From Candidatus Tepidifontimicrobium thermophilum (GTDB taxonomy: Bacteria; Sysuimicrobiota; Sysuimicrobiia; Sysuimicrobiales; Sysuimicrobiaceae): a DNA stretch of 64,000 bases. Position numbers and translations under genes: made by a program. Within the stretch, counting starts at the first letter, position 1; each line of letters opens with the position of its first letter. The stretch covers positions 56,389 through 120,388 of the forward strand of contig JAVKHO010000007.1 in the NCBI GenBank assembly GCA_031459915.1, in the 5' to 3' direction. This document shows positions 1 through 64,000 of this stretch, one piece after another. The notes beneath the pieces were generated by a model. The model did not search any database. It was not told the origin of the DNA and saw only the letters and a list, made by a program, of their open reading frames with translations.

Positions 1-2
1 GC

Positions 3-290
3 AGCGAGATCGTGGCGGGCGCTCTGCAGGACACCGGGGCCGGGGTGCTGGTGGGCCAGCGGACCTTCGGGAAGGGGGTCATCACCACCGTGGTGGACCT
101 GCCCGGGGGCCGCGGAGCAACCATCACGACCGCCAAGTACCTCACCCCCAAGCGCCGGGACATCCACCGCAAGGGGATCCAGCCGGACGTGCTGGCGGGC
201 GACCGGGTGGAGGGGAAGACCGACCGCGAGGTGGAGGCCATCCGGCTGGAGCAGCTGCGCAAAGCGGTGGAAGTCCTCCGGAACCGGTGA
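3..290 (+). CDS. ctpA: S41 family C-terminal processing peptidase, 3' part (5' truncated by window)
   Basis: SEIVAGALQD...LVGQRTFGKG...TTAKYLTP...IHRKGIQPD, the canonical S41A C-terminal motifs. Confidence 0.9.
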   Translation, partial: SEIVAGALQDTGAGVLVGQRTFGKGVITTVVDLPGGRGATITTAKYLTPKRRDIHRKGIQPDVLAGDRVEGKTDREVEAIRLEQLRKAVEVLRNR

Positions 291-293
291 GCT

Positions 294-1481
294 GTGACGA
301 GAACCCGGCCGCCACGCCGTCGCAGGCGTCCTTCGGGCCCCTGGTTGTGGCTGTTGGCGGTGGCGGGTGCGGTGGCCGGGCTGGCTTTTGCGTGCACGCG
401 GCCGCCGGCGCAGCGGCCCGCCCAGCTTCCCACGCCCCCGCGCGTGCAGACCTCGACACCGCCGCCGGCACCCGCCGGGTTGGACGCGGAGCCAGAGGCC
501 GCAGCCCTGCGGGGGAAGGTTTTGGAGGCTCTGCCCGCGGGATCCCGCTGGGAGGCGCTGGGCAGCGAGGCGAGGCAGGACGGCTCCCTCGTCTGGCGGC
601 GGGCCCGTTACCGGGTCCAGCTGCCGGCCGGCGCCAACGTTAAGGCCGCCACCGGTGCCCTGGTGAAGGCCGCCGAGGACGCAGGCGGAGTCCTGCTGGC
701 CAGCCGTCCGGAAGGCCGTGGGCAAGTGCTGGAGGTGGGGCTGGAGCACCAGGGCAAGGTCTTGCCTGTGTTGCGGGTCCACCTGCGGCCTTCCGAGGAC
801 AAAAGCTCCCCGCAGGTCCGGGTCGCGGTGGTACTGGACGACGCGGGGATGCGGCTGGACGAGCTTGACCGCGCCCTGAGAGTCGGCCGGCCGTTGACCC
901 TGGCCATCCTGCCGGGGCTCCCGCACTCGGAGGAACTGGCCCGCAGGGCCCGGCAGGCCGGCCTGGAAGTCCTCCTGCACCTGCCTATGGAACCGGAAGA
1001 CCCCGAGCTGGCGTCTCAGTTGGGTGAGCTAGCCGTCCGGGTGGACATGGCGGAGGAGGACATCGTCCGCACCGTAAAGTCCGCCCTGCGGGCTGTACCC
1101 GGGGCGGTGGGGGTCAACAACCACATGGGCTCGAAGGCCACCGCCGATCCGAGGGTGATGAGGGCGGTGCTGCGGGCCCTGCGGGAAGACGGGATGTTCT
1201 TCGTGGACTCCCGCACCACGCCGAAAAGTTCCGCGGAGGTGGTGGCGAAGGAACTGGGGGTGAGGGTGGCCCGGCGTATGGTGTTCCTGGACAACGACCC
1301 TTCGCCCGAGGCGGTCCGGACCCAGATCCGGCAGCTGGTGGAACTCGCGCGACGCCACGGCAGCGCCGTGGCGATCGGGCACGCGAACCGGCCCCACACC
1401 GCGGAGGTGCTGGCGGAGATGGTGCCGGAGATGGAACGCGCGGGGGTCCGGCTCGTACCGGTGGGCGAGCTGGCGCGCTGA
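294..1481 (+). CDS. Divergent polysaccharide deacetylase family protein (YibQ-like), membrane anchored
   Basis: VAVVLDDAG, LLHLPMEP, GVNNHMGS, FFVDSRT, VFLDN, AIGH motifs; N-terminal TM; usual position after ctpA. Confidence 0.85.
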   Translation: MTRTRPPRRRRRPSGPWLWLLAVAGAVAGLAFACTRPPAQRPAQLPTPPRVQTSTPPPAPAGLDAEPEAAALRGKVLEALPAGSRWEALGSEARQDGSLVWRRARYRVQLPAGANVKAATGALVKAAEDAGGVLLASRPEGRGQVLEVGLEHQGKVLPVLRVHLRPSEDKSSPQVRVAVVLDDAGMRLDELDRALRVGRPLTLAILPGLPHSEELARRARQAGLEVLLHLPMEPEDPELASQLGELAVRVDMAEEDIVRTVKSALRAVPGAVGVNNHMGSKATADPRVMRAVLRALREDGMFFVDSRTTPKSSAEVVAKELGVRVARRMVFLDNDPSPEAVRTQIRQLVELARRHGSAVAIGHANRPHTAEVLAEMVPEMERAGVRLVPVGELAR

Positions 1482-1681
1482 TCTTCCGGGATGCGGTGGC
1501 TACCGGGCCCCGCGGCGGCGCCGGGAGGAGTGGGGCGAAGGTTAGCGAAGCCTAGGTTGCTGGGTCGGGTCTGCCAGGCTGCAAACGCACGTTCGAAAGG
1601 GGGTGAGGTCCGTAGGGCAACGGAGCCTTCGTACACTCACGTGCGCGTGCACAAAAACTGCCAGCAAGGGGGGCTGATGCG

Positions 1682-2944
1682 ATGAGGAAGGCCAGAGCGA
1701 CTTGGGCCGTCCTGGTGGCGGCGCTGGTCGCCGTCACGTCCTGGGCGGTGACCTATGCGGCTCCGGTCCGGATGGGGCCGGTGACGGACGACTGGGGCGT
1801 GGTCCGCGTGGCCCGCGGGCAGCCCATCGTGATCGCGTACTGGCTGGTGGTGGCTGGTCCCGACGCCAGCCTGGGGGTCGACAGCCGGCGCGGGATCGAA
1901 ATCGCCATCGACGACAAGAAGACGGTGGCCGGCCACCCCGTGCGGCTCATCGGAGAGGACACTGGGTGCAACGCGGAGGGCGGCACCACCGCGGCCACCA
2001 AGCTCGCCGCCAACCGCCAGATCGTGGCTGCCATCGGCAGCAGCTGCTCCAGCGAGGCGGTCCCCGGGGCACCCATCCTGTGCAAGCAGGGCATCGTGAC
2101 GGTCTCCCCGTCCAACACCGCGCCCAGGCTCACGGACCCCAAACGGGGCCCGGAGTACGCCTGCTACCTCCGCACTGCCCACAACGACCTGGTGCAGGGG
2201 CGGGCCGCCGCGCAGTTCGTCTACCACGTGTTGGGCGTGCGGCGGGCGGCCACCATCCACGACGGTAGCCCCTACGCGGAGGGGCTGGCGAACGTGTTCG
2301 CGGACGTGTTCAAGCGGCTGGGCGGCACCATCACCTCCCAGGAGGCCGTCTCGCCTACCGACACGGACATGCGTCCCGTGCTGACCCGGATCGCCGCCGG
2401 CAGGCCGCAGCTCATCTACTACCCCATCTTCATCGCCGCGGGCGGGCACATCACCCGCCAGGCGAAGGAAGTGGCGGGACTGGAGAACGTCAAGCTGATG
2501 AGCGCGGACGGCACCTTCTCCCCGGACTTCTGGAAGGCCGCGGGGGAGGCGGCCCGCGGGGTGTACAACTCCAGCCCGGACCTGTCCGTGGAGGCCCTGG
2601 GGCCGAAGTACCAGCAGTTTTTGGACAAGCACCAGAAGAAGTACGGGGAAAAGCCCTTGAGCGCCTTCCACGCCCACGCCTACGACGCGGCCATGATGAT
2701 CTTCGCGGCCATCGAGAAGGTGGCGAAGAAGGACGCGCAGGGCAACACCTACATCGGCCGCAAGGCCCTACGGGACGCGCTGTTCGCCACCCGGAACTTC
2801 CCGGGGATCACCGGTAACCTCACCTGCAACCCGTACGGCGACTGCGCGGACCCGAAGATCGCCGTCTACCAGACCATCTCCGCGGACCCCGCGAAGTGGA
2901 ACCCGGGGGTGGATCCCAAGAAGGTCTGGTCCATGAAGAGGTAG
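1682..2944 (+). CDS. livK: Branched-chain amino acid ABC transporter substrate-binding protein
   Basis: Signal peptide; SPSNTAPRLT, YGEGLA-like and HAYDAA motifs; first gene of a liv operon. Confidence 0.85.
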   Translation: MRKARATWAVLVAALVAVTSWAVTYAAPVRMGPVTDDWGVVRVARGQPIVIAYWLVVAGPDASLGVDSRRGIEIAIDDKKTVAGHPVRLIGEDTGCNAEGGTTAATKLAANRQIVAAIGSSCSSEAVPGAPILCKQGIVTVSPSNTAPRLTDPKRGPEYACYLRTAHNDLVQGRAAAQFVYHVLGVRRAATIHDGSPYAEGLANVFADVFKRLGGTITSQEAVSPTDTDMRPVLTRIAAGRPQLIYYPIFIAAGGHITRQAKEVAGLENVKLMSADGTFSPDFWKAAGEAARGVYNSSPDLSVEALGPKYQQFLDKHQKKYGEKPLSAFHAHAYDAAMMIFAAIEKVAKKDAQGNTYIGRKALRDALFATRNFPGITGNLTCNPYGDCADPKIAVYQTISADPAKWNPGVDPKKVWSMKR

Positions 2945-2959
2945 GCGGCACGGTCGAGG

Positions 2960-2988
2960 GGGCGGGGGAGTCCGCGCTTCCCCCGCCC
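2960..2988 (+). terminator. GC-rich stem-loop after livK (mRNA-stabilising hairpin or partial terminator)
   Basis: GGGCGGGGGA (2960-2969) pairs perfectly with TCCCCCGCCC (2979-2988), followed by a weak pyrimidine tract. Confidence 0.55.
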
Positions 2989-3018
2989 TCTCCTTTGCTC
3001 GGGAGGGAGGTCGGGAAC

Positions 3019-4095
3019 GTGGCGGCGGGCGCGTTGCGGCGGCCCGTAGCGAGGCGGCTGAACTTCGTGGACGCCTTCCTGTGGGCCTTCCGGCTCGCGG
3101 TCATCGTGGTCGTGGTGTGGGGGACGGTGGGGACCCTGCGCCTGGGCCGGTACACGGGGGAGCAGTGGGTGGACTTCGTGGTCTTCGGCCTCGCCCAGGG
3201 AGGGATCTACGCCCTCATCGCCCTGGGCTACACGATGGTGTACGGCATCCTGCGGATGATCAACTTCGCCCACGGAGAGGTGTTCATGAGCGGGGCCTAC
3301 ACCGCGTACTTCGTGGCTGCCCCCCTGGCGGCCTCGGGCTTCCTCGACCGGCACCCGATCCTCAGCCTCCTGCTGCTGGTGGCCGTGGCCGCGGCGGTGT
3401 CCACGGGGGTCGCGGTGCTGGTGGAGCGGGTGGCCTACCGGCCCCTGCGCCGGGCTCCGCGCTTGGTGCCCCTCATCACCGCCATCGGCGCTTCCTTCTT
3501 CCTCCAGTACGCGTTCCGGGGCCTGTACGGCTCGGGGTTCAAGGCGTACCCGGAGTTCCAGCTGTTCAAGGGCGAGTGGCAGATCCTGGGGATTGGCGTG
3601 TTGCGAACGCAGGCGGTGGTCCTGGCCAGCGCCGCGGTGCTGATGTTCGCCCTCTACCAGTTCGTGATGCGGACCAAGGTGGGCAAGGCGATGCGGGCGG
3701 TGTCCGAGGACAAGGACGCCGCGGCCCTCATGGGGATCGACGTGGACCGCATCATCGTGCTCACCTTCGCTATCGGGGGAGCCGCAGCGGGGGCAGCAGG
3801 GATCCTGTACGCGCTGGTGTTCAAGCAGGTGCACTTCTTCATGGGGTTCGTGCCAGGGATCAAGGCCTTCACCTCCGCGGTGCTGGGCGGCATCGGGAAC
3901 ATCCCGGGCGCTATGCTGGGCGGCCTCTTCCTGGGCGTGGTGGAGTCGGTGGGGCCCGCCCTGTTCCTGGACGGGTTGGGGATCGTGGCGCCCTACCAGC
4001 TGAAGGACGTGATCGCCTTCACCATGCTGGTCATGGTGCTCATCTTCCGGCCCCAGGGGATCCTGGGCGAGCGCCTCGCGGCTAAGAGGGCGTAG
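3019..4095 (+). CDS. livH: Branched-chain amino acid ABC transporter permease
   Basis: GLAQGGIYALIALGYTMVYGILRMINFAHGE, GKAMRAVSED; GTG start chosen after GGGAGG. Confidence 0.9.
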   Translation: MAAGALRRPVARRLNFVDAFLWAFRLAVIVVVVWGTVGTLRLGRYTGEQWVDFVVFGLAQGGIYALIALGYTMVYGILRMINFAHGEVFMSGAYTAYFVAAPLAASGFLDRHPILSLLLLVAVAAAVSTGVAVLVERVAYRPLRRAPRLVPLITAIGASFFLQYAFRGLYGSGFKAYPEFQLFKGEWQILGIGVLRTQAVVLASAAVLMFALYQFVMRTKVGKAMRAVSEDKDAAALMGIDVDRIIVLTFAIGGAAAGAAGILYALVFKQVHFFMGFVPGIKAFTSAVLGGIGNIPGAMLGGLFLGVVESVGPALFLDGLGIVAPYQLKDVIAFTMLVMVLIFRPQGILGERLAAKRA

Positions 4096-4097
4096 CC

Positions 4098-5759
4098 GTG
4101 TGGCGTGTGGGGCTGGTGTTCGGCGCGGTAGCGTGGTTCGTGAGCCTGGTGGGCCTGGTGGAGGCCCTGCACGGCCGGTGGGTGGTGGACGGGGTTCTGT
4201 CCGCGGGCCAGGTGCTCCTCCTGGCGGTCCTGCTGGCCAGCGGCTGGACCGCGGCCCGCCGCTTTTCGGCAAGCCTTGTAGGCCGGCTGTGGGCCGGGCT
4301 GCTGGCGGGGGCGACGGTGGGGTTCTGCGTGGGCCTGCTGGTGTGGCTGCGGTCGCTGGTGGACCTGCGGACCATGTTCGTCAACGCCTCGCCGGCCCTG
4401 TTCCAGCTACTTTCTGGGGGCCAACCGGCGCGGGTGGCCTGGGCAGCCGCCGTGGCCGTTGGCGCAGGGGTGGGCCTCGTGGGTGGTGCGGGCGCGTGCA
4501 CGCCTGCACGGGTAGTCCGGCCGATTCTGGTGGGGGCCGCGGCCGCGCTCAGCCTCGCGCTGTTCCAAGAGCTCGTGCTGCTGGTCCTGCAGCCCGAACC
4601 CCTCGCGCCGGTCCGGGACTGGCTGTTCGTGGCAGGCGGGGGACCGACCGCCCAGGGGATCGCGGCCACATTCGCGTTCTCTGCGGCCCTCGCGGCTCTG
4701 CGGCAGGCGTCTTGGGGTCGGGCGGGCAGGGTTGCCCTTCCCCCGAAGGCCCAGCGGGTGCTGTGGAGCTTCGTGGGCGTCCTGTTGCTGGCGGCCCTCC
4801 CGATCGCCGGCGGCCCGTTTGTGGCGCAGGTGCTGGTGATCGTGGGCCTGTACACCCTCATGGGACTGGGGCTTAACCTGGAGGTAGGGCTGGCGGGTCT
4901 GCTGGACCTGGGGTTCGTGGCGTTTTTCGCCATCGGTGCCTACACCGTGGGGCTTCTGACCTCGGTGGGCGATCACGGGATCGCCCACTGGTCCTTCTGG
5001 GCGGCAGTCCCCGTTGCGGTGCTGGTCTCCCTGATCGCGGGCGTGATCCTGGGGATCCCGGTACTGGGGATCCGCGGGGACTACCTGGCCATCGCTACCC
5101 TGGGGTTCGGGGAGATCGTGCGGCTGCTGGTCCTGTCCGACGCCCTGCGGCCTTGGTTCGGCGGATCCCAGGGGGTCCTGGCGATCCCGAAACCGGTGCT
5201 GGCGGGCTTCGAATTTTCCGGACCGCAGCACCTGTACTACCTGACGGTGGTGGCGTCCGCGGTGGTGGCCTACGTGGCGTGGCGGCTGCAGGACTCCCGG
5301 CTGGGCCGGGCCTGGATGGCCATCCGGGAGGACGAGGACGTGGCGGAGGCGCTGGGGATCAACCTGGTGAGCGTCAAACTCCTGGCGTACGGCCTGGGCG
5401 CGGCCTTCGCGGGCGTGGGAGGGGCCATCTTCGCGGTGATGGTCGGCTCGGTGTTCCCCCACAGCTTCCAGCTGCTGATCTCCATCCAGGTACTGGCCCT
5501 CATCATCGTGGGCGGGATGGGCAGCATCCCCGGGGTGATCGTGGGTTCCGCGGTGCTCATCGGGCTTCCGGAGTTGCTGCGGGAGTTCGGCGAGTTCCGG
5601 TTCCTGGTTTACGGAGCTGTCCTGGTGGCCATGATGCTGCTGCGGCCCGAGGGGCTGTTGCCCGCGGCGGCCCAGCGGCGGGAGCTGCACGCGGCGGAGG
5701 AGGAACCGGCGGGACTGGCCCGGACGCCCGTGGGTGCGGCCACGGAGGGGGGCGCCTAG
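4098..5759 (+). CDS. livM: Branched-chain amino acid ABC transporter permease with extended N-terminal TM region
   Basis: GLLDLGFVAFFAIGAY, RGDYLAIATLGFGEI, GRAWMAIREDE. Confidence 0.9.
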   Translation: MWRVGLVFGAVAWFVSLVGLVEALHGRWVVDGVLSAGQVLLLAVLLASGWTAARRFSASLVGRLWAGLLAGATVGFCVGLLVWLRSLVDLRTMFVNASPALFQLLSGGQPARVAWAAAVAVGAGVGLVGGAGACTPARVVRPILVGAAAALSLALFQELVLLVLQPEPLAPVRDWLFVAGGGPTAQGIAATFAFSAALAALRQASWGRAGRVALPPKAQRVLWSFVGVLLLAALPIAGGPFVAQVLVIVGLYTLMGLGLNLEVGLAGLLDLGFVAFFAIGAYTVGLLTSVGDHGIAHWSFWAAVPVAVLVSLIAGVILGIPVLGIRGDYLAIATLGFGEIVRLLVLSDALRPWFGGSQGVLAIPKPVLAGFEFSGPQHLYYLTVVASAVVAYVAWRLQDSRLGRAWMAIREDEDVAEALGINLVSVKLLAYGLGAAFAGVGGAIFAVMVGSVFPHSFQLLISIQVLALIIVGGMGSIPGVIVGSAVLIGLPELLREFGEFRFLVYGAVLVAMMLLRPEGLLPAAAQRRELHAAEEEPAGLARTPVGAATEGGA

Positions 5760-5760
5760 C

Positions 5761-6546
5761 GTGGCCATCCTGGTCACCCGGCGGATGACCAAGCGGTTCG
5801 GCGGGCTGGTGGCCATCCGGGCCCTGGACCTGGAGGTGGAGGAGCGGGCGATCCACAGCGTCATCGGCCCCAACGGGGCGGGTAAAACCACCCTGTTCAA
5901 CTGCGTCACGGGGTTCTACCGCCCCGACGAGGGCGAGATCTGGTTTGCCGGCCAACGGGTGGACGGCCTGCGGCCGGACGAGATCGCGCACCTCGGGGTC
6001 GCCCGTACCTACCAGAACATCCGCCTCTTCGCCAACATGACGGCCCTGGAGAACGTGCTGGTAGGGCTGCACATGCACCTGCGGTCCACCTGGGTGGGCG
6101 CGGTGCTGGCCAGCCCCGCGGTGCGTCGGGAGGAACGGTGGGCCCACGCGGAGGCCCGGCGGCTGTTGGAATTCGTGGGGCTCGCCGGCCGGGGGGATCT
6201 GCTGGCCCGCAACCTGCCGTACGGGGAGCAGCGAAAGCTGGAGCTGGCCCGGGCGTTAGCCACCCGGCCCAAGCTCCTGCTGCTGGACGAGCCCACCGCA
6301 GGCATGAACCCCGCGGAGACCGCGGAGATGATCCAGTTCATCCGGCGCTTGCGGGACGAGCTGGGGATCACCATTCTGCTCATCGAGCACCACATGCGGG
6401 TGGTGATGACCATCTCGGACCGGGTGACGGTGCTGGACTACGGGGAAAAGATCTCCGAGGGCACACCCGAGCAGGTGCAGAACGACCCGCGGGTCATCGA
6501 GGCGTACCTGGGCACCCGGAAGGTCAAGGCGGAAGCCCTCGGATAA
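5761..6546 (+). CDS. livG: Branched-chain amino acid ABC transporter ATPase
   Basis: GPNGAGKTT, LPYGEQRKLE, LLLLDEP, C-terminal VIEAYLG. Confidence 0.92.
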   Translation: MAILVTRRMTKRFGGLVAIRALDLEVEERAIHSVIGPNGAGKTTLFNCVTGFYRPDEGEIWFAGQRVDGLRPDEIAHLGVARTYQNIRLFANMTALENVLVGLHMHLRSTWVGAVLASPAVRREERWAHAEARRLLEFVGLAGRGDLLARNLPYGEQRKLELARALATRPKLLLLDEPTAGMNPAETAEMIQFIRRLRDELGITILLIEHHMRVVMTISDRVTVLDYGEKISEGTPEQVQNDPRVIEAYLGTRKVKAEALG

Positions 6547-6552
6547 AAGACC

Positions 6553-7263
<711 letters not shown>

Positions 7264-7365
7264 ACACCGGTCCGCGGGTTTCCCGGCGTGAAGCGGACGT
7301 TACAGGTTTCCGGTTCCATGGGTCCGCACCGTGCGGTGCACGCCAGGGAGAGGAGGACGGCGACC

Positions 7366-7782
7366 GTGGTCCGGACGATGCTGTTGGCCCTGTTGGTGAT
7401 GGGGTGGGTAACTGCGGGGGTGACCGCGGGCCCCGCACCGCGGGTGATCCGCGTTTCCCTGACCTCGTTCAAGTTCGAGCCCAGCCTGATCCAGCTCCGA
7501 CAGGGGGAGCGGGTGGTGCTGGAGCTGGTGAACGAGGACACCCAGCGCCCCCACAACATCGCCTCGGAGCTGTTCAACCACACGGAGCTGGTGGTGCGGG
7601 GTGAGTTCCGGCAGGGCACCACCGCGGACGGCCGCCGGTTCGTGTTCGTGGATGTGGGCAAGCGGGCGGAGGTGGAGTTCACCGTTCCCCGGGTGGCCGC
7701 GGGGCAGGTCGGCTTCATCTGCAGCGTGGGCCAGCACGCGGCTCAGGGCATGACCGGCGCGTTTGTGGTCCGGCCGCCGTGA
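7366..7782 (+). CDS. Secreted cupredoxin (type-1 blue copper) protein
   Basis: Signal peptide; FEPSLIQL, PHNI and C-x4-H-x4-M (CSVGQHAAQGM); start chosen after AGGAGG. Confidence 0.8.
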   Translation: MVRTMLLALLVMGWVTAGVTAGPAPRVIRVSLTSFKFEPSLIQLRQGERVVLELVNEDTQRPHNIASELFNHTELVVRGEFRQGTTADGRRFVFVDVGKRAEVEFTVPRVAAGQVGFICSVGQHAAQGMTGAFVVRPP

Positions 7783-7902
7783 GCTTCTGACGGGCGGGAC
7801 AGGCGGGGGAGTAAGGGAGGGATCGCGGCGACCGCGGTACTAAGCCCGTGACAGAGGTGTGAACCACCCCTCCAGGATGGAGCTCGAGGCGCTCGACGGG
7901 AG

Positions 7903-8347
7903 GTGCGGAGACGCAGTGGATCGCGGTCGTTGTCCTCGTGGTGGGCCTCGCGACCGCAGGACACGCTTACTACCATCAGCAGCAGCCCGCAGGAGCCGCG
8001 GACCGGCCTGGAAGGTTCAGGCGCGGACGGCGGCCACCCATGCAGGGTTTGCCGCTGGCGGGGACACCATGGGCTACGTGGAGCAACACCTCGGGCACGC
8101 CCTCAACTGTATCGAGGGCCCTCAGGGACGCAACTTCAACCGGGCCTGGGGCCACGTGTGCGACGGTCAGGGGCAAGGGATCCTCACGGACCTGCGGAAT
8201 GACCGAGAGGGCATGAGCTGGACGTTGGTGGTGGAAGCCGCGGACGAGCTCGCGGTGAAGGGGATCCGAAGCCGCGACCTCGCCCAGCGGAAGAATGCCG
8301 CAAGGGGCGTGGCGGAGCTGCTGCGCCTCGCCGCGGAAGGCCGGTAG
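7903..8347 (+). pseudogene. Probable frameshifted secreted hypothetical protein
   Basis: A signal-peptide-like segment (QWIAVVVLVVGLATAGHA) lies in one frame. The protein-like body (AWKVQARTAATHAGF...HLGHALNCIEG) lies in another. The junction is near 8001-8010. Confidence 0.45.
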
Positions 8348-8594
8348 CCCCCTTCCCGACATACAGCAGACCGGCGGCCGCACCGGCACGGCGTACCTGT
8401 GGTGGCTCGGGTGCAGCTTCACCACGGGCGCGCAGGCCCGCCCGCTGGCCCTCCCCCGGGGGAGTCGTCTGGGCACTCCCGCAGGCTCCACGGGCGCTGA
8501 GGGGCCGACTTGCCGGGGGCCCCGGCCGGAGGTCGGCGGTTTTCTGACTTAGGGACCGAAACGGGCCCGGGTGCGTTGGGGCTTCGGAGATCTT

Positions 8595-8670
<76 letters not shown>

Positions 8671-8681
8671 ACGCGTCCAGG

Positions 8682-8690
8682 ATTGTACCA
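8682..8690 (-). promoter_or_regulatory. Extended -10 promoter element (TGnTACAAT) for tRNA-Ala
   Basis: TGGTACAAT on the minus strand, 11 nt upstream of the mature tRNA 5' end. Confidence 0.55.
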
Positions 8691-8755
8691 CAAGCCGCGT
8701 CCGGTGCGGCGCGTCCAGGGCGTATCATGGAAGCCGGAAGTGGAGGTGGCTGCAG

Positions 8756-9232
8756 GTGGTGGAACCGGGCGCCCCGGCGCCGGATTTTGAGTTGCTGGAC
8801 CACCAGGGCCAGCGGGTGCGGCTGCGGGACTTTCAGGGCCGGCGGGTAGTCCTGTACTTCTACCCCAGGGATGGCACCCCAGGCTGTACCCGGGAGGCGT
8901 GCTCCTTCCGGGACGTGCACGCCAGACTCCAGCGGGCGGGGGCGGTGGTGCTGGGTGTGAGCCCAGACAGCCCGCAGTCCCACGCGCGGTTCCGCGAGCG
9001 CTACCGCCTGCCCTTCCCGTTGCTGTCGGACCCTGAGGGCAAGGTGGCCCAGGCCTATGGGGCGTGGGAGGAGAAGACCCTGTACGGCCGGAAGCGGTGG
9101 GGGGTGGCCCGCACCACGTTCCTGATCGGTCCCGACGGAAGGGTGGAGCGCGTGTGGCGGCGCGTGAAGCCGGACGGCCACGGGGACGAGGTCCTGGCTG
9201 CCCTCAGGGCGGGCGCGAGGGGGAAGCCGTGA
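8756..9232 (+). CDS. bcp: Thioredoxin-dependent peroxiredoxin (BCP/PrxQ)
   Basis: LYFYPRDGTPGCTREAC, RTTFLI. Confidence 0.93.
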   Translation: MVEPGAPAPDFELLDHQGQRVRLRDFQGRRVVLYFYPRDGTPGCTREACSFRDVHARLQRAGAVVLGVSPDSPQSHARFRERYRLPFPLLSDPEGKVAQAYGAWEEKTLYGRKRWGVARTTFLIGPDGRVERVWRRVKPDGHGDEVLAALRAGARGKP

Positions 9233-11544
9233 GGCACCGGCGGGGTCACCGGGGGTTCAGGGGGCGGTCGGCCTGGGCCGGCTGGGCGGTCCGCGGGCTT
9301 GTGGTTCTGGCCGCGCTGGCGTCCCTGGGCGCGGTGACTTTGGCAGTCCTGCTGAGCTCCCTGCGTGCCAACCTCCCGGACTTGGTGGCCCTGTACCGAC
9401 CCCCCAGCCAGGCCACCCGTATCTACGCGGCCAACGGGGAGCTCGTGGCCAGCCTGTACCGGGAGAACCGGGCGTACGTGAGGCTCGCTGAGATCCCGGC
9501 GGTGCTCCAGCAGGCGGTGATCGCCATCGAGGACGAGCGGTTCTACCAGCACCGGGGGGTGGACGTGCGCGGCATCCTCCGCGCCGCGTGGCGCAACTTC
9601 ACCCGGCAGTCCGTGGTGGAGGGCGGGAGCACCATCACGCAGCAGCTGGCCCGCAACCTCTTCCTGACGCCCCGGAGGACCTTGGACCGCAAGTTGCAGG
9701 AGATCCTCCTGGCGGTGGAGATCGAGCGCCGGCTGACCAAGGAGGAGATCCTCGAGCGCTACCTCAACCAGGTCTACTTCGGGAACGGCGCCTACGGTGT
9801 GGAGATGGCCTCCCGCCTGTTCTTCGGAAAGAGCGCGCGGGAACTCACCCTCCCGGAAGCGGCCCTTCTGGCGGGAGTCATCCAGGCTCCCTCGCGGTAT
9901 TCGCCCTTCGACAACTTCCCGGCCGCCAAGCGGCGCCAGGAGGTGGTGCTGGACCGCATGGTGGAGCTGGGGTTCCTGCGCCCGGACCAAGCGGAGGCTG
10001 CCAAGAAAGCCCGCCTGCAGGTCAGCCCGGGTCCGAGGAACCTGGGCTTGGTGGGAGTGCGGGCGCCGTACTTCGTTTCGTACTTGCTCCCGTACCTGGT
10101 GGAGCGGTACGGCGAGGACGCGGTGTACAGTGGCGGGCTGCGGGTGTACACGACCCTCGACCCGCGGCTGCAGGCCATCGCGCAGGAGGTGGTCAGCCGG
10201 GGAGTCGAGGAGGCGCGCCGGGCAGGTCTGCGGGTCACCCAGGGAGCCCTGGTGGCGGTGGAGCCCCGAACCGGTCGGATCCTGGCCATGGTCGGGGGGG
10301 TGGACTTCCAGCGATCTCAGTTCAACCGGGCGTGGCAGGCCCGGCGTCAGCCGGGATCCGCCTTCAAACCCTTCATCTACGTGGCGGCGCTGGAACACGG
10401 GGTTTCACCCGACCGGGTCGTCCTGGACGCGCCGGTGGAGTACCGCATCGCGGGGTGGGGCTACTGGCGACCCAAGAACTACGACGGCACGTACTGGGGC
10501 CCGATCCCACTACGGGTGGCCCTGGAGCACTCCCGAAACATCCCCGCGGTCCGGATGCTGGTGGAGCTAGGGCCGCAGGCGGTCATCGACACTGCGCGGC
10601 GGATGGGGATCCGCAGTCCCCTGCAGCCGAACCTGTCGCTGGCGCTGGGCACGTCCGAGGTGACGCCCCTGGAGATGGCCTCGGCCTTCGCCACCCTGGC
10701 CGCGGGGGGGGTGTACGCGGAGCCCGTGGCCATCACCCGCGTCCTGGACTCCAGAGGCCGGGTCCTGGAGGAGGTCCAGCCCCACCGGCGGATGGCTCTG
10801 CGGCCGGACGTGGCGTACTTGATGACCGACCTGCTGCGCGGGGTCATCCTGCGCGGCACCGGGCGGGCCGCGGACGTGGGAAGGCCCGCGGCGGGCAAGA
10901 CGGGTACCACCGACGACTACCGCAACGCCTGGTTCGTGGGGTACACGCCGGAGCTGGCGGTCGCGGTGTGGGTGGGCAACGACGACAACAGCCCCACCCA
11001 CCGGGTGGTGGGCGGGTCGGTGCCCGCCCGTCTGTGGGCGCGGTTCGTCAAGCGCGCCCTGGCGGGCCGGCCGCCCGCGGACTTCCCAATGCCTGAAGGG
11101 GTCGTGCGCGTGCCCGTGTGCGTGAAGTACGCGGCGGACGGAAGTTGCCAGCAGCAGGGCTGGAGGGCGGTGCTCCGGGGCAGCGAGCCCGCTCCCTCGC
11201 CCCCGCCGGAAGTGCGTCCCACGAATCCGCCGGAGGACGCGACCCTCCAGCCGCAGTCGGTGGTCCTCCTTCAGCCGCAGGACGGAGCCACGGTGACCTC
11301 TCCGTTCGTGGTGGAAGGGCGCGCGGTCCCCGGAGTTCAGGTGAGGTTGGTGGTGGTGCTGGAGGGCGGGCCGGCTCCCGTGAAGGTGGTAGACACAAAG
11401 CTCCCCGTCGCCCCGGACGGGTCCTTCGGGTATACCGTGGAGTCGGCCCTGCGGTTCTCCGGGGCGCGGTACCGCGTCACGGTAGAGGCCACGGGCCCGA
11501 GCGGGGCCGCTTCCACCGCCACCGTGACGGTGCAGGAGAGGTGA
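9229..11544 (+). CDS. Class A penicillin-binding protein (PBP1A family) with C-terminal Ig-like extension
   Basis: EDERFYQH, GGSTITQQL, RKLQE transglycosylase motifs; SAFK, SRN, KTG transpeptidase motifs. Confidence 0.93.
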   Translation: MRHRRGHRGFRGRSAWAGWAVRGLVVLAALASLGAVTLAVLLSSLRANLPDLVALYRPPSQATRIYAANGELVASLYRENRAYVRLAEIPAVLQQAVIAIEDERFYQHRGVDVRGILRAAWRNFTRQSVVEGGSTITQQLARNLFLTPRRTLDRKLQEILLAVEIERRLTKEEILERYLNQVYFGNGAYGVEMASRLFFGKSARELTLPEAALLAGVIQAPSRYSPFDNFPAAKRRQEVVLDRMVELGFLRPDQAEAAKKARLQVSPGPRNLGLVGVRAPYFVSYLLPYLVERYGEDAVYSGGLRVYTTLDPRLQAIAQEVVSRGVEEARRAGLRVTQGALVAVEPRTGRILAMVGGVDFQRSQFNRAWQARRQPGSAFKPFIYVAALEHGVSPDRVVLDAPVEYRIAGWGYWRPKNYDGTYWGPIPLRVALEHSRNIPAVRMLVELGPQAVIDTARRMGIRSPLQPNLSLALGTSEVTPLEMASAFATLAAGGVYAEPVAITRVLDSRGRVLEEVQPHRRMALRPDVAYLMTDLLRGVILRGTGRAADVGRPAAGKTGTTDDYRNAWFVGYTPELAVAVWVGNDDNSPTHRVVGGSVPARLWARFVKRALAGRPPADFPMPEGVVRVPVCVKYAADGSCQQQGWRAVLRGSEPAPSPPPEVRPTNPPEDATLQPQSVVLLQPQDGATVTSPFVVEGRAVPGVQVRLVVVLEGGPAPVKVVDTKLPVAPDGSFGYTVESALRFSGARYRVTVEATGPSGAASTATVTVQER

Positions 11545-11550
11545 GGGGCC

Positions 11551-12297
11551 ATGGCGGGACACTCTAAGTGGCACAACATCCGGATCAAGAAGGAGAAGAT
11601 GGACAAGGTCCGCGGTCGGCTGTTCAGCAAGCTGACCCGCGAGATCATCGTGGCTGCGCGGGAGGGCGGCGGGAACCCCGAGACCAACGTGCGGCTGCGC
11701 AGCGCCATCGACCGTGCGCGGGACGCGGGGATGCCCAACGAGAACATCCAGCGGGCCATCGCGCGCGGGACCGGTGCGGTGAGCGGTGAGCACTACGAGG
11801 AGGTCACCTACGAGGGCTACGGGCCGGGCGGAGTGGCCATCCTGGTCCGGGCCGCCACCGACAACCGGAACCGCACGGCCGCGGAGGTGCGGGCGGTGTT
11901 CAACCGGCACGAGGGCAGCCTAGCGGAAGCCGGGGCGGTGGCGTGGATGTTCGACCTGAAGGGCGTGATCCAGGTGGAGCGGGCCAAGGTGTCGGAGGAC
12001 GAGCTCATGCTCCAGGCCCTGGAGGCGGGCGCGGAGGACGTGCGCACCGAGGGGGACACCTACGAGGTCCTGACAGCCCCGGAAGAGCTGGTCCGGGTGC
12101 GGGACGCCCTTGTGAAGGCCGGGATCCCGGTGGCCAGCGCGGAACTGCAACAGGTACCGAAGACCACCGTGCCGCTGACGGGACCGACCGCGGAGCGGGT
12201 CCTGCGCCTGCTGGAAGCCCTGGAGGACCTCGACGACGTCCAGCAGGTGTACGCCAACTTCGACATCCCCGACGAGATCCTGCAGCGGGTCGGGTAG
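11551..12297 (+). CDS. yebC: YebC/PmpR family protein
   Basis: MAGHSKWHNI, YEGYGPGG, TDNRNRT, LEDLDDVQQVYAN. Confidence 0.96.
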   Translation: MAGHSKWHNIRIKKEKMDKVRGRLFSKLTREIIVAAREGGGNPETNVRLRSAIDRARDAGMPNENIQRAIARGTGAVSGEHYEEVTYEGYGPGGVAILVRAATDNRNRTAAEVRAVFNRHEGSLAEAGAVAWMFDLKGVIQVERAKVSEDELMLQALEAGAEDVRTEGDTYEVLTAPEELVRVRDALVKAGIPVASAELQQVPKTTVPLTGPTAERVLRLLEALEDLDDVQQVYANFDIPDEILQRVG

Positions 12298-12378
12298 GGA
12301 CGGCCCTTTCCGGTCCTGGCCCAGGTCCCCGGGGGCCAGAAGGCGTCCGCGCAGGGGTCGTAGAATCCTCGTTCGACG

Positions 12379-12876
12379 ATGGTGGTCGTCGGGCTAGACC
12401 CCGGGTTGCGCAGCACCGGCTACGCGGTGCTGGCGGGGAGCCGCACAGGGCTCGTGGTCCGGGAAGTGGGAGTCCTGCGGGCGAGCGCACCAGACCTTGC
12501 AGGTCAACTGCGCGACCTGTACCGGGAGGCCACCGCCGTGCTGCGAGAGGCCCGGCCCGGGTGGGTCGTTCTCGAGGAGGTGTTCAGCCACCCCCAGCAC
12601 CCCAGGACCGCGATCCTCATGGGGCACGTGCGGGGGGTCCTGTACCTGGCGGCCGCAGAATTTGGAGCGCCGGTACGCGCCCTGACGCCCGCGGAGGTCA
12701 AGCAGGCCGTCTGTGGCAACGGCCGCGCCACCAAGGCCCAGGTGCGGGCTGCCCTGCGGGCCTGCCTGGGGCTGCAGGGCGAGCTGGACGCGCACGCCGC
12801 GGACGCCCTCGCCCTGGCCGCTACGGTGCTGGTACGGTCAGGCTTCCCGCTGAGAGCGCCGGTGGTGGCGAGGTGA
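12379..12876 (+). CDS. ruvC: Holliday junction endonuclease RuvC
   Basis: GLDPG, LEEVF, EVKQAVCGNGRATK, DAHAADALA; yebC-ruvCAB synteny. Confidence 0.92.
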   Translation: MVVVGLDPGLRSTGYAVLAGSRTGLVVREVGVLRASAPDLAGQLRDLYREATAVLREARPGWVVLEEVFSHPQHPRTAILMGHVRGVLYLAAAEFGAPVRALTPAEVKQAVCGNGRATKAQVRAALRACLGLQGELDAHAADALALAATVLVRSGFPLRAPVVAR

Positions 12877-13508
12877 TCGCCTACCTGAAGGGCCGCGTGG
12901 TGCAGAGGGGAGAGGGCACCCTTGTGGTGGAGTGTGGTGGCGTGGGCTACGAGGTCGCCCTGCCGGCGTACCTCGCGGACCAGTGGAACCCACAGGAGGG
13001 CGACACCGTGGAACTGCACGTTTCGTACCAGGTGAGCGCCAACCACCCCAAGCCCCTGCTGGTGGGGTTCCTGCGCCGGGTCGAACAGGAGTTCTTCGAG
13101 CGGTTCATCACCGTAGACGGGATGGGGCCCACGCGGGCGGTCCGCGCCATGACCCGCCCGGTGTACGAGATCGCGGATGCCATCGAGCGCCGGGACGTGA
13201 ACTTCCTCAAACGCCTCCCGGGTCTGGGCGAACGGACCGCGCAGAAGGTGGTGGCGGCCCTCCACGGCAAAGTGGCCAAGTACGCCCTGCTGCGGGAGGG
13301 CCCGGCCCCGACGCCCGCTCCGGCGGGCGACTTCCGGGAGGAGGTCCTGGAGGTCCTGACGCGGCAGCTGGGCCACCGGCCCGCGGAGGCGCGCCGGATG
13401 GTGGAGGAGGCGCTGCGCCGCAACCCCCAGGTGGCCAGTGCGGAGGAGCTGTTCCAGGAGGTGTACCGGGCCCAGCGCCGCAGCTCGGGCGGTGAGGAGG
13501 AGCCATGA
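12873..13508 (+). CDS. ruvA: Holliday junction branch migration protein RuvA
   Basis: MIAYLKGRV...GGVGYEV, HhH motifs ([15 protein letters not shown]); GTG start overlaps the ruvC stop. Confidence 0.92.
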
Positions 13509-14533
13509 GCCGGGAGCGGTTTTCCAGCACCCAGATCCCCCCGGAGGAGGCGGGATTTTTGCGCCACCTCCGTCCCCGAACCCTGGAGGAGTGCATCGGG
13601 CAGGGCAAGGTCCGCGAGGGGCTGCGCATCGCGATCCAGGCGGCGCGGGCCCGGGGAGAGCCTTTGGACCACATCCTCCTGCACGGGCCGCCCGGACTGG
13701 GGAAGACCACCCTGGCCAACGTGGTGGCCGCGGAGATGGGCGCGAACCTGGTGCAGACCTCGGGGCCCGCCCTGGAGCGGGGGGGTGACCTCATGGGCAT
13801 CCTGACCAACCTCGAGTACGGGGACGTGCTGTTCGTGGACGAGATCCACCGCCTGCCGCGGTCCGTGGAGGAGTTCCTGTATCCGGCCATGGAGGACTTC
13901 TGCGTGCACTTCGTCCTGGACCGCGGCGTGCACGCGCGCACGCTCCGGTACACCCTCAAGCCTTTCACCCTCATCGGGGCCACCACCCGCGCGGGCCTGC
14001 TCACCTCGCCGCTGCGGGAGCGCTTCGGGATCTTCTACCACCTGGACTTCTACTCCGAGGACGAGCTCACGCAGCTGGTCCACCGGTCCGCGAGGATCCT
14101 GGGCGTGCCGATCACCGACGGCGGGGCTCGGGAGATCGCCCGGCGATCCAGGGGGACGCCCCGCGTGGCGAACCGGCTGCTGCGGCGGGTGCGGGACTAC
14201 TCCCAGGTGCGGTACGACGGACGCGTGACGGAGGAGGTGGCCCGGGAAGCGTTGGAGTTCGAAGGGGTGGACGAAGCCGGGCTGGACGCGTTCGACCGCG
14301 AGCTGCTGCGGGTCATCGCGGAGGTCTACGGCGGAGGGCCTGTGGGCGTGGAGGCGCTGGCGGCCACCCTCCACGAGGAGGTCGACACCCTCGTGGAGGT
14401 GGTGGAGCCCTACCTCCTCAAGATCGGCTTCCTCACCCGCACGCCCGCGGGCCGCAGGATCACGCCCGCAGCCTACGCGCACCTGGGTCTTCCGCTTCCC
14501 CGCGACGCGCGCTCGCAGGGTACGCTATTCTAG
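13505..14533 (+). CDS. ruvB: Holliday junction helicase RuvB
   Basis: [34 protein letters not shown]. Confidence 0.97.
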
Positions 14534-14569
14534 GCCGAGCGGCTGCACAGTCCGGAAGGGAGGGAGACC

Positions 14570-14788
14570 ATGACCGAGCTGGGTCGGCTGCTGGTCGTGT
14601 TCGGCGTGGTCCTGGTTCTGGTCGGCTTGTTTTTCCTGCTGGTCCCCCGCGTGACCCTGCCACGCCTGCCCGGGGACATCCTGATCCAGCGGGACGGGTT
14701 CACCTTCTACTTCCCGGTAGTGACCAGTATCGTGATCAGCGTGGTCCTGACCTTGCTCCTGAACGCCCTGTGGTGGGCGAGGCGGTAA
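14570..14788 (+). CDS. DUF2905 family small membrane protein
   Basis: RLPGDI...FTFYFPVVTSIVISVVLT; typical position after ruvB. Confidence 0.88.
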   Translation: MTELGRLLVVFGVVLVLVGLFFLLVPRVTLPRLPGDILIQRDGFTFYFPVVTSIVISVVLTLLLNALWWARR

Positions 14789-15915
14789 GGCTGTTCCTGG
14801 CCGGGCTAGCCGCGGCGGCGGTCCTGGGGACTCCTGCGGGGCCGGTGGCCGCCCAGCGGGTCCAGCTGGTGCGGGTGGGCCTGCTGGTGGGCCGCCCGGA
14901 GGTGGTGCTGAGCGCGGATGCGCCCCTGCGGGTCCTGGACGTCCAGAGTGACCGGCAGGACCAGCTGTCCCTGGGCGCGTGGGCGTTCCGCGCGGCGCCG
15001 GGGGGGATCGAGGTGCCCGGGGTGGCCCGTTACGGGCCTGTGGTGCGGGTCTCCGCGGAAGGCGACCGGCCCGTGCGGGTGGAGGACAAGCTGCGGGCTT
15101 ACCGGGGTGTGGTGGAGCTGCGGCGGGACGCCGTCGGGATGACGGTGGTGAACGAGCTGGACCTGGAGTCGTACCTGTACGGCGTCCTCAAGATGGAGAT
15201 CAACCCCGCGTGGCCCGCGGAGGCCGTGAAGGCGCAGGCGGTGGCGGCCAGGACCCTGGCCCTGGCGAGCCTGGGGCGGTTCGCCCGGGAGGGCTACGAC
15301 GTGCGGGACACCACCGACTCCCAGGTGTACGGAGGGGTGACCTTCGAAGACCCGCGGACCACCGCCGCGGTGGACGCCACCCGCAGCCTGGTCCTGGCGT
15401 ACGGCGGCCAGCCCATCCTGGCTGTGTATCACGCGGACTCCGGGGGCAGGACGGAATCCAGCGAGAACGTGTGGGGGAGGGCGTACCCGTACCTACGGGG
15501 CGTCGAGGACCCCTACGTCGCGGGTTCGCCGTACGAGCGCTGGACACTGTCGGTGCCGCTTTCGCGCCTGGAGGAGGTCCTGCGGATGGCGGGGCTTCCG
15601 GCCCGCGGGCTCAGCTGGGTGGAGGTGGCGGAGGTCAGCGAGTCGGGACGGGCCCTGCGCGTGCGCTTCGGGGGCGCGGAGGGGACGTGGGAGCTTGCCG
15701 GTCACCGGCTGCGGGCGCTGCTGGGGCCAGACGTCCTCCGCAGTACCCTGTTCACCGTGAGGGTCGAGGGCGGGCTAGCCACCTTCGAAGGCCGTGGGTG
15801 GGGCCACGGAGTGGGGCTGTCGCAGTGGGGCGCGCGAGGGATGGCAATGCGAGGCTGGGACTTCGCCCGCATCCTGCAGTACTACTACACGGGCGTGCAG
15901 GTTGCCGCACGGTGA
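14770..15915 (+). CDS. SpoIID/LytB domain peptidoglycan hydrolase
   Basis: YRG, LESYLYGV, AVKAQAVAART, SQVYGG, GWGHGVGLSQWGA; start uncertain. Confidence 0.9.
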   Translation: MVGEAVRLFLAGLAAAAVLGTPAGPVAAQRVQLVRVGLLVGRPEVVLSADAPLRVLDVQSDRQDQLSLGAWAFRAAPGGIEVPGVARYGPVVRVSAEGDRPVRVEDKLRAYRGVVELRRDAVGMTVVNELDLESYLYGVLKMEINPAWPAEAVKAQAVAARTLALASLGRFAREGYDVRDTTDSQVYGGVTFEDPRTTAAVDATRSLVLAYGGQPILAVYHADSGGRTESSENVWGRAYPYLRGVEDPYVAGSPYERWTLSVPLSRLEEVLRMAGLPARGLSWVEVAEVSESGRALRVRFGGAEGTWELAGHRLRALLGPDVLRSTLFTVRVEGGLATFEGRGWGHGVGLSQWGARGMAMRGWDFARILQYYYTGVQVAAR

Positions 15916-15937
15916 CCGGCTTCGGGGAAACGGGCGT

Positions 15938-16453
15938 CTAAAGTTCCACCCGGACCCAACCCCGGGTGAGCGGCTCCCACTCGTCCAGAGGCCGGCCCAT
16001 GTAGTCGCGGCCCTCCACCTTGTAGCCTGCCGCTTCCAGGCGCCGCTTGGCCTCCTGCCAGTACCGGTAGTCCACCTGCCAGGCGCCGCGCCTCAGGGGG
16101 TTGGGGTAGGCCCCCAGCCCTCCCAGGAGCTTGCGGAGGTTCGCCTCCTCTGCAGGGTCTGCCTGGATCTCCACGGCCTGGTTGACGGTCCCCACGGCCA
16201 CCAGGTTGGGGTTGGCGGGCGGGCTGATGGGGCTGCCGCCGGGGTTGTGGCTCGCCACGGGCACGGGGACACTGGGAGCCTGGGCGGCTGGCCTAGCCTC
16301 CTGCGGCCGCGCGGCCGCAGGGGCCACTGGCGCCCCGCCTTCCGCCTTCCGGGCCGCCCAACGCGCCTTGGCTTCTTCGATGAGGCGCTTGCGCTCGGCC
16401 TCCTTCTGGGGGTCGTGCGCTACTGTCCTGCGGGGCCGTTCCTCCGCCACCAC
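15938..16453 (-). CDS. Hypothetical protein (charged N-terminal helix, Pro/Ala linker, compact C-terminal domain)
   Basis: GGAGG SD before GTG, TATAAT upstream on the same strand, fills the spoIID-yajC gap, protein-like composition. Confidence 0.7.
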   Translation of the reverse strand: MVAEERPRRTVAHDPQKEAERKRLIEEAKARWAARKAEGGAPVAPAAARPQEARPAAQAPSVPVPVASHNPGGSPISPPANPNLVAVGTVNQAVEIQADPAEEANLRKLLGGLGAYPNPLRRGAWQVDYRYWQEAKRRLEAAGYKVEGRDYMGRPLDEWEPLTRGWVRVEL

Positions 16454-16483
16454 GTCCTCCCGCGTACGGTCTGTCCTGAACGC

Positions 16484-16534
16484 ATTATAGGCATGTACCA
16501 CGCGGACCGCGACCACAACGGCCCGTGCTATACT
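16484..16534. promoter_or_regulatory. Back-to-back -10 elements
   Basis: TATAAT on minus (16484-16489) and TGcTATACT on plus (16526-16534). Confidence 0.5.
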
Positions 16535-16646
16535 GCAGCCGGCCTCGGGGGTAGGGGTGGCGGCGCCCGGCAACCTTCCAGGAGAACGGCCCCGCGGGGT
16601 GGAAGAAGGAGGGCGAGAGGCCGATGACACAGGTAGGGGAGGCGCG

Positions 16647-16991
16647 ATGATCTTCCTGCAGGCGCAGGGGGCGCAGGGGCAGACCAGCCTCCTGCCCACC
16701 CTGATCGTGTGGGCATTGCTGCTGGTGATGTTCTACGTCCTGCTGATCCGGCCCCAGCAACAGCAGCAGAAGCGGCGGAAGGAGATGCTGAGCAAGCTGC
16801 GCAAGGGCGACCGGGTGGTTACCGTGGGCGGGCTGCACGCCACCATCACGGACGTGCAGGACGACGTCCTGACCCTGGAACTGGCCCCCAACGTCCGCGT
16901 GCGGGCGGACCGCGCCGCCGTGGCGTCCGTGCGGGGCCGGCGGCCGGAGGCGGAGGGCAAGGAACGCGAGGCGAAGGCGAAGTCGGGCTAG
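16647..16991 (+). CDS. yajC: Preprotein translocase subunit YajC
   Basis: FYVLLIRPQ, LRKGDRVVTVGGL; SD GGGGAGG. Confidence 0.93.
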   Translation: MIFLQAQGAQGQTSLLPTLIVWALLLVMFYVLLIRPQQQQQKRRKEMLSKLRKGDRVVTVGGLHATITDVQDDVLTLELAPNVRVRADRAAVASVRGRRPEAEGKEREAKAKSG

Positions 16992-17013
16992 GCGCTGCTG
17001 TGGGGGTGGCGGG

Positions 17014-18279
17014 ATGTCGGTGGTGCTGGAGGCGGAGCAGGAGAACCCGTTTGAGGCCGTCTGCCGGTGGATCGACCGGGCCTCGGCCATCCTGGGCTAC
17101 GACGAGTCCACCAGCAGGCCGTTGAAGCACCCGCGGCGGTGCGTCATCGTCTCCCTGCCGGTGGAGATGGACGACGGGCGAGTGGAGGTGTTCACGGGCT
17201 ACCGGGTCCAGTACGACACCGCCCGGGGGCCGTGCAAGGGCGGGCTGCGCTACCACCCCAACGTGAACCTGGACGAGATGAAGGCCTTGGCCGCGTACAT
17301 GTCCATTAAGTGCGCGGTGGTGGACATCCCCTTCGGGGGAGGCAAGGGCGGGGTCGCGTGTGACCCCACGCGGCTGTCGCACCGGGAGCTGGAGCGCATC
17401 ACGCGACGCTACACCGCGGAGATCTTCGACATCATCGGACCCGACAAGGACATCCCCGCGCCGGACGTGGGTACCAACGCCCAGGTGATGGCGTGGGTGA
17501 TGGACACCATCTCCATGAAGCGGGGCTACCTGGAGCCGGGCACCGTGACGGGCAAACCTGTCCCCCTGGGCGGCTCCCGGGGCCGGGAGGAGGCCACGGG
17601 ACGGGGGATCCTGGTGGTGGCTCGGGAGGCGTTCGCGCACCTGGGGATGCCCCTGGAAGGAGCCCGGGTGGTGGTGCAGGGGTTCGGCAACGTGGGCTGG
17701 AACACCGCCCGTCTGCTGCACGAAGCCGGGGCCCGGGTGGTGGCGGTCAGCGACGTGCACGGCGGCGTCTACCACCCCGAAGGGTTGGTCCCGCGGCTGG
17801 TGCGGGAGCACCGGGACCGGACGGGGAGCGTCGTGGGCTACCCTGGGGCGCGCACCCTCACCAATTCGGAGCTGCTGGAGCTGGAGTGCGAGTTGCTGGT
17901 GCCCGCGGCCATCGAGAACCAGATCACGCGGAGCAACGCCCACGCCATCCGCGCCCGGGTGGTGGTGGAGGGTGCGAACGCCCCTACCACGCTGCAGGCC
18001 GACGAGATCCTCCGGCGGCGGGGGGTGTTTGTGGTGCCCGACATCCTGGCCAACGCGGGCGGGGTGGTGGTCAGCTACTTCGAGTGGGTACAGGACCGGT
18101 ATGGCTACTTCTGGCGGGAGGACCAGGTGCGCACCCGGCTGGAGGACAAGATGCGGCAGGCCTTCCGGGACGTGATGGAGCTGTCGACCCAGCTGGGGGT
18201 AGACCTGCGCACGGGCGCGTACTGCCTGGGCGTCCAGCGCATCGTGGAGGCCCGCCGCCTGCGGGGGCTTTATGCCTGA
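17014..18279 (+). CDS. gdhA: Glutamate dehydrogenase (Glu/Leu/Phe/Val DH family)
   Basis: GPCKGGLRY, GGGKGG, DIPAPDV, GSRGREEATG, QGFGNVG, EGANAP. Confidence 0.92.
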   Translation: MSVVLEAEQENPFEAVCRWIDRASAILGYDESTSRPLKHPRRCVIVSLPVEMDDGRVEVFTGYRVQYDTARGPCKGGLRYHPNVNLDEMKALAAYMSIKCAVVDIPFGGGKGGVACDPTRLSHRELERITRRYTAEIFDIIGPDKDIPAPDVGTNAQVMAWVMDTISMKRGYLEPGTVTGKPVPLGGSRGREEATGRGILVVAREAFAHLGMPLEGARVVVQGFGNVGWNTARLLHEAGARVVAVSDVHGGVYHPEGLVPRLVREHRDRTGSVVGYPGARTLTNSELLELECELLVPAAIENQITRSNAHAIRARVVVEGANAPTTLQADEILRRRGVFVVPDILANAGGVVVSYFEWVQDRYGYFWREDQVRTRLEDKMRQAFRDVMELSTQLGVDLRTGAYCLGVQRIVEARRLRGLYA

Positions 18280-18964
18280 GCCGACCCCTGCCCTGGTCCC
18301 CACCCGGGTGACGGTGGAGGTGGTCCGGCACGACCCGGAGGTGGCCGCGTACGTGGAGCGGGCCAACGAGTCCCTGGGGGTTCTGGGCTACACGGAGCAC
18401 GGGGTGCGGCACGCGTCCCTCACCAGCCGCATCGCCTACAACATCCTTCGCCGCTTGGGCTACCCCGAGCGGGAGTGCGAGCTGGCAGCCATCGCCGGGT
18501 ACCTGCACGACATCGGCAACCTCGTCAGCCGGCTGAACCATGAGCACACGGGCGCCTTGCTGGCCGGGGCCATCCTGCAGCGGCTGGGGATGGACCCCAC
18601 GGAGCGGGCGGTGGTGATGAGCGCCATCGGCAACCACGAGGAGTCCCACGGGCAGCCCGTGAGCCCGGTTGGGGCCGCGGTGATCCTGGCGGACAAGTCG
18701 GACGTGCACCGCAGCCGGGTCCGCAACCCTGACCCCGCCACCTTCGACATCCACGACCGGGTGAACTACGCGGTGGAGCACTCCTTCCTGCGGGTGGACG
18801 AGCGGGCCAGGGAGATCACCCTGGAGCTGACCATCAATACGGAGAAGGCGCCGGTGATGGAGTACTTCGAGATCTTCCTGTCCCGCATGGTCATGTGCCG
18901 TCGGGCGGCGGAGCACCTGGGCTGCGCCTTCAAGCTGCAGATCAACGGGGTCCGGTTCCTGTAG
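18272..18964 (+). CDS. HD-superfamily phosphohydrolase
   Basis: TEHGVRH, YLHDIGN, GNHEE, ADKSDVH, DIHDRVNYAV. Confidence 0.85.
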   Translation: MPEPTPALVPTRVTVEVVRHDPEVAAYVERANESLGVLGYTEHGVRHASLTSRIAYNILRRLGYPERECELAAIAGYLHDIGNLVSRLNHEHTGALLAGAILQRLGMDPTERAVVMSAIGNHEESHGQPVSPVGAAVILADKSDVHRSRVRNPDPATFDIHDRVNYAVEHSFLRVDERAREITLELTINTEKAPVMEYFEIFLSRMVMCRRAAEHLGCAFKLQINGVRFL

Positions 18965-18977
18965 GCAGCCCGGCCGT

Positions 18978-19006
18978 TTGACGCCCCCCGGCCCGGGGGC
19001 TATTCT
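18978..19006 (+). promoter_or_regulatory. Sigma70-type promoter of the hem operon
   Basis: TTGACG - 17 nt - TATTCT, 16 nt upstream of the hemA ATG. Confidence 0.7.
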
Positions 19007-19022
19007 CGACCCAGAAATTGCC

Positions 19023-20321
19023 ATGAACATCCTCTGCGTCGGTACCAGTCACCGGACCGCGCCGGTGGAGGTTCGGGAGCGGGTGGCGTTCCTGGAGAGT
19101 CGTCTGGGGACGGCCTCCGCCCTCCTTCGGGCGCGGGAGGGCCTCCACGAGGCGGTCATTCTGTCCACCTGCAACCGCACGGAGGCCTACGTGGTGGCCG
19201 AGGACGCCTCCGTGGGGACCCGCGCGGTCTTGGACTTCTGGTGCGACTACCACGGGCTTGCACCCCGGGAGATGGAGCCCTACGTGTACGCCCTGTGGGG
19301 GCTCGAGGCGGTCCGGCACCTGTTCCGAGTGGCCGCGGGGTTGGACTCCATGATGGTGGGTGAGGTCCAAATCCTCGGCCAGGTGCGGGAGGCCTTCGGC
19401 GCAGCCCGCGGTGCCCGTGCCACCGGCCCGCTGCTGGACGCCCTGTTCCGCCACGCCATCGCCGCGGGCCGCCGGGTCCGGCAGCGCACCGGGATCGAGC
19501 GCGGCTCGCTGTCCGTCCCGGAGGCCGCGGTGGAGCTGGCCCGTCGGCTGTTGGGCGGGCTCGCCGGCCGGCGCGTCCTGGTCCTGGGCGCCGGGGAGAT
19601 GGCGGAGCTCACGGTCCGGCACTTGCTGGAGGCAGGCTGCGGGGCCGTAGTGGTGTGCAACCGCACCCTGGAACACGCCCGCCCGCTGGCGGAGCGGCTG
19701 GGCGGGATGGCGGTGCGGTTCGACGAGCTGGGCAGTTCCCTGGCGCGGGCGGACATCCTGGTGACCTCCACCGCGGCCCCGCACCCGGTAGTGGAGCCGG
19801 AGCTGGTGGCGCAGGCGGTGCAGGGCCGGCGGGAACCGCTGCTCATCGTGGACATCGCGGTGCCCCGGGACGTGCACCCTGCGGTAGGTCAGCTGCCGGG
19901 GGTGCGCCTGTTGAACGTGGACGACCTGCGGGCGGTCAGCGAGGCCGCGCGGCAGGCACGGCAGGCGGAGATCGCACACGCAGAGGGGATCGTGGCGGAG
20001 GAATTGGACCGGTTCGCCGCCTGGCTCCGCTCCCTGAAGGTGGTCCCCCTCATCACCGCCCTGCGCGCCCGCGCGGAGGCGGTCGCGGAGGAAGAATGGC
20101 GCAGGGCCCTGCCCCGCCTCCGCGGGCTGACGGAAGAAGAGCGGGAGGCGGTGCGAGGGCTGCTGCAGTCGGTGGTCAACCGACTGCTGCACGGTCCCAT
20201 CGTCCGTCTGAAGGAGATCGCGCGGCGCGAGGACTCGGTGTACGTGGAAGCCGCCCGCACCCTGCTGGGCTTCGAGGTGGACGGGCCTCAGGCTGCGGGA
20301 GAGTCCAAAGCCGGCCGTTGA
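19023..20321 (+). CDS. hemA: Glutamyl-tRNA reductase
   Basis: HRTAPVEVRE, LSTCNRTE, GLDSMMVGEVQILGQV, GAGEM, DIAVPRDV. Confidence 0.96.
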   Translation: MNILCVGTSHRTAPVEVRERVAFLESRLGTASALLRAREGLHEAVILSTCNRTEAYVVAEDASVGTRAVLDFWCDYHGLAPREMEPYVYALWGLEAVRHLFRVAAGLDSMMVGEVQILGQVREAFGAARGARATGPLLDALFRHAIAAGRRVRQRTGIERGSLSVPEAAVELARRLLGGLAGRRVLVLGAGEMAELTVRHLLEAGCGAVVVCNRTLEHARPLAERLGGMAVRFDELGSSLARADILVTSTAAPHPVVEPELVAQAVQGRREPLLIVDIAVPRDVHPAVGQLPGVRLLNVDDLRAVSEAARQARQAEIAHAEGIVAEELDRFAAWLRSLKVVPLITALRARAEAVAEEEWRRALPRLRGLTEEEREAVRGLLQSVVNRLLHGPIVRLKEIARREDSVYVEAARTLLGFEVDGPQAAGESKAGR

Positions 20322-21220
20322 CCCTGCGAGTCGGCACCCGGGCCAGCTCCCTCAGCCGGCGTCAGACCGACTGGGTGTTGCAGCTGCTGCGGCGCGCAGA
20401 CCCCCGACTGCAATTCCACGTGGTGCCCGTGCGTACCGCGGGCGATCGTTCTTCCCGGCCCATCGCGGAGCTGGGCGGCGTCGGCTGGTTCACCCGCGAA
20501 CTGGAGCGGGCCCTGCTGGAGGGCACCGTGGATCTGGTGGTGCACAGCCTGAAGGATCTCCCCACGGAGACCCCGGGTGGATTGGTGGTGGCCGCGACCC
20601 CACCGCGGGAGGATGCGAGGGATGCCCTGGTCGGCCGGTGGCCGACTCTGGACGCCCTGCCCCGAGGAGCTCGGGTCGGCACCAGCAGCCCGCGTCGGAG
20701 GGCGCAGCTCCTGGCGTACCGCCGGGACCTGGAGGTCGTACCCCTGCGCGGGAACGTGGACACCCGCTTGCGTAAGGTGGACGCGGGAGAAGTGGAAGCC
20801 GCGGTGCTGGCGGCGGCAGGGCTGGTGCGCGGCGGGTGGGAGGACCGGATCCGGCAGTACCTGGACCCGGAGGTGATGTTGCCGGCTCCCGCGCAGGGGG
20901 CGCTGGCCGTGCAGGTGCGGGAGTCCGACGCCCCGCTGGTGGAACTGACACGCCAGATCGACCACCCGCCCACCCGCGCCGCGGTCCGCGCCGAGCGGGC
21001 TTTCCTGAGGGCCCTGGGAGGCGGCTGCACGCTCCCCGTGGGGGCTCTGGCCACCGTGGAGGGCGACCGGCTGTGTTTGCAGGTGCGGGTGCTGTCGGAG
21101 GACGGAAGCCGCCAGGTGTCCGCGCGGCGCGAGGGGCGGCCGGACGATCCGGAGCGCCTGGGACACGAGGTCGCGGAGGAGGTACGGCCGTTTCTGTCCT
21201 TGATGGGAGGCGGGCCGTGA
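20318..21220 (+). CDS. hemC: Hydroxymethylbilane synthase
   Basis: VGTRAS, VHSLKDLP, VGTSSPRR, LRGNVDTRL, GGGCTLP; TTG start overlaps the hemA stop. Confidence 0.95.
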   Translation: MTLRVGTRASSLSRRQTDWVLQLLRRADPRLQFHVVPVRTAGDRSSRPIAELGGVGWFTRELERALLEGTVDLVVHSLKDLPTETPGGLVVAATPPREDARDALVGRWPTLDALPRGARVGTSSPRRRAQLLAYRRDLEVVPLRGNVDTRLRKVDAGEVEAAVLAAAGLVRGGWEDRIRQYLDPEVMLPAPAQGALAVQVRESDAPLVELTRQIDHPPTRAAVRAERAFLRALGGGCTLPVGALATVEGDRLCLQVRVLSEDGSRQVSARREGRPDDPERLGHEVAEEVRPFLSLMGGGP

Positions 21221-22008
21221 ATAGGGAGCCCGCCCGGCCTCTGGAGGGCCGCACGGTGCTGGTCACGCGGCCGGCGGAGCAGGCGGAAGGCCTCAGGGCC
21301 GCGTTGGAAGCCCTGGGGGCCACCGTGCACGCGGTGCCCGTCATCCGCGTGCTCCCGCCGCAGGACCCCCAGCCCCTCCGGCAGGCGGCCGCCACCCTGC
21401 ATGCCTACGACTGGGTGGTGTTCACCAGCCGCAACGGGGTGCGGGCGCTCGCGCAGTGGACAGGCCGAGGTGACGCCCGTTGGCCTGCAGGCCTGCGCGT
21501 GGCGTGCATCGGGCCGGCGACCGCACAGGCGGCACGGCAGCTGGGCTGGCCTGTGCACCTGCAGCCGGCCCGTTACGTGGCGGAGTCCCTGGTGGACTCC
21601 TTCCGCCAGCAGGGAGTCCGCGGGGCGCGGGTGCTGGTGGTGCGCGCCCAGGAGGCCCGGGACGTCCTCCCCGAAGGCCTCCGCGGCCTGGGAGCCCGGG
21701 TGGAGGTGGTGGCCGCCTACCGCACGGAGCCCGCGTACAATGAAGCCGAGCGGCTGCAACAGGTGCTCCGGCGGGGTGTGGACCTAGCCGCGTTCGCCAG
21801 CCCCTCCGCGGTCAGCGCGGCGGTACGGCTGTGCGGTGGCCTGGACCTGCTGCGGTCGGTGCCCGTGGTGTGTATCGGACCAGTGACTGCGTCCGCGGCA
21901 GGTCGGGCAGGACTGCAGGTGGTGGGGATCGCGCACACCTACACCCAGGAGGGGTTGGTGGAGGCGGTGGTCCGCGTCCTCGTGGCAGGAGGGGAGGGGT
22001 CCCAATGA
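21217..22008 (+). CDS. hemD: Uroporphyrinogen-III synthase
   Basis: VLVTRP, WVVFTSRNGV, CIGPAT, FASPSAV. Confidence 0.92.
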   Translation: MNREPARPLEGRTVLVTRPAEQAEGLRAALEALGATVHAVPVIRVLPPQDPQPLRQAAATLHAYDWVVFTSRNGVRALAQWTGRGDARWPAGLRVACIGPATAQAARQLGWPVHLQPARYVAESLVDSFRQQGVRGARVLVVRAQEARDVLPEGLRGLGARVEVVAAYRTEPAYNEAERLQQVLRRGVDLAAFASPSAVSAAVRLCGGLDLLRSVPVVCIGPVTASAAGRAGLQVVGIAHTYTQEGLVEAVVRVLVAGGEGSQ

Positions 22009-22985
22009 GCTTTCCCGCGTTCCGCAGCAGACGCCTGCGGCGCACGGAGGCGCTGCGGAGGATTTCCCAGGAGGTGGAGCTTTCGCCCCGTCACCTGATC
22101 GCGCCCCTGTTCGTGAAGGAGGGGATTCCGGAACCGCTCCCCATCCCTTCGCTCCCGGGTCAGGTGCAGCACACCCTCCCCAGCCTGGTGAAGGAGGTGG
22201 GGGAGCTGGTGGAGCTGGGCGTGGGTGCGGTGATCCTGTTCGGGATCCCCGCCCACAAGGACGCGGTGGGCAGCGGGGCGTGGGACGAGCAGGGCGTCGT
22301 TCAGCGTGCCCTGCGGACCCTCCGGTCGGAGTTCGGAGACCGGGTGGCGTTGATGGCCGACCTGTGCCTGTGTGAGTACACCGACCACGGCCACTGCGGG
22401 GTGCTGGCCGAGGGGCCGGAGACGGTGGACAACGACCGTACGCTGGAACTGTACGGCCGCATCGCCGCCAGCCAGGCGCGGGCGGGGGCGGACGTGATCG
22501 CGCCCAGCGGGGTCATGGACGGGCAGGTGGCCGCCATCCGGCGCGCCCTGGACGGGGCGGGCTTCCCGCAGGTGGCGATCCTGAGCTACGCGGCCAAGTT
22601 CGCCTCCACCTTCTACGGGCCGTTCCGGGACGCCGCGGAATCTGCCCCGCGGTTCGGCCATCGACGGGCCTACCAGCTGGCGCCGGCGAACCTGCGGGCC
22701 GCCCTGCGCCGGGTGGAGGAGGAGGTGGCGGAGGGTGCGGACGCGGTGATGGTCAAGCCCGCCCTCCCGTACCTGGACGTGGTGCGGGCGGTGCGGGAGC
22801 GCTGGGAGGTCCCCGTGGCCGCGTACTGTGTCAGCGGGGAGTACGCCATGCTGCACGCGGCGGCGCAGCGGGGCTGGCTGGACCTGGAGTCGGCCATGAT
22901 GGAGGTCCTGCTGGCCATCCGCCGCGCGGGCGCGGACTGGATCCTCACGTACTTCGCGAAGGACGCTGCACGGCTGCTGCGGTGA
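22005..22985 (+). CDS. hemB: Porphobilinogen synthase (Zn type)
   Basis: DLCLCEYTDHGHCG, FYGPFRDA, MVKPALPYLD, VSGEYAM. Confidence 0.96.
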   Translation: MSFPAFRSRRLRRTEALRRISQEVELSPRHLIAPLFVKEGIPEPLPIPSLPGQVQHTLPSLVKEVGELVELGVGAVILFGIPAHKDAVGSGAWDEQGVVQRALRTLRSEFGDRVALMADLCLCEYTDHGHCGVLAEGPETVDNDRTLELYGRIAASQARAGADVIAPSGVMDGQVAAIRRALDGAGFPQVAILSYAAKFASTFYGPFRDAAESAPRFGHRRAYQLAPANLRAALRRVEEEVAEGADAVMVKPALPYLDVVRAVRERWEVPVAAYCVSGEYAMLHAAAQRGWLDLESAMMEVLLAIRRAGADWILTYFAKDAARLLR

Positions 22986-24262
22986 CGGCTTCGGAGGAAC
23001 TGTTCCGGCGGGCCCGGCGCGTGATGCCCGGGGGGGTCAGCAGCCCGGTCCGGGCGTTCCGCGCGGTGGGGGGAAATCCGCCGTTCCTCGTGCGGGGCAA
23101 CGGCGCGTACGTGGAGGACGCAGACGGACGGCGCTACGTGGACTGCGTGAACTCCTGGGGGGCGCTGATCCTGGGCCACGCGCACCCGGCGGTGGTGCGG
23201 GCAGCGCAGCAGGCGGTGGCCGACGGGAGCAGCTTCGGCGCGCCCACACCGTGGGAGGTGGAGTTCTGCGAGCGGCTGTGCGCAGCGGTGCCGTCGGTGG
23301 AGGCGGTCCGGTTGGTGAACTCGGGCACCGAGGCGGTCATGAGCGCCCTGCGGGTGGCTCGGGCTGCCACGGGCCGCGAGGGGGTGGTGAAGTTCGATGG
23401 CGGCTACCACGGCCACGCGGACGCCCTGCTGGTGCGCGCGGGTTCGGGGGTGGCCACCTTCGACCTGCCCGACAGCGCGGGGGTGCCGCCCTCGGCGGTG
23501 CAGGCCACCGTTTCCCTTCCGTACAACGACTTGGACGCGGCGCGGGCTTTTTTCGAGCGGCGCGGGCACGAGATCGCGGCGGTGTTGGTGGAGCCCGTGG
23601 CGGGCAACATGGGCACCGTTCCCCCCGAGCCGGGCTTCCTAGAGGGGTTGCGGGAGCTCACGGCCCGTTACGGCGCGCTGCTGGTGTTCGACGAGGTCAT
23701 CACGGGCTTCCGGTTGCGGTACGGCGCGGCCCAGGAGGTGTTCGGGGTACGGGCAGACCTCACGTGCCTGGGGAAGGTCATCGGCGGCGGCTTCCCCTTG
23801 GCCGCCTACGGCGGCCGGGCCGACCTCATGCGGCTGGTGGCGCCCGAGGGCCCCGTCTACCAGGCGGGCACCCTCTCGGGAAACCCCGTCGCGGTGCGGG
23901 CGGGGCTCGCCACCTTGGGGGTGCTGGAAGATGGAGCGGTCTACGCGCGGCTGGAGCACTGGGGCCACGTGCTCGAGGAGGGGTTACAGGACGCGGCCCG
24001 GCAGGCGGGCGTGGAGGTGTGGGTGAACCGAGTGGGCTCCATGCTGACGGTGTTCTTCACGCCGCAGCGGGTGGTGGACTACGCGACGGCCCGCAACTCT
24101 GACGCGGCGCGATTCGCCCGGTTCTTCCACGGTATGCTGTCCCGAGGGGTGTACCTGCCGCCCTCGCCCTTCGAGGCCTGGTTTCTGTCCGCCGCCCACG
24201 GCGAGCAGGAGGTGGACCGGATCCTCCAGGCGGCCCGGGGGGCGTTCCAGGAGGCCGTATGA
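22982..24262 (+). CDS. hemL: Glutamate-1-semialdehyde 2,1-aminomutase
   Basis: PGGVSSPVRAF, NSGTEA, YHGH, DEVITGFR, GKVIGGG, YQAGTLSGNP. Confidence 0.96.
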   Translation: MTASEELFRRARRVMPGGVSSPVRAFRAVGGNPPFLVRGNGAYVEDADGRRYVDCVNSWGALILGHAHPAVVRAAQQAVADGSSFGAPTPWEVEFCERLCAAVPSVEAVRLVNSGTEAVMSALRVARAATGREGVVKFDGGYHGHADALLVRAGSGVATFDLPDSAGVPPSAVQATVSLPYNDLDAARAFFERRGHEIAAVLVEPVAGNMGTVPPEPGFLEGLRELTARYGALLVFDEVITGFRLRYGAAQEVFGVRADLTCLGKVIGGGFPLAAYGGRADLMRLVAPEGPVYQAGTLSGNPVAVRAGLATLGVLEDGAVYARLEHWGHVLEEGLQDAARQAGVEVWVNRVGSMLTVFFTPQRVVDYATARNSDAARFARFFHGMLSRGVYLPPSPFEAWFLSAAHGEQEVDRILQAARGAFQEAV

Positions 24263-25002
24263 GCGGGCGTGTCCTGGTGGTGATGCCCCTGTACAACGAG
24301 GAGGCGACCCTCCAGGAGGTCCTGGAGGCGGTGCTGCACTACGCGCCACCCGGGACGGACGTCTTGGTGGTGGACGACGGCTCCACGGACGGCTCCGCGG
24401 AGATCCTGGCCCGCTTCCCGGAGGTTCGGGTGATCCGCCACCCGGAGAATCGCGGCTACGGCGCCTCCCTCATCGACGGCTTCCGCTACGCCCTCGACCA
24501 CGGCTACGACGCAGTGGTCACCATGGACTGCGACGCCCAGCACGAGCCGTACCTGATCCCGGACCTGCTGAGTGCTTTGGAGGACGCGGACATCGTGTCC
24601 GGCAGCCGGTACCTCCCCGGTTCGTCTCGGGGCCAGGAGCCGCCCCCGGATCGGCTGCGGATCAACCGGGAGGTCACCGAGCGGGTGAACGCGCTCACGG
24701 GCTACCGGCTCACGGACGCCTTCTGCGGGTTCAAAGCGTATCGGGCCGACGCCCTGCGGCGGATGCAGCTGGACGAGCCCTCCTACGGCATGCCCCTGCA
24801 GGTGTGGGTGCAGGCTGCCCGGTGGGGGCTGCGGGTCCGGGAGATCCCCATCGGTCGCATCTACAAGAACCCCCACCGCCGGTTCTGGGGCGGTCTGGAC
24901 GACCCGGAGGTCCGGCTGCGTTACTACCTGCAGGTGCTGGAGCGGGAGGCGGCTCGGTGGCTGCAGCAGCCGGCCTCCAGCGGGGAGGCGGGCGCGCGGT
25001 GA
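24259..25002 (+). CDS. GT2 family glycosyltransferase (polyprenol-phosphate glycosyltransferase-like, no TM)
   Basis: MPLYNE, VVDDGSTD, NRGYG, MDCDAQH, GSRY, DAFCGFKAY. Confidence 0.9.
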   Translation: MSGRVLVVMPLYNEEATLQEVLEAVLHYAPPGTDVLVVDDGSTDGSAEILARFPEVRVIRHPENRGYGASLIDGFRYALDHGYDAVVTMDCDAQHEPYLIPDLLSALEDADIVSGSRYLPGSSRGQEPPPDRLRINREVTERVNALTGYRLTDAFCGFKAYRADALRRMQLDEPSYGMPLQVWVQAARWGLRVREIPIGRIYKNPHRRFWGGLDDPEVRLRYYLQVLEREAARWLQQPASSGEAGAR

Positions 25003-25679
25003 AGACGGTCCTGGTCCTGGCCCCTCACCCCGACGACGCGGAGATCGCCATGGGTGGTACCATGGCCGCGCTGGTGGCGCAGGGCTGGCGGGTGGTGGTG
25101 TGCGACCTCACCGATGGCGAGCCCACCCCGGTGGGCACGCCGGAGCGGCGGCGGCGGGAGGCGGAACGGGCGGCGCGGATTCTCGGCGTGGAGCGCCAGA
25201 TCCTGGACCTGCCCAACCGTTTCCTGCTGGACGGGGTGGAGGCGCGCAAGAAGGTGGCTGCGGTGATCCGGGCGGTGCGGCCCGAGTGGCTGTTCGTGCC
25301 GTACTGGGAGGACGCCCACCCCGACCACGTCCAGGCCGCCACCCTGTGTGAGGCGGCGCGGTTCTACGCCAAGCTGACCCACACGGACATCCCGGGGGAG
25401 CCCCACTACCCGCGCCGGGTCGTGCACTTCTTCTCCACCCACTACCGCATGGTGCGGCGGCCGTCCTTCGTGTTCGACGTGAGCGAGACGCTGGAGCGCA
25501 AGATGGAGAGCCTGCGCGCGTACGAGAGCCAGTTCGGAGTTGAGCGGGGCAACTCCTGGGTCCTGGAGGCGGTGCGGGATGCCGCCCGCTACTTCGGTTC
25601 CCTGGTGGGCGTCTCGTACGGGGAGCCCTTCCTCCTGCGGGAGGAGCTCGGGGTGCGGAACCTGGAGGGGTTAGTGTGA
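24999..25679 (+). CDS. PIG-L family deacetylase, BshB1-like
   Basis: APHPDDAE, DLTDGE, DAHPDH, AYESQF, YGEPF. Confidence 0.88.
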   Translation: MKTVLVLAPHPDDAEIAMGGTMAALVAQGWRVVVCDLTDGEPTPVGTPERRRREAERAARILGVERQILDLPNRFLLDGVEARKKVAAVIRAVRPEWLFVPYWEDAHPDHVQAATLCEAARFYAKLTHTDIPGEPHYPRRVVHFFSTHYRMVRRPSFVFDVSETLERKMESLRAYESQFGVERGNSWVLEAVRDAARYFGSLVGVSYGEPFLLREELGVRNLEGLV

Positions 25680-27220
25680 CCGACGTGACCGAGCTGTCCA
25701 TCCCCACGCGCCACGGCGAGGTCCTCTGCACGCCTGAGTTCAGCCGTTGGCTGGAGCTGGCGGAAGCCACCGCCCGGCGGCTGGACGCAGCAAGCGTCTT
25801 CGGCCGGCCCCTGAGCGCTCTGCGGGCGCAGGCCCGGTCCGAGCTCGTGGGACGGGCCCAGGCCCTGCTGGGCCGCTGGGGCTTCGCGCCCCCTGAGGCC
25901 TCCCACGGTCCGTGGGTCGCCACCGGCCACCAGCCCGGCCTGTATCACCCGGGGATCTGGATCAAGACGTGGGCCGTGGACATCTGCGCGGGCCAGGGGG
26001 CGACCGGGCTGCACGTGGTGGTGGACTCCGACGAGTGCCAGTCCTGGGGTGCCCGAGTCCCGAGGCGGGACGGGACGCTGCAGGGGGTGCAGCGGACCCT
26101 CGTGGAGTGCGGCGACGGTGTTCCCTTCGAGGCGGCCCCGGTACCCGAGGAGGCCCGCTGGCGGGCCTTCTGCGCACAGCTACGGGACGACCTCGGGACC
26201 CTCGGTCTCCCGGAGCTCCTGGAGCGGGTCTCCCGGGCAGAGCAGGCGGGCCTGGAAAGCCTCTCCCGCGCGCGGCACCTGGGCGATTTCGGGGCCGGCC
26301 TGCGCAGACGGTTGGAGACGAAGCACCGGCAGGTCCGCTACTGGGAGGTGACCGTATCCGAGCTGTCGGAGACGCAGGCCTTCGGCCAGTTCGCCGCCTG
26401 GATCGCCCAGGATGCGGAGCGTTTTCGCGCCTGCCACAACGCGGCCCTGGACGAGTACCGCCGGCAGCAGGGCCTGCGCTCCCCGGCGCAGCCGTTCCCC
26501 AACCTACGGCGGGAAGGCGACTGGGTGGAGTTGCCCTTCTGGCTGGTGCGGGAGGGGAAGCGGCGGCCGGTATTCGTGCGGCCCGGAGCTCCTCCCGTGG
26601 TGTTCTGCGAGGGCAGGCCCGTAGGCGAGCTCACGGACCGTGGGCTGGAGGGCCTGCGCCCCAGGGCCCTCACCCTCACCCTGTTCCTGCGGCTTCTGGT
26701 GGCGGATCTGTTCGTGCACGGCGTGGGAGGCGCGCGCTACGACCGCGTCACCGACCGGGTCCTAGAGGAGTTCTTCGGAGTCACACCGCCGCCCTTCGCG
26801 GTCCTCACGGCCACCTTCCATCTCCCGCTGGCGCGACACGCAGATCCCCGGGAGGCGTACGGGGCTGCGCAGCGTCTGTGGCTGGACCTGCAGCACAACC
26901 CGGACCGCCACCTGGCCGACCCCGCCCAGGCGCGTCCCCTGGTGGAGGAAAAGTGGCGCTGCATCCGGGCTCTGGAGGCCGCGGACCTGACCCGGTCCGC
27001 CCGCCGGGAGCTCGCCCGGCGCATCCGGGCCATCAACGAGGCTTTGCGGGCCCACGTGCAGGACCGGATCGCTGAAGTGGAGGCGGAGCTGGAGGCGTTG
27101 CGGCGGGAGGTGCAGGAACACGAGGTCGCCGCGGACCGAGGCTACCCCTTCTTCCTGTTCGACCCCGAGGAGGTCTGCGCGCCGTTGCGGGCGCAGGAGG
27201 GAGTTCGGTGCGGCCGCTAG
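25676..27220 (+). CDS. Hypothetical protein, distantly BshC-like (putative ligase) with C-terminal coiled coil
   Basis: ATGHQPGLYHPGIWIK resembles the BshC TGQQ/H-x-LF-G-P-Y-K motif; LRPRAL...FVHGVGGARYD; ~510 aa like BshC. Confidence 0.55.
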   Translation: MTDVTELSIPTRHGEVLCTPEFSRWLELAEATARRLDAASVFGRPLSALRAQARSELVGRAQALLGRWGFAPPEASHGPWVATGHQPGLYHPGIWIKTWAVDICAGQGATGLHVVVDSDECQSWGARVPRRDGTLQGVQRTLVECGDGVPFEAAPVPEEARWRAFCAQLRDDLGTLGLPELLERVSRAEQAGLESLSRARHLGDFGAGLRRRLETKHRQVRYWEVTVSELSETQAFGQFAAWIAQDAERFRACHNAALDEYRRQQGLRSPAQPFPNLRREGDWVELPFWLVREGKRRPVFVRPGAPPVVFCEGRPVGELTDRGLEGLRPRALTLTLFLRLLVADLFVHGVGGARYDRVTDRVLEEFFGVTPPPFAVLTATFHLPLARHADPREAYGAAQRLWLDLQHNPDRHLADPAQARPLVEEKWRCIRALEAADLTRSARRELARRIRAINEALRAHVQDRIAEVEAELEALRREVQEHEVAADRGYPFFLFDPEEVCAPLRAQEGVRCGR

Positions 27221-27888
27221 ACCCCGTGGTGACGGACGCCCTGGGCCGGCGGTTCGGGGCCGTGGTGGCCCTGCGGGGCGTGGGACTCCGGGTCGGGGAG
27301 GGCACGTGTCTGCTGCTGTTGGGCCCCAACGGGTCCGGCAAGACCACCCTGCTTCGGGTGCTGGCCACGGCCTTGCGCCCTACGGAGGGCCGCGCGTGGG
27401 TGTGCGGCTACGACGTGGTCTCGGAGGGTCACCGGGTGCGGGAACTGTGCGCTTTCCTGGGGACGTCCCCAGGCGTGTACGCGGGCCTCACCGGGTTCGA
27501 GAACCTGTGCCTGGCCGCGGACCTGTGTGGCCGGCCCCGGCGGCAGGTTGCGGAGCTGCTGGGGTGGGCCGGGCTGGAGCAGGTGGCCCACAGGCTGGTA
27601 CGCACTTACAGCCTCGGCATGCGGCGGCGGCTCGCCCTGGCGCGGGTCCGTTTGCAAGAGCCCCGGGTCCTGCTCTTGGACGAGCCCTTCGTGGGTCTGG
27701 ACGAGGAGGGGACCCGGCTGGTGGGCGAGCTGGTGACGGGGATCAAGAAGCAGAAAGGCGCGGTGGTCCTGGCCACCCACGACCGGCACCGCGCCCGGGC
27801 CGTGTGCGACGCGGTGGCAGAACTGGAGTCGGGCACGCTGCTGAGCTCGGGAACCGCGGGGCTCGCAGGAGCAGTGAGCCGGGGATGA
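27208..27888 (+). CDS. ccmA: Heme ABC exporter ATPase CcmA
   Basis: GPNGSGKTT, YSLGMRRRL, LLLDEPF; ccm context. Confidence 0.85.
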   Translation: MRPLDPVVTDALGRRFGAVVALRGVGLRVGEGTCLLLLGPNGSGKTTLLRVLATALRPTEGRAWVCGYDVVSEGHRVRELCAFLGTSPGVYAGLTGFENLCLAADLCGRPRRQVAELLGWAGLEQVAHRLVRTYSLGMRRRLALARVRLQEPRVLLLDEPFVGLDEEGTRLVGELVTGIKKQKGAVVLATHDRHRARAVCDAVAELESGTLLSSGTAGLAGAVSRG

Positions 27889-28538
27889 AGGCATGGCGGC
27901 GGGTGGCGGCCGTGGCCCGCAAGGACCTTCTCCTGGAGTGGCGCGGGCGCGACGCGGTGCTCCCCGCGGGCAGCTTCGGCTTCGCAGTCCTGCTGGTGCT
28001 AGGGCTGGTGTCCGGAGGTGGGGGGGAAGCCGCACCGTCGGCGCTGTGGGTGTCCGTCCTCCTGGCGGCAGTGCTGGCGGCAGGACGCGGTGCGGACCGG
28101 GAAGGAGAGGAGGGGACCCGGGAGGTGCTGCTGCTGTACCCCGGCAGCCGCGAGGACCTGTTCTGGGGAAGGTGGCTGGCTCTGTGCGTGGTGCTGCTGG
28201 TCCTGGCTGCGGGACTGTGGTGCGCGCAGGTTCTCCTGTTTGACGCTCCAACCCGCGGGGCGGGCGTGCTGATCCTGGCGGCCCTGTTGGCTACAGCGGG
28301 GCTCGGCGCGGCGGGCACGTTGCTGGCCGCGCTGGTGGCCCACGTGCGGGCAGGACCGTTGCTGATGCCCCTTCTGTTCCTGCCCGCCACGGTTCCCGTG
28401 TTGCTGGCGGGAGTGCGGCTTTCCGAGACCGCGGCCTCCGGAGCGCCTGCGGGCCCGTGGTGGGGCGTGCTGGTGGTGTTCGACCTCCTGTTTTTGCTGG
28501 TGGGCCCCGTCCTGTTCGAGCTGGTGGTGGAGGGGTAG
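27885..28538 (+). CDS. ccmB: Heme exporter permease CcmB
   Basis: RKDLLLEWR, LMPLLFLPATVPVLLAGV; multiple TMs. Confidence 0.85.
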   Translation: MKAWRRVAAVARKDLLLEWRGRDAVLPAGSFGFAVLLVLGLVSGGGGEAAPSALWVSVLLAAVLAAGRGADREGEEGTREVLLLYPGSREDLFWGRWLALCVVLLVLAAGLWCAQVLLFDAPTRGAGVLILAALLATAGLGAAGTLLAALVAHVRAGPLLMPLLFLPATVPVLLAGVRLSETAASGAPAGPWWGVLVVFDLLFLLVGPVLFELVVEG

Positions 28539-28540
28539 GC

Positions 28541-29179
28541 TTGCGGGCGTTCGCGGTGGGAGGGACTGCGGCGCTGTTGAGCGTGGGCCTGTTCCTGGCC
28601 CTGTGGGGCTCCCCCCCGGACGCCTACCAGGGCGAGTACGTACGGATCATGTACGTGCACGTCCCTGCGGCGGTAAGCGCCTACGGGGCCGCCGCGGTGG
28701 CCTTCGGGGCTGGTGCCCTGTACCTGTGGCGGCGCGACCGGCGGTGGGACTTCGTCGGGCGCGCGGGCGCGGAGCTAGCGGCCCTGTTCTCCGGGCTGAC
28801 CCTCCTCACCGGGATGCTCTGGGGAAAGCCCGTGTGGGGCGTGTGGTGGGCGTGGGACGCCCGGCTGGTCACCACCGCGGTGCTGTTCCTGCTGTACGTG
28901 GGCTGCCTGCTGGTCCGAGATCTCGCGGACGACCCCGAGCGGGGCCGGAGGCTGTCCGCGGCGGTGGCGGTGCTGGCCTTCCTGGACGTGCCGGTGGTCC
29001 ACTACTCGGTGGTGTGGTTCCGGACCCTGCACCAGGGCCCGTCCATCAGCCTGCAGGGTGTGAAGTTGGCGCCGGAGTTCCTCCTGCCGCTGGCGGTGAA
29101 CGCCGTGGCCTACCTGGCCCTGCTGAGTGTGCTGCTGGCCGAACGGGCGCGCCTCGCGAGTCTGGAGGGGGAACGTTGA
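28541..29179 (+). CDS. ccmC: Heme chaperone-loading protein CcmC
   Basis: RIMYVHVP, WGKPVWGVWWAWDARL (WWD motif), SVVWFRTLHQ. Confidence 0.93.
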   Translation: MRAFAVGGTAALLSVGLFLALWGSPPDAYQGEYVRIMYVHVPAAVSAYGAAAVAFGAGALYLWRRDRRWDFVGRAGAELAALFSGLTLLTGMLWGKPVWGVWWAWDARLVTTAVLFLLYVGCLLVRDLADDPERGRRLSAAVAVLAFLDVPVVHYSVVWFRTLHQGPSISLQGVKLAPEFLLPLAVNAVAYLALLSVLLAERARLASLEGER

Positions 29180-29304
29180 GCCCCTGGGCGTGGGTACTAA
29201 CCGCGTACGGCTGCGCCGCCCTGCTGGTGGGCGTTTACGCCTGGCGCCTGTGGCGCCGCTTGCGGCAGGTGTCCAGGGCCAGGCTGGGAGAGGGGGAGAC
29301 GTGA
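29176..29304 (+). CDS. ccmD: CcmD-like small membrane protein (42 aa)
   Basis: MSPWAWVLTAYG...LWRRLR; overlaps both the ccmC stop and the ccmE start. Confidence 0.75.
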   Translation: MSPWAWVLTAYGCAALLVGVYAWRLWRRLRQVSRARLGEGET

Positions 29305-29711
29305 AGCGCCTACGGCTTGCTGCCGCGGTGTTGCTGGTGGTGGGTTCCCTGGGCTACGTGGTGGCCGGCGGGCTCCGGGAGGCGGTGGTGTACTACGTGA
29401 CGCCCACGGAGCTGCAGTCCAGGACCCTGGACCCCCGACGGCCGGTGCGGGTCGGCGGACAGGTAGTACCCGGCTCCCTCCGGCGAGAGGGCGGTGCGCT
29501 GCGCTTCGTGCTGTCCGACGGGCAGGCCCGGCTGCCGGTGCGGTTTGCGGGCAGCGTGGAGGGGCTGCTGGTGGAAGGGCAGGGCGCGGTGGTGGAAGGC
29601 CGGCTGGGGCCGGACGGAACCCTGGAGGCCCGCAGCGTGGTGGTGAAGCACTCGGAGGAGTACACTCCACCCCGCTCTCCGTTGCCACCCGCGGAGCGGA
29701 ACGCGCCCTGA
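29301..29711 (+). CDS. ccmE: Heme chaperone CcmE (His-type)
   Basis: YYVTPTEL, RVGGQV, EGQGAVVEG, KHSEEY (H-x3-Y). Confidence 0.92.
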   Translation: MKRLRLAAAVLLVVGSLGYVVAGGLREAVVYYVTPTELQSRTLDPRRPVRVGGQVVPGSLRREGGALRFVLSDGQARLPVRFAGSVEGLLVEGQGAVVEGRLGPDGTLEARSVVVKHSEEYTPPRSPLPPAERNAP

Positions 29712-29901
29712 GCCAGCGCGGCTGGCCCGGCGTCCACGGACCGGAAGCGCTTGACGGGCTCGGATCGGGGCACGGAAAATCGTGGCCGGACCTTCACGGA
29801 GGGGGCCGAGAGGCTCCCTCTTTGCGTGTGCAGGCCGAAGAGGAGTCCGGGCATCGGAAGTCAAAAAGACACGCCAGCTCATTTTTGATTCGGGAGGCAG
29901 G

Positions 29902-30804
29902 TTGCACCGACGGCAAGCCGGACCCCTGTGCGGCCGGCGGCCCCGCGGGGGGGCCGGCGGGTTGTTGCTGCTGGTGGCGGCGATTCTCGGCCTCGCGGGC
30001 TGCCAGCCGTACGTCGGGGTGAGCACCCCCGCCAGGGAGGCCTACCAGCCCCTGGAAGGGTTCGTGGTGCGCATGAACTTCATGCCCCGCAAGCCCAGCG
30101 CGGACGAGGGCCGCAAGATCTACGAGGCGCGCTGCGCGGTGTGCCACGGGCCCGAGGGCCGTGGGGACGGCCCCATGGCGGAGCAGCTGACCGCTCCGGA
30201 GAAAAACCCGTACACGGACTTCTTGAGCCTGTTCCGCATCCACCCCAAGACCGAGCCGCTGCCGAGTCGGCCCGCCCGCTTCAACAACCTGGACCAGATG
30301 CGGTTGAACGCGCCGTTCGCCCTGTTCGAGACTATCGCCCGGGGCCGGCCCCACACTGCCATGCCCGGCTTCCAGCATCCCGCCTACGGTGCCGTGGATG
30401 GGGGTGATCCGCGCCTTACGGACGAACAGATCTGGGACGTGCTGTTCTGGGAGTGGAGCCGGACCACGAGCCGGGACCGGCTGGCACAGGGAAGGCGGAT
30501 CTACAACCAGCTGTGCGCCAGCTGCCACGGGGTGGCGGGCGACGGGAACGGTCCCGAGGCCGCCCGGATCCGCGAGCAGGTGTGGACGTGGGCGCGGGGT
30601 GTGGGGCCGGGGATCTTCACGGACCGGGACTGGATGGCCTACCGGAAGCCCACGGAGCTGTACCAGAAGATCGCGGAGGGAGTGCAGCGGCGCGGGCTGG
30701 AGCTCATGCCCGCCTACGCGGGCAAGCTCTCGGCGGACCAGATCTGGAGCGTGGTAGAGTACCTGTGGACGTTCGTGTACACGCCGCCGCAGGACCTGCG
30801 CTAG
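29902..30804 (+). CDS. Diheme c-type cytochrome, probable lipoprotein
   Basis: Lipobox LAGC; CAVCH and CASCH, each with a distal MP motif; TTG start after GGGAGG (uncertain). Confidence 0.85.
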   Translation: MHRRQAGPLCGRRPRGGAGGLLLLVAAILGLAGCQPYVGVSTPAREAYQPLEGFVVRMNFMPRKPSADEGRKIYEARCAVCHGPEGRGDGPMAEQLTAPEKNPYTDFLSLFRIHPKTEPLPSRPARFNNLDQMRLNAPFALFETIARGRPHTAMPGFQHPAYGAVDGGDPRLTDEQIWDVLFWEWSRTTSRDRLAQGRRIYNQLCASCHGVAGDGNGPEAARIREQVWTWARGVGPGIFTDRDWMAYRKPTELYQKIAEGVQRRGLELMPAYAGKLSADQIWSVVEYLWTFVYTPPQDLR

Positions 30805-30832
30805 CTGCGGGTGCGGCAACGGAGGCGGGGCT

Positions 30833-31477
30833 GTGAACCGTCGGACGTTCCTCAAGGCGCTGAGTGCGGTGCCGGTGCTGGGGGGTCTCGGCGCCTTCCT
30901 GGCGCCGGTGCTGCGCTACCTGAAGCCGAACCTGGAGCCGGGGCTGGGGGTTCCCCAGGGGAAGGTGCCCCCGGACCTCGCGGAGGGGGACCTCCCGAAG
31001 GGGGAGCCGCTCCCCATCGCCACCCTGGAGGAGCTGCGCGAGCCCTGGTCCAGCAAGTTCTTCGTGTTCACCCAGAAGTACCCGCAGTACACGCCGGAGC
31101 TGGCCAAGGCGGCCACGGTCCCCGGGGTGGCCATCAAGCTGCCGTGGAAGTTGAGCTTCCCCGGCTACAAGGCCGGGAAGGAGCCCACGGACATCGTGGT
31201 GTTCTCCCGCATCTGCCCGCACCTGGGCTGCATCTTCAACTACGTGCCGAACTGGCGGGAGGTCACGGCGGGCTACGGCGGGTACGTGCCGCCGGAGGAA
31301 CGTCGCCACGGCCTCATGGCCTGCCCCTGCCACCTGTCCATCTACGACCCCGCGGACCGGGAGGTGCCCGGCCGGGTGCTGTCGGGACCCGCGCCCCGGC
31401 CCCCCCGCTACTTCACCTACGAGATCCGCGACGGGGTCATCGTGGTGACGGGCGCCGAGCCCGGCGGGATCGCCTAG
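30833..31477 (+). CDS. Rieske [2Fe-2S] subunit of a Rieske/cytochrome b complex
   Basis: Tat signal NRRTFLK; CPHLGC and CPCHLS boxes; GPAPRP. Confidence 0.93.
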   Translation: MNRRTFLKALSAVPVLGGLGAFLAPVLRYLKPNLEPGLGVPQGKVPPDLAEGDLPKGEPLPIATLEELREPWSSKFFVFTQKYPQYTPELAKAATVPGVAIKLPWKLSFPGYKAGKEPTDIVVFSRICPHLGCIFNYVPNWREVTAGYGGYVPPEERRHGLMACPCHLSIYDPADREVPGRVLSGPAPRPPRYFTYEIRDGVIVVTGAEPGGIA

Positions 31478-31489
31478 GGAGCCGGAGCG

Positions 31490-32638
31490 ATGTGGGACCG
31501 GTTGCGGGAGTGGTTCCGGGAGCGCAAGGAGAAGCTGGACCTTTTCGACGAGACCCAGGTCGACCGCCAGGACAACCCCCTCTACCTCCTCGGTCAGATC
31601 GTGTACTTCGCGTGGATCGCGGTGGTGGTGAGCGGGATCCTGCTCATGATCTGGTACGAGCCCACCACCCACGGCGCCTACAACTCCATCCTCCGCATCC
31701 AGCACGAGGTCCCCTTGGGCTGGCTGATCCGCGGGGTGCACAAGTACGGCGCGGACATGCTGATCCTCGCCATCACCCTGCGCATCTACCGGATGTACTT
31801 CCTGGGCGAGTACAAGCGGCCCAACGAGCTGTCGTGGATGATCCTGTTCGGCTCCCTGGTGCTGGCCATGATCTCCGGCCTCACGGGGTACCTGCTGATC
31901 TGGAACCAGCGGGCCTTCTGGGCGGCGAAGGTAGTCCTCACGGTGGCGGTGTACCTGGATGAGCTGCCCCTCATCGGGCAGACGCGGTTCGGCAGCGCCA
32001 TCGCCTTCGCCTTCCTGGGTGGGCCCGCGGAAGGGCAGGGGACTCTCACGCGCTTCTACGCCATCCACTTCGGCATCTCGGCCCTGCTGCTGGTGGCGGC
32101 GGAGATCTACTTCTACTTCACCCGGCGGCGCCGGTTCGTGTTGTCCCCCACCGCTTTGGTGATCCTGGCCCTCATGCTGGTGGTCACCAGCTACGTGTTC
32201 CCCGCGGAGATGGGCCGGCGGGCCGACCCCAACCGGACGCCGCTCCCGATCCTTTCCGACTGGTACTTCCTGGCGCTGTACCAGTACGTGAAGTACACCC
32301 CGCCCCTGTGGGCCGGGCTGGGGCCGGGTCTGCTGATCGCGTACGGGATGCTGGTGCCGTTCCTCGACCGCAGTAAGGGCCGCAGGCCGTCCGAGCGCCC
32401 CTTCTTCACCGTGGTGGGAATTATGGCCCTGACCTACTTCCTGGTGTTCACCGCTCTCATCATGTTCAACATCGCCGTGATCGGGAGGGACCCGCACGTG
32501 GTCCTGCTGGTCACCGCCGCCACCCTGGGTCTGGGCCTGGTGTTGGAGTTCCGTTACCGCCGGCGGAGGAAGCTCGCAGAGGCCGCCGCGCCGGCCCCGG
32601 CGCCGCGGGCCGCGCCGGCCCGGGCGACGGTGGGGTGA
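31490..32638 (+). CDS. Cytochrome b (b6 + subunit IV-like fused), only the bL His pair retained
   Basis: GWLIRGVH, TGYLLIWNQ, LTRFYAIH, SDWYF; Arg and Tyr at the second His positions. Confidence 0.88.
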   Translation: MWDRLREWFRERKEKLDLFDETQVDRQDNPLYLLGQIVYFAWIAVVVSGILLMIWYEPTTHGAYNSILRIQHEVPLGWLIRGVHKYGADMLILAITLRIYRMYFLGEYKRPNELSWMILFGSLVLAMISGLTGYLLIWNQRAFWAAKVVLTVAVYLDELPLIGQTRFGSAIAFAFLGGPAEGQGTLTRFYAIHFGISALLLVAAEIYFYFTRRRRFVLSPTALVILALMLVVTSYVFPAEMGRRADPNRTPLPILSDWYFLALYQYVKYTPPLWAGLGPGLLIAYGMLVPFLDRSKGRRPSERPFFTVVGIMALTYFLVFTALIMFNIAVIGRDPHVVLLVTAATLGLGLVLEFRYRRRRKLAEAAAPAPAPRAAPARATVG

Positions 32639-32642
32639 GGCG

Positions 32643-32906
32643 GTGGAGGCGGTCCGGTTCGGGATGGCTTTCGGCCTGGCGGTAGCAGGCCTGCACGGCA
32701 CCTGGCAGGCGGCGCGCCTGGCGTGGGTACAGCCCCAGCCGGAGCGGTGGCTTGTGGCGGCCGGGTGGCTGGCGGTGCTGGTGGTCTCGGCCGCGTGGGC
32801 GGGCTACCTGCTGTACGCCGCGGACCGCCGGGCGGGCCGGGTGCGTCGACGGGTCGCGGTGTACGAGCGCTGGCTGGCTTTCCAGCGAGGCGGGAGGTGG
32901 GCGTGA
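32643..32906 (+). CDS. Small 2-TM hypothetical protein
   Basis: SD GAGG, two hydrophobic segments, overlaps the next gene. Confidence 0.65.
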   Translation: MEAVRFGMAFGLAVAGLHGTWQAARLAWVQPQPERWLVAAGWLAVLVVSAAWAGYLLYAADRRAGRVRRRVAVYERWLAFQRGGRWA

Positions 32907-33106
32907 GGGAGCCAGAGCGCGGCGGCTGGTACCTGGCGGTGGCGGGCTTTCTGGCGGTACTGGCCCTGGCGTGCGTCGGCCTGATGGTGTACGGGGAGTG
33001 GTTCGACCGGCGCCTGGTGGCCTCGGGAGCCGTGGGCGTGCTGCTGGTGCTGTACGCCGTCATCGTGGTGCTGTTCCGCAAGGCGCACCTCACCGCGGAG
33101 GACTAG
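32903..33106 (+). CDS. Small 2-TM hypothetical protein
   Basis: GTG after GGGAGG, GTGA overlap; WYLAVAGFLAVLALA...VLLVLYAVIVVLF. Confidence 0.7.
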   Translation: MREPERGGWYLAVAGFLAVLALACVGLMVYGEWFDRRLVASGAVGVLLVLYAVIVVLFRKAHLTAED

Positions 33107-33107
33107 G

Positions 33108-34283
33108 GTGTACCGGCGGTTGTTGCTGAGCCTGCAGAGTGCCACCCTGCGGTTGGACACCTGGATCAACCGCGTCCTGCCGCAGGACTTCAACCCCCTG
33201 TACTACACCGGGGGGCTGTCGAACCTGTTCCTCACCATCCTGGTGGTGTCGGGGATCCTCATCTTCCTGTACTACGAGCCGAGCCTGGAGGGCGCCTACG
33301 CCTCGGTGGAGTTCCTCACCCGCGACGTGCCCTACGGGGTCGTGTTCCGCGGGATCCACCGCTACGCCGCGGACGCGTACCTGGTGGCCATCCTCCTGCA
33401 CCTGTTCCGGAACTGGTTCACGGACCGCTACCGGGAGGCCCGGGACAGCCAGTGGCTGTCGGGGATGTTCCTGCTGGTGGTGTCGGGCTTCGCGGGCTTC
33501 ACCGGCTACCTGTTGGTGTGGGACGAGCGGTCGCAGCTGCTGACGAGCCTCACGGTACAGGCCCTGAGGTCCGTCCCCCTGGTGGGAGACCGGCTCGCCC
33601 GGGTATTCCTGGGGGGCCCCGGGGTGAGCGACACCACCCTGCCGCGGTTCCTGTTCCTCCACGTGGGGCCCGCCATGACCCTGTACGTACTCCTGTGGTG
33701 GCACTACGTGCGCCTCCGCCACCCCAAGATCTGGCCCCCCTCCGTGTGGGTGCTGTTCAGCCTGGGCCTGCTGTTCATCCTCGCTTCCGCCTTGCCCGCC
33801 ACGAGCGGACGGCCGGCGCAGCCGGGCGCCTCGCCGGAGGGGTTCGCGGTGGACTGGTTCTTCCTGTGGCCGTACGTGCTGGCCCGCTGGCTGGCGCCCG
33901 GTTGGGCCCTGGCCCTGGTGGTGGCCCTGGTGGCATACGGCATGGTGGTCCCCTACACCCTGCGGGAGACTCCGGAGCAGCGGGGCGTCCGGGCCTTGGG
34001 CCAGGCGGTGGTGGTGGAGGAGAACTGCACGGGCTGCGAGCTGTGCTACTACGACTGCCCGTACAACGCCATCTACATGGTGCCGAGCCCGTACCCGGGG
34101 AAGAGCCGGGCTGCGGCCAACCGGAAGCTGCTGGCAGTGGTGGTGGACTCCCGGTGCGTGGAGTGCGGGATCTGTATCGGCGCCTGCCCCTTCGAGGCCC
34201 TGGAGTTGCCGAGGATGCTGGACAAGGACGTACAGCAGCGCATCCAGCGGGGCGCACGCGCCGCGGCCCCGGTGGGTTCCTGA
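33108..34283 (+). CDS. Cytochrome b fused to C-terminal 2[4Fe-4S] ferredoxin
   Basis: RGIHRY..LLHLFR and FLHV..WWHY (all four His); CTGCELCYYDCP and CVECGICIGACP. Confidence 0.9.
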   Translation: MYRRLLLSLQSATLRLDTWINRVLPQDFNPLYYTGGLSNLFLTILVVSGILIFLYYEPSLEGAYASVEFLTRDVPYGVVFRGIHRYAADAYLVAILLHLFRNWFTDRYREARDSQWLSGMFLLVVSGFAGFTGYLLVWDERSQLLTSLTVQALRSVPLVGDRLARVFLGGPGVSDTTLPRFLFLHVGPAMTLYVLLWWHYVRLRHPKIWPPSVWVLFSLGLLFILASALPATSGRPAQPGASPEGFAVDWFFLWPYVLARWLAPGWALALVVALVAYGMVVPYTLRETPEQRGVRALGQAVVVEENCTGCELCYYDCPYNAIYMVPSPYPGKSRAAANRKLLAVVVDSRCVECGICIGACPFEALELPRMLDKDVQQRIQRGARAAAPVGS

Positions 34284-34293
34284 GGCGAGAGCC

Positions 34294-34725
34294 ATGGCGA
34301 CGGTACCGGATCGGACCCCGCAGGCGGAGGAGGCAGCCCCCCGGGTCGTGGGGTTCCTGTGCGACTGGGCGGTACGCAGCGAGGGGCTCCTGAGCGCCGA
34401 CGACACCCTGGTAGGCATGCCGCATGTCACGGTGATCCGGGTCCCCTGCTCAGGGTTCGTCAAGCCCGGGTGGTTGGAGCTGGCGCTGCGCAGCGGCGCC
34501 GCGGGCGCCTTCGTGTGCGGTTGCCCCATGGGGGACTGCCTCAACCGGGAAGGCAACTGGATCATGGAGGATCGCATCGACCAGCTGCGGAAGCGTTTGA
34601 GCCGGCAGAAGGTGGACCCTGAGCGGGTCGCGTTCTTCGCCTTCGGCCTGCACGAGCGGGAGGACTTCCTGCGCGCGGTGGCGGAGTTCGTGGACCGGGT
34701 GCGCGGATCCGGAGGGAAGCGGTGA
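34294..34725 (+). CDS. MvhD/FlpD-family [2Fe-2S] protein
   Basis: VVGFLCDW, IRVPCSG, GCPMGDC..REGN, VDPERV. Confidence 0.85.
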   Translation: MATVPDRTPQAEEAAPRVVGFLCDWAVRSEGLLSADDTLVGMPHVTVIRVPCSGFVKPGWLELALRSGAAGAFVCGCPMGDCLNREGNWIMEDRIDQLRKRLSRQKVDPERVAFFAFGLHEREDFLRAVAEFVDRVRGSGGKR

Positions 34726-34838
34726 CGCGGTTTGGCCCGAAACGGTGGAAGACGTACCTGTGGTACGCCCTGTTCTACCTGGTGTTCTTTGCCCTGTTGC
34801 TGTTCGTGGCGGCCTTCGGTCTGGTGGCGGAGGCGTAG
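34722..34838 (+). CDS. 38-aa single-TM peptide (not in the ORF track)
   Basis: MTRFGPKRWKTYLWYALFYLVFFALLLFVAAFGLVAEA; GGAGGG SD, GTGA overlap with the mvhD-like stop. Confidence 0.7.
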   Translation: MTRFGPKRWKTYLWYALFYLVFFALLLFVAAFGLVAEA

Positions 34839-34853
34839 CGGAAGGGACACGGG

Positions 34854-36248
34854 ATGCTGGCGTGGATGTTCACCGACGAGCGATGGAGCTCCGTCCGGCG
34901 GTTCCTGTACGCGGGCGCGCTGTGGGGGATCCTGGCGCTGGCCTACGAGGCGCTGGCCGCCGCGCAGCGGGCCTGGCCGCAGGTCCTCGCGGACGTCCCC
35001 TGGGTGTCCCACGGGCGGGTGGTGGCCACCGGACAGGACCTGTGGGTGTTCGGTTTCCTGTCCCACCTCCTGGTGGGCGCGGCGCTGCGGGTGGTGGGAC
35101 AGGGCGACCGGGAGGGGCTGTGGAGCGAGCCCCTCGCGAACCTGAGCCTGTGGCTGTGGACTGTGGCGCAGGTGCTCAGCTGGTGGTGGATCTCCACGGG
35201 CTGGACCCGAGGCCGACCGCTCGGTGAGGCTCCCTGGCCGGTGGACCTGCTCCGGCTAGCGGGCGCGCTGCTTCTGTTGTGGGTGGTTCGCAACACGCTC
35301 GTCCGATCTCCCCGTAGGGACCCCGCGCTGGCCCTGGTGTTCGCGGGCTTCACCGGGCTGCCTCTGGTCCTAGTACTGGGGAAGGGCTTGTTCTGGCCCT
35401 TCGACAACCCCTACCACGGGATCCTGGACGCTCTGAGCCAGGCGTTCCTGCGGGCAGGCCTGGTCTGGCTATGGGGGGTCCCGCTGGCCGGTGGGGTCTG
35501 CCTGTACGTCCTGTCGGCCCTGACCGGCCGGCGCGGGCTTTCGGAGGGAGTGGGCTTCGCCGCCCTGTTCGGCCTGGTCAGTTTCGGGGCTCTCGCTGGG
35601 CCCGCGGAGTTCGTGTGGGGTCCGGTGCCGTTCTGGGTGCAGACCGTGGGCGCTGTGGCGCAGGGGCTGCTGGTGTTGCCGGTGGCGACGCTGCTCGTGG
35701 GTGCCGCGCGGTCGCTGGAAGGGCACTGGCAGTCCCTCGGGGACCACCCCGGTGTGGTCTTCGTGCTGGCGGGCTGGCTGGCGCTGACCTCCGGCGTGTC
35801 TTTGAGCGCGCTGGCGTCCCTCGTGGGTCCCAGCCGCGTGGTGCACCTCTCCCTGTGGGGAGAGGGGGTGCGGGTTCTGGTGCTGGGCGGCTGTGCCGCG
35901 GTGGCCGTGGGGTGTGCGTACCTGCTGACGCCACACGTGCTGGGACGCTCGCTAGCGAGCCGGGCCCTGGCCTGGCGGCATCTGTGGCTGGTGGTGGTGG
36001 CGTGGGCGCTCTCTGCGCCCGCGCTGCTGCTGGCGGGTCTGAGCCAGGGTGCGGCTTGGGCCACGGGCACGGTGCCCTTCGCTCACGCGGTACAGGCCAG
36101 CCGGCCCCTGCTGGCCGTGGCCTGGGCCGCGGCTCTGCTGGTGTGGGTCGGCCAGGCGGTGTTCGCGTGGAACCTGTTCTTGACCTCAGACTCCGGGGAA
36201 CCGGTTCCCGCAGCGGAGCAGGAGCTCCTGCCGGTGGCGGGGTCTTAG
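34854..36248 (+). CDS. cbb3-type oxidase subunit I (CcoN)-like protein lacking metal ligands
   Basis: ~12 TM; GR, GWTRGRPLGEAPWPVD, GPVPFWVQT and GLSQG..W align with CcoN; followed by a CcoO-like gene. Confidence 0.75.
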   Translation: MLAWMFTDERWSSVRRFLYAGALWGILALAYEALAAAQRAWPQVLADVPWVSHGRVVATGQDLWVFGFLSHLLVGAALRVVGQGDREGLWSEPLANLSLWLWTVAQVLSWWWISTGWTRGRPLGEAPWPVDLLRLAGALLLLWVVRNTLVRSPRRDPALALVFAGFTGLPLVLVLGKGLFWPFDNPYHGILDALSQAFLRAGLVWLWGVPLAGGVCLYVLSALTGRRGLSEGVGFAALFGLVSFGALAGPAEFVWGPVPFWVQTVGAVAQGLLVLPVATLLVGAARSLEGHWQSLGDHPGVVFVLAGWLALTSGVSLSALASLVGPSRVVHLSLWGEGVRVLVLGGCAAVAVGCAYLLTPHVLGRSLASRALAWRHLWLVVVAWALSAPALLLAGLSQGAAWATGTVPFAHAVQASRPLLAVAWAAALLVWVGQAVFAWNLFLTSDSGEPVPAAEQELLPVAGS

Positions 36249-36283
36249 GAGTGCGCCAGGCGGTGGGTCCTGGAGGTGGTGCG

Positions 36284-36742
36284 GTGAGGGATGCCGTGGG
36301 AGCTGTAGGGCGGCTGGTGGTGGCCGCGGTGGTGTGCGGGTTTGTGGTGACCGCCCTCCTGCCCGCCCTAGATCCTGCGGTCCGGACCGCGCGGGCGGCG
36401 CCCCTGTCAGCCCAGGCGGCGCGGGGGCGGTGGGTGTACGTGAGGGAGGGGTGTGTGGTCTGCCACACCCAGCAGGTGCGAGGGGTGGAGGCCCGGTTCG
36501 GCGTGGTGCGCGCGCCGGGTGACGTGGGGCAGGCTTCAACTGCGGAGCAGTACTCCGGTCAGGACCCCGTGCTGCTGGGTCGGCTGCGCCTAGGGCCGGA
36601 CCTGTCAAGGGTAGGGGCGCGTACCTCGGGACAGGAATTGCGGACGGCGCTGCTGTCGGGCACGGGGGGCATGCCCTCGTACCGGTACCTCTCGGACGCG
36701 GAGCTGGCTGACCTGGTGGCGTACCTGCTGGCGCTGCGGTAG
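36284..36742 (+). CDS. cbb3-type subunit II (CcoO/FixO)-like monoheme cytochrome c
   Basis: GRWVYVREGCVVCHTQQVR, GPDLSRVGAR, MPSY. Confidence 0.85.
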   Translation: MRDAVGAVGRLVVAAVVCGFVVTALLPALDPAVRTARAAPLSAQAARGRWVYVREGCVVCHTQQVRGVEARFGVVRAPGDVGQASTAEQYSGQDPVLLGRLRLGPDLSRVGARTSGQELRTALLSGTGGMPSYRYLSDAELADLVAYLLALR

Positions 36743-36750
36743 GAGGCGAC

Positions 36751-37296
36751 ATGGGAAACGAAACGACCACCGCGAGGCCTTCCCGCTGGCTGCTGGCGCT
36801 GTACGTGCTGCTGCCTTTGTGGGCCCTGGCGTACCTGTTCGTGGCGGGTGGGCTGGTGCAGCCGGAAATCAGGCCGGTGGCGCGGAACGTGGAGGGTGTT
36901 TCTGCAGGCACCGCCGCGGCGCCGGACGGCTCCGAGCACGTGATGGGCATCCTGGCGGTGGTCCCGGAGGACGCCAGGGACGACCAGCCCCCGCGTCCGG
37001 TGACGGACGCCATGCTGGCCCAGGCGAAGGCCCAGTACGACACCCTGTGCGCGGTGTGCCACGGACCCGAGGGACGCGGGGACGGCCCCGCGGGCGCGGC
37101 CCTGAACCCGAAACCCCTCAACTTCCACTTCCGGGCCTTTCAGGAACGGATGCCGGTGGGCGCTACCCACTGGGTGATCAAGAACGGCCTGGGCAACACT
37201 CCCCGCCGCAGCGGGATGCCGGCCTTCGGCCAGCTACCGGACGACCAGATCTGGGCCCTGGTGGAGTACGTCCGGCGGCTGGGCCGCCAGCCATGA
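36751..37296 (+). CDS. Membrane-anchored monoheme cytochrome c
   Basis: N-terminal TM, CAVCH, SGMPAF, QIWALVEY. Confidence 0.88.
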   Translation: MGNETTTARPSRWLLALYVLLPLWALAYLFVAGGLVQPEIRPVARNVEGVSAGTAAAPDGSEHVMGILAVVPEDARDDQPPRPVTDAMLAQAKAQYDTLCAVCHGPEGRGDGPAGAALNPKPLNFHFRAFQERMPVGATHWVIKNGLGNTPRRSGMPAFGQLPDDQIWALVEYVRRLGRQP

Positions 37297-38270
37297 CGCA
37301 GGCCGCGGCAGACGCCCTGGCCTCCGCCTACGCCCCGGTTCGCGAGGACCTGGAGCGGCTGCAGGACCTGCTGCGCCAGGAACTGGCGGCCCACGACCCC
37401 TTCCTCATGGAGCTGGTGTCGCATGTGCTGCATACCCGCGGCAAGATGGTGCGGCCGGCCCTGGCGTTCCTGTGCGCGCGCCTGGCAGGAGGGGGAGGGG
37501 CGCACCGTGACCTGGTGGCTGCGGCGGTGGAGCTCATCCACGTGGCCAGCCTCATCCACGACGACGTGATCGACGAGGCCGACCGCCGGCGCGGTCAGGC
37601 GACGCCCAACGCCCGGTGGGGCAACCACGTGGCGGTGTTGCTGGGTGACTACCTGTTCAGCAAGGCCTTCCACCTGCTCTCCCGAGTCGGGCGGGACGAC
37701 GTGGCGAGCCGGGTGGCCTTCGCCACCGTGCGCATGAGCCAGGCGGAGCTGCTCCAGGTCAAGTACGGCAACACCCCGCACACGGACGAGTCGGTGTACT
37801 TTGCCATCGTGGAAGGCAAGACCGCCCAGCTGGTGTCCTCCGCGTGCGCGGGAGGGGCGCTGGTGGGGGGAGGGGACGGGGATCTGGCGGAGCGGCTGGG
37901 CACCTTCGGGCTGCACTGGGGCGTGGCCTTCCAGATCACCGACGACACCCTGGATCTCACCAGCGACCCGGAAGTCCTAGGCAAGCCGATTGGCAGCGAC
38001 GTCCGGGGAGGGAAGGTCACCCTGCCCTTGATCCACGCGCTCCGCCACGCGGACGAGCAGGGGCGCCGGCGGCTGGAGAAGTGGATCCGGGCAGGCGAGC
38101 TGGCCCCGCTCCGGCACGCCCTGGAGACATCCGGGTCCTTCGCCTACGCCCTGGAGGTGGCCCGGCAGCACGCCCAGCGGGCGCTCCGCATCCTGGAGAC
38201 ACTTCCGGGAGGGCCGGAGCGTGACAGCTTGGCGGCCCTCACGGAGTTCGTGGTCTCCCGCCGCCACTAG
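37293..38270 (+). CDS. Long-chain polyprenyl diphosphate synthase (HepT/IspB-like)
   Basis: GKMVRP, LIHDDVID..RRG, GKTA, FQITDDTLD, GKVTLP. Confidence 0.92.
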   Translation: MTQAAADALASAYAPVREDLERLQDLLRQELAAHDPFLMELVSHVLHTRGKMVRPALAFLCARLAGGGGAHRDLVAAAVELIHVASLIHDDVIDEADRRRGQATPNARWGNHVAVLLGDYLFSKAFHLLSRVGRDDVASRVAFATVRMSQAELLQVKYGNTPHTDESVYFAIVEGKTAQLVSSACAGGALVGGGDGDLAERLGTFGLHWGVAFQITDDTLDLTSDPEVLGKPIGSDVRGGKVTLPLIHALRHADEQGRRRLEKWIRAGELAPLRHALETSGSFAYALEVARQHAQRALRILETLPGGPERDSLAALTEFVVSRRH

Positions 38271-38406
38271 GCCCCATTGGAGGCGTGACCCACCCGGGCG
38301 GTCGCCTGGTGGCGGCCGCGCAGCTCGGGTACACTGCCTCTCGGTGGAGGCGGTGCGGCACTGGCTGGACAGCCTGCGGACGCCCCTGGGGAGGGTGCGG
38401 GAGGCC

Positions 38407-39546
38407 ATGGTGTCGTTCGCCGTGGCCACCACCTCGCGTCACCTGGAGGCGTACCGGGAGGTGGTGGTCAGGCGGTGGCGGGCCTCCCTGCAGCGCCGCG
38501 TGGCCCGGTACGCCGAACACCCGGATCTGTCTGACCGCTGGGGGAAGCAGACGGTGGACTTGCTGGTCCAGGTGATGCGGGCCCGGGGCGAGGTGGAGCG
38601 GCTGGAGGCCCGCGACCGGGTCTTCGAGCACGCGCACCGGGTGGCCTCCGAGCAGCTGGAACTGGGGTTCAGCCTGGAGGAGATCCTGCAGGCTCTGAGC
38701 CTGCTGCGCAGCAGCCTGTCCGCCCAAGTGCAGGTGATGCTGAGCCGGCGGCTGTGGGTGGCATTCCCCCCTGACGTGATGCTGGCCACGGAGCGGGTCC
38801 ACGAGGCCATCGACCTGCAGATGCTGGCCATCGGCCAGGCCTACCTGGAGGCCCGGGACCGGGTGATCCGGGAGAAGCAGCGGGACCTGGAGGAGAGCAA
38901 CGAGAAGCTGCGGACCCTGCTGCGGGAGATGCACCACCGGATCAAGAACAACCTGCAGACCCTCGCCGACCTCCTGTACCTGGAAGCCCTCGAAGCAGGG
39001 GGAGCTGCCCGCAAGAGCCTCCTGGACAGCATCGGCCGGGTGAAGAGCATCGCCGCGGTGCACCAGATGCTGTCCGCGGACCGCATCGAGGCGGTGGAGG
39101 TACGCCGGCTGGCGGAGCGCATCGGGGAGATCATCGGGCGGGACCTGGTCCGAGCGGGCCGTGCGGTGCGCGTGGAGATCCAGGGTCCGGAGGTGTGGCT
39201 GCCGAGCAAACAGGCCACAGCCCTGGCCCTGGTGCTAAGCGAGCTGATCCACAACGCGCTGGAGCACGCCTTCCCGGACGGGCGCGGGCGGGTGGTAGTG
39301 CACCTCGGGCAGGTGGGCCAGGAGGTGTGGGTGAGGGTCCGGGACGACGGGGTGGGCCTGCCGCCGGATTTCTCCGTGGAGCGGCACGGACACCTGGGCC
39401 TGCGTATCGTCCGGGACCTGGTGAGCCGTGACCTGCGGGGCACCTTCTCCCTTCGCTCGGAGGGCGGGGCGGTGGCGGAGGTGCATTTCCAGGTGCCCGA
39501 GGCCGGGGAGGAAGTGGGGCCGGCGGTCGGGGAGGTGACGGCGTGA
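38407..39546 (+). CDS. Soluble sensor histidine kinase (HisKA_2, PdtaS/EutW-like) with RsbR-N/globin-like N-terminal domain
   Basis: EMHHRIKNNLQ, ELIHNALEHAF, DDGVG, HLGLRIV; helical N-terminus with LGFSLEEI; no TM. Confidence 0.85.
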   Translation: MVSFAVATTSRHLEAYREVVVRRWRASLQRRVARYAEHPDLSDRWGKQTVDLLVQVMRARGEVERLEARDRVFEHAHRVASEQLELGFSLEEILQALSLLRSSLSAQVQVMLSRRLWVAFPPDVMLATERVHEAIDLQMLAIGQAYLEARDRVIREKQRDLEESNEKLRTLLREMHHRIKNNLQTLADLLYLEALEAGGAARKSLLDSIGRVKSIAAVHQMLSADRIEAVEVRRLAERIGEIIGRDLVRAGRAVRVEIQGPEVWLPSKQATALALVLSELIHNALEHAFPDGRGRVVVHLGQVGQEVWVRVRDDGVGLPPDFSVERHGHLGLRIVRDLVSRDLRGTFSLRSEGGAVAEVHFQVPEAGEEVGPAVGEVTA

Positions 39547-40124
39547 AGGACCGTCTGCGCATCCTCATCGCGGACGACGAGGCCATCCGGGTCATGACCC
39601 TGAGGACCCAGCTGCGGGCGTTGGGCTTCGAAGTGGTGGCGGAGGCCACCAACGGCCGCGAGGCGGTGGAGCTGGCCGAGCGCCACCACCCCGACCTGGC
39701 CATCCTCGACATCAAGATGCCGGAGCTGGACGGGATCGCCGCGGCGCGGGAGATCACCGCCCGCGGGCCCATCCCCGTGATCCTGCTCACCGCGTACAGC
39801 GAGCCGGAGCTGGTGGAGCGGGCCACGGAGGCCGGGGTGTTCGCCTACCTGGTCAAGCCCGTGAGCGAGGAGGACCTGCTCCCCACCATCCTCCTGGCGC
39901 GGGCGCGGTTCGAGGAGTTCCGGCTCCTGCAGAAGGAGGTGGCGGACCTGCGGGAGGCCCTCGAGGCGCGGAAGGTCATCGAGCGGGCCAAGGGGATCCT
40001 CATGAAGCGGCTGGGGATCAGCGAAGCCGAGGCCTTCCGCCGCATGCAGGTGCAGAGCCAGAAGGAGAACAAGAAACTGGTGGAGATCGCCCGGGCCATC
40101 GTGACGGCCCACGGGGTGCTGTAG
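39543..40124 (+). CDS. Response regulator with ANTAR RNA-binding domain (PdtaR/EutV-like)
   Basis: IADDE, LDIKMP, YLVKP; LEARKVIERAKGILM..ISEAEAF. Confidence 0.93.
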   Translation: MKDRLRILIADDEAIRVMTLRTQLRALGFEVVAEATNGREAVELAERHHPDLAILDIKMPELDGIAAAREITARGPIPVILLTAYSEPELVERATEAGVFAYLVKPVSEEDLLPTILLARARFEEFRLLQKEVADLREALEARKVIERAKGILMKRLGISEAEAFRRMQVQSQKENKKLVEIARAIVTAHGVL

Positions 40125-40534
40125 TGGAGCCCGCCACCCGGGACGGCTGGGAAGCCCTGGCGGAGGACCTGGCCCGGCTGGTCCGGGCCCACGTGGAGCT
40201 CCTGCAGCTGGAGGGCAGGGAGGCCTTCCAGGACTTGGTCCGGGGCGGCGTGGGTCTGCTGGCGGGAGCTGCCGCCGCCGCGGGTGCCCTCCTTTTCCTG
40301 CCGACCGTGCTGGCACTGGTGCTGGCGCAGTGGGTGGCGCCCTGGGTGGCGGGGCTGGTGAGCTGGTGCGTGGTGGCGGGGCTGGGCGCGGGGTTGGCCG
40401 CGTGGGGCTGGCGGAGGCTCCGCAGACCGAAGCTACCCAGGGTGAGGGAGGCGCTCCAGGAGGACGCCCGGTGGATCCGCGAGCTGACCGCGTCCATGCG
40501 GAGCTCCGGGCGGCCCGGCTCAGGGTCGCCCTGA
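40124..40534 (+). CDS. YqjE/DUF1469 (holin-like family) membrane protein
   Basis: LARLVRAHVELLQLE, two TMs, REALQEDARW. Confidence 0.75.
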   Translation: MEPATRDGWEALAEDLARLVRAHVELLQLEGREAFQDLVRGGVGLLAGAAAAAGALLFLPTVLALVLAQWVAPWVAGLVSWCVVAGLGAGLAAWGWRRLRRPKLPRVREALQEDARWIRELTASMRSSGRPGSGSP

Positions 40535-40764
40535 GGCTTGGACACCTAGTGCAGCAGCACCACACGCAAGGCGGCCGGCCGCTGCGTTCGGGCCCGGCCC
40601 TGCTGGCTGCGGCGGTGCTGCTGGGGGTGGCGCTGCTTTACGCCCTCTGGGAACGCCGGGCGGACAGCCGGCCGCCGGGTTGGTACAATGCCACCGGAGG
40701 TGGCGGATGCCCTTCGGGATCGGAACCACCGAGCTCGTCATCATCCTCGTCATCGCGCTCCTGA
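40471..40764 (+). CDS. Possible DUF3618/YqjK-like partner protein
   Basis: AGGAGG SD before GTG; ELRAARLRVA helix plus C-terminal TM; overlaps both neighbours. Confidence 0.4.
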   Translation: MDPRADRVHAELRAARLRVALRLGHLVQQHHTQGGRPLRSGPALLAAAVLLGVALLYALWERRADSRPPGWYNATGGGGCPSGSEPPSSSSSSSSRS

Positions 40765-40874
40765 TCTTCGGACCGTCCCGCCTGGCCGGCATCGGGAGTT
40801 CCCTCGGGAAGGCGATCCGGGACTTCCGGAAGTCGGTCAAGGAAGAGGACTCGGACGAGGCAGCGAAGACGTAG
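40707..40874 (+). CDS. tatA: Twin-arginine translocase TatA/E
   Basis: GIGTTELVIILVIALLIFGPSRL..LGKAIRDFRK; TGGTACAAT extended -10 at 40681. Confidence 0.93.
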   Translation: MPFGIGTTELVIILVIALLIFGPSRLAGIGSSLGKAIRDFRKSVKEEDSDEAAKT

Positions 40875-40928
40875 CGCGCGCCGGCGGGTGAAGGCGTCGA
40901 GCTTCCTGGCCAGCGGGGAGGACCCCGG

Positions 40929-41189
40929 GTGACCCGGCGGACCCGCCGCTCCTGGGTGCCGCTGGTGTTTGTGGTGCTGGCGGGCGGCGTCCTGGGGCAG
41001 GTGCTGGCGGAGGCCGTCTCCGCCTTCCCGCAGCTTTCTTTCCTCGCCCGGTCCGTGGAGCCGGGACTGGACCCCGCCCTGCACCTGGACCTGGGTCTTG
41101 TGACCTTCACCCTGGGCTTCACCGTACGGCTCAACCTGGCGGTGCTCCTGGGGGTGGTGTTCGCCCTGTGGCTGTGGCGGTGGGTGTAA
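40929..41189 (+). CDS. DUF4321-like small membrane protein
   Basis: LDLGLVTFTLGFTVRLNLAVLLG; typical position upstream of radC. Confidence 0.7.
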   Translation: MTRRTRRSWVPLVFVVLAGGVLGQVLAEAVSAFPQLSFLARSVEPGLDPALHLDLGLVTFTLGFTVRLNLAVLLGVVFALWLWRWV

Positions 41190-41220
41190 AACTCACGAGC
41201 CGGCGCGTTCACTCCATGGG

Positions 41221-41913
41221 ATGTACGCCACCGGCCCCACCATCCGGGAGCTGCCGCCCGAGGCGCGGCCTCGGGAGCGCTTGGCGGCCGCCGGTCCGGA
41301 CGACCTTCAGGATCGGGAGCTGCTGGCGATCCTCCTGCGCGCGGGGACCCGGTCCCGGTCGGCCCTCCACCTGGCCGACGACCTGCTGCGGCGGTTCGGC
41401 GGCCTACGGGCCCTCAGCCGGGCCCGGGTGGAGGAACTGAGCGCCCTGCCGGGGGTGGGTGAGGCGAAGGCGGCCACCTTGGTGGCCGCCTTCGAGCTGG
41501 GCCGGCGGGTCCAGGGTCCCGACCCCGCCAGCCGGCCGGTGGTGCGCAGCGCCCAGGATGCCGCAGCCCTTGTAGCTCCCCGCCTGGCCCACCGGGAGCA
41601 GGAGCACTTCTGCGTGCTGCTGTTGAACGCCCGGCACGAGGTCATAGGCTTGGTGGAGACGTCCCGGGGAGGCCTGAACGCCGCCTCCGTGGAGTCCCGG
41701 GAGGTGTTCCGGGAAGCCATCCGCCGCGGTGCCCACGCGGTGATCCTGGCCCACAACCACCCCTCCGGGAATCCGGAGCCCAGCCCGGACGACGCGCGGC
41801 TCACCTCCCTGCTGCGCCAGGCGGGGGCGCTGCTGGGGGTGGCCGTCCTGGACCACGTGGTGGTGGGGGACGGACGGTTTGTCAGCCTGCGGGAGCGGGG
41901 GTTAGGATTCTAG
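41221..41913 (+). CDS. radC: RadC (JAB domain) protein
   Basis: [38 protein letters not shown]. Confidence 0.93.
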
Positions 41914-41954
41914 GGGCCGTTCGAGGGCAAAGCCTACAAGCTTCGGAGGACGGG

Positions 41955-42989
41955 ATGATCCGCAACGGGTTCCTCAGCCGCTTCTCGCGGGACATGGGGA
42001 TCGACCTCGGTACCGCCAACACCCTGGTGTACGTCCGCCACGAGGGCATCGTGCTTCGGGAGCCCTCCGTGGTGGCCAAGCGCAGCGACGGCGCGATCCT
42101 GGCGGTGGGCGACGAGGCCAAGCGCATGATCGGGCGCACGCCCTCCGACATTCACGCCATGCGGCCCCTTCGGGACGGGGTCATCGCGGACTTCGACACC
42201 ACTGCGGCCATGCTCAGTTACTTCATCCGCAAGGGGATGCGGGGGAGGTCCCTGCTCAGGCCGCGGGTGATCGTCGGAATCCCCTCCGGGGTCACGGAGG
42301 TGGAGAAGCGGGCGGTGATCGACGCCACCCTGCAGGCGGGGGCCCGCGAGGCGTACCTGATCGAGGAGCCCATGGCCGCAGCCATCGGTGCTGGCCTGCC
42401 GGTCTCCGAGCCGGTGGGCAGCATGGTGGTGGACATCGGTGGCGGAACCACGGAGGTCGCCGTAATCTCCTTGGGCGGGATCGTCACCAGCAAGTCCATC
42501 CGGATCGGCGGGGACGAGATGGACGAGGCGATCATCCAGTACGCCCGCAAGGCGTACAACCTGCTCATCGGGGAGCGCACCGCGGAGGAGATCAAGATCG
42601 CCATCGGGTCCGCCTACCCGCTGCGGGAGGAACAGGCGGTGGACGTGCGGGGCCGGGATCTGGTGTCCGGGCTGCCCCGCACGGTGCGGATGACCAGCGC
42701 GGAGATCCGAGAGGCGTTGCGGGAACCGGTGGCCGCCATCGTGGACGCGGTGAAGCAGACCCTGGAGCGTACCCCCCCGGAGCTGTCCGCGGACATCGTG
42801 GAGCGCGGCATCGTGCTGGCGGGTGGAGGCTCCCTCCTTCGCGGCCTGGACCGGCTGCTGGCGGAGGAGACGGGAATGCCGGTGACCCTCACGGACGACC
42901 CGCTTTCCGCGGTGGTGCTGGGCACAGGGAGAGCCCTGGAGGAGATCGACACCCTGAAAAAGGTGCTGCTGACCGCCAAGCGGACGTAG
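41955..42989 (+). CDS. mreB: Rod shape-determining protein MreB
   Basis: [28 protein letters not shown]. Confidence 0.97.
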
Positions 42990-43002
42990 CGGCGCGTGCG
43001 GG

Positions 43003-43833
43003 ATGATCCTGGCGGGATCGCGACGGCGGGCGAGTCTGTTCGTGGCCCTGGTGGTGCTGGCCGGGGCGCTGGTCACCCTGCAGGTGAGGTCTCCCGAACG
43101 GCGAGCCGTGGGCCCGGTGGGTCGGGCGGTGCTGTCCGTGCTGCTGCCGGCCCAGGTCTCCCTGGGACGGGCCGCGGACGCGGTGATCCGGTCGTGGCGG
43201 GCCCTGAACGAGATCGGGCAGCTGCGTATGGAGAACGCCCGGCTGCGGGCGGAGGTCGAGGCCCTCCGCCGGGAGGTGGCCCGGCTGCAGGAGGCTTCCG
43301 CGGAGGCGGAGCGCCTGCGGCGGCTGGTAGGCTTCCGGGCCCCTGACCCGTACGCTACGGTGGCAGCCCGGGTGGTGGCGCGCGACCCGAGCCGGTGGTA
43401 CACCACCCTCATCGTGGACCGGGGTAGCCGGGACGGGATCTCCCGCAACGACCCTGTGGTGACGGCAGATGGCTTGGTGGGCCGGGTGTTCGAGGTCTAC
43501 CCGAGTGCCGCCCGGGTGCTTCTGGTCACCGACCGGCGCAGCGCGGTGGGGGTCCTGGTGCAGAGTTCCCGGGACGCAGGGGTGGTGGAGGGGACGGCCA
43601 CGGAGAGGCTCCGGCTGCGCTACCTTTCACGGTCCTCCCCCCTGCGGGAGGGAGATGTACTGGTCACCTCGGGGCTGGGCGGGGTGTTCCCCCGAGGGAT
43701 CCGGGTCGGTGTGGTGCGCGCGGTGGTTCGCAGCGTAGGGGCTCTGTTCCAGGAGGCGGAGGTGGAACCCGCCACCGACCTGTCCCGCCTGGAGGAAGTG
43801 CTGGTGATGGTGAGGCCCACGGCTGCGAGATAG
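43003..43833 (+). CDS. mreC: Rod shape-determining protein MreC
   Basis: TM plus coiled coil, DRGSRDG, GLVGRV, TSGLGGVFPRGI. Confidence 0.93.
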   Translation: MILAGSRRRASLFVALVVLAGALVTLQVRSPERRAVGPVGRAVLSVLLPAQVSLGRAADAVIRSWRALNEIGQLRMENARLRAEVEALRREVARLQEASAEAERLRRLVGFRAPDPYATVAARVVARDPSRWYTTLIVDRGSRDGISRNDPVVTADGLVGRVFEVYPSAARVLLVTDRRSAVGVLVQSSRDAGVVEGTATERLRLRYLSRSSPLREGDVLVTSGLGGVFPRGIRVGVVRAVVRSVGALFQEAEVEPATDLSRLEEVLVMVRPTAAR

Positions 43834-43843
43834 GTGGGCTGCG

Positions 43844-44386
43844 GTGCAGCGTCCGTGGCGTCTGGCAGCAAGGGGGGCCGGCTGCGGCGCGCTCCTGCTG
43901 GGAGCGGTGGTGGTGGAGGGCGCCTGGGGGTGGAGGCTGGGCTGGATGGGAGGCGCTCCGGAGCCGGTGCTGGTGGTCCTGCTGGCCCTGGGCCTGCGCA
44001 TGCAGCCGGAGGGAGCAGCCTTGCTGGGCTTCCTCGCGGGTCTGCTGCAGGACCTGGCGGGTGGGGGTGCGCTCGGCGTGTTCGCGATGTCCAAGCTGTG
44101 GGTGGGTTTCGGCGCTGGGTCCTTGGCCCGCACGGTGGTGCTGGACAGCGCCTGGGCGCCTTCCGCCTTCGCCGTGGCGGGTACCGCGGCCGCCCGGCTG
44201 CTGGAGGTGGGGCTGTCGGCACTGGCGGGCGATCCTCCGCCCTCCCTGCTGGCCTGGGCCCGGGGAACCGCGGTGGCCGCGTGCTACAATGGGTTGATCG
44301 CGCCCCTGGTGTTCGCGGGACTCCGAAAGGTGGAGCGGTGGCGCGGACGCCTGCGGCTGGCGACGTCCCCCGAGCTGCGTCCGTAG
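43844..44386 (+). CDS. mreD: Rod shape-determining protein MreD
   Basis: GFLAGLLQDL, hydrophobic; synteny. Confidence 0.85.
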   Translation: MQRPWRLAARGAGCGALLLGAVVVEGAWGWRLGWMGGAPEPVLVVLLALGLRMQPEGAALLGFLAGLLQDLAGGGALGVFAMSKLWVGFGAGSLARTVVLDSAWAPSAFAVAGTAAARLLEVGLSALAGDPPPSLLAWARGTAVAACYNGLIAPLVFAGLRKVERWRGRLRLATSPELRP

Positions 44387-44411
44387 GTCCCGAGGCCGTG
44401 GTCGAGGGCCC

Positions 44412-46196
44412 ATGCAACCGGAAAAACCTGTCCACCTGTCCACGCGACTGACTTCCTTCGCCGTGGCGCTGACCATGGCGCTGGCCGCCCTGGGGTTGCG
44501 CCTGTGGCAGCTGCAGGTCCTCCAGGGCGACTACTATGCGCAGCTGGCCGATACCAACCGGTTGCGGATTCACCACGTGGCGGCCCCGAGGGGGTTGGTC
44601 CTCGACCGCCGCGGCACCCCTCTCGTGCTCAACCGGCCCGCTTTCTCCGTGTCCATCCTCCCCATGGAGCTCAGGGAGCCCACCCGAGTGCTCCCGGACC
44701 TGGCGCGGGTGCTGGGGATCTCCCAGGAGGAGTTGTGGTCCCGCTGGGAGCGCGCGCGGAGCCGTCCCTTCGAGCCGGTGCGGGTACGGCGCGACGTGAG
44801 CATGCGCGTGGTCACCCTGCTGGAGGAGCGGCGGGAGGAGCTCCGCGGGGTACAGGTGGAGGCGGAGCCGGTGCGGGTCTACCCGTTTGGGGCCGCGGCG
44901 GCCCACGTCCTGGGTTACCTGGGCGAAGTGAGTGCGGATGAGCTGGAGGCGTTGCGACCCCGCGGCTACCGGGCGGGCGACCTGATCGGCAAGGCGGGGG
45001 TGGAGCGGTCCTACGACACGGTACTCCGGGGCGACGACGGCGAGCAGGTGGTGGAGGTGGACGTCGCGGGCCGGCCGTTGCGCGTGCTGCGGGAACAGCC
45101 GGGGCGTCCCGGCAACACCCTGGTGCTGTCGCTGGACTGGGAGCTGCAGGAGGAGGCGGAGCGCCAGCTGCGCGGCTGGTCGGGCGCGGTGGTGGCCATG
45201 GACCCGCGCACTGGAGAGGTGCTGGTCATGGCCAGCAGCCCGTCCTTCGACCCCAACGCGTTCTCAGTGGGCATCTCCGAGCGGCAGTGGAGACAGTTGG
45301 TGCAGGACCGGCGCAACCCCCTCCTGAACCGTGCCACCGCCGCGGCGGTGGAGCCCGGCTCCGTGTTCAAGGTGGTCACGGGACTCGCGGCCCTGCAGGA
45401 GGGCCGCGCCGGTCCGGCTTCGCGGTTCGTGTGCACCGGCTCCCTGCGGCTGGACCGGTGGGTGTTCCGCGACCTGCAGGCCCACGGCGTGGTGGACTTC
45501 ACCACCGGGGTGGCGCAGTCGTGCAACGTGATGTTCTGGATGCTGGGTCGCAGCCTCGGGCCGGAGCGGCTGGCCACCTACGCGCGGCGGCTAGGCTTCG
45601 GGCAGCCCACCGGCGTGGACCTGCCCCTGGAAGCCACCGGCGTGATCCCTGACGCGGACTACAAGCAGAGGACCTGGCGCGAACCCTGGTACCCGGGAGA
45701 TACGCTCAACATGGCCATCGGACAGGGCTTTGTCCTGGTCACGCCGATCCAGGTCGCCAGGGCCCTGAGCGCGGTGGCCAACGGCGGCCTGCTGGTCCAG
45801 CCCCGGTTGGCGCGGGCGGTGCTGTCGCCGGAAGGGCAGGTGGTGCGGACCTTCTCGCCGACCGTGCAGGGACGCGTGGAGTTCTCGCCGTCGGCCCTGA
45901 AGGCCCTTCGCAGGGGCCTGGAGGCGGTGGTGGAGCGCGGGACCGGCCAGGCGGCCCGCGTGGAAGGGCTTCGGGTGGCGGGGAAGACCGGCAGCGCGGA
46001 AACACCGCGGGGCCGGCCGCACGCGTGGTTCGCGGGCTACGCTCCCGCGGAGGACCCGCGGATCGTGGTGGTGGTGCTGGTGGAACACGGCTACCGTGGC
46101 GGCCTCAACGCCGCCCCCATCGCCCGGGCCGTCTTGTCCCGGTGGTGGGAGGGGCAGCGCGCGGGCCGGAGGGAGGCCGGGTGGGCAGCGCGCTGA
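44412..46196 (+). CDS. mrdA: Penicillin-binding protein 2
   Basis: APRGLVLDRRG, GSVFK, SCN, KTG. Confidence 0.93.
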   Translation: MQPEKPVHLSTRLTSFAVALTMALAALGLRLWQLQVLQGDYYAQLADTNRLRIHHVAAPRGLVLDRRGTPLVLNRPAFSVSILPMELREPTRVLPDLARVLGISQEELWSRWERARSRPFEPVRVRRDVSMRVVTLLEERREELRGVQVEAEPVRVYPFGAAAAHVLGYLGEVSADELEALRPRGYRAGDLIGKAGVERSYDTVLRGDDGEQVVEVDVAGRPLRVLREQPGRPGNTLVLSLDWELQEEAERQLRGWSGAVVAMDPRTGEVLVMASSPSFDPNAFSVGISERQWRQLVQDRRNPLLNRATAAAVEPGSVFKVVTGLAALQEGRAGPASRFVCTGSLRLDRWVFRDLQAHGVVDFTTGVAQSCNVMFWMLGRSLGPERLATYARRLGFGQPTGVDLPLEATGVIPDADYKQRTWREPWYPGDTLNMAIGQGFVLVTPIQVARALSAVANGGLLVQPRLARAVLSPEGQVVRTFSPTVQGRVEFSPSALKALRRGLEAVVERGTGQAARVEGLRVAGKTGSAETPRGRPHAWFAGYAPAEDPRIVVVVLVEHGYRGGLNAAPIARAVLSRWWEGQRAGRREAGWAAR

Positions 46197-47305
46197 CCGC
46201 GGACCTGCGCGCCGCGCGGCGGCGGCTCCGCCACGTGGACTGGGTTCTGGTGGCGTGCACCCTGGCCCTGGTGGCGGTCGGTACCGCGGCGATTGCGAGC
46301 GCCACGGCCACGCCCGAACAGCCGCTGGGGCTGTTGCGACCCCGGCTGGCCCACGTGGCGGTGGGCCTTGCCGTGCTGGCGGGCCTGGCCGCCGTCCCGT
46401 ACCGGAGCTTGGGTGAGGCGTGGAGGGTGCTGTACGGCCTGAGCTTGGCGCTGCTGGCGCTGACGGACCTGGTCGGCCGGACCGCCCTGGGCGCCCAACG
46501 GTGGCTTGCCCTGGGTCCAGTGAGCCTCCAGCCCTCGGAGCTAGCCAAGCTCGGGCTGGTCGTGACCCTGGCGTGGTTTCTCAGCCGGCGGAAGGAGCCC
46601 CCCACCAGGCTCCCGGACCTCCTTCCTTGCCTGATGCTCGCTGGGCCTCCCGTGCTGTTGGTCTTCCTACAGCCCGACCTGGGGAGCGCTCTGGCCTTCG
46701 TAGCCGTGCTGCTGGCGATGCTGTGGGCCGCGGGCGTGCCCCGCGGACAGCTGGCCGGCCTCGTGGCGGGGGGACTGCTGGTGTCCCCGCTGGTTTGGCC
46801 CCTACTGAAGCCGTACCAGCGGACGCGCCTCCTGGTGTTCCTGGACCCGGGCCTGGATCCCCTGGGAGCCGGGTACAACCTCATCCAGTCCAAGATCGCC
46901 ATCGGCTCGGGGGGGCTGTGGGGCAAGGGCCTGTTCGCCGGGACCCAGAACACCCTGCAGTTCCTGCCCATGCAGCATACGGACTTCGTTTTCTCCGTGA
47001 TCGGCGAGGAGCTGGGGTTCGTGGGGGCCGTGGGGGTGCTGTTGCTGTTCTGGGTGTTCCTCCTGCGGGTGCTCCAGGTGGCCTCCTCCGCCCGGGACGC
47101 CTTCGGGAGCTACCTGTGCGTGGGCGTGGCCGGCCTGGTGGCGTTCCACGTGCTGGTGAACGTGGGCATGACCGTGGGCCTGGCGCCGGCCACGGGCATT
47201 CCCCTGCCGTTTCTGTCCTACGGGGGGACGGCGTTGGTGACCCACCTGGCGGGGGTAGGGCTCGTGCTGAGCGTGGCGGTCCGGAGGCCCAAGATCCTGT
47301 TCTGA
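46181..47305 (+). CDS. rodA: Rod shape-determining protein RodA (SEDS)
   Basis: GAQRW, QPSELAK, QPDLG, HTDFVF, PFLSYGG. Confidence 0.93.
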   Translation: MGSALTADLRAARRRLRHVDWVLVACTLALVAVGTAAIASATATPEQPLGLLRPRLAHVAVGLAVLAGLAAVPYRSLGEAWRVLYGLSLALLALTDLVGRTALGAQRWLALGPVSLQPSELAKLGLVVTLAWFLSRRKEPPTRLPDLLPCLMLAGPPVLLVFLQPDLGSALAFVAVLLAMLWAAGVPRGQLAGLVAGGLLVSPLVWPLLKPYQRTRLLVFLDPGLDPLGAGYNLIQSKIAIGSGGLWGKGLFAGTQNTLQFLPMQHTDFVFSVIGEELGFVGAVGVLLLFWVFLLRVLQVASSARDAFGSYLCVGVAGLVAFHVLVNVGMTVGLAPATGIPLPFLSYGGTALVTHLAGVGLVLSVAVRRPKILF

Positions 47306-47318
47306 AAGTGGAGGTCGC

Positions 47319-48974
47319 ATGCGGCGGCAGATCGTGGCGAATGTGGAGCCGTTTGAGACCCGGGTGGCGGTGTTCGAGGACGGACAGGTGGTCAACCTGT
47401 TCATCGAGCGCGGGGAGCCGCTGGCGGGCAACGTGTACAAGGCCCGGGTGGCCAACGTTTTGCGGGGCATGGACGCTGCCTTCGTGGACATCGGTCTGGA
47501 GCGCAACGCCTTCCTACAGGTGGGCGATGTGCGGAGCCAGCGGATCGGGGGCGAGGACCTGGAGGACGCGATCGGGCACGGGGGGATCCAACAGCGGCTG
47601 CGGGTCGGTCAGGAGATCCTGGTACAGGTCACCAAGGAACCCATGGGCACCAAGGGGGCGCGGGTGACCACCTACATCGCTCTCCCCGCCCACTACCTGG
47701 TCCTCATGCCCACCGTGCAGTACGTGGGGGTCTCCCGAAAGATCGAAAGCGAAACCGAGCGCCGTCGGCTCCGGGAGATCGCGCAGCGCTTGCGGCCTCA
47801 GGGCATGGGCCTCATCGTGCGCACCGCCGCGGAGGGGGCTACGGAAAAAGACCTGCAGGACGACCTCCGCTACCTGCTGAGCGTGTGGAACCGGGTCCTG
47901 GAGCGGGCGCGGACCAGCCGGGCCCCTGCCCTCCTCTACCAGGACCTACGCCTGCTGCGCCGGGTGGCCCGGGACCTGTTCACCGGAGAGGTGGAGCGGT
48001 TCGTGGTGGACTCCCCTCGGGAGTACGAACGGTTGGTAGACCTGGTGGGTTCGTACGCCCCCCACCTGCGGGACCGCCTGGAGCTGTACCGGGGCCGGGA
48101 GCCCGTCTTCGAGCACTACGGGGTGGAGCGGGAGATCGAGACGGCGCTGCAGCGCAAGGTGTGGCTGCCGTCGGGGGGCACCCTGGTGGTGGACCGCACG
48201 GAGGCCTTCACCGTGATCGACGTGAACACGGGCCGGTACGTGGGAGACCGGGACCTCGCCACCACCATCCTCCACACGAACCTGGAGGCGGCCCGGGAGG
48301 TGGTCCGCCAGATCCGGCTCCGGGACATCGGCGGGATCATCCTGGTCGACTTCATCGACATGGACAACGAGAAGCACCGCCAGCAGGTGCTCCGCGCCCT
48401 GCAGGAGGCAGTCCGCGGCGACCGGTCCAAGACCCACGTGATCGATCTGACCCAGCTGGGACTGGTGGAGATCACCCGCAAGCGGGTGCACCAGGACCTG
48501 GAGGCGGTGTTGCGGATGCCGTGTCCGTACTGCAACGGGAGAGGCCGCGTGCTGTCCCCGGAGACGGTGGCCAACCGTATCCGGCGGGAGCTGCGGCGGT
48601 GGTGCTCCAGCCGCGCGGAGCCGGTGGTGGTGGTCCGGGTGCACCCCCTGGTGCACGCGGAGCTGGTCCGGGACGGGGCCTGGCTGCGCCGGCTGGAAGA
48701 GCAGACGGGAAAAACCGTGCGGGTGGTCCCCAAGGAAGGGCTGCACGTGGAGCAGTTCGAAACCGCGGGTGCCGCACGCCCTGAGGAGGCGGAGGGAGTC
48801 CCCGCAGTTCCGGTCCCCTCCTACCGTTGGGGCCCGGAGGAGGTCCTGGACGTGGGCGCCGAGCCCGACCGGGAGTTGGAGCGGGCGGAGGCGGCGCAGG
48901 GGCAGGAGGGCTGGTGGGATCGCCTGCGCCGGTGGCTGGGCCGCGTGTCGAGCCCGACTGGGCCACGGATATAA
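47319..48974 (+). CDS. rng: Ribonuclease G/E family
   Basis: AAFVDIG, QVTKEPMGTKGAR, IDVNTG, DFIDM, CPYCNGRG. Confidence 0.92.
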   Translation: MRRQIVANVEPFETRVAVFEDGQVVNLFIERGEPLAGNVYKARVANVLRGMDAAFVDIGLERNAFLQVGDVRSQRIGGEDLEDAIGHGGIQQRLRVGQEILVQVTKEPMGTKGARVTTYIALPAHYLVLMPTVQYVGVSRKIESETERRRLREIAQRLRPQGMGLIVRTAAEGATEKDLQDDLRYLLSVWNRVLERARTSRAPALLYQDLRLLRRVARDLFTGEVERFVVDSPREYERLVDLVGSYAPHLRDRLELYRGREPVFEHYGVEREIETALQRKVWLPSGGTLVVDRTEAFTVIDVNTGRYVGDRDLATTILHTNLEAAREVVRQIRLRDIGGIILVDFIDMDNEKHRQQVLRALQEAVRGDRSKTHVIDLTQLGLVEITRKRVHQDLEAVLRMPCPYCNGRGRVLSPETVANRIRRELRRWCSSRAEPVVVVRVHPLVHAELVRDGAWLRRLEEQTGKTVRVVPKEGLHVEQFETAGAARPEEAEGVPAVPVPSYRWGPEEVLDVGAEPDRELERAEAAQGQEGWWDRLRRWLGRVSSPTGPRI

Positions 48975-49041
48975 TCGTCTCGGCCACGGCCGCGGAAACC
49001 GGGGGTGCGTCCACGCGGCGGTGCGCCAGGGAGGTCGGAAC

Positions 49042-51719
<2,678 letters not shown>

Positions 51720-51723
<4 letters not shown>

Positions 51724-52142
51724 GGGGTCGGGTCCTCGCGGTAGACTACGGGAGCCGCCGGATTGGCCTCGCGCTGAGTGACCCTACGGGGACCGCCACG
51801 GAGCCGCTGCCCACCGTGGAGCGCCGCGGGGACGACCAGGCTGCCCGGGAGGTGGCGGAGCTGGCGCGGCGACGCGGGGCCAGGACCGTCGTGGTGGGCC
51901 TGCCCCTGCGTCTGGACGGGACCGAGGGGCCGCAGGCCCAGGCCGTCCGCCGCTTCGCCCGTCGCCTGGAGCAGTACACCGGGGTTCCCGTCCGGCTGTG
52001 GGACGAGCGCCTGACCTCCGTGCAGGCGGAACGTCTGCTGGTGGACGGAGGTATCCGCAGGGCCCGGCGAAGGCTGCTGCGGGACCAGCTGTCCGCGGCC
52101 CTCCTCCTGAGGAGCTTCCTCGAAGCCCACCCGGACCCGTAG
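51720..52142 (+). CDS. ruvX: YqgF/RuvX nuclease (pre-16S rRNA processing)
   Basis: LAVDYGSRRIGLALSD, VVGLP, WDERLTS. Confidence 0.93.
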
Positions 52143-52276
52143 CGAGCCGGGACAAGACGGACCGCCGGCCGGGGAGGTACCATAGCGGTGAGCAACGGTC
52201 CGGGGTGCCGCGCGCCGTGCGCTGCGGCCGCGACGGGTGGGCCTCCGCTGTTGCCAAACCCTGTGGAGGTGCGGAC

Positions 52277-52561
52277 GTGGGCCGGGCGGACGGCACGGAA
52301 CTGGACGTGATCACGGTCAGCGACGAGGAGGGCCACCAGCACGAGTTCACGGTGCTGGAGTACGTAGAGGTGGACGACCAGCGGTACGTGGTGGTGGTCC
52401 CCACCGACGCTCCCGAAGACGAGGCTGCGGTGATCCTGCGGGTGGAGGGCGACACCCTGGTCAGTGTGGACGACGAGGCGGAGTTTGACCGGGTGGTGGC
52501 CGCCCTGGAGAGCGAGCGCGAGGACCTCGAGGTCGAGGTCGAGGAGGAGGATTCCCGGTAG
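52277..52561 (+). CDS. DUF1292 family acidic protein
   Basis: ITVSDEEG...FTVLEYVEVDDQRYVVV...DEAEFDRV; alaS-ruvX-DUF1292-mltG synteny. Confidence 0.85.
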   Translation: MGRADGTELDVITVSDEEGHQHEFTVLEYVEVDDQRYVVVVPTDAPEDEAAVILRVEGDTLVSVDDEAEFDRVVAALESEREDLEVEVEEEDSR

Positions 52562-52593
52562 GCCGTCCCATCCGGTGGAAGGCGGCTCTAGCG

Positions 52594-53550
52594 GTGGCCG
52601 TAGCGGCCGCCGGGGCCGCAGGGCTGACCGCCACGTCCGGGGCACCGCCAGGCGGGAGCCAGTCGGTGGTGGTGGTCATCCCGGCGGGGGCCGACGCAGG
52701 CCGAGTGGCGGATCTGCTGCACCGGCACGGGTTGGTGCGAAGTCCCCTGCTCTTCCGCCTGTGGGCCCGGTGGCGAGGGCTAGAAGGACGCATCCAGGCG
52801 GGTGAGTACCGGTTTTCGCCTGCCGAGGGACTCCACGGGATCCTGAGGCGCCTCGCCGCGGGCGACGTGGTCCGCTACCGCCTGGTATTCCCCGAGGGGC
52901 TGACGGCGGAGGACGTGGCGCGACGCCTGGAGGAGCATGGGGTGGTGAGCGCGGAGGCCTTCCTGGCGGAAGTAGGCCGGGCGGACCGGTACTGGATCCC
53001 ACAGATGCAGGGCAACACCACCGGCCGCCTGGAGGGCTACCTGTTCCCAGACACGTACGAGTTCCCTCGGGGACTTCCCGCGGACCGCGTGGTGGCAGCC
53101 ATGGTGGCGCGCTTTCAAGAGGCCACGGCGGGGCTGTGGTCGTCCCCGAGGCCCCTCGGGCTGTCGCCGTACCAGGTGGTGACGGTAGCCTCCCTGGTGG
53201 AGCGGGAGGCGCGCCGGGACGCGGAGCGGCCGCGGATCGCCGGGGTGCTGTACAACCGGCTGCGCCGGGGGATGCCGTTGCAGGTGGACGCTACGGTGCT
53301 ATACGCCCTCGGCGAGCACAAGGAGCGGGTCCTGTACCGGGACCTGGAGGTGGACTCCCCGTACAACACCTACCGTAGGACGGGACTCCCCCCGGGACCC
53401 ATCGCTAACCCGGGCCTGGAAAGCCTGCGGGCCGCCATGCAGCCGGAGACCCACGAGTACCTGTACTACGTGGCCCGTCCGGATGGGACGCACGTGTTCA
53501 GCCGCACCCTGGCCGAGCACGAGCGCGCCCGGCGGGCGGTGCAGCGCTAG
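52594..53550 (+). CDS. mltG: Endolytic transglycosylase MltG (start uncertain)
   Basis: LEGYLFPDTY, ASLVEREA, LQVDATV, SPYNTY..GLPPGPIANPG. Confidence 0.94.
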   Translation: MAVAAAGAAGLTATSGAPPGGSQSVVVVIPAGADAGRVADLLHRHGLVRSPLLFRLWARWRGLEGRIQAGEYRFSPAEGLHGILRRLAAGDVVRYRLVFPEGLTAEDVARRLEEHGVVSAEAFLAEVGRADRYWIPQMQGNTTGRLEGYLFPDTYEFPRGLPADRVVAAMVARFQEATAGLWSSPRPLGLSPYQVVTVASLVEREARRDAERPRIAGVLYNRLRRGMPLQVDATVLYALGEHKERVLYRDLEVDSPYNTYRRTGLPPGPIANPGLESLRAAMQPETHEYLYYVARPDGTHVFSRTLAEHERARRAVQR

Positions 53551-53551
53551 G

Positions 53552-54100
53552 GTGTCCACCTGGGGCGTGCGACCGGGCCGCGGCTGGGCTCCACGGTTGG
53601 CGGTACGTCGCGTCAGTGACATCCCTTTGGATCTCCTCGTGGGGGCCGGGGTCCGGGCGGTCCTGTTCGACCTAGACAACACCCTGGTGCCCTACGGCTC
53701 CCAGGAGATCCCAGGGGACCTGTGCGGGTGGCTGGAGTCCTTCCGGGCCCGTGGCCTGCGGGCTGCGGTGGTGTCCAACGCGTGGCCGTGGAGGGCACGT
53801 CGCGTGGCGGAGCGCCTGGGCTGGCCCGCGGTAGCCGGCTGGCCGAAGCCCAGCTTGAGCAGGCTCCGGAAGGCCATGGCGCTGCTGGGCTCCACGCCCG
53901 CCACCACGGCCCTGGTGGGGGACCAGCTGTTCACCGACATCTGGCCCGCCAACCGGCTGGGACTGTTCACCGTGCTGGTGGAACCCCTGGTGCCGAGGGA
54001 GTTCGTGACGACACGTCTGGCCCGCTGGCTGGAACGGCTGGCCGGGCGGCGGGCGCTGGAGGAGCGGGCGTCGAGCAGGAGTCCGGGCCACCGTGGTTGA
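53552..54100 (+). CDS. yqeG: YqeG family HAD IIIA phosphatase
   Basis: FDLDNTL, VVSN, KP, VGDQLFTD. Confidence 0.88.
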   Translation: MSTWGVRPGRGWAPRLAVRRVSDIPLDLLVGAGVRAVLFDLDNTLVPYGSQEIPGDLCGWLESFRARGLRAAVVSNAWPWRARRVAERLGWPAVAGWPKPSLSRLRKAMALLGSTPATTALVGDQLFTDIWPANRLGLFTVLVEPLVPREFVTTRLARWLERLAGRRALEERASSRSPGHRG

Positions 54101-54141
54101 AGCAACCCCCGAGGGTTCGCGGTGAGCGCGCGGGAGGGTGG

Positions 54142-54513
54142 ATGTCGCTGCGGGACGTGCTCAAGGAGATCCTGTCCAGCGTGGAGGGCGCGCTCGGGGT
54201 AGCGGTGGTGCGCCTGGACGGCGAGGTGGTGGATTCCCACACCCTGGACGGAGGCCTTCGCATTGAAAAGGTGGCACCGGACCTGGGAATCCTCGCGAAG
54301 GTGTCCGCGTACGCGGCACGCAAGCTGAGCGCGGGGCCCGTGGACTACTCGGTGGTGTCCGCGGAGAAGTACGTGCTGCTCCTGTCCGCGGTGGAGGTGG
54401 ACTACGCTCTGGTGATCGCCCTCCGGCAGGGGGGGAACCTGGGCAAGGCCCGCCTCCAGATGAAGAAGAACCTGGAGCGGGTGGCCGCCCAACTGCGCAG
54501 CCTGGTCCCGTGA
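54142..54513 (+). CDS. Roadblock/LC7 (MglB-like) protein
   Basis: VEGALGVAVVRLDG...NLGKARLQM. Confidence 0.82.
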   Translation: MSLRDVLKEILSSVEGALGVAVVRLDGEVVDSHTLDGGLRIEKVAPDLGILAKVSAYAARKLSAGPVDYSVVSAEKYVLLLSAVEVDYALVIALRQGGNLGKARLQMKKNLERVAAQLRSLVP

Positions 54514-55427
54514 GGTCTGCCCCCGTCCGCCTCCGCCGCGGGGCGGTGGTTGTGATCGTGTACGCCAGCCTGCTGGCCGTGTCCTCCCCAAGTTCTGCCG
54601 CGGAGGGGCCGGCGGCCCGGGGTCAGGCTCTGTACCAAGAGGGGCGCTACCGCGAGGCCGCCGCGGTCCTTCGGGCCGCACTCCAGGCTCGACCCGGGGA
54701 CCGGACGGTCTGGCTGTGGTACGGGGCCGCCTTGTTGCTGTCGGGCGAGCCCGGCCCAGCCCTGGAAGCCCTTCGCCGCGCCACAGGCCCCCCTGTGACG
54801 GGGTACGCGTGGCTGTGGACGGGGGCGGCCTACGAGCAGCTGGGGATGACCTCGCAGGCCCGTGACGCGTATCGGCTCGCGCTCGAGCGGGGCGGGGAGG
54901 CGGGGTACTGGGCGGCCCGGCGGCTTCGGGCCCTGCAGGCGGAGCGGGAAACCCAGGGACGGCTGAACGCTCTGGACCCGGCCACCTACGCCCGGCTGGC
55001 CCTGCGCCATAACCCGCGTCTTGCACCTTCTGAAGCCTGGCGCATCGGGCGGGCGCTTCTGGACTTCGGGCGGCGGTTCGACGTGGACCCCCGGTTGGTG
55101 AGCGCCGTGGTGGTGGTGGAGTCGGGGTTCAACCCCCGAGCCATCTCGCCCGCGGGCGCCCTGGGACTCGGGCAGCTCATGCCTGAGGTGGCGCGTGCGG
55201 TGGGCGTACGGCAGCCTTTCTCCATCGAGGAGAACCTGTACGGGACCGTCCGTGTGCTGCGCGGCCACCTGGACCGGTTCGGTTACCACCGGGTGGACCT
55301 GGCCCTGGCCGCTTACAACGCGGGCTCCGGCGCTGTGCGACGCCACGGCGGGGTCCCGCCCTTCGCAGAGACCCGCTGGTACGTGTTCCGCGTCAGCAAC
55401 CTGTACCTCCGTTACCTGGGCCAGTAG
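54510..55427 (+). CDS. Secreted TPR + SLT lytic transglycosylase
   Basis: Signal peptide, TPR repeats; ESGFNPRAISPAGALGLGQLMP, ALAAYNAG, PPFAET. Confidence 0.9.
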   Translation: MRSAPVRLRRGAVVVIVYASLLAVSSPSSAAEGPAARGQALYQEGRYREAAAVLRAALQARPGDRTVWLWYGAALLLSGEPGPALEALRRATGPPVTGYAWLWTGAAYEQLGMTSQARDAYRLALERGGEAGYWAARRLRALQAERETQGRLNALDPATYARLALRHNPRLAPSEAWRIGRALLDFGRRFDVDPRLVSAVVVVESGFNPRAISPAGALGLGQLMPEVARAVGVRQPFSIEENLYGTVRVLRGHLDRFGYHRVDLALAAYNAGSGAVRRHGGVPPFAETRWYVFRVSNLYLRYLGQ

Positions 55428-55552
55428 ACGGCGTCTGGCGGCAACTTCTGGCCACGACCGCTCGGGAGAGCAGGCGGCCTCACGGGAACCGCTGGCCTGG
55501 AAGTTGCTCCGCCTGACCACGCACGACGGCAGAACCGAAGGGGGGTCCGAGG

Positions 55553-56680
55553 ATGGCGCGACGCGCGGTGCGGTGCACGGTCGTGGTGCTGGCAGTGGCC
55601 GCCCTGGCCGCATGCTCCCAGGGAGGCTCCTCTCCTGTCACGGTGCGGATCGGGGTGGTGCTGCCCCTGTCCAGCGGGGTGGCGGCTGCGGCCAGCAGTG
55701 CCCTCCGGGGTGCGCAGATGGCCGCGGACGAGGTGAACGCGGAGCGGGCGGTACGGTTGGTGCTGGTGAGCCACGACGACGGCGGCTCGCCCCAGAGGGC
55801 GATCCAGCTGTTCCAGCAGTTGAGCGCCGACCCCGGTGTAGCGGCGGTGGTGGGAGGGCTCACGGACATGGTGGCGGTGCAACTGTCCAGCCTAGCCTCC
55901 GCCACGAGGACTCCTCTGCTGAGCCCGGGCGCCACGGGCCCCATCCCCTTCGCAGGGCAGTACTTCTTCCGCACCTCCCTGCCCTCGTCCGTCCAGGGGA
56001 AGGCGCTGGCGGAGTACGCCCTGGGCAGGGGGATGCAGCAGGCCTCCGTGGTACAGGACAGCAACGAGTACGGGACCGCGGTGGCCGAGGGGTTCTCCGA
56101 GGCCATGCGCGCGGGCGGCGGCAGCGTCCTGAGCCAGCACCTCTTCACGGACGGGACCCGGGACTTCTCGGCTGTGGTCCGGGCCCTTCAGAGGGAGCGG
56201 CCCCAGGTGGTGCTGTTCGCGGGCTACCCGGACGAGGGGGAGGTTTTCGTCAAGCAGCTGGGCCAGGCCGGCCTGAATCCACCGCTGTTGGTCCCCGACT
56301 CCTTCGCCCAGGAGGAGGTGGCGGCGGTGTTGGCCGGAAGAAATGCGGTCGTGGCGTCGGTGTTCTTCGCGGAGAGTCCCTTCCCGCGGGTGCGGGCCTT
56401 CGTGCGGGAGTTCCGAAGCCGCTACGGCCGGCCGCCGGACCCCTTCGCGGCCCAGGCGTACGACGCCGTGCGGGTCGTGGCCGTGGCCCTCAAGCGGCTC
56501 GGGGCCGGTGCGTACCGCGGGCAGGACCAAGTGGACCGGGGGAAGGTCCGGGACGCTTTGGCCAGCATCCAGGACTACCCGGGGGTGACCGGCACCATCA
56601 CCTTCGACCGCCTCGGCAACCCCGCCCGGGACGTGCAGCTCCTGCGGGTGGACGGCGGCAAGCTGGTGGTCCTGCCGTGA
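55553..56680 (+). CDS. LivK-like ABC substrate-binding lipoprotein (orphan)
   Basis: Lipobox LAAC; RIGVVLPLS, FFRT, AQAYDA, GVTGTITFD. Confidence 0.85.
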   Translation: MARRAVRCTVVVLAVAALAACSQGGSSPVTVRIGVVLPLSSGVAAAASSALRGAQMAADEVNAERAVRLVLVSHDDGGSPQRAIQLFQQLSADPGVAAVVGGLTDMVAVQLSSLASATRTPLLSPGATGPIPFAGQYFFRTSLPSSVQGKALAEYALGRGMQQASVVQDSNEYGTAVAEGFSEAMRAGGGSVLSQHLFTDGTRDFSAVVRALQRERPQVVLFAGYPDEGEVFVKQLGQAGLNPPLLVPDSFAQEEVAAVLAGRNAVVASVFFAESPFPRVRAFVREFRSRYGRPPDPFAAQAYDAVRVVAVALKRLGAGAYRGQDQVDRGKVRDALASIQDYPGVTGTITFDRLGNPARDVQLLRVDGGKLVVLP

Positions 56681-56888
56681 CAGGCCGGCGGTTCCGGGGT
56701 TCGTCGGGAGAAAGGGGGAAAGTGGCCTGAAAGTTGCTCGGAGTGCCTGTGGAAGATCCCTGTATGTTGACCTGAGGTCCTGCCGGCCCCTGGCCCTTCC
56801 GGGGAAGGAACCGGACGGCGGCAGGAGGAAGGGTACCCTACCGCCGGACCGAAGCGGACGGCGGAATCCGCGTGCGGGGGGGATCCAC

Positions 56889-57875
56889 GTGAGGAGCTGG
56901 ACTCGCTGGCTGGCCGGACTGGTAGCGGTGGTGCTGTTGGCCTCGGGCGTTGCCACCGCCCAGCCCCGTCGGTTCGTGAACGTGGCCACGGGCGGCACCG
57001 CGGGCGTGTACTTCCCGCTGGGCAGTGCCCTGGCCCGGCTGTGGACGGAGCGGATCCCCGGGGTGCAGGCCACGGCCCAGGCCACGGGGGCGTCGGTGGC
57101 CAACGTGCGGCTGCTGCAGAGGGGCGAGGTAGAGGTGGCCCTGGCTCAGAACGACATCGTGTACTACGCCTATAACGGCGTGGAGATGTTCAGCCGCGAC
57201 CCCCAGACGCGCCTGCGGGGGATGGCCATGCTTTACCCGGAGACCATCCAGATCGTCACCCTGCGCCAGAAGAACATCAACTCCGTGGCGGACCTGGCAG
57301 GAAAGCGGGTCGCGGTGGGCGCGCCGGGCAGCGGCACCGAGGTGAACGCGCGGCAGATCCTGCGGCTGTACGACATCGGGTACGCGCAGACGCGGCAGAC
57401 CCACGGGCTGCCGCGCACGGTGCAGGCAGACTTCCTCAGCTTCGCGGAGGCCGCGGACCAGTTGAAGGACGGGATCATCGACGCAGCGTTCCTCACCGCG
57501 GGCGTCCCCACCGCCGCGGTCCAGGACATCGCGGCCACCCGGGATCTCAAGATCATCCCCATCCCGGAGGCGGTGGCCTCCCGCCTGCGGGAGCGCTACC
57601 CGTACTACACGCCCGTGGTGATCCCGCCCAACAGCTACCGAGGACAGGCGGAACCGGTGCCCACGGTCGCTGTGATGGCCATGCTGGTCACCCGATCCGA
57701 CCTGCCCGAGGACCTGGTGTACGAACTCACCAAGACCCTGTGGGAGAACCTGTCCGTCCTCCACCAGGCCCACGCCCGAGGCCGGGACATCCGGCTCGAG
57801 ACCGCCCGCGCGGGGATGCCCATCCCCCTCCACGCGGGCGCCTTGCGGTACTACCGGGAGCGGGGGGCGCGCTGA
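56889..57875 (+). CDS. TAXI family TRAP solute receptor (orphan)
   Basis: ATGGTAGVYFPLG, GASVAN, LYPETIQ, GSGTE, PLHAGALRYY. Confidence 0.92.
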   Translation: MRSWTRWLAGLVAVVLLASGVATAQPRRFVNVATGGTAGVYFPLGSALARLWTERIPGVQATAQATGASVANVRLLQRGEVEVALAQNDIVYYAYNGVEMFSRDPQTRLRGMAMLYPETIQIVTLRQKNINSVADLAGKRVAVGAPGSGTEVNARQILRLYDIGYAQTRQTHGLPRTVQADFLSFAEAADQLKDGIIDAAFLTAGVPTAAVQDIAATRDLKIIPIPEAVASRLRERYPYYTPVVIPPNSYRGQAEPVPTVAVMAMLVTRSDLPEDLVYELTKTLWENLSVLHQAHARGRDIRLETARAGMPIPLHAGALRYYRERGAR

Positions 57876-57896
57876 GGACGGAAGCGAGGCGGTGGA

Positions 57897-58193
57897 GTGG
57901 TGAGGCGGAGGACGAACCGGCCGTCCCGAGCTGGTCGGGTGGATCGCGTCACCCCGATCTACCCGATCCGGACGGTGGCCCAGATGACGGACCTGTCGCC
58001 GCAGCGGATCCGCGCGTGGGAGACGGACTACGGGCTGATCCGTCCCCACCGGACGGGAGGGGGGCACCGCCTGTTCAGCCAGGAGGACGTGGAGCGCCTG
58101 TTGTGGATCAAGCGGATGGTGCAGGAGCGTGGCCTGAGCCTCCAGGGGGTTAAGCGTCTGCTGGAGGACACCGCGGGCCGACGAGGGCGGTGA
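57897..58193 (+). CDS. Short MerR-family regulator (GlnR/HspR-like)
   Basis: YPIRTVAQMTDLSPQRIRAWE..LIRPHRTGGGHRLFS..DVERL. Confidence 0.88.
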   Translation: MVRRRTNRPSRAGRVDRVTPIYPIRTVAQMTDLSPQRIRAWETDYGLIRPHRTGGGHRLFSQEDVERLLWIKRMVQERGLSLQGVKRLLEDTAGRRGR

Positions 58194-59077
58194 GGGCGGT
58201 GCCGGAAGCAGCAGGCGGGACGTGGGAGGCGGAGGCCCTGGTGGCCGAGGCTCTTGAGGCACCGGCGGTGTACCGGGCCCTCTCCACGGAGTACGCCGAC
58301 GTGGGACGCCTGGTGGAGTACCTGGGCGAGCGACTGTTCTCCGGGGTCGTGCGGGTGAACCTGCCTGGCCGAGAGGCGTACGTGGTGCTGTTCCGGGGTC
58401 GGGTCCAGGCAGCCCGCTACCGCGTGGAGGACAGCACCCTGGAGGCCGGGGAGGCCGTCCGGAGCGTGCTGGCGGACAGCCGGTGGATGGAAGGGGAGGT
58501 GTGGGTCCACCAGCTTCCAGAGGAGCTGTTCCCGGAGGAGTGGGAGGAGCGCGAGCCCGTCCCGTGGGAAGCTGCGGAGGCGCAACACCCGCATCCCGAG
58601 CCGCCGGAAGCGGTGAGGGCGGATAGGACTCCGGCGGAGGCGACCGAAGGGGCCGCGGCCCCGCCCCCGGCAACGGGCAGCTTGCCGGAAACGGCGGAGC
58701 CTCCAGCCGAGCCAGGGCTTGGGGAGCCGGAGCCCGCGCGGGCGGCGCCGGCCGGAGAAGCATTGGACGTAGTCTCGTGGGTCCGTCTCCTGGAGAGCTT
58801 CGTGGCGCGGTTCAAGCGGTACAGGGGTCCTAGTGCGGCGAGCCGTCTGGAGGCGGAGGTGAACGCAGCACTGGAGGGCAGCGGCCTGCGGCTGGGCCGG
58901 GGCAGGGTGGAGGGCGAGGCTACGGATCCCGAAGCCCTTAGGCTGGCCGCGGTCCGGGCGGTGGGGTTCGTGAAGGGGATGGCCGGGCAGGCGTTCGCGG
59001 AGCAGAGCTTGGCGGTGGCGATGCGGGACGCAGGGATCAGGGACGGGGCGAAGGTCAAGGCGCTGTTGGAAACGTAG
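58190..59077 (+). CDS. Hypothetical protein with PATAN/DUF2226-like N-terminal domain
   Basis: LVEYLGERLFSGVVRV..EAYVVLFRGRVQAA pattern; acidic Pro linker; helical C-terminal domain. Confidence 0.55.
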   Translation: MRAVPEAAGGTWEAEALVAEALEAPAVYRALSTEYADVGRLVEYLGERLFSGVVRVNLPGREAYVVLFRGRVQAARYRVEDSTLEAGEAVRSVLADSRWMEGEVWVHQLPEELFPEEWEEREPVPWEAAEAQHPHPEPPEAVRADRTPAEATEGAAAPPPATGSLPETAEPPAEPGLGEPEPARAAPAGEALDVVSWVRLLESFVARFKRYRGPSAASRLEAEVNAALEGSGLRLGRGRVEGEATDPEALRLAAVRAVGFVKGMAGQAFAEQSLAVAMRDAGIRDGAKVKALLET

Positions 59078-59104
59078 CGACGTCGGCGGACGGGAGGTCG
59101 GCAG

Positions 59105-59878
59105 GTGCGCACGGTGGCATGGGTCGCTCTGGCGGTGGGGGTCCTGGTCCTGGTGGCCGCGGCCGTGGTGGTGCAACGACCGGTGCGCGCGGCGGAGGTC
59201 CGGCGGCAGCACAGCGTGGTGAGTGCGGCGCTGGTGCTGTTCCCGCTGGTGGCCGCGGGGACCAGTTTCGCGGCCGCGGCCAGCTACAGGCCTGCAGACC
59301 GGGGGCGGACCGTGTGGACCAGCCTCGGGGCTGCCTGCGCCCTTTGGGGCCTAGGCCGCGCGGTATTCTGGTACGCACAGGTGCTCGGAGAGCCCCCCAG
59401 GTTCCCCTCCGTGGCCGAGTTGCTGACCGCTGGCTTCTTCGTGCTGGGCCTGTGGGGCGTGTACCAGGAGTACCGGGCGGTCCGGGAGCTGGTGGGTCCG
59501 GCCCAGCGGGTCGCGATGGCCGCCGTGGTCCTGGCCACCCTGGTGGCCGGCTACCTGTTGTTCCTCCAGCCGGTGGTGGCGGGTGGCCTGCGCGGGCCCG
59601 CGGAGTCGGTGAGCCTGGCTTTCTCCCTCGCGGGGCTCGCCCTGATCCCCCTGGCCACGGCACCCGCGGTGGCGTTCTTCGGAGGCCTCGAGGGGTACGT
59701 GTGGCTGGTCATCTCCGCCTCCCTGGTGTGCATCTCGGTGGCGGTCATGTGGTTCAGCAACGCCGTGTTCTTCGACGTGTGGTTCGTAGGGCACCGCAGT
59801 AACGTGCTGCAGATGGTGGGGTTCGCCCTTCTGGCGGTGGGCGCGTTCTGGCACCGGGCGCTGATGCGGGAGGGTTAG
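59105..59878 (+). CDS. Multi-pass membrane protein resembling a standalone membrane sensor domain
   Basis: ~7-8 TMs; W..LG....LWGLG and FPSVAELL motifs resemble N-terminal sensor regions of signalling proteins. Confidence 0.6.
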   Translation: MRTVAWVALAVGVLVLVAAAVVVQRPVRAAEVRRQHSVVSAALVLFPLVAAGTSFAAAASYRPADRGRTVWTSLGAACALWGLGRAVFWYAQVLGEPPRFPSVAELLTAGFFVLGLWGVYQEYRAVRELVGPAQRVAMAAVVLATLVAGYLLFLQPVVAGGLRGPAESVSLAFSLAGLALIPLATAPAVAFFGGLEGYVWLVISASLVCISVAVMWFSNAVFFDVWFVGHRSNVLQMVGFALLAVGAFWHRALMREG

Positions 59879-59881
59879 GGC

Positions 59882-60877
59882 GTGATCCACCGGTTGCCCA
59901 CGGGCGACGTCAAAGAGGAGTGGAGTGGGATCTCCCCCGGTGAGCTGCGCGACCTGACCGAAGGGCTGCGCCGGAGCGACTTCTGCGGGTATGTGGAGCT
60001 GCGCTGGCCGGACTGTGAGGGGGCTCTAATCCTGTCCGGCGAGGGCAAAGTGTTCGCGGTGTTCCAGGCGGACGCGGTAGACCTGAGGGGCCCGGAGGCC
60101 CTCCGGCACATCGTGGGCCGCGCGGGCCGCGTTCACCCCCGGGCACGGGTGGTGGCCCTGCCCCACACCCTCGGCCCGCTGCTCGGATCCCTCAGCGAGC
60201 TACAGCCCCTGCACATGGGGCTGCACACCCGCTTCGTGGACCTGGAGAGGCTGGCAGCGCGCTTGGTGCGCGAGGGGTTTTCCGGGATGGTGGTCCTGGA
60301 GGGCGAGGGGTGGTGGGCTTTTCTGCCCTTCGGGGAGGACGGCAACGGGGCGGTGTACTACGACGGCACCACCGTGATGGGTAGGGATCCCCGGGAGCTC
60401 ATCGAGAGCTTGGTGGGGGTCGGGGCGGAGATCGAGGTGTGGGTGAGTCCGCAGCCGGCACCGCGGCCCGTGGAGTTCGAGGCAGCGGCTGCGGCCCGGG
60501 AGGAAGGCGGGGCGCTGGAGGCAGACTCCCGAGCTGCGCCCCGGCCGGAGGAAGCCCACGAAGCCGCTCCCACCGCACCTGAGCCTCCCTCTGGGGAGCA
60601 GAGTCCCGGGTGGCAGGCGTACAAAGGTTCGGATACCTTCGTGGTCGTGCCCGCGCTCGCTGCTGAGGCCGGGGAGAGTGGGCCGCTTTTGGAGCTGAGG
60701 GATCGCTTCGGGGAGCTGGCGGTGGATCTGGCCCGTCGGCTGGACGGGACCCGCACGCTGGAGGAGGTCCGGGTGGAACTCGGCCGGTCGTGCGCCGAGC
60801 TGGAACCGATCTTGCTCTACCTCCAGCAGCGGAAGTGGATGGCCCGTTACTTCCGCCGACGGGGGCCGCAGCGGTGA
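59882..60877 (+). CDS. Hypothetical protein with tandem PATAN/DUF2226-like repeats and C-terminal winged helix
   Basis: LRRSDFCGYVEL and LVREGFSGMVVL repeats; RLDGTRTLEEV..L..LQQRKW. Confidence 0.55.
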   Translation: MIHRLPTGDVKEEWSGISPGELRDLTEGLRRSDFCGYVELRWPDCEGALILSGEGKVFAVFQADAVDLRGPEALRHIVGRAGRVHPRARVVALPHTLGPLLGSLSELQPLHMGLHTRFVDLERLAARLVREGFSGMVVLEGEGWWAFLPFGEDGNGAVYYDGTTVMGRDPRELIESLVGVGAEIEVWVSPQPAPRPVEFEAAAAAREEGGALEADSRAAPRPEEAHEAAPTAPEPPSGEQSPGWQAYKGSDTFVVVPALAAEAGESGPLLELRDRFGELAVDLARRLDGTRTLEEVRVELGRSCAELEPILLYLQQRKWMARYFRRRGPQR

Positions 60878-61635
60878 GGGAGCGTGCAGCCAGAGACCTG
60901 CTGGACGATGCGGAAGCGGTGGCGCTGTTCCGGGAGTACCGCGCCACCGGGAACCCCGTGCTGCACGCCCGGATCTGTGCCACCTACGCCCCGCTGGTGG
61001 AGCGTATCGCGCGCATGTACCGGTCCAGCGGCGAGCCCCTCGAGGACCTGGTGCAGGTGGGGTACGTGGGACTCCTCCTGGCGGTGAACCGCTTTGATCC
61101 GGACCGCGGGGTGAAGTTCCAGACGTACGCGTCGCACCTCATCGCGGGTGAGATCCGCCACTACCTGCGGGACCAGGTGGGTGTGGTGCGGCGGCCCCGG
61201 TGGCTCGCCAGGCTCAGCCGGGAGCTGGACCGCACCGTGGAGCGGCTGCAGCGGGAAAACGGAGCGCTGCCCACGGTGGAGGAGATCGCCCAGGCCATGA
61301 ACATCACGCCGGAGGGCGTACGGGAGATCTTCCAGGCGCGGGCCGCCGCCTCACCCCTGTCCCTGGACGGCCCGGGCGAGGAACGGATCCGGCGGATCCG
61401 CCACCTGCGGTACGAGAGCTTCCAGCTGCCGGTAGAAGACCGCATCACGGTCCTGCAGGCCATGGAGCGGTTGACGGAGTTGCAGCGGAAAGTCCTGTAC
61501 CTGCTCTTCTACCAGGACCTGACGGAGACCGAGGCCGCCCGGCGGCTTCGGATCTCCCAGCGGCACGTGTCCCGGGTGATGCACAAGGCGTTGCGGCAGA
61601 TGGCACAGCTGCTGCGGGGCACTGTGCGTCCGTAG
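60874..61635 (+). CDS. SigB/SigF/SigG family RNA polymerase sigma factor
   Basis: EDLVQVGYVGLLLAVNRFDPDRG..F.TYA..I.GEIRHYLRD; PTVEEIA; ISQRHVSR. Confidence 0.92.
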   Translation: MRERAARDLLDDAEAVALFREYRATGNPVLHARICATYAPLVERIARMYRSSGEPLEDLVQVGYVGLLLAVNRFDPDRGVKFQTYASHLIAGEIRHYLRDQVGVVRRPRWLARLSRELDRTVERLQRENGALPTVEEIAQAMNITPEGVREIFQARAAASPLSLDGPGEERIRRIRHLRYESFQLPVEDRITVLQAMERLTELQRKVLYLLFYQDLTETEAARRLRISQRHVSRVMHKALRQMAQLLRGTVRP

Positions 61636-61668
61636 CCGCACGGAAGACCAAGGGGGAGGAGGGTCGAC

Positions 61669-62022
61669 ATGTCGGACCTTCGCAGGATCCTGGGAGAGTT
61701 CACCCAGCTGGACGGGGTGAGCGCCGCCCTGGTGGTGGGCCGGGACGGCTTCGTCATCGAGGGCGCGGCCACTGAGGACATCGACCTGGAAGCCCTCGGG
61801 GCGGTCACCGCCAGCAGCCTGGCCGCGTCTGACGCCCTGTCCACGGACCTGGGCCGCGGCCGGCTGTTCGGTCTCATGCTGGAGTACGAGGGCGGCCCCC
61901 TCGTGGTGTCGCCCGTGGGCTCCGAGGCGATGCTGGTCATCGTCGGCAACGGGACCGCGAACCTGGGCCGCATCCGGCTGGAGCTGAAGAAGCGGCAGCA
62001 GGCCGTAGCCGACGCCCTGTAA
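61669..62022 (+). CDS. Roadblock/LC7 (MglB-like) protein
   Basis: GVSAALVVGRDGFVIE, LEALGA, MLEYEGG, ANLGRIRLEL. Confidence 0.9.
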   Translation: MSDLRRILGEFTQLDGVSAALVVGRDGFVIEGAATEDIDLEALGAVTASSLAASDALSTDLGRGRLFGLMLEYEGGPLVVSPVGSEAMLVIVGNGTANLGRIRLELKKRQQAVADAL

Positions 62023-62097
62023 CGCGTGGAATCCCACCCACCCGTCCGCCCCGCCGGGCGCCACCGGCGGTCAGCCGCCGGTACAATGGAGGTCGGG

Positions 62098-62652
62098 ATG
62101 CGCGGGAAGCTGCGGGCCAGCGCCGCGGACCTGTGGCGGATGGGAGAGGGAGACGTCCGCCGCGAGCTGGTGGATGGCGAGGTCGTGGTGATGGCTCCCG
62201 TGGGGGGGACCCACGGGGAGGTGACCGGCCGGCTGTACCGTCGGCTGGCGGAACACGTGGAGCGCCACGGCGGGGGCAGGGTGCTGGCGGGAGACGTGGG
62301 CTTCGTCCTCCACCTCCCGTACGACCCCGAGCGAGTGCGAGCGCCTGACGTGGCCTACGTTTCGGAGGCCAGACTTCCCGGCGGCGCGCTGCCGGAGGGC
62401 TTTTTGCAAGGCGCCCCGGACCTGGCGGTGGAAGTGTTGTCGCCTTCCGACGACCCCGTGGACGTCCAGCAGAAGGTGCGGGACTGGCTGGAAGGAGGTT
62501 CCAGGCTGGTCTGGATCGTGGCGCCCCGTGCGAGGACCGCAACGGTTTACCGGCCCGACGGGTCGGCTCGGTGGCTGCGCGAGGACGACGTCCTGGAGGG
62601 AGAGGGCGTGCTGCCCGGCCTGCGAATTCCCCTGGCCGACCTGCTGCCGTGA
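62098..62652 (+). CDS. Uma2 family (PD-(D/E)xK) endonuclease-like protein
   Basis: ELVDGE, H, APDVAYV, PDLAVEVLSPSD, LPGL. Confidence 0.9.
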   Translation: MRGKLRASAADLWRMGEGDVRRELVDGEVVVMAPVGGTHGEVTGRLYRRLAEHVERHGGGRVLAGDVGFVLHLPYDPERVRAPDVAYVSEARLPGGALPEGFLQGAPDLAVEVLSPSDDPVDVQQKVRDWLEGGSRLVWIVAPRARTATVYRPDGSARWLREDDVLEGEGVLPGLRIPLADLLP

Positions 62653-63359
62653 GCTTCCGTGTGGTCTGGCGCGTGGACCTCCCCGGCCTCGCGGACTACA
62701 AGGCCACATGGGAGCTCCAGCGCCACCTGGTAGTGCTGCGCCAACGGGGAGCGGTGCCGGACGTGCTCCTGCTGCTGGAGCACCCGCCCGTGATCACGTG
62801 CGGCCGCGCCACCCGGCCCGAGCACCTGCCGGTCCCCCGGGAGACCCTGCAGCGCATGGGGTTCGCGGTGTTCGACATCGAGCGGGGCGGAAGCGTCACC
62901 TACCACGGCCCCGGGCAGCTGGTGGGGTATCCCGTTATGGACCTGCGGGCCTACGGCGAGAACGTAGTGGGCTACGTGCGGATGCTGGAGGAGTCCCTGA
63001 TCCGCACCCTGCGGCCGTACGGGATCGATGCCGCTCGACACCCGGGCTTCCCTGGGGTGTGGGTCGGGAAAGAGAAGATCGCAGCGGTAGGCGTGGCCGT
63101 CAAGCGCCGGGTGACCCTGCACGGCTTCGCGCTGAACGTGAACACGGACCTCGACGGCTTCCGGGTCATCAACCCGTGCGGCATCGGCTACGTCCCGACC
63201 TCCATGCAGAAGCTCCTGGGGCGGCGGGTGCCCGTGGAGGAGGTACGGGACGCCTACGCCTGTGCCTTCGAGGAAGTCTTCGGGGTCCGGCTGGAACGCG
63301 TACCGCCGCACGAACTGGTCCCCGGACCCGCGCCTGCAGAACCCCTCCGTACCTCCTGA
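62649..63359 (+). CDS. lipB: Lipoyl(octanoyl) transferase
   Basis: LLEHPPVIT.GR, RGGSVTYHGPGQLVGYP, KIAAVG, HGFALNV, INPCG. Confidence 0.95.
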   Translation: MSFRVVWRVDLPGLADYKATWELQRHLVVLRQRGAVPDVLLLLEHPPVITCGRATRPEHLPVPRETLQRMGFAVFDIERGGSVTYHGPGQLVGYPVMDLRAYGENVVGYVRMLEESLIRTLRPYGIDAARHPGFPGVWVGKEKIAAVGVAVKRRVTLHGFALNVNTDLDGFRVINPCGIGYVPTSMQKLLGRRVPVEEVRDAYACAFEEVFGVRLERVPPHELVPGPAPAEPLRTS

Positions 63360-63382
63360 GAGCTCCCTGTACCAGCCCAGCC

Positions 63383-63841
63383 TCACCCCAGGGGAGGCCC
63401 GACGATCTCGATGCCGTAGCGCAGGGCGGTCTCCGCCAGCACGGCCGCGGCCTCTGGTGTAGGAGGACCGCCAGGAGGCGGCAGCTCCGGACGGAGCGCG
63501 GGCCGCGCCATGGCGCGCACGAACTCCTCGAAGTCCCGCCCCGTGGTGACCGTGAGCCAGCGGGCCTCGCCTGCCGAGACGACCCGGTAGGTGTGCGGCA
63601 CGCCCTTCGGGGCCAGAAGGGCCTCGCCTTGGCCGAGGGTGTGGTCCTGGTGGCCCACCCGCAGCCGCAGGGTCCCCTCCAGCACGTGAAAGACTTCGTC
63701 TTCCGTGTGGTGCACGTGCAGGGGGGGAGAGTCGCCCTCGGGCGCTCGGTGCTCCAGAACCGAAATCCGGTCCGCGCTGTCCCGGTGGGAGACGCGGATC
63801 TGGACCAGGGTGTCCAGAAACCACAGGGCTTCAGGTGTCAT
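63383..63841 (-). CDS. Cupin domain protein (quercetinase-like)
   Basis: PPLHVHHTEDEVFHVLEG, PKGVPHTY, YGIEIVGPP; SD GAGG before ATG. Confidence 0.88.
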   Translation of the reverse strand: MTPEALWFLDTLVQIRVSHRDSADRISVLEHRAPEGDSPPLHVHHTEDEVFHVLEGTLRLRVGHQDHTLGQGEALLAPKGVPHTYRVVSAGEARWLTVTTGRDFEEFVRAMARPALRPELPPPGGPPTPEAAAVLAETALRYGIEIVGPPLG

Positions 63842-63855
63842 AGATTCCTCCCTCC

Positions 63856-63999
63856 TCACCGCACCACCACGGTGCCCTTCATCCCCACCAGGGCGTGGAC
63901 GGGACACCAGTAGGTGTAGGTCCCGCTCCGGGTGAACCGGAGGCTGTAGGTGCGGGGCCCCGGAGCGCCCAGGGGCACCAGGATCCCGGAGTTCACGTA
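63856..63999 (-). CDS. Plastocyanin/azurin-like cupredoxin, C-terminal part (truncated by window)
   Basis: Reverse translation YVNSGIL...FTRSGTYTYWCPVHALVGMKGTVVVR*. Confidence 0.82.
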   Translation of the reverse strand, partial: YVNSGILVPLGAPGPRTYSLRFTRSGTYTYWCPVHALVGMKGTVVVR

Positions 64000-64000
64000 G

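What the first reader, a model, noticed from the sequence alone, without database searches (positions are those of the whole stretch)
34854..36742. CcoN-like pseudo-enzyme: all six canonical metal-ligand histidines absent, but CcoO partner intact
By-eye alignment to CcoN: GRLRPLH becomes GRVVATG (Gly at 35031), QWWYGHN becomes QAFLRAG, GPHH becomes GPAE (35604-35609), and HYTDWTIGHVH becomes HLSLWGEGVRV. The ORF is full length and the downstream CcoO-like gene keeps CxxCH and the MP axial Met. Known: these His residues bind heme b, heme b3 and CuB, so O2 or NO reduction is impossible without them. Inference: a repurposed membrane scaffold that positions c-type cytochromes, an ion conduit, or a partner for an active oxidase encoded elsewhere. 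An automatic 'cbb3 oxidase' annotation would mislead.
Basis: partly seen in the sequence, partly recalled or inferred. Interest (0 to 1): 0.8.

Follow-up and report, generated by a model that had tools for sequence, protein, structure and literature searches.

The report
Cofactor-free cbb3 oxidase turned cytochrome scaffold
This conserved, transcribed gene is a full-length relative of the catalytic subunit of a cbb3 oxygen reductase that lacks every haem and copper ligand, so it would not be the oxidase databases call it; it likely serves as a membrane platform for two cytochromes c beside an unusual respiratory complex III.

Summary
Confirmed. The 464-aa ORF (34854-36248) has the CcoN fold (TM-score 0.86 to 3MK7) but none of the six His ligands or the cross-linked Tyr, and no substitute ligand is conserved. 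It is not decaying: omega 0.07 across 14 orthologues without stops, with sense-strand transcripts in one shallow metatranscriptome. It occurs in 14 of 94 Sysuimicrobiota (CSP1-3/GAL15) genomes, always with a CcoO and a tethered monohaem cytochrome c, behind a two-cytochrome-b Rieske operon that 81 of 94 genomes carry. No intact CcoN was found in the phylum; this genome has three other haem-copper enzymes with CuA subunits. Conservation has moved from the cofactor helices to the periplasmic loops. One orthologue keeps two His and a Met, linking the family to intact His/Met-type CcoNs. Best reading (0.6): a non-catalytic scaffold holding an optional cytochrome c relay between complex III and CuA enzymes; binding and electron direction are untested. 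This scan noted ligand-less CcoNs before on other DNA (Acidimicrobiia and probable relatives); my tree favours a separate loss here, but does not prove it (AU p 0.08). Not found in ten literature searches.

The parts
34854..36248 (+). Ligand-less CcoN homologue (psi-CcoN), 464 aa, 12 predicted membrane helices
36284..36742 (+). CcoO-like monohaem cytochrome c, N-terminal membrane anchor, CxxCH and axial Met
36751..37296 (+). Monohaem cytochrome c with N-terminal membrane helix and a long Pro/Ala-containing linker; CcoP/ActE-like haem domain
34722..34838 (+). 38-aa single-helix membrane protein, conserved with the bc core also where psi-CcoN is absent
34294..34725 (+). MvhD/FlpD-like Fe-S protein
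   Evidence: PF02662
33108..34283 (+). Cytochrome b with all four haem His, fused to a 2x[4Fe-4S] ferredoxin domain
32643..33106 (+). Two small membrane proteins (32643-32906 and 32903-33106)
31490..32638 (+). Cytochrome b lacking both haem bH His ligands (Arg98, Tyr207), SDWY at the Qo motif
30833..31477 (+). Rieske protein with TAT-like signal
29782..30804 (+). Dihaem cytochrome c (true start probably downstream of 29782)
29751..29780 (+). Sigma-70-like promoter match upstream of the operon (1 found, 0.1 expected); RNA coverage begins in the same bin
37293..38270 (+). Polyprenyl diphosphate synthase, overlapping the cytochrome c stop; fixed downstream neighbour
27208..29711 (+). ccmA, ccmB, ccmC, probable ccmD and ccmE (cytochrome c maturation)

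Best explanation
The protein is a haem- and copper-ligand-free descendant of a C-family (cbb3) oxygen-reductase subunit I that is kept under purifying selection and likely works as a membrane scaffold for its CcoO-type cytochrome c and a second, tethered cytochrome c. Shown: CcoN fold, loss of all six His and the Tyr, selection, transcription, fixed gene order, strict co-occurrence of the three genes. Inferred: (1) psi-CcoN binds CcoO through the same periplasmic loops as in cbb3; (2) the trio sits at the exit of the two-cytochrome-b Rieske complex; (3) its two haems pass the high-potential electrons of quinol oxidation from the complex's dihaem cytochrome c to CuA-type acceptors encoded elsewhere (two A-family oxidases, a third haem-copper enzyme, possibly a copper nitrite reductase-like protein). 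The module is an optional accessory: most of the phylum keeps the bc core without it. My odds by step: not an O2/NO reductase about 0.97; scaffold for CcoO about 0.8; exit relay about 0.6.
For: Ligand loss in 26 of 26 close members; no alternative His/Met/Cys conserved near the sites. Pairwise dN/dS 0.09 and 0.13 to the two closest genomes, 0.18-0.31 to five at middle distance; codon-model omega 0.070 against 0.107 for ccmC, 0.088 for CcoO, 0.015 for cyt b1; no stops in 14 of 14. Stranded RNA run X6: 179 reads, practically all on the sense strand, depth 2.1-2.6 over psi-CcoN against 1.4-4.7 over cyt b1. psi-CcoN in 14 of 94 genomes, CcoO in the same 14, cytochrome c orthologues at E<1e-27 in the same 14. 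Order cytb-Fd, mvhD, small helix, psi-CcoN, CcoO, cyt c in 13 of 13 relatives fetched. Columns conserved at 90% or more: periplasmic loops 50 of 101, cofactor helices 18 of 97; in 21 intact CcoNs of like divergence 38 of 101 and 34 of 97. The genome's three intact haem-copper enzymes each have a CuA-motif subunit II without CxxCH, and 4 of its 7 PF13442 matches lie in this operon. The tethered cytochrome's best solved relatives include ActE of alternative complex III and CcoP. In Melainabacteria the same bc core lies beside a CcoN in 14 of 19 loci, intact in 8 of 8 read. In 23 of 61 loci of the phylum a cupredoxin-motif protein alone fills the same slot.
Against: 81 of 94 genomes have the bc core and only 14 the module, and 19 of 61 loci have neither module nor cupredoxin in the slot, so the module is not needed by the complex; one locus has both. 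G000 has cupredoxins and three further cytochrome c domains elsewhere that could do the relay. In cbb3 CcoO passes electrons inwards to haem b (established); with haem b gone it could be a dead end, and G013's CcoO lacks the axial Met. The nearest intact relative seen in context (L137) has no bc genes within 19 kb, and the Melainabacteria CcoN is a different clade in a different position, so the link to complex III rests on gene order alone. Loop and side assignments were made by homology, the control set has its own relatedness structure, and the 14 genomes are close kin (three families). dN/dS to distant orthologues is about 0.5 with dS near saturation. RNA evidence is one shallow run; X4 and X5 gave 7 and 2 reads, mostly of the other orientation.
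Confidence: 0.6

Rival explanations
1. Entry module: the scaffold holds the two cytochromes to collect electrons from a periplasmic donor and feed them into the Rieske complex, which runs in reverse towards menaquinone and the cytoplasmic Fe-S/MvhD arm.
For: The bc core has a cytoplasmic 2x[4Fe-4S]/MvhD arm and one cyt b without haem bH (66 of 67 scored loci lack both His). The phylum is described as partly chemoautotrophic on H2 or sulfide (PMC11604079, abstract start). CcoO/CcoP take electrons in from cytochrome c in cbb3 (established).
Against: No periplasmic donor enzyme lies in the operon in 13 of 13 relatives; the same core is paired with an intact oxidase in Melainabacteria, which points to forward flow. 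Donor enzymes elsewhere in the genome were not surveyed.
Confidence: 0.14
2. Entrenched relic: psi-CcoN is kept only because CcoO (or a supercomplex with A-family oxidases) cannot assemble without it; the haems act as a charge buffer or sensor rather than a wire.
For: Selection acts on surface loops and both termini; the module is lost as a block in 80 of 94 genomes; a stepwise decay series exists (G016 keeps H60, H207 and a Met at 347).
Against: The tethered cytochrome c is strongly conserved (omega 0.059, CxxCH and MP in 13 of 13), as expected of a working carrier.
Confidence: 0.12
3. New binding or transport function: the emptied haem pockets now bind a quinone, lipid or ion, or conduct ions.
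For: Buried charged positions are conserved: D62, R134 and E125 in 14 of 14, E32 in 19 of 21 and E337 in 18 of 21.
Against: The cofactor helices are the least constrained part (helix VII 1 of 16, helix VI 5 of 30 columns conserved); columns of the C-family proton channel are variable (identities recalled); D62 is already present in His/Met-type intact relatives. No coordinates were available to inspect cavities.
Confidence: 0.08
4. Active oxidase or NO reductase with migrated ligands.
For: Fold intact; some HCO families swap single ligands (His/Met, His/Lys, Asp for His; PMC11214002, passages).
Against: No conserved His, Met or Cys in or near the sites; ligand columns vary freely.
Confidence: 0.03
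5. Pseudogene drifting neutrally.
For: Fastest-diverging large gene of the operon (37-54% identity outside the genus).
Against: omega 0.07, 83 synonymous to 23 non-synonymous codon changes against G002, no stops in 14 of 14; transcribed.
Confidence: 0.02

Closest known systems
cbb3-type (C-family) oxygen reductase CcoN/CcoO/CcoP, P. stutzeri 3MK7, P. aeruginosa 8SMR
   Same: 12-helix fold (TM 0.85-0.86), 23% identity over the full length, gene order N-O-cytochrome c, CcoO haem motif, periplasmic loop motifs
   Different: No haem b, haem b3 or CuB ligands, no cross-link Tyr, R57/E122 lost; third gene is monohaem with a long linker; embedded in a Rieske/cyt b operon
His/Met-type CcoN subfamily (Met at the H347 position; e.g. 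P0194 named Deinococcus marmoris, P0030, P0033, P0038)
   Same: Sister group in the careful tree (98/99); shared GKGL..NP[YF] loop motif and a similar CcoO insertion
   Different: These keep five His, the Tyr and the Met; the one seen in context (L137) has no bc genes nearby; I found no characterisation of them
Fused complex III-IV operon of Melainabacteria (Obscuribacter), mentioned in PMC6349859 (passages)
   Same: Same core: dihaem cyt c, Rieske, cyt b without bH, cyt b-ferredoxin, MvhD, with a CcoN/CcoO neighbour
   Different: CcoN is intact, of another clade, and upstream of the core
PDWF-FeS clade of cytochrome b (Kao and Hunte 2014, PMC4122944; passages)
   Same: Cytochrome b carrying a 4Fe-4S domain and an MvhD subunit
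   Different: The paper reports no Rieske gene in those clusters and has no mention of CcoN or cbb3; here a Rieske and a second, bH-less cyt b are present
Ligand-less CcoN families noted earlier by this scan (Acidimicrobiia beside a b6-type complex; ACIII-linked forms); unpublished AI notes
   Same: Loss of all ligands, kept CcoO, position beside a quinol-oxidising complex
   Different: In my tree the clade holding an Acidimicrobiia member (P0060) is separate (99/99), though a single origin is not rejected (AU p 0.08)

Membership tests
Haem-copper oxidoreductase superfamily (by descent) | 12-helix subunit I fold, PF00115 above cut-off | tested here: met
   87.8 bits vs 34.8; TM 0.86
C-family (cbb3) oxygen reductase | Two His for low-spin haem b (H60, H347) | tested here: not met
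   G60, V341
C-family (cbb3) oxygen reductase | His for high-spin haem b3 (H345) | tested here: not met
   V339
C-family (cbb3) oxygen reductase | Three His for CuB (H207, H257, H258) | tested here: not met
   A201, A251, E252
C-family (cbb3) oxygen reductase | Cross-linked Tyr in helix VII (Y251) | tested here: not met
   G or A in 14 of 14
C-family (cbb3) oxygen reductase | Adjacent CcoO monohaem subunit | tested here: met
   PF02433 above cut-off, adjacent in 13 of 13 relatives
C-family (cbb3) oxygen reductase | TIGR00780 ccoN equivalog cut-off | tested here: inconclusive
   78 vs 583 bits, but an intact Melainabacteria CcoN also fails (273), so the model does not discriminate
C-family (cbb3) oxygen reductase | O2 reduction and proton pumping | not testable with these tools
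   needs protein
cNOR/qNOR and related NO reductases | FeB site of three His and a Glu, two haems | tested here: not met
   no His at these columns; fold and sequence closer to CcoN than NorB
PDWF-FeS-type Rieske/cytochrome b operon (host operon) | Cytochrome b with 4Fe-4S domain and MvhD | tested here: met
   placement in the published clade by tree not tested
Acidimicrobiia-type ligand-less CcoN (earlier scan notes) | Common origin of the ligand loss | tested here: inconclusive
   separate clades in the ML tree, union not rejected, p-AU 0.08; FastTree joined them at 0.82

The most novel reading that the evidence does not exclude
Oxygen reductases have repeatedly been stripped of their cofactors and recycled as dedicated structural subunits of complex III: here a cofactor-free CcoN docks two c haems onto an asymmetric two-cytochrome-b Rieske complex that splits quinol electrons between cytoplasmic Fe-S carriers and CuA oxidases, forming a III-pseudo-IV supercomplex that arose independently in Sysuimicrobiota and Acidimicrobiia, with the intermediate stage (one His/Met haem, no copper site) still alive in G016.
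Probability: 0.3. Interest if true: 0.82.

Novelty: new variant of a known kind. Interest (0 to 1): 0.62.

Why it matters
A 2024 survey of the superfamily calls the active-site histidines completely conserved outside one family (PMC11214002), yet 53 of 106 full-length 50%-identity representatives related to this protein have none of the six (a sample biased by the query). Such genes are named 'cbb3 oxidase subunit I' by their sources, which inflates predictions of high-affinity microaerobic respiration. If the scaffold reading holds, it is a respiratory pseudo-enzyme with a traceable decay series, and a handle on an uncharacterised complex III found in 81 of 94 genomes of a widespread soil and hot-spring phylum.

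Tried and rejected
The structure tool gave no coordinates, so cavities and residue-level superposition were not inspected; ligand columns rest on sequence alignments. 'Partner of an intact cbb3 elsewhere': rejected for the genomes searched; 11 mid-scoring PF00115 loci of relatives were fetched (of many more listed) and read as qNOR-, sNOR-, eNOR- or B-type by motif (labels recalled), and the one extra hit (L136) is a fragment without CcoN motifs. 'Cupredoxin replaces the module one-for-one': weakened, 19 of 61 loci have neither and one has both. 'Direct descent from the Melainabacteria operon CcoN': not supported by the tree. FastTree grouped psi-CcoN with other ligand-less clades (0.82); the site-mixture model did not, so I treat that as possible long-branch attraction. 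A metagenome scan with P0031 found nothing; with alignment A3 two loci. BLASTP of the tethered cytochrome against the L137 CcoP-like protein showed no usable match in the part printed. Literature: ten full-text searches found no description of a ligand-less CcoN; Soo et al. 2017 and Dibrova et al. 2013 were not held, a recalled PMC id led to an unrelated paper; no supplements were opened, and subscription papers on odd cbb3 operons could hold a prior mention. Presence of alternative complex III in G000 was not tested.

Full report
Observation. The ORF at 34854-36248 encodes 464 residues without interruption. It passes the COX1 family cut-off (87.8 vs 34.8 bits) and aligns end to end with cbb3 subunit I of P. 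stutzeri (3mk7_A, E 3e-22). An AlphaFold model from a 22-row alignment (pLDDT 85.8) matches CcoN structures best (TM 0.85-0.86), then cNOR (0.79-0.80). At the ligand columns the protein reads G60, A201, A251, E252, V339, V341 for H60, H207, H257, H258, H345, H347, and G245 for the cross-link Y251. All 26 close family members examined have 0 of 6 His. No replacement is conserved: in 21 aligned orthologues His71 occurs 3 times, His331 4 times, and Met is conserved only at positions 1 and 5; His376 (20 of 21) matches a helix XI His of intact CcoNs.

Surroundings. The gene is the ninth of a tightly packed + strand cluster behind ccmABC(D)E: dihaem cytochrome c, Rieske, cytochrome b1, two small membrane proteins, cytochrome b2 fused to a 2x[4Fe-4S] domain, MvhD, a 38-aa helix, psi-CcoN, CcoO (36284-36742), a monohaem cytochrome c (36751-37296), polyprenyl synthase. 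Cytochrome b1 lacks both haem bH His in 66 of 67 loci that could be scored, out of 80; b2 keeps all four His in 80 of 80. Homologues are named candidate division GAL15 or Armatimonadota and related loci Ca. Sysuimicrobiota. The order b2-Fd, mvhD, helix, psi-CcoN, CcoO, cyt c holds in 13 of 13 relatives fetched (two contigs truncated).

Selection and expression. Nei-Gojobori dN/dS from G000 is 0.13 and 0.09 to the two closest genomes, 0.18-0.31 to five more, and about 0.5 to two distant ones where dS nears saturation (9 of 13 pairs printed). A codon model on 14 sequences gives omega 0.070, between cyt b1 (0.015) and ccmC (0.107); high GC may bias the absolute values. No orthologue has a stop. 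Four of seven listed RNA runs were laid: X6 gave 179 reads, practically all in sense orientation, with depth 2.1-2.6 over psi-CcoN, similar to the rest of the operon and zero over the bins covering most of ccmC-E; X4 and X5 gave 7 and 2 reads, mostly in the other orientation; X1 contigs may include DNA.

Distribution. A profile holding both intact and ligand-less CcoNs found matches in 14 of 94 genomes of the phylum, all orthologues of this gene, plus one non-CcoN fragment. CcoO (PF02433) is in the same 14, and close orthologues of the tethered cytochrome in the same 14 (five more genomes have weak hits near 1e-16). The b2-Fd gene is in 81 of 94. The 14 fall in three families and are not independent. 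In 61 loci of the bc core from this phylum the slot after mvhD holds psi-CcoN in 10 (one with a cupredoxin too), a cupredoxin-motif protein alone in 23, nothing in 19, and is cut off in 9. G000 (96% complete) has three intact haem-copper enzymes: two A-family and one with an HPSQQ motif (eNOR-like, label recalled), each with a CuA-motif subunit II.

Origin. G016's orthologue keeps H60, H207 and has Met at 347 but lacks H257, H258, H345 and the Tyr; it branches first in the family. The sister group (98/99 in the careful LG+C20 tree of 48 chosen rows) is a set of CcoNs with five His and Met at 347, one named Deinococcus marmoris, sharing a loop motif and a CcoO insertion. His/Met ligation of the low-spin haem has a precedent in nNOR (PMC11214002, passages). 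Thirteen other ligand-poor proteins, one cluster of them named Acidimicrobiia, form a separate clade (99/99); an AU test does not reject their union with this family (p 0.08), and FastTree had joined them. So independent loss is favoured, not shown. In Melainabacteria the same bc core lies downstream of a CcoN in 14 of 19 loci (the other five are short contigs), with all ligands in the 8 read in full; this is the fused complex III-IV mentioned in PMC6349859 (passages). That CcoN is another clade, and the one His/Met-type gene seen in context has no bc neighbours, so the pairing with this complex III probably happened more than once.

Where selection acts. With segments assigned by homology, columns conserved in 90% or more of 21 orthologues number 50 of 101 in periplasmic loops, 18 of 97 in helices II, VI, VII, X, 39 of 189 in other helices and 17 of 77 on the cytoplasmic side; 21 intact CcoNs drawn at random from 108 (mean identity 0.57 vs 0.55) give 38, 34, 37 and 17. 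Constraint has left the cofactor helices and stayed on the face that carries CcoO in cbb3 (established from 3MK7, recalled). Unexplained: invariant D62, R134 and E125, and a well-conserved N-terminal segment and end of helix XII.

Mechanism. Shown: it cannot bind the canonical cofactors, it is maintained, and it travels with two c-type cytochromes behind complex III genes. Inferred: it binds CcoO; the second cytochrome, with a membrane helix, a long linker (very Pro/Ala-rich in G016) and a haem domain resembling ActE and CcoP, acts as a tethered shuttle; together they carry electrons from the dihaem cytochrome to CuA enzymes. In P. aeruginosa a bc1-cbb3 supercomplex forms through contacts of cytochrome c1 with CcoN, CcoO and CcoP (PMC10556555, passages), a precedent for CcoNOP docking on complex III. 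Against: the module is dispensable in most of the phylum, other carriers exist in G000, and CcoO may be a dead end without haem b. I put this at 0.6, the entry reading at 0.14, entrenchment at 0.12, a new ligand or ion function at 0.08.

Known and new. By descent it is a haem-copper superfamily member; it fails every catalytic criterion of the C family. Ten library searches and passages of Murali 2024, Kao and Hunte 2014 and two CSP1-3 papers (no 'cbb3' or 'cco' in either main text) showed no description of such proteins; two relevant papers were not held and no supplements were read. Ligand-less relatives are common: 53 of 106 representatives of 400 or more residues among the 150 best hits have 0 of 6 His and 21 have all six. 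This scan noted the phenomenon earlier on other DNA; those notes are unchecked and are not counted as support. Verdict: real, conserved, mis-annotated pseudo-enzyme; new variant of a known kind; interest 0.62.

Noticed in passing
window 31490-34725: Asymmetric cytochrome b pair: b1 has lost both haem bH ligands, b2 keeps both haems and is fused to a 2x[4Fe-4S] domain followed by MvhD; core present in 81 of 94 genomes of the phylum and in Melainabacteria. May send the low-potential electron into the cytoplasm.
   Followed up: partly
P0031, P0194, P0030, P0033, P0038; L137:8836-10902: A CcoN subfamily with Met in place of the second low-spin haem His (five His and Tyr kept), often fused to CcoO; sister to the family studied.
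   Followed up: partly
L025:2880-4280 (G016): Orthologue keeping H60, H207 and a Met at 347 without the copper and high-spin ligands; the operon also keeps a cupredoxin gene.
   Followed up: partly
L141:8357-9619 (G000 C4): A 421-aa divergent COX1-like protein directly behind the eNOR-like subunit I, with some His kept but no helix VII His pair; similar weak hits lie beside the eNOR-like gene in several relatives.
   Followed up: no
L113:7627-9117, L114:2212-3714, L118; L115-L117, L119, L120, L122: Patchy sNOR-like and qNOR-like NO reductase genes among relatives (motif labels recalled).
   Followed up: no
L142:4769-6094 (G000 C1): Copper nitrite reductase-like protein with a C-terminal cupredoxin domain, next to a cupredoxin gene.
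   Followed up: no
L045, L054, L061 and 20 more loci, between mvhD and the polyprenyl synthase: A small cupredoxin with a lipoprotein-like N-terminus in the slot that psi-CcoN occupies here.
   Followed up: partly
L023:9033-9485 (G013): CcoO orthologue without the axial Met (a His lies one position on).
   Followed up: no
genus g7 (8 genomes): No bc core found in 8 of 8 and no haem-copper subunit I in the 3 searched: possibly an anaerobic branch of the phylum.
   Followed up: no
window 24259-27220: Glycosyltransferase, PIG-L-type deacetylase and a 514-aa protein without a clear Pfam family, conserved upstream of the ccm genes; may be a thiol biosynthesis cluster (guess).
   Followed up: no
window 38221-40124: Histidine kinase-like and response regulator genes, syntenic with the operon and transcribed on the same strand.
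   Followed up: no

Follow-up and report, generated by a model that had tools for sequence, protein, structure and literature searches.

A block of co-oriented genes within the window, the 64,000-nucleotide stretch of DNA analyzed here, probably serves a type IV pilus locus as its regulatory part, in which a sigma factor drives pilin and other pil genes. Through a GTCTA-N15-GGGTA promoter, a group-3 (SigB/F-type) sigma factor would likely direct the transcription of pilus genes, the major pilin gene among them. Two PATAN-like proteins, together with an MglB-like/MglC-like roadblock pair, would likely target the PilB/PilC motor, with no MglA GTPase involved. Whole-genome searches refer to the window genome (G000), which is Sysuimicrobiota/CSP1-3-like and 96% complete, and searches at the level of the phylum or the order both covered the same 94 related genomes. 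Among these, families are labeled f1 (the family of the window genome itself), f2, f4, f5, and f7, subgroups g1, g3, and g20, and loci L.

The core of the block consists of six plus-strand open reading frames (GC3 0.84 to 0.93), encoding a short MerR-type helix-turn-helix protein without an effector domain (57897..58193; MerR_1, 2.7e-19), protein A (58190..59077), a standalone multi-pass membrane protein (TM, 59105..59878), protein B (59882..60877), the sigma factor (60874..61635), and a roadblock protein (Rob, 61669..62022). These frames are as given in the initial annotation, as are the 4-nucleotide overlaps via GTGA between the MerR gene and A at 58190 and between B and the sigma gene at 60874. 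A longer sigma reading frame starting at 60790 was rejected as unlikely, with a GC3 of 0.46 in the extension. Conservation of the gene order had been named beforehand as a check, and 27 of 44 loci, belonging to two families, do have A-TM-B-sigma-roadblock unbroken. The same conserved block also holds, 5' of these six genes, a second roadblock gene (Rob2, 54142..54513, plus strand) and a gene for a TPR protein with a lytic transglycosylase domain (54510..55427, plus strand; Pfam SLT 2.5e-18 plus TPR). In most loci of f1, f2, and f5 the latter adjoins the sigma block, and its product likely makes room in the peptidoglycan for the pilus. Genes for LivJ-like and TAXI solute-binding proteins (55553..57875, plus strand) interrupt the block in many f1/f5 loci and are absent from others. 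The MerR gene accompanies the sigma/pil cluster at variable positions: it directly follows sigma in all 12 sigma loci of f2/f4, follows a dnaB-like gene in f5, and precedes A in g1 and g3 only. A, TM, and B are missing in f2/f4, TM in g20, and TM and B in genome G059.

The sigma factor scores 180.2 bits against TIGR02980 (SigB/F/G), under the cut-off of 234.35, and 167.7 bits against the cyanobacterial SigF model PRK07408, under the cut-off of 261. Its profile has matches in 90 of the 94 genomes at E<=1e-60, a few of them via a weaker paralog only. Across the phylum, sigma orthologs stand among pilB, pilT, and pilC genes, and in Vulcanimicrobiota they lie immediately 5' of pilA, in a locus of the order pilB-pilT-pilC-sigma-pilA-pilD-pilM-pilN-pilO. 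The order sigma-MerR-Rob2-Rob-pilB recurs in all 12 sigma loci of f2/f4, and pilB or pilins follow Rob in most f1/f5 loci. In the window genome, the pil genes are on contigs other than that of the window, with pilB, a dnaB-like gene, pilT, and pilC on one (C28) and pilA on another (C6). Synteny and the promoter motif described below tie the sigma factor to type IV pilus genes, and the output in stress or differentiation that had initially been suggested was not borne out. The protein thus resembles a sigma factor for pili more than one for stress.

The sigma factor, we infer, reads a GTCTA-N15-GGGTA element, which in the relatives stands 5' of pilins, the sigma gene, and the PATAN operon. In 760 kb, CTA-Nk-GGGTA has 26 matches at k=15 and 1 to 5 at each other k from 11 to 19, and at the two positions 5' of CTA, which played no part in choosing the sites, G stands in 34/34 and T in 28/34. 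Upstream of sigma genes, the motif turns up in 12 of 49 regions, all 12 in f5, against 0.2 expected by shuffling; upstream of pilins it turns up in 9 of 26 (0.12 expected; the other 17 are without an exact copy). These counts are supplied by relatives that are not independent of one another. Pilins are its most recurrent targets, and it is also found 5' of livJ/A in L076, L077, L092, and L111. Genome-wide raw counts of GTCTA-N14-16-GGGTA show no excess over a reversed-pattern control, so the signal lies only in position and fixed spacing. A matrix built from 34 sites outside the window genome, two g1 pilA promoters being among the training sites, gave seven matches in the window genome, with pilA ranked first (a site near 49764 of C6) and TPR-pilB third, and none 5' of the window operon or the sigma gene. 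Because the second-ranked site precedes a glycogen-synthase-like gene and a site 5' of a DUF1844 gene recurs in g1, the predicted regulon is not purely pilus. Many f5 genomes hold extra sigma paralogs that could, in principle, read the same motif.

In RNA run X5 (150 raw reads), the pilA strand is covered from about 480 nt upstream of the start codon, at a depth of 20 to 40 upstream of pilA versus 5 to 10 within it; read-through is seen, with no start pile at the predicted pilA promoter. Run X4 gave zero reads and X3 gave 2 and 10, and contigs from runs X1 and X2 span the window operon but carry no strand information and may derive from DNA.

Of 14 scanned sigma loci, 11 have a c-di-GMP-I riboswitch immediately upstream of the sigma gene, and in five loci one lies 5' of livJ/A. 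In most relatives, where the sigma gene would have its own promoter, this riboswitch in the leader plausibly replaces the missing anti-sigma factor. No RF01051/RF03167 aptamer reached the gathering score in the window, L026, or L027, and f1 has lost the riboswitch leader of the sigma gene. With that leader missing and its gene overlapping B, the sigma factor in f1 would be made together with A, TM, and B from an upstream promoter, under operon-level control, with the short MerR protein as a candidate repressor. Control of one sigma factor without an anti-sigma would take two forms, in most relatives through a c-di-GMP riboswitch leader and in f1 through operon coupling. In several f5 genomes, the PATAN operon still has a promoter motif and a riboswitch of its own. 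Since both elements also stand 5' of the PATAN operon in relatives, the sigma factor more likely controls the PATAN genes than the reverse, and it probably drives them. This runs opposite to the route from roadblock/PATAN module to sigma factor that the initial annotation had proposed.

Protein A contains one divergent PATAN (DUF4388/DUF2226-like) domain, a Pro/Ala linker, and a helical C-terminal domain, and protein B two tandem PATAN-like domains, a linker, and a C-terminal winged helix. All three copies of a repeated motif noted earlier are present (A45, B29, and B128), with the spacing now corrected to L...L....F[SC]G.V.[VL], that is, three residues between the leucines and not two. Neither protein has a Pfam match to PATAN (DUF4388, PF14332) or DUF2226 above cut-off, and A orthologs match PATAN/DUF2226 weakly in 6 of 35 cases (best E 0.005). 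Among the scanned distant matches of the A profile, 67 of 89 bear DUF4388 and/or DUF2226, hhalign relates B to A at 94% (E 1e-7), and Atlas leads for a PATAN-type fold stand at 0.88/0.85. AF2 models (pLDDT 83.6 for A and 84.7 for B) place a beta-alpha-beta4-alpha-beta domain at residues 15 to 108 of A. Judging from the distant profile matches and the topology modeled for A and B, the repeats are divergent PATAN (DUF4388/DUF2226) domains, which agrees with an assignment that had been set as a check in advance. Sliding-clamp and Sm matches found by Foldseek with the two models were rejected (TM value about 0.12, rmsd 8 to 16 Å). The B profile retrieves nothing below E 0.01 from PDB sequences; VIA-align matches only the winged helix of B, to a SEA-complex winged helix (Z 8.5), and B orthologs match wHTH families, with DUF742 in 3 of 45.

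The sensor-like membrane protein has five Kyte-Doolittle segments above 1.6 and matches no Pfam or NCBIfam family, in keeping with its initial description as lacking an output domain. It is present in 10 of 11 f1 genomes, 28 of 34 f5 genomes, and 0 of 48 others. A homolog search returned close family members only, the Atlas gives 0.95 to 0.96 to unnamed clusters of 267 to 269 aa and 0.79 to MASE3/4, and a homolog in G036 is fused to GGDEF. The PATAN and roadblock proteins may bind the motor, with the membrane protein anchoring or signaling to them.

Rob (Robl_LC7, 4e-16) is MglB/CvnB-like without a C-terminal extension, and its PDB matches are roadblock, CvnB5, and MglB chains. Rob2, which adjoins Rob in f2/f4 loci, is MglC-like: against the PDB, a profile of 28 orthologs matches MglC best (7ct3, E 1.9e-14), with no MglB chain at E<=0.01. 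Residues D25-G26 of Rob2 are invariant, and invariant residues are kept on the surface of both roadblocks, D-G at the MglC FDI position among them. The lack of RsbW/RsbV and MglA-like genes, initially observed for the window, holds for the whole 96%-complete genome. That genome has no STAS, STAS_2, or SpoIIE match and no short RsbW-like gene, all 10 HATPase_c_2 matches being in frames of 423 to 693 aa; its Ras/Arf/Roc/ATP_bind_1 matches are confined to frames of 317 to 805 aa, and a motif scan found no MglA-type G3. Across the 94 genomes, a CvnD query for MglA gave marginal matches in 3, all in frames of 753 to 843 aa. Searches with Arf (E<=1e-8) and Ras (E<=1e-6) matched 0 of 94, but the Thermus control was also silent and MglA is not excluded thereby. 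The phylum as a whole appears to keep the MglB/MglC pair without the GTPase, whereas MglC-clade proteins are reported only from genomes with MglA (PMC4719450). STAS domains are present in 0 of 11–12 f1, 7 of 34 f5, 20 of 22 f2, and 23 of 23 f4 genomes, a pattern that mirrors the presence of A, TM, and B but rests on few clades and is given no weight here.

Alternatively, the two roadblocks, or else a domain of either A or B, could bind the sigma factor as an anti-sigma factor or cofactor and so link a spatial PATAN/membrane module to pilus-gene transcription; this is the route of the initial annotation with pili as its output, and we regard it as unlikely. Rob directly follows sigma in f1/f5 and lies near it in f2/f4, in G012 and G036 a Rob-like gene also comes directly after an unrelated, FliA/WhiG-like sigma, and f1, without the riboswitch leader and with STAS in 0 of 12 genomes, may need some other control. 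However, Vulcanimicrobiota-type and several f4/f7-type loci keep sigma linked to pil genes where neither roadblock nor PATAN genes are close by, f2/f4 do without A, TM, and B altogether, riboswitch and autoregulation account for control in most relatives, and the known partners of PATAN and MglB/MglC proteins are motor and polarity proteins. Complex prediction of the sigma factor with Rob and Rob2 scored 0.00, with controls not folded, and is evidence neither way. We also consider it improbable that the block is a GTPase-free descendant of MglA/MglB/MglC in which roadblocks, PATAN proteins, and the membrane anchor both gate PilB and hold the sigma factor, passing motor state on to pilin transcription; in f1, protein control would then have replaced the riboswitch, and the DnaB-like ATPase, which is retained in the pil cluster, could be a substitute nucleotide switch.

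That A, TM, and B are instead a remnant of an MglA/conservon-like module, which lost its GTPase and ceased signaling so that only sigma and MerR matter, is decidedly unlikely. Their fast divergence (20 to 30% identity between families), the losses in g20 and G059, and the reported restriction of MglC-clade proteins to MglA-bearing genomes all fit such decay, but reading frames and order are intact in the 27 loci, the roadblocks keep their invariant surface residues, and the PATAN operon has its own motif and riboswitch in several f5 genomes. Bacillus SigB is controlled by the RsbV-RsbW partner switch; the window sigma shares its subfamily and promoter shape but is linked to pili, in a genome where no RsbW, RsbV/STAS, or PP2C was found. 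It has SigB/F/G as its best family match, a motif that resembles the SigB consensus, and glycogen-synthase-like and DUF1844 genes among its predicted targets. Still, we see little chance that it is a general-stress factor that lost its Rsb system, next to unrelated PATAN/roadblock genes: its orthologs stay in pil clusters in two phyla, and pilins are the motif targets that recur most. Several f2/f5 genomes also encode a separate, weaker-scoring sigma paralog (E about 1e-61 to 1e-65), no more than a few kb away from STAS genes; that paralog would be the better candidate for Rsb control.

Read as a pilus control block, the system is a variation on the cyanobacterial SigF/PATAN and MglB/MglC pilus-control theme. 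SigF of Synechocystis PCC 6803 is autoregulated and reads pilA1 (PMC2532724). Both are group-3 sigma factors with a GGGTA-type -10 at the major pilin, here a predicted site 5' of pilA; the differences are a score under the PRK07408 cut-off, GTCTA at a fixed 15-nt spacing in place of the TAGGC given there for SigF (PMC2532724), the position of sigma in a pil cluster, and the riboswitch 5' of it in most relatives. An own-gene motif, as autoregulation would call for, is seen in f5 and not in the window. WhiG2-RsiG of Actinomycetota is likewise a c-di-GMP-controlled alternative sigma system with type IV pili among its predicted outputs, but it pairs a sigma-28 family factor with a protein anti-sigma, in contrast to the SigB/F-type sigma and RNA switch here (PMC12871210). 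If true, the proposed scheme would carry cyanobacterial SigF-to-pilin logic over into two phyla that are uncultured, and it specifies both a promoter and a regulon.

The actinobacterial conservon (for example, locus L308) consists of the kinase CvnA, CvnB, CvnC (DUF742), and the GTPase CvnD in one operon. Like it, the block combines in a single operon a membrane protein, a roadblock, and a winged helix that weakly resembles DUF742, but it has PATAN domains and a sigma factor and no histidine kinase or CvnD GTPase; a CvnC query had no match in the window genome. With the MglA-MglB-MglC systems of Myxococcus and Thermus, it shares MglB-like and MglC-like roadblocks beside type IV pilus and PATAN genes, and differs in that no MglA was found and that a sigma factor is co-encoded (PMC4719450, PMC4316618). 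MglC binds MglB (PMC4719450), and PATAN domains bind the N-terminal domains of PilB1 and PilC (10.1101/2021.06.11.447907). The PatA-type regulators PixE, PixG, PilG, and LsiR, as presented there, similarly have a PATAN-type domain in a pilus-control context, but the proteins here lack a receiver domain and a chemosensory kinase, and their models show no alpha-clip insertion; the domain occurs singly or in tandem, followed by a helical or winged-helix tail. For orphan MglB/MglC roadblocks, and for PATAN proteins that lack a receiver, this offers a functional lead. When metagenomes were scanned with a distant tandem-PATAN protein, two short contigs were recovered, with roadblock, HAMP-sensor, and DUF4388-like neighbors and no GTPase.

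The six genes that the initial annotation placed on the + strand of the window (a MerR regulator at 57897, A at 58190, the multi-pass membrane protein TM at 59105, B at 59882, a sigma factor at 60874, and the roadblock protein Rob at 61669-62022) are present as open reading frames with a coding-like GC3 of 0.84-0.93. The overlaps described at MerR/A and B/sigma are both real, at 4 nt each, and the remaining intergenic gaps measure 27, 3, and 33 nt. Within the block, Pfam names only MerR_1, sigma-70 regions 2-4, and Robl_LC7, with no family assigned to A, TM, or B. The repeated motif does occur in three copies (A45, B29, and B128), but its spacing is L...L....F[SC]G.V.[VL] and not the L..L originally given. 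The upstream anchor of the block (ruvX, a DUF1292-like gene, mltG, and yqeG; window 51720-54100) is common to the phylum and Vulcanimicrobiota-type loci. Downstream, a Uma2 endonuclease gene (window 62098-62652) between Rob and lipB is absent at that place in the same-genus loci L022-L025, which points to a recent insertion.

Conservation was assessed in 94 genomes of one order, the phylum Sysuimicrobiota/CSP1-3 having one class and one order (PMC11604079). The sigma profile matches 90 of the 94 at E ≤ 1e-60, a few of them through a weaker paralogue only, and some extra paralogues stand alone. TM is found in 10/11 genomes of the window's family (f1), 28/34 of family f5, and 0/48 others. The neighborhood proves conserved, with A-TM-B-sigma-Rob complete in 27 of the 44 f1/f5 loci; 12 others are truncated where a contig or region stops, three lack TM, one lacks TM and B, and one lacks A. 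Downstream of the block, most f1/f5 loci carry pilB or pilins. All 12 f2/f4 sigma loci read sigma-MerR-Rob2-Rob-pilB(-dnaB-like)-pilB-pilT-pilC as far as they reach. Beyond the phylum, five loci (three with Vulcanimicrobiota in their titles) show the order pilB-pilT-pilC-sigma-pilA-pilD-pilM-pilN-pilO over the stretch that each one covers. In the genus to which the window belongs, the block and the pil genes are apart, the latter being on contigs C28, C27, C8, C6, and C5. In f4 loci of the g18 type (L105, L106, L178, L182, L184, and L189), the sigma gene is duplicated around MerR (sigma-MerR-sigma-Rob2-Rob-pilB).

Between sigma and pilA, the five outside loci contain the element GTCTA-N15-GGGTA, which also lies 34 nt upstream of the pilA frame in the host genome, G000. 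Across 760 kb of cluster loci, CTA-Nk-GGGTA occurs 26 times at k = 15 and 1-5 times at every other k from 11 to 19, and the genes following the sites are sigma, livJ/A (the livJ or A gene opening the PATAN operon), pilA, fimT, the dnaB-like gene, and pilT. The motif is found in 12/49 sigma upstream regions (0.2 expected) and 9/26 pilin upstream regions (0.12 expected); genome-wide, its counts show no excess over a reversed control. A matrix built from 34 sites, none from G000 and two being same-genus pilA promoters, has seven matches in G000: pilA (28.4), a glycogen-synthase-like/galT pair (22.9; C1:201995), TPR-pilB (17.9), a DUF1844 gene (16.2; C3:37965), and three weaker ones, with no site upstream of the window operon. 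The pilin and DUF1844 sites are seen again elsewhere in f1, the latter in G004 and G006. Synechocystis SigF is described as reading pilA1 and its own gene via TAGGC/GGTAA elements (PMC2532724).

The operon and the pilA region are both represented in two metatranscriptome assemblies, which carry no strand information and could derive from DNA. Raw reads of RNA run X5 (150 mapped, 34 of them from another locus) run almost all in the direction expected of pilA-strand RNA. Their coverage starts ~480 nt upstream of pilA, within the preceding gene, and depth falls from 20-40 there to 5-10 in pilA, with no pile of read starts at the promoter motif. An active pilA promoter is thus not supported in this sample, where sigma may be off or the motif unused.

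A scan of 16 loci, 14 of them with the sigma gene, located a c-di-GMP-I aptamer directly 5' of sigma in 11/14 and one gene further upstream in 1/14; f1 locus L026 and Vulcanimicrobiota locus L165 had none. A second position, before livJ/A, is occupied in five loci. The scan gave no such aptamer in the window or L027. In f1, the sigma gene overlaps or directly adjoins B, so neither the promoter nor the riboswitch leader is present in this family. The riboswitch family itself occurs in 93/94 genomes, and G000 carries a c-di-GMP-I-GGC riboswitch inside its minor-pilin cluster (C8:6815-6893; L206:3816-3894, - strand). The f5 clusters are flanked by HD-GYP and GGDEF genes, and PilB has an MshEN domain.

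AlphaFold2 predicts one beta-alpha-beta4-alpha-beta domain and a helical C-terminal domain in A, and two such domains and a winged helix in B; the beta-alpha-beta4-alpha-beta domains match no solved structure. Profile alignment of A with B gave 94% at E 1e-7. Among 1.84 billion proteins, the A profile retrieved 423 at E ≤ 0.001, and of 119 more distant matches listed, 89 were scanned, 67 of which carry DUF4388 (PATAN) and/or DUF2226 at E ≤ 0.01. Together with weak DUF4388 matches in 6/35 A orthologues, these families indicate that the repeats are divergent PATAN-type domains without a receiver domain, in keeping with the PATAN-like reading first proposed. On metagenome contigs L306 (2167-5690) and L307, genes for an output-less HAMP sensor and a roadblock accompany those for a tandem-PATAN protein, another roadblock-like protein, and a DUF4388-wHTH protein; neither contig has a GTPase gene.

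The lack of RsbW/RsbV and MglA-like genes, first noted for the window, extends to the whole of G000 (2.6 Mb, 96% complete). Looking elsewhere in the genome for mglA and rsbW/V, as had been suggested, gave no match to STAS, STAS_2, or SpoIIE and no MglA-type G3 motif among the P-loop frames. All 10 HATPase_c_2 matches fall within reading frames 423-693 aa long, and small-GTPase family matches are confined to long frames. A Streptomyces CvnD query matched marginally in 3/94 genomes, always in 753-843-aa frames; two phylum-wide Pfam GTPase searches were uninformative because a Thermus control also gave no signal. Hence, MglA is well excluded in G000 by family and motif searches, whereas across the phylum, where the result comes from CvnD, it was not found with these queries.

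Rob resembles MglB/CvnB, and Rob2, a second roadblock protein encoded at 54142, is closest to MglC (E 1.9e-14). The relatives of TM form an unnamed family of membrane proteins of 260 aa that, like TM, are standalone. A GGDEF domain is attached to one homologue (L110:3246-4787, G036:C23), in line with a role as sensor or anchor. Near that gene, a roadblock is fused to a long C-terminal domain (L110:8377-9288). The TM gene of G004 contains an in-frame TAG within the matched region (L023:9166-9678).

Motif and synteny suggest that sigma most likely transcribes pilin and pilB and, in f5, also the sigma gene itself together with the PATAN operon. In most relatives, c-di-GMP would gate sigma through the aptamer-bearing leader; in f1, sigma would instead be coupled to A-TM-B. 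By analogy, A, B, TM, Rob, and Rob2 would most likely position or tune the pilus motor without MglA: Synechocystis PATAN domains bind PilB1 and PilC (10.1101/2021.06.11.447907), MglB genes are known to adjoin PATAN genes (PMC4316618), and MglC binds MglB (PMC4719450). A direct link between roadblock and sigma is also possible, as in G012 and G036, both members of f2, a roadblock directly follows a FliA/WhiG-like sigma, a second, independent sigma-roadblock pairing. The rows there (L108:2038-8717, G012:C34; L109:8399-15017, G036:C12) comprise a response regulator, an HD-GYP regulator, a 450-aa ORF that looks sigma-54-like by eye, a GAF/GGDEF-like protein, the sigma, and the roadblock. Every part of the locus has known counterparts. 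In the main texts of the mostly open-access literature covered, we found no description of the locus or of its combination of a pilus sigma, riboswitch or operon coupling, and PATAN proteins together with an MglB/MglC pair but no MglA.

In f1, f4, and f5 pil clusters, a gene between pilB and pilT encodes a DnaB-like ATPase paralogue whose Walker A is intact (G000:C28:143479-145023, L203:5420-7030; L077:1268-2842), and in three f5 loci the motif precedes this gene. The ATPase is a candidate nucleotide switch for this GTPase-less module. The canonical G000 dnaB, interrupted by an intein-like element, is on C3.
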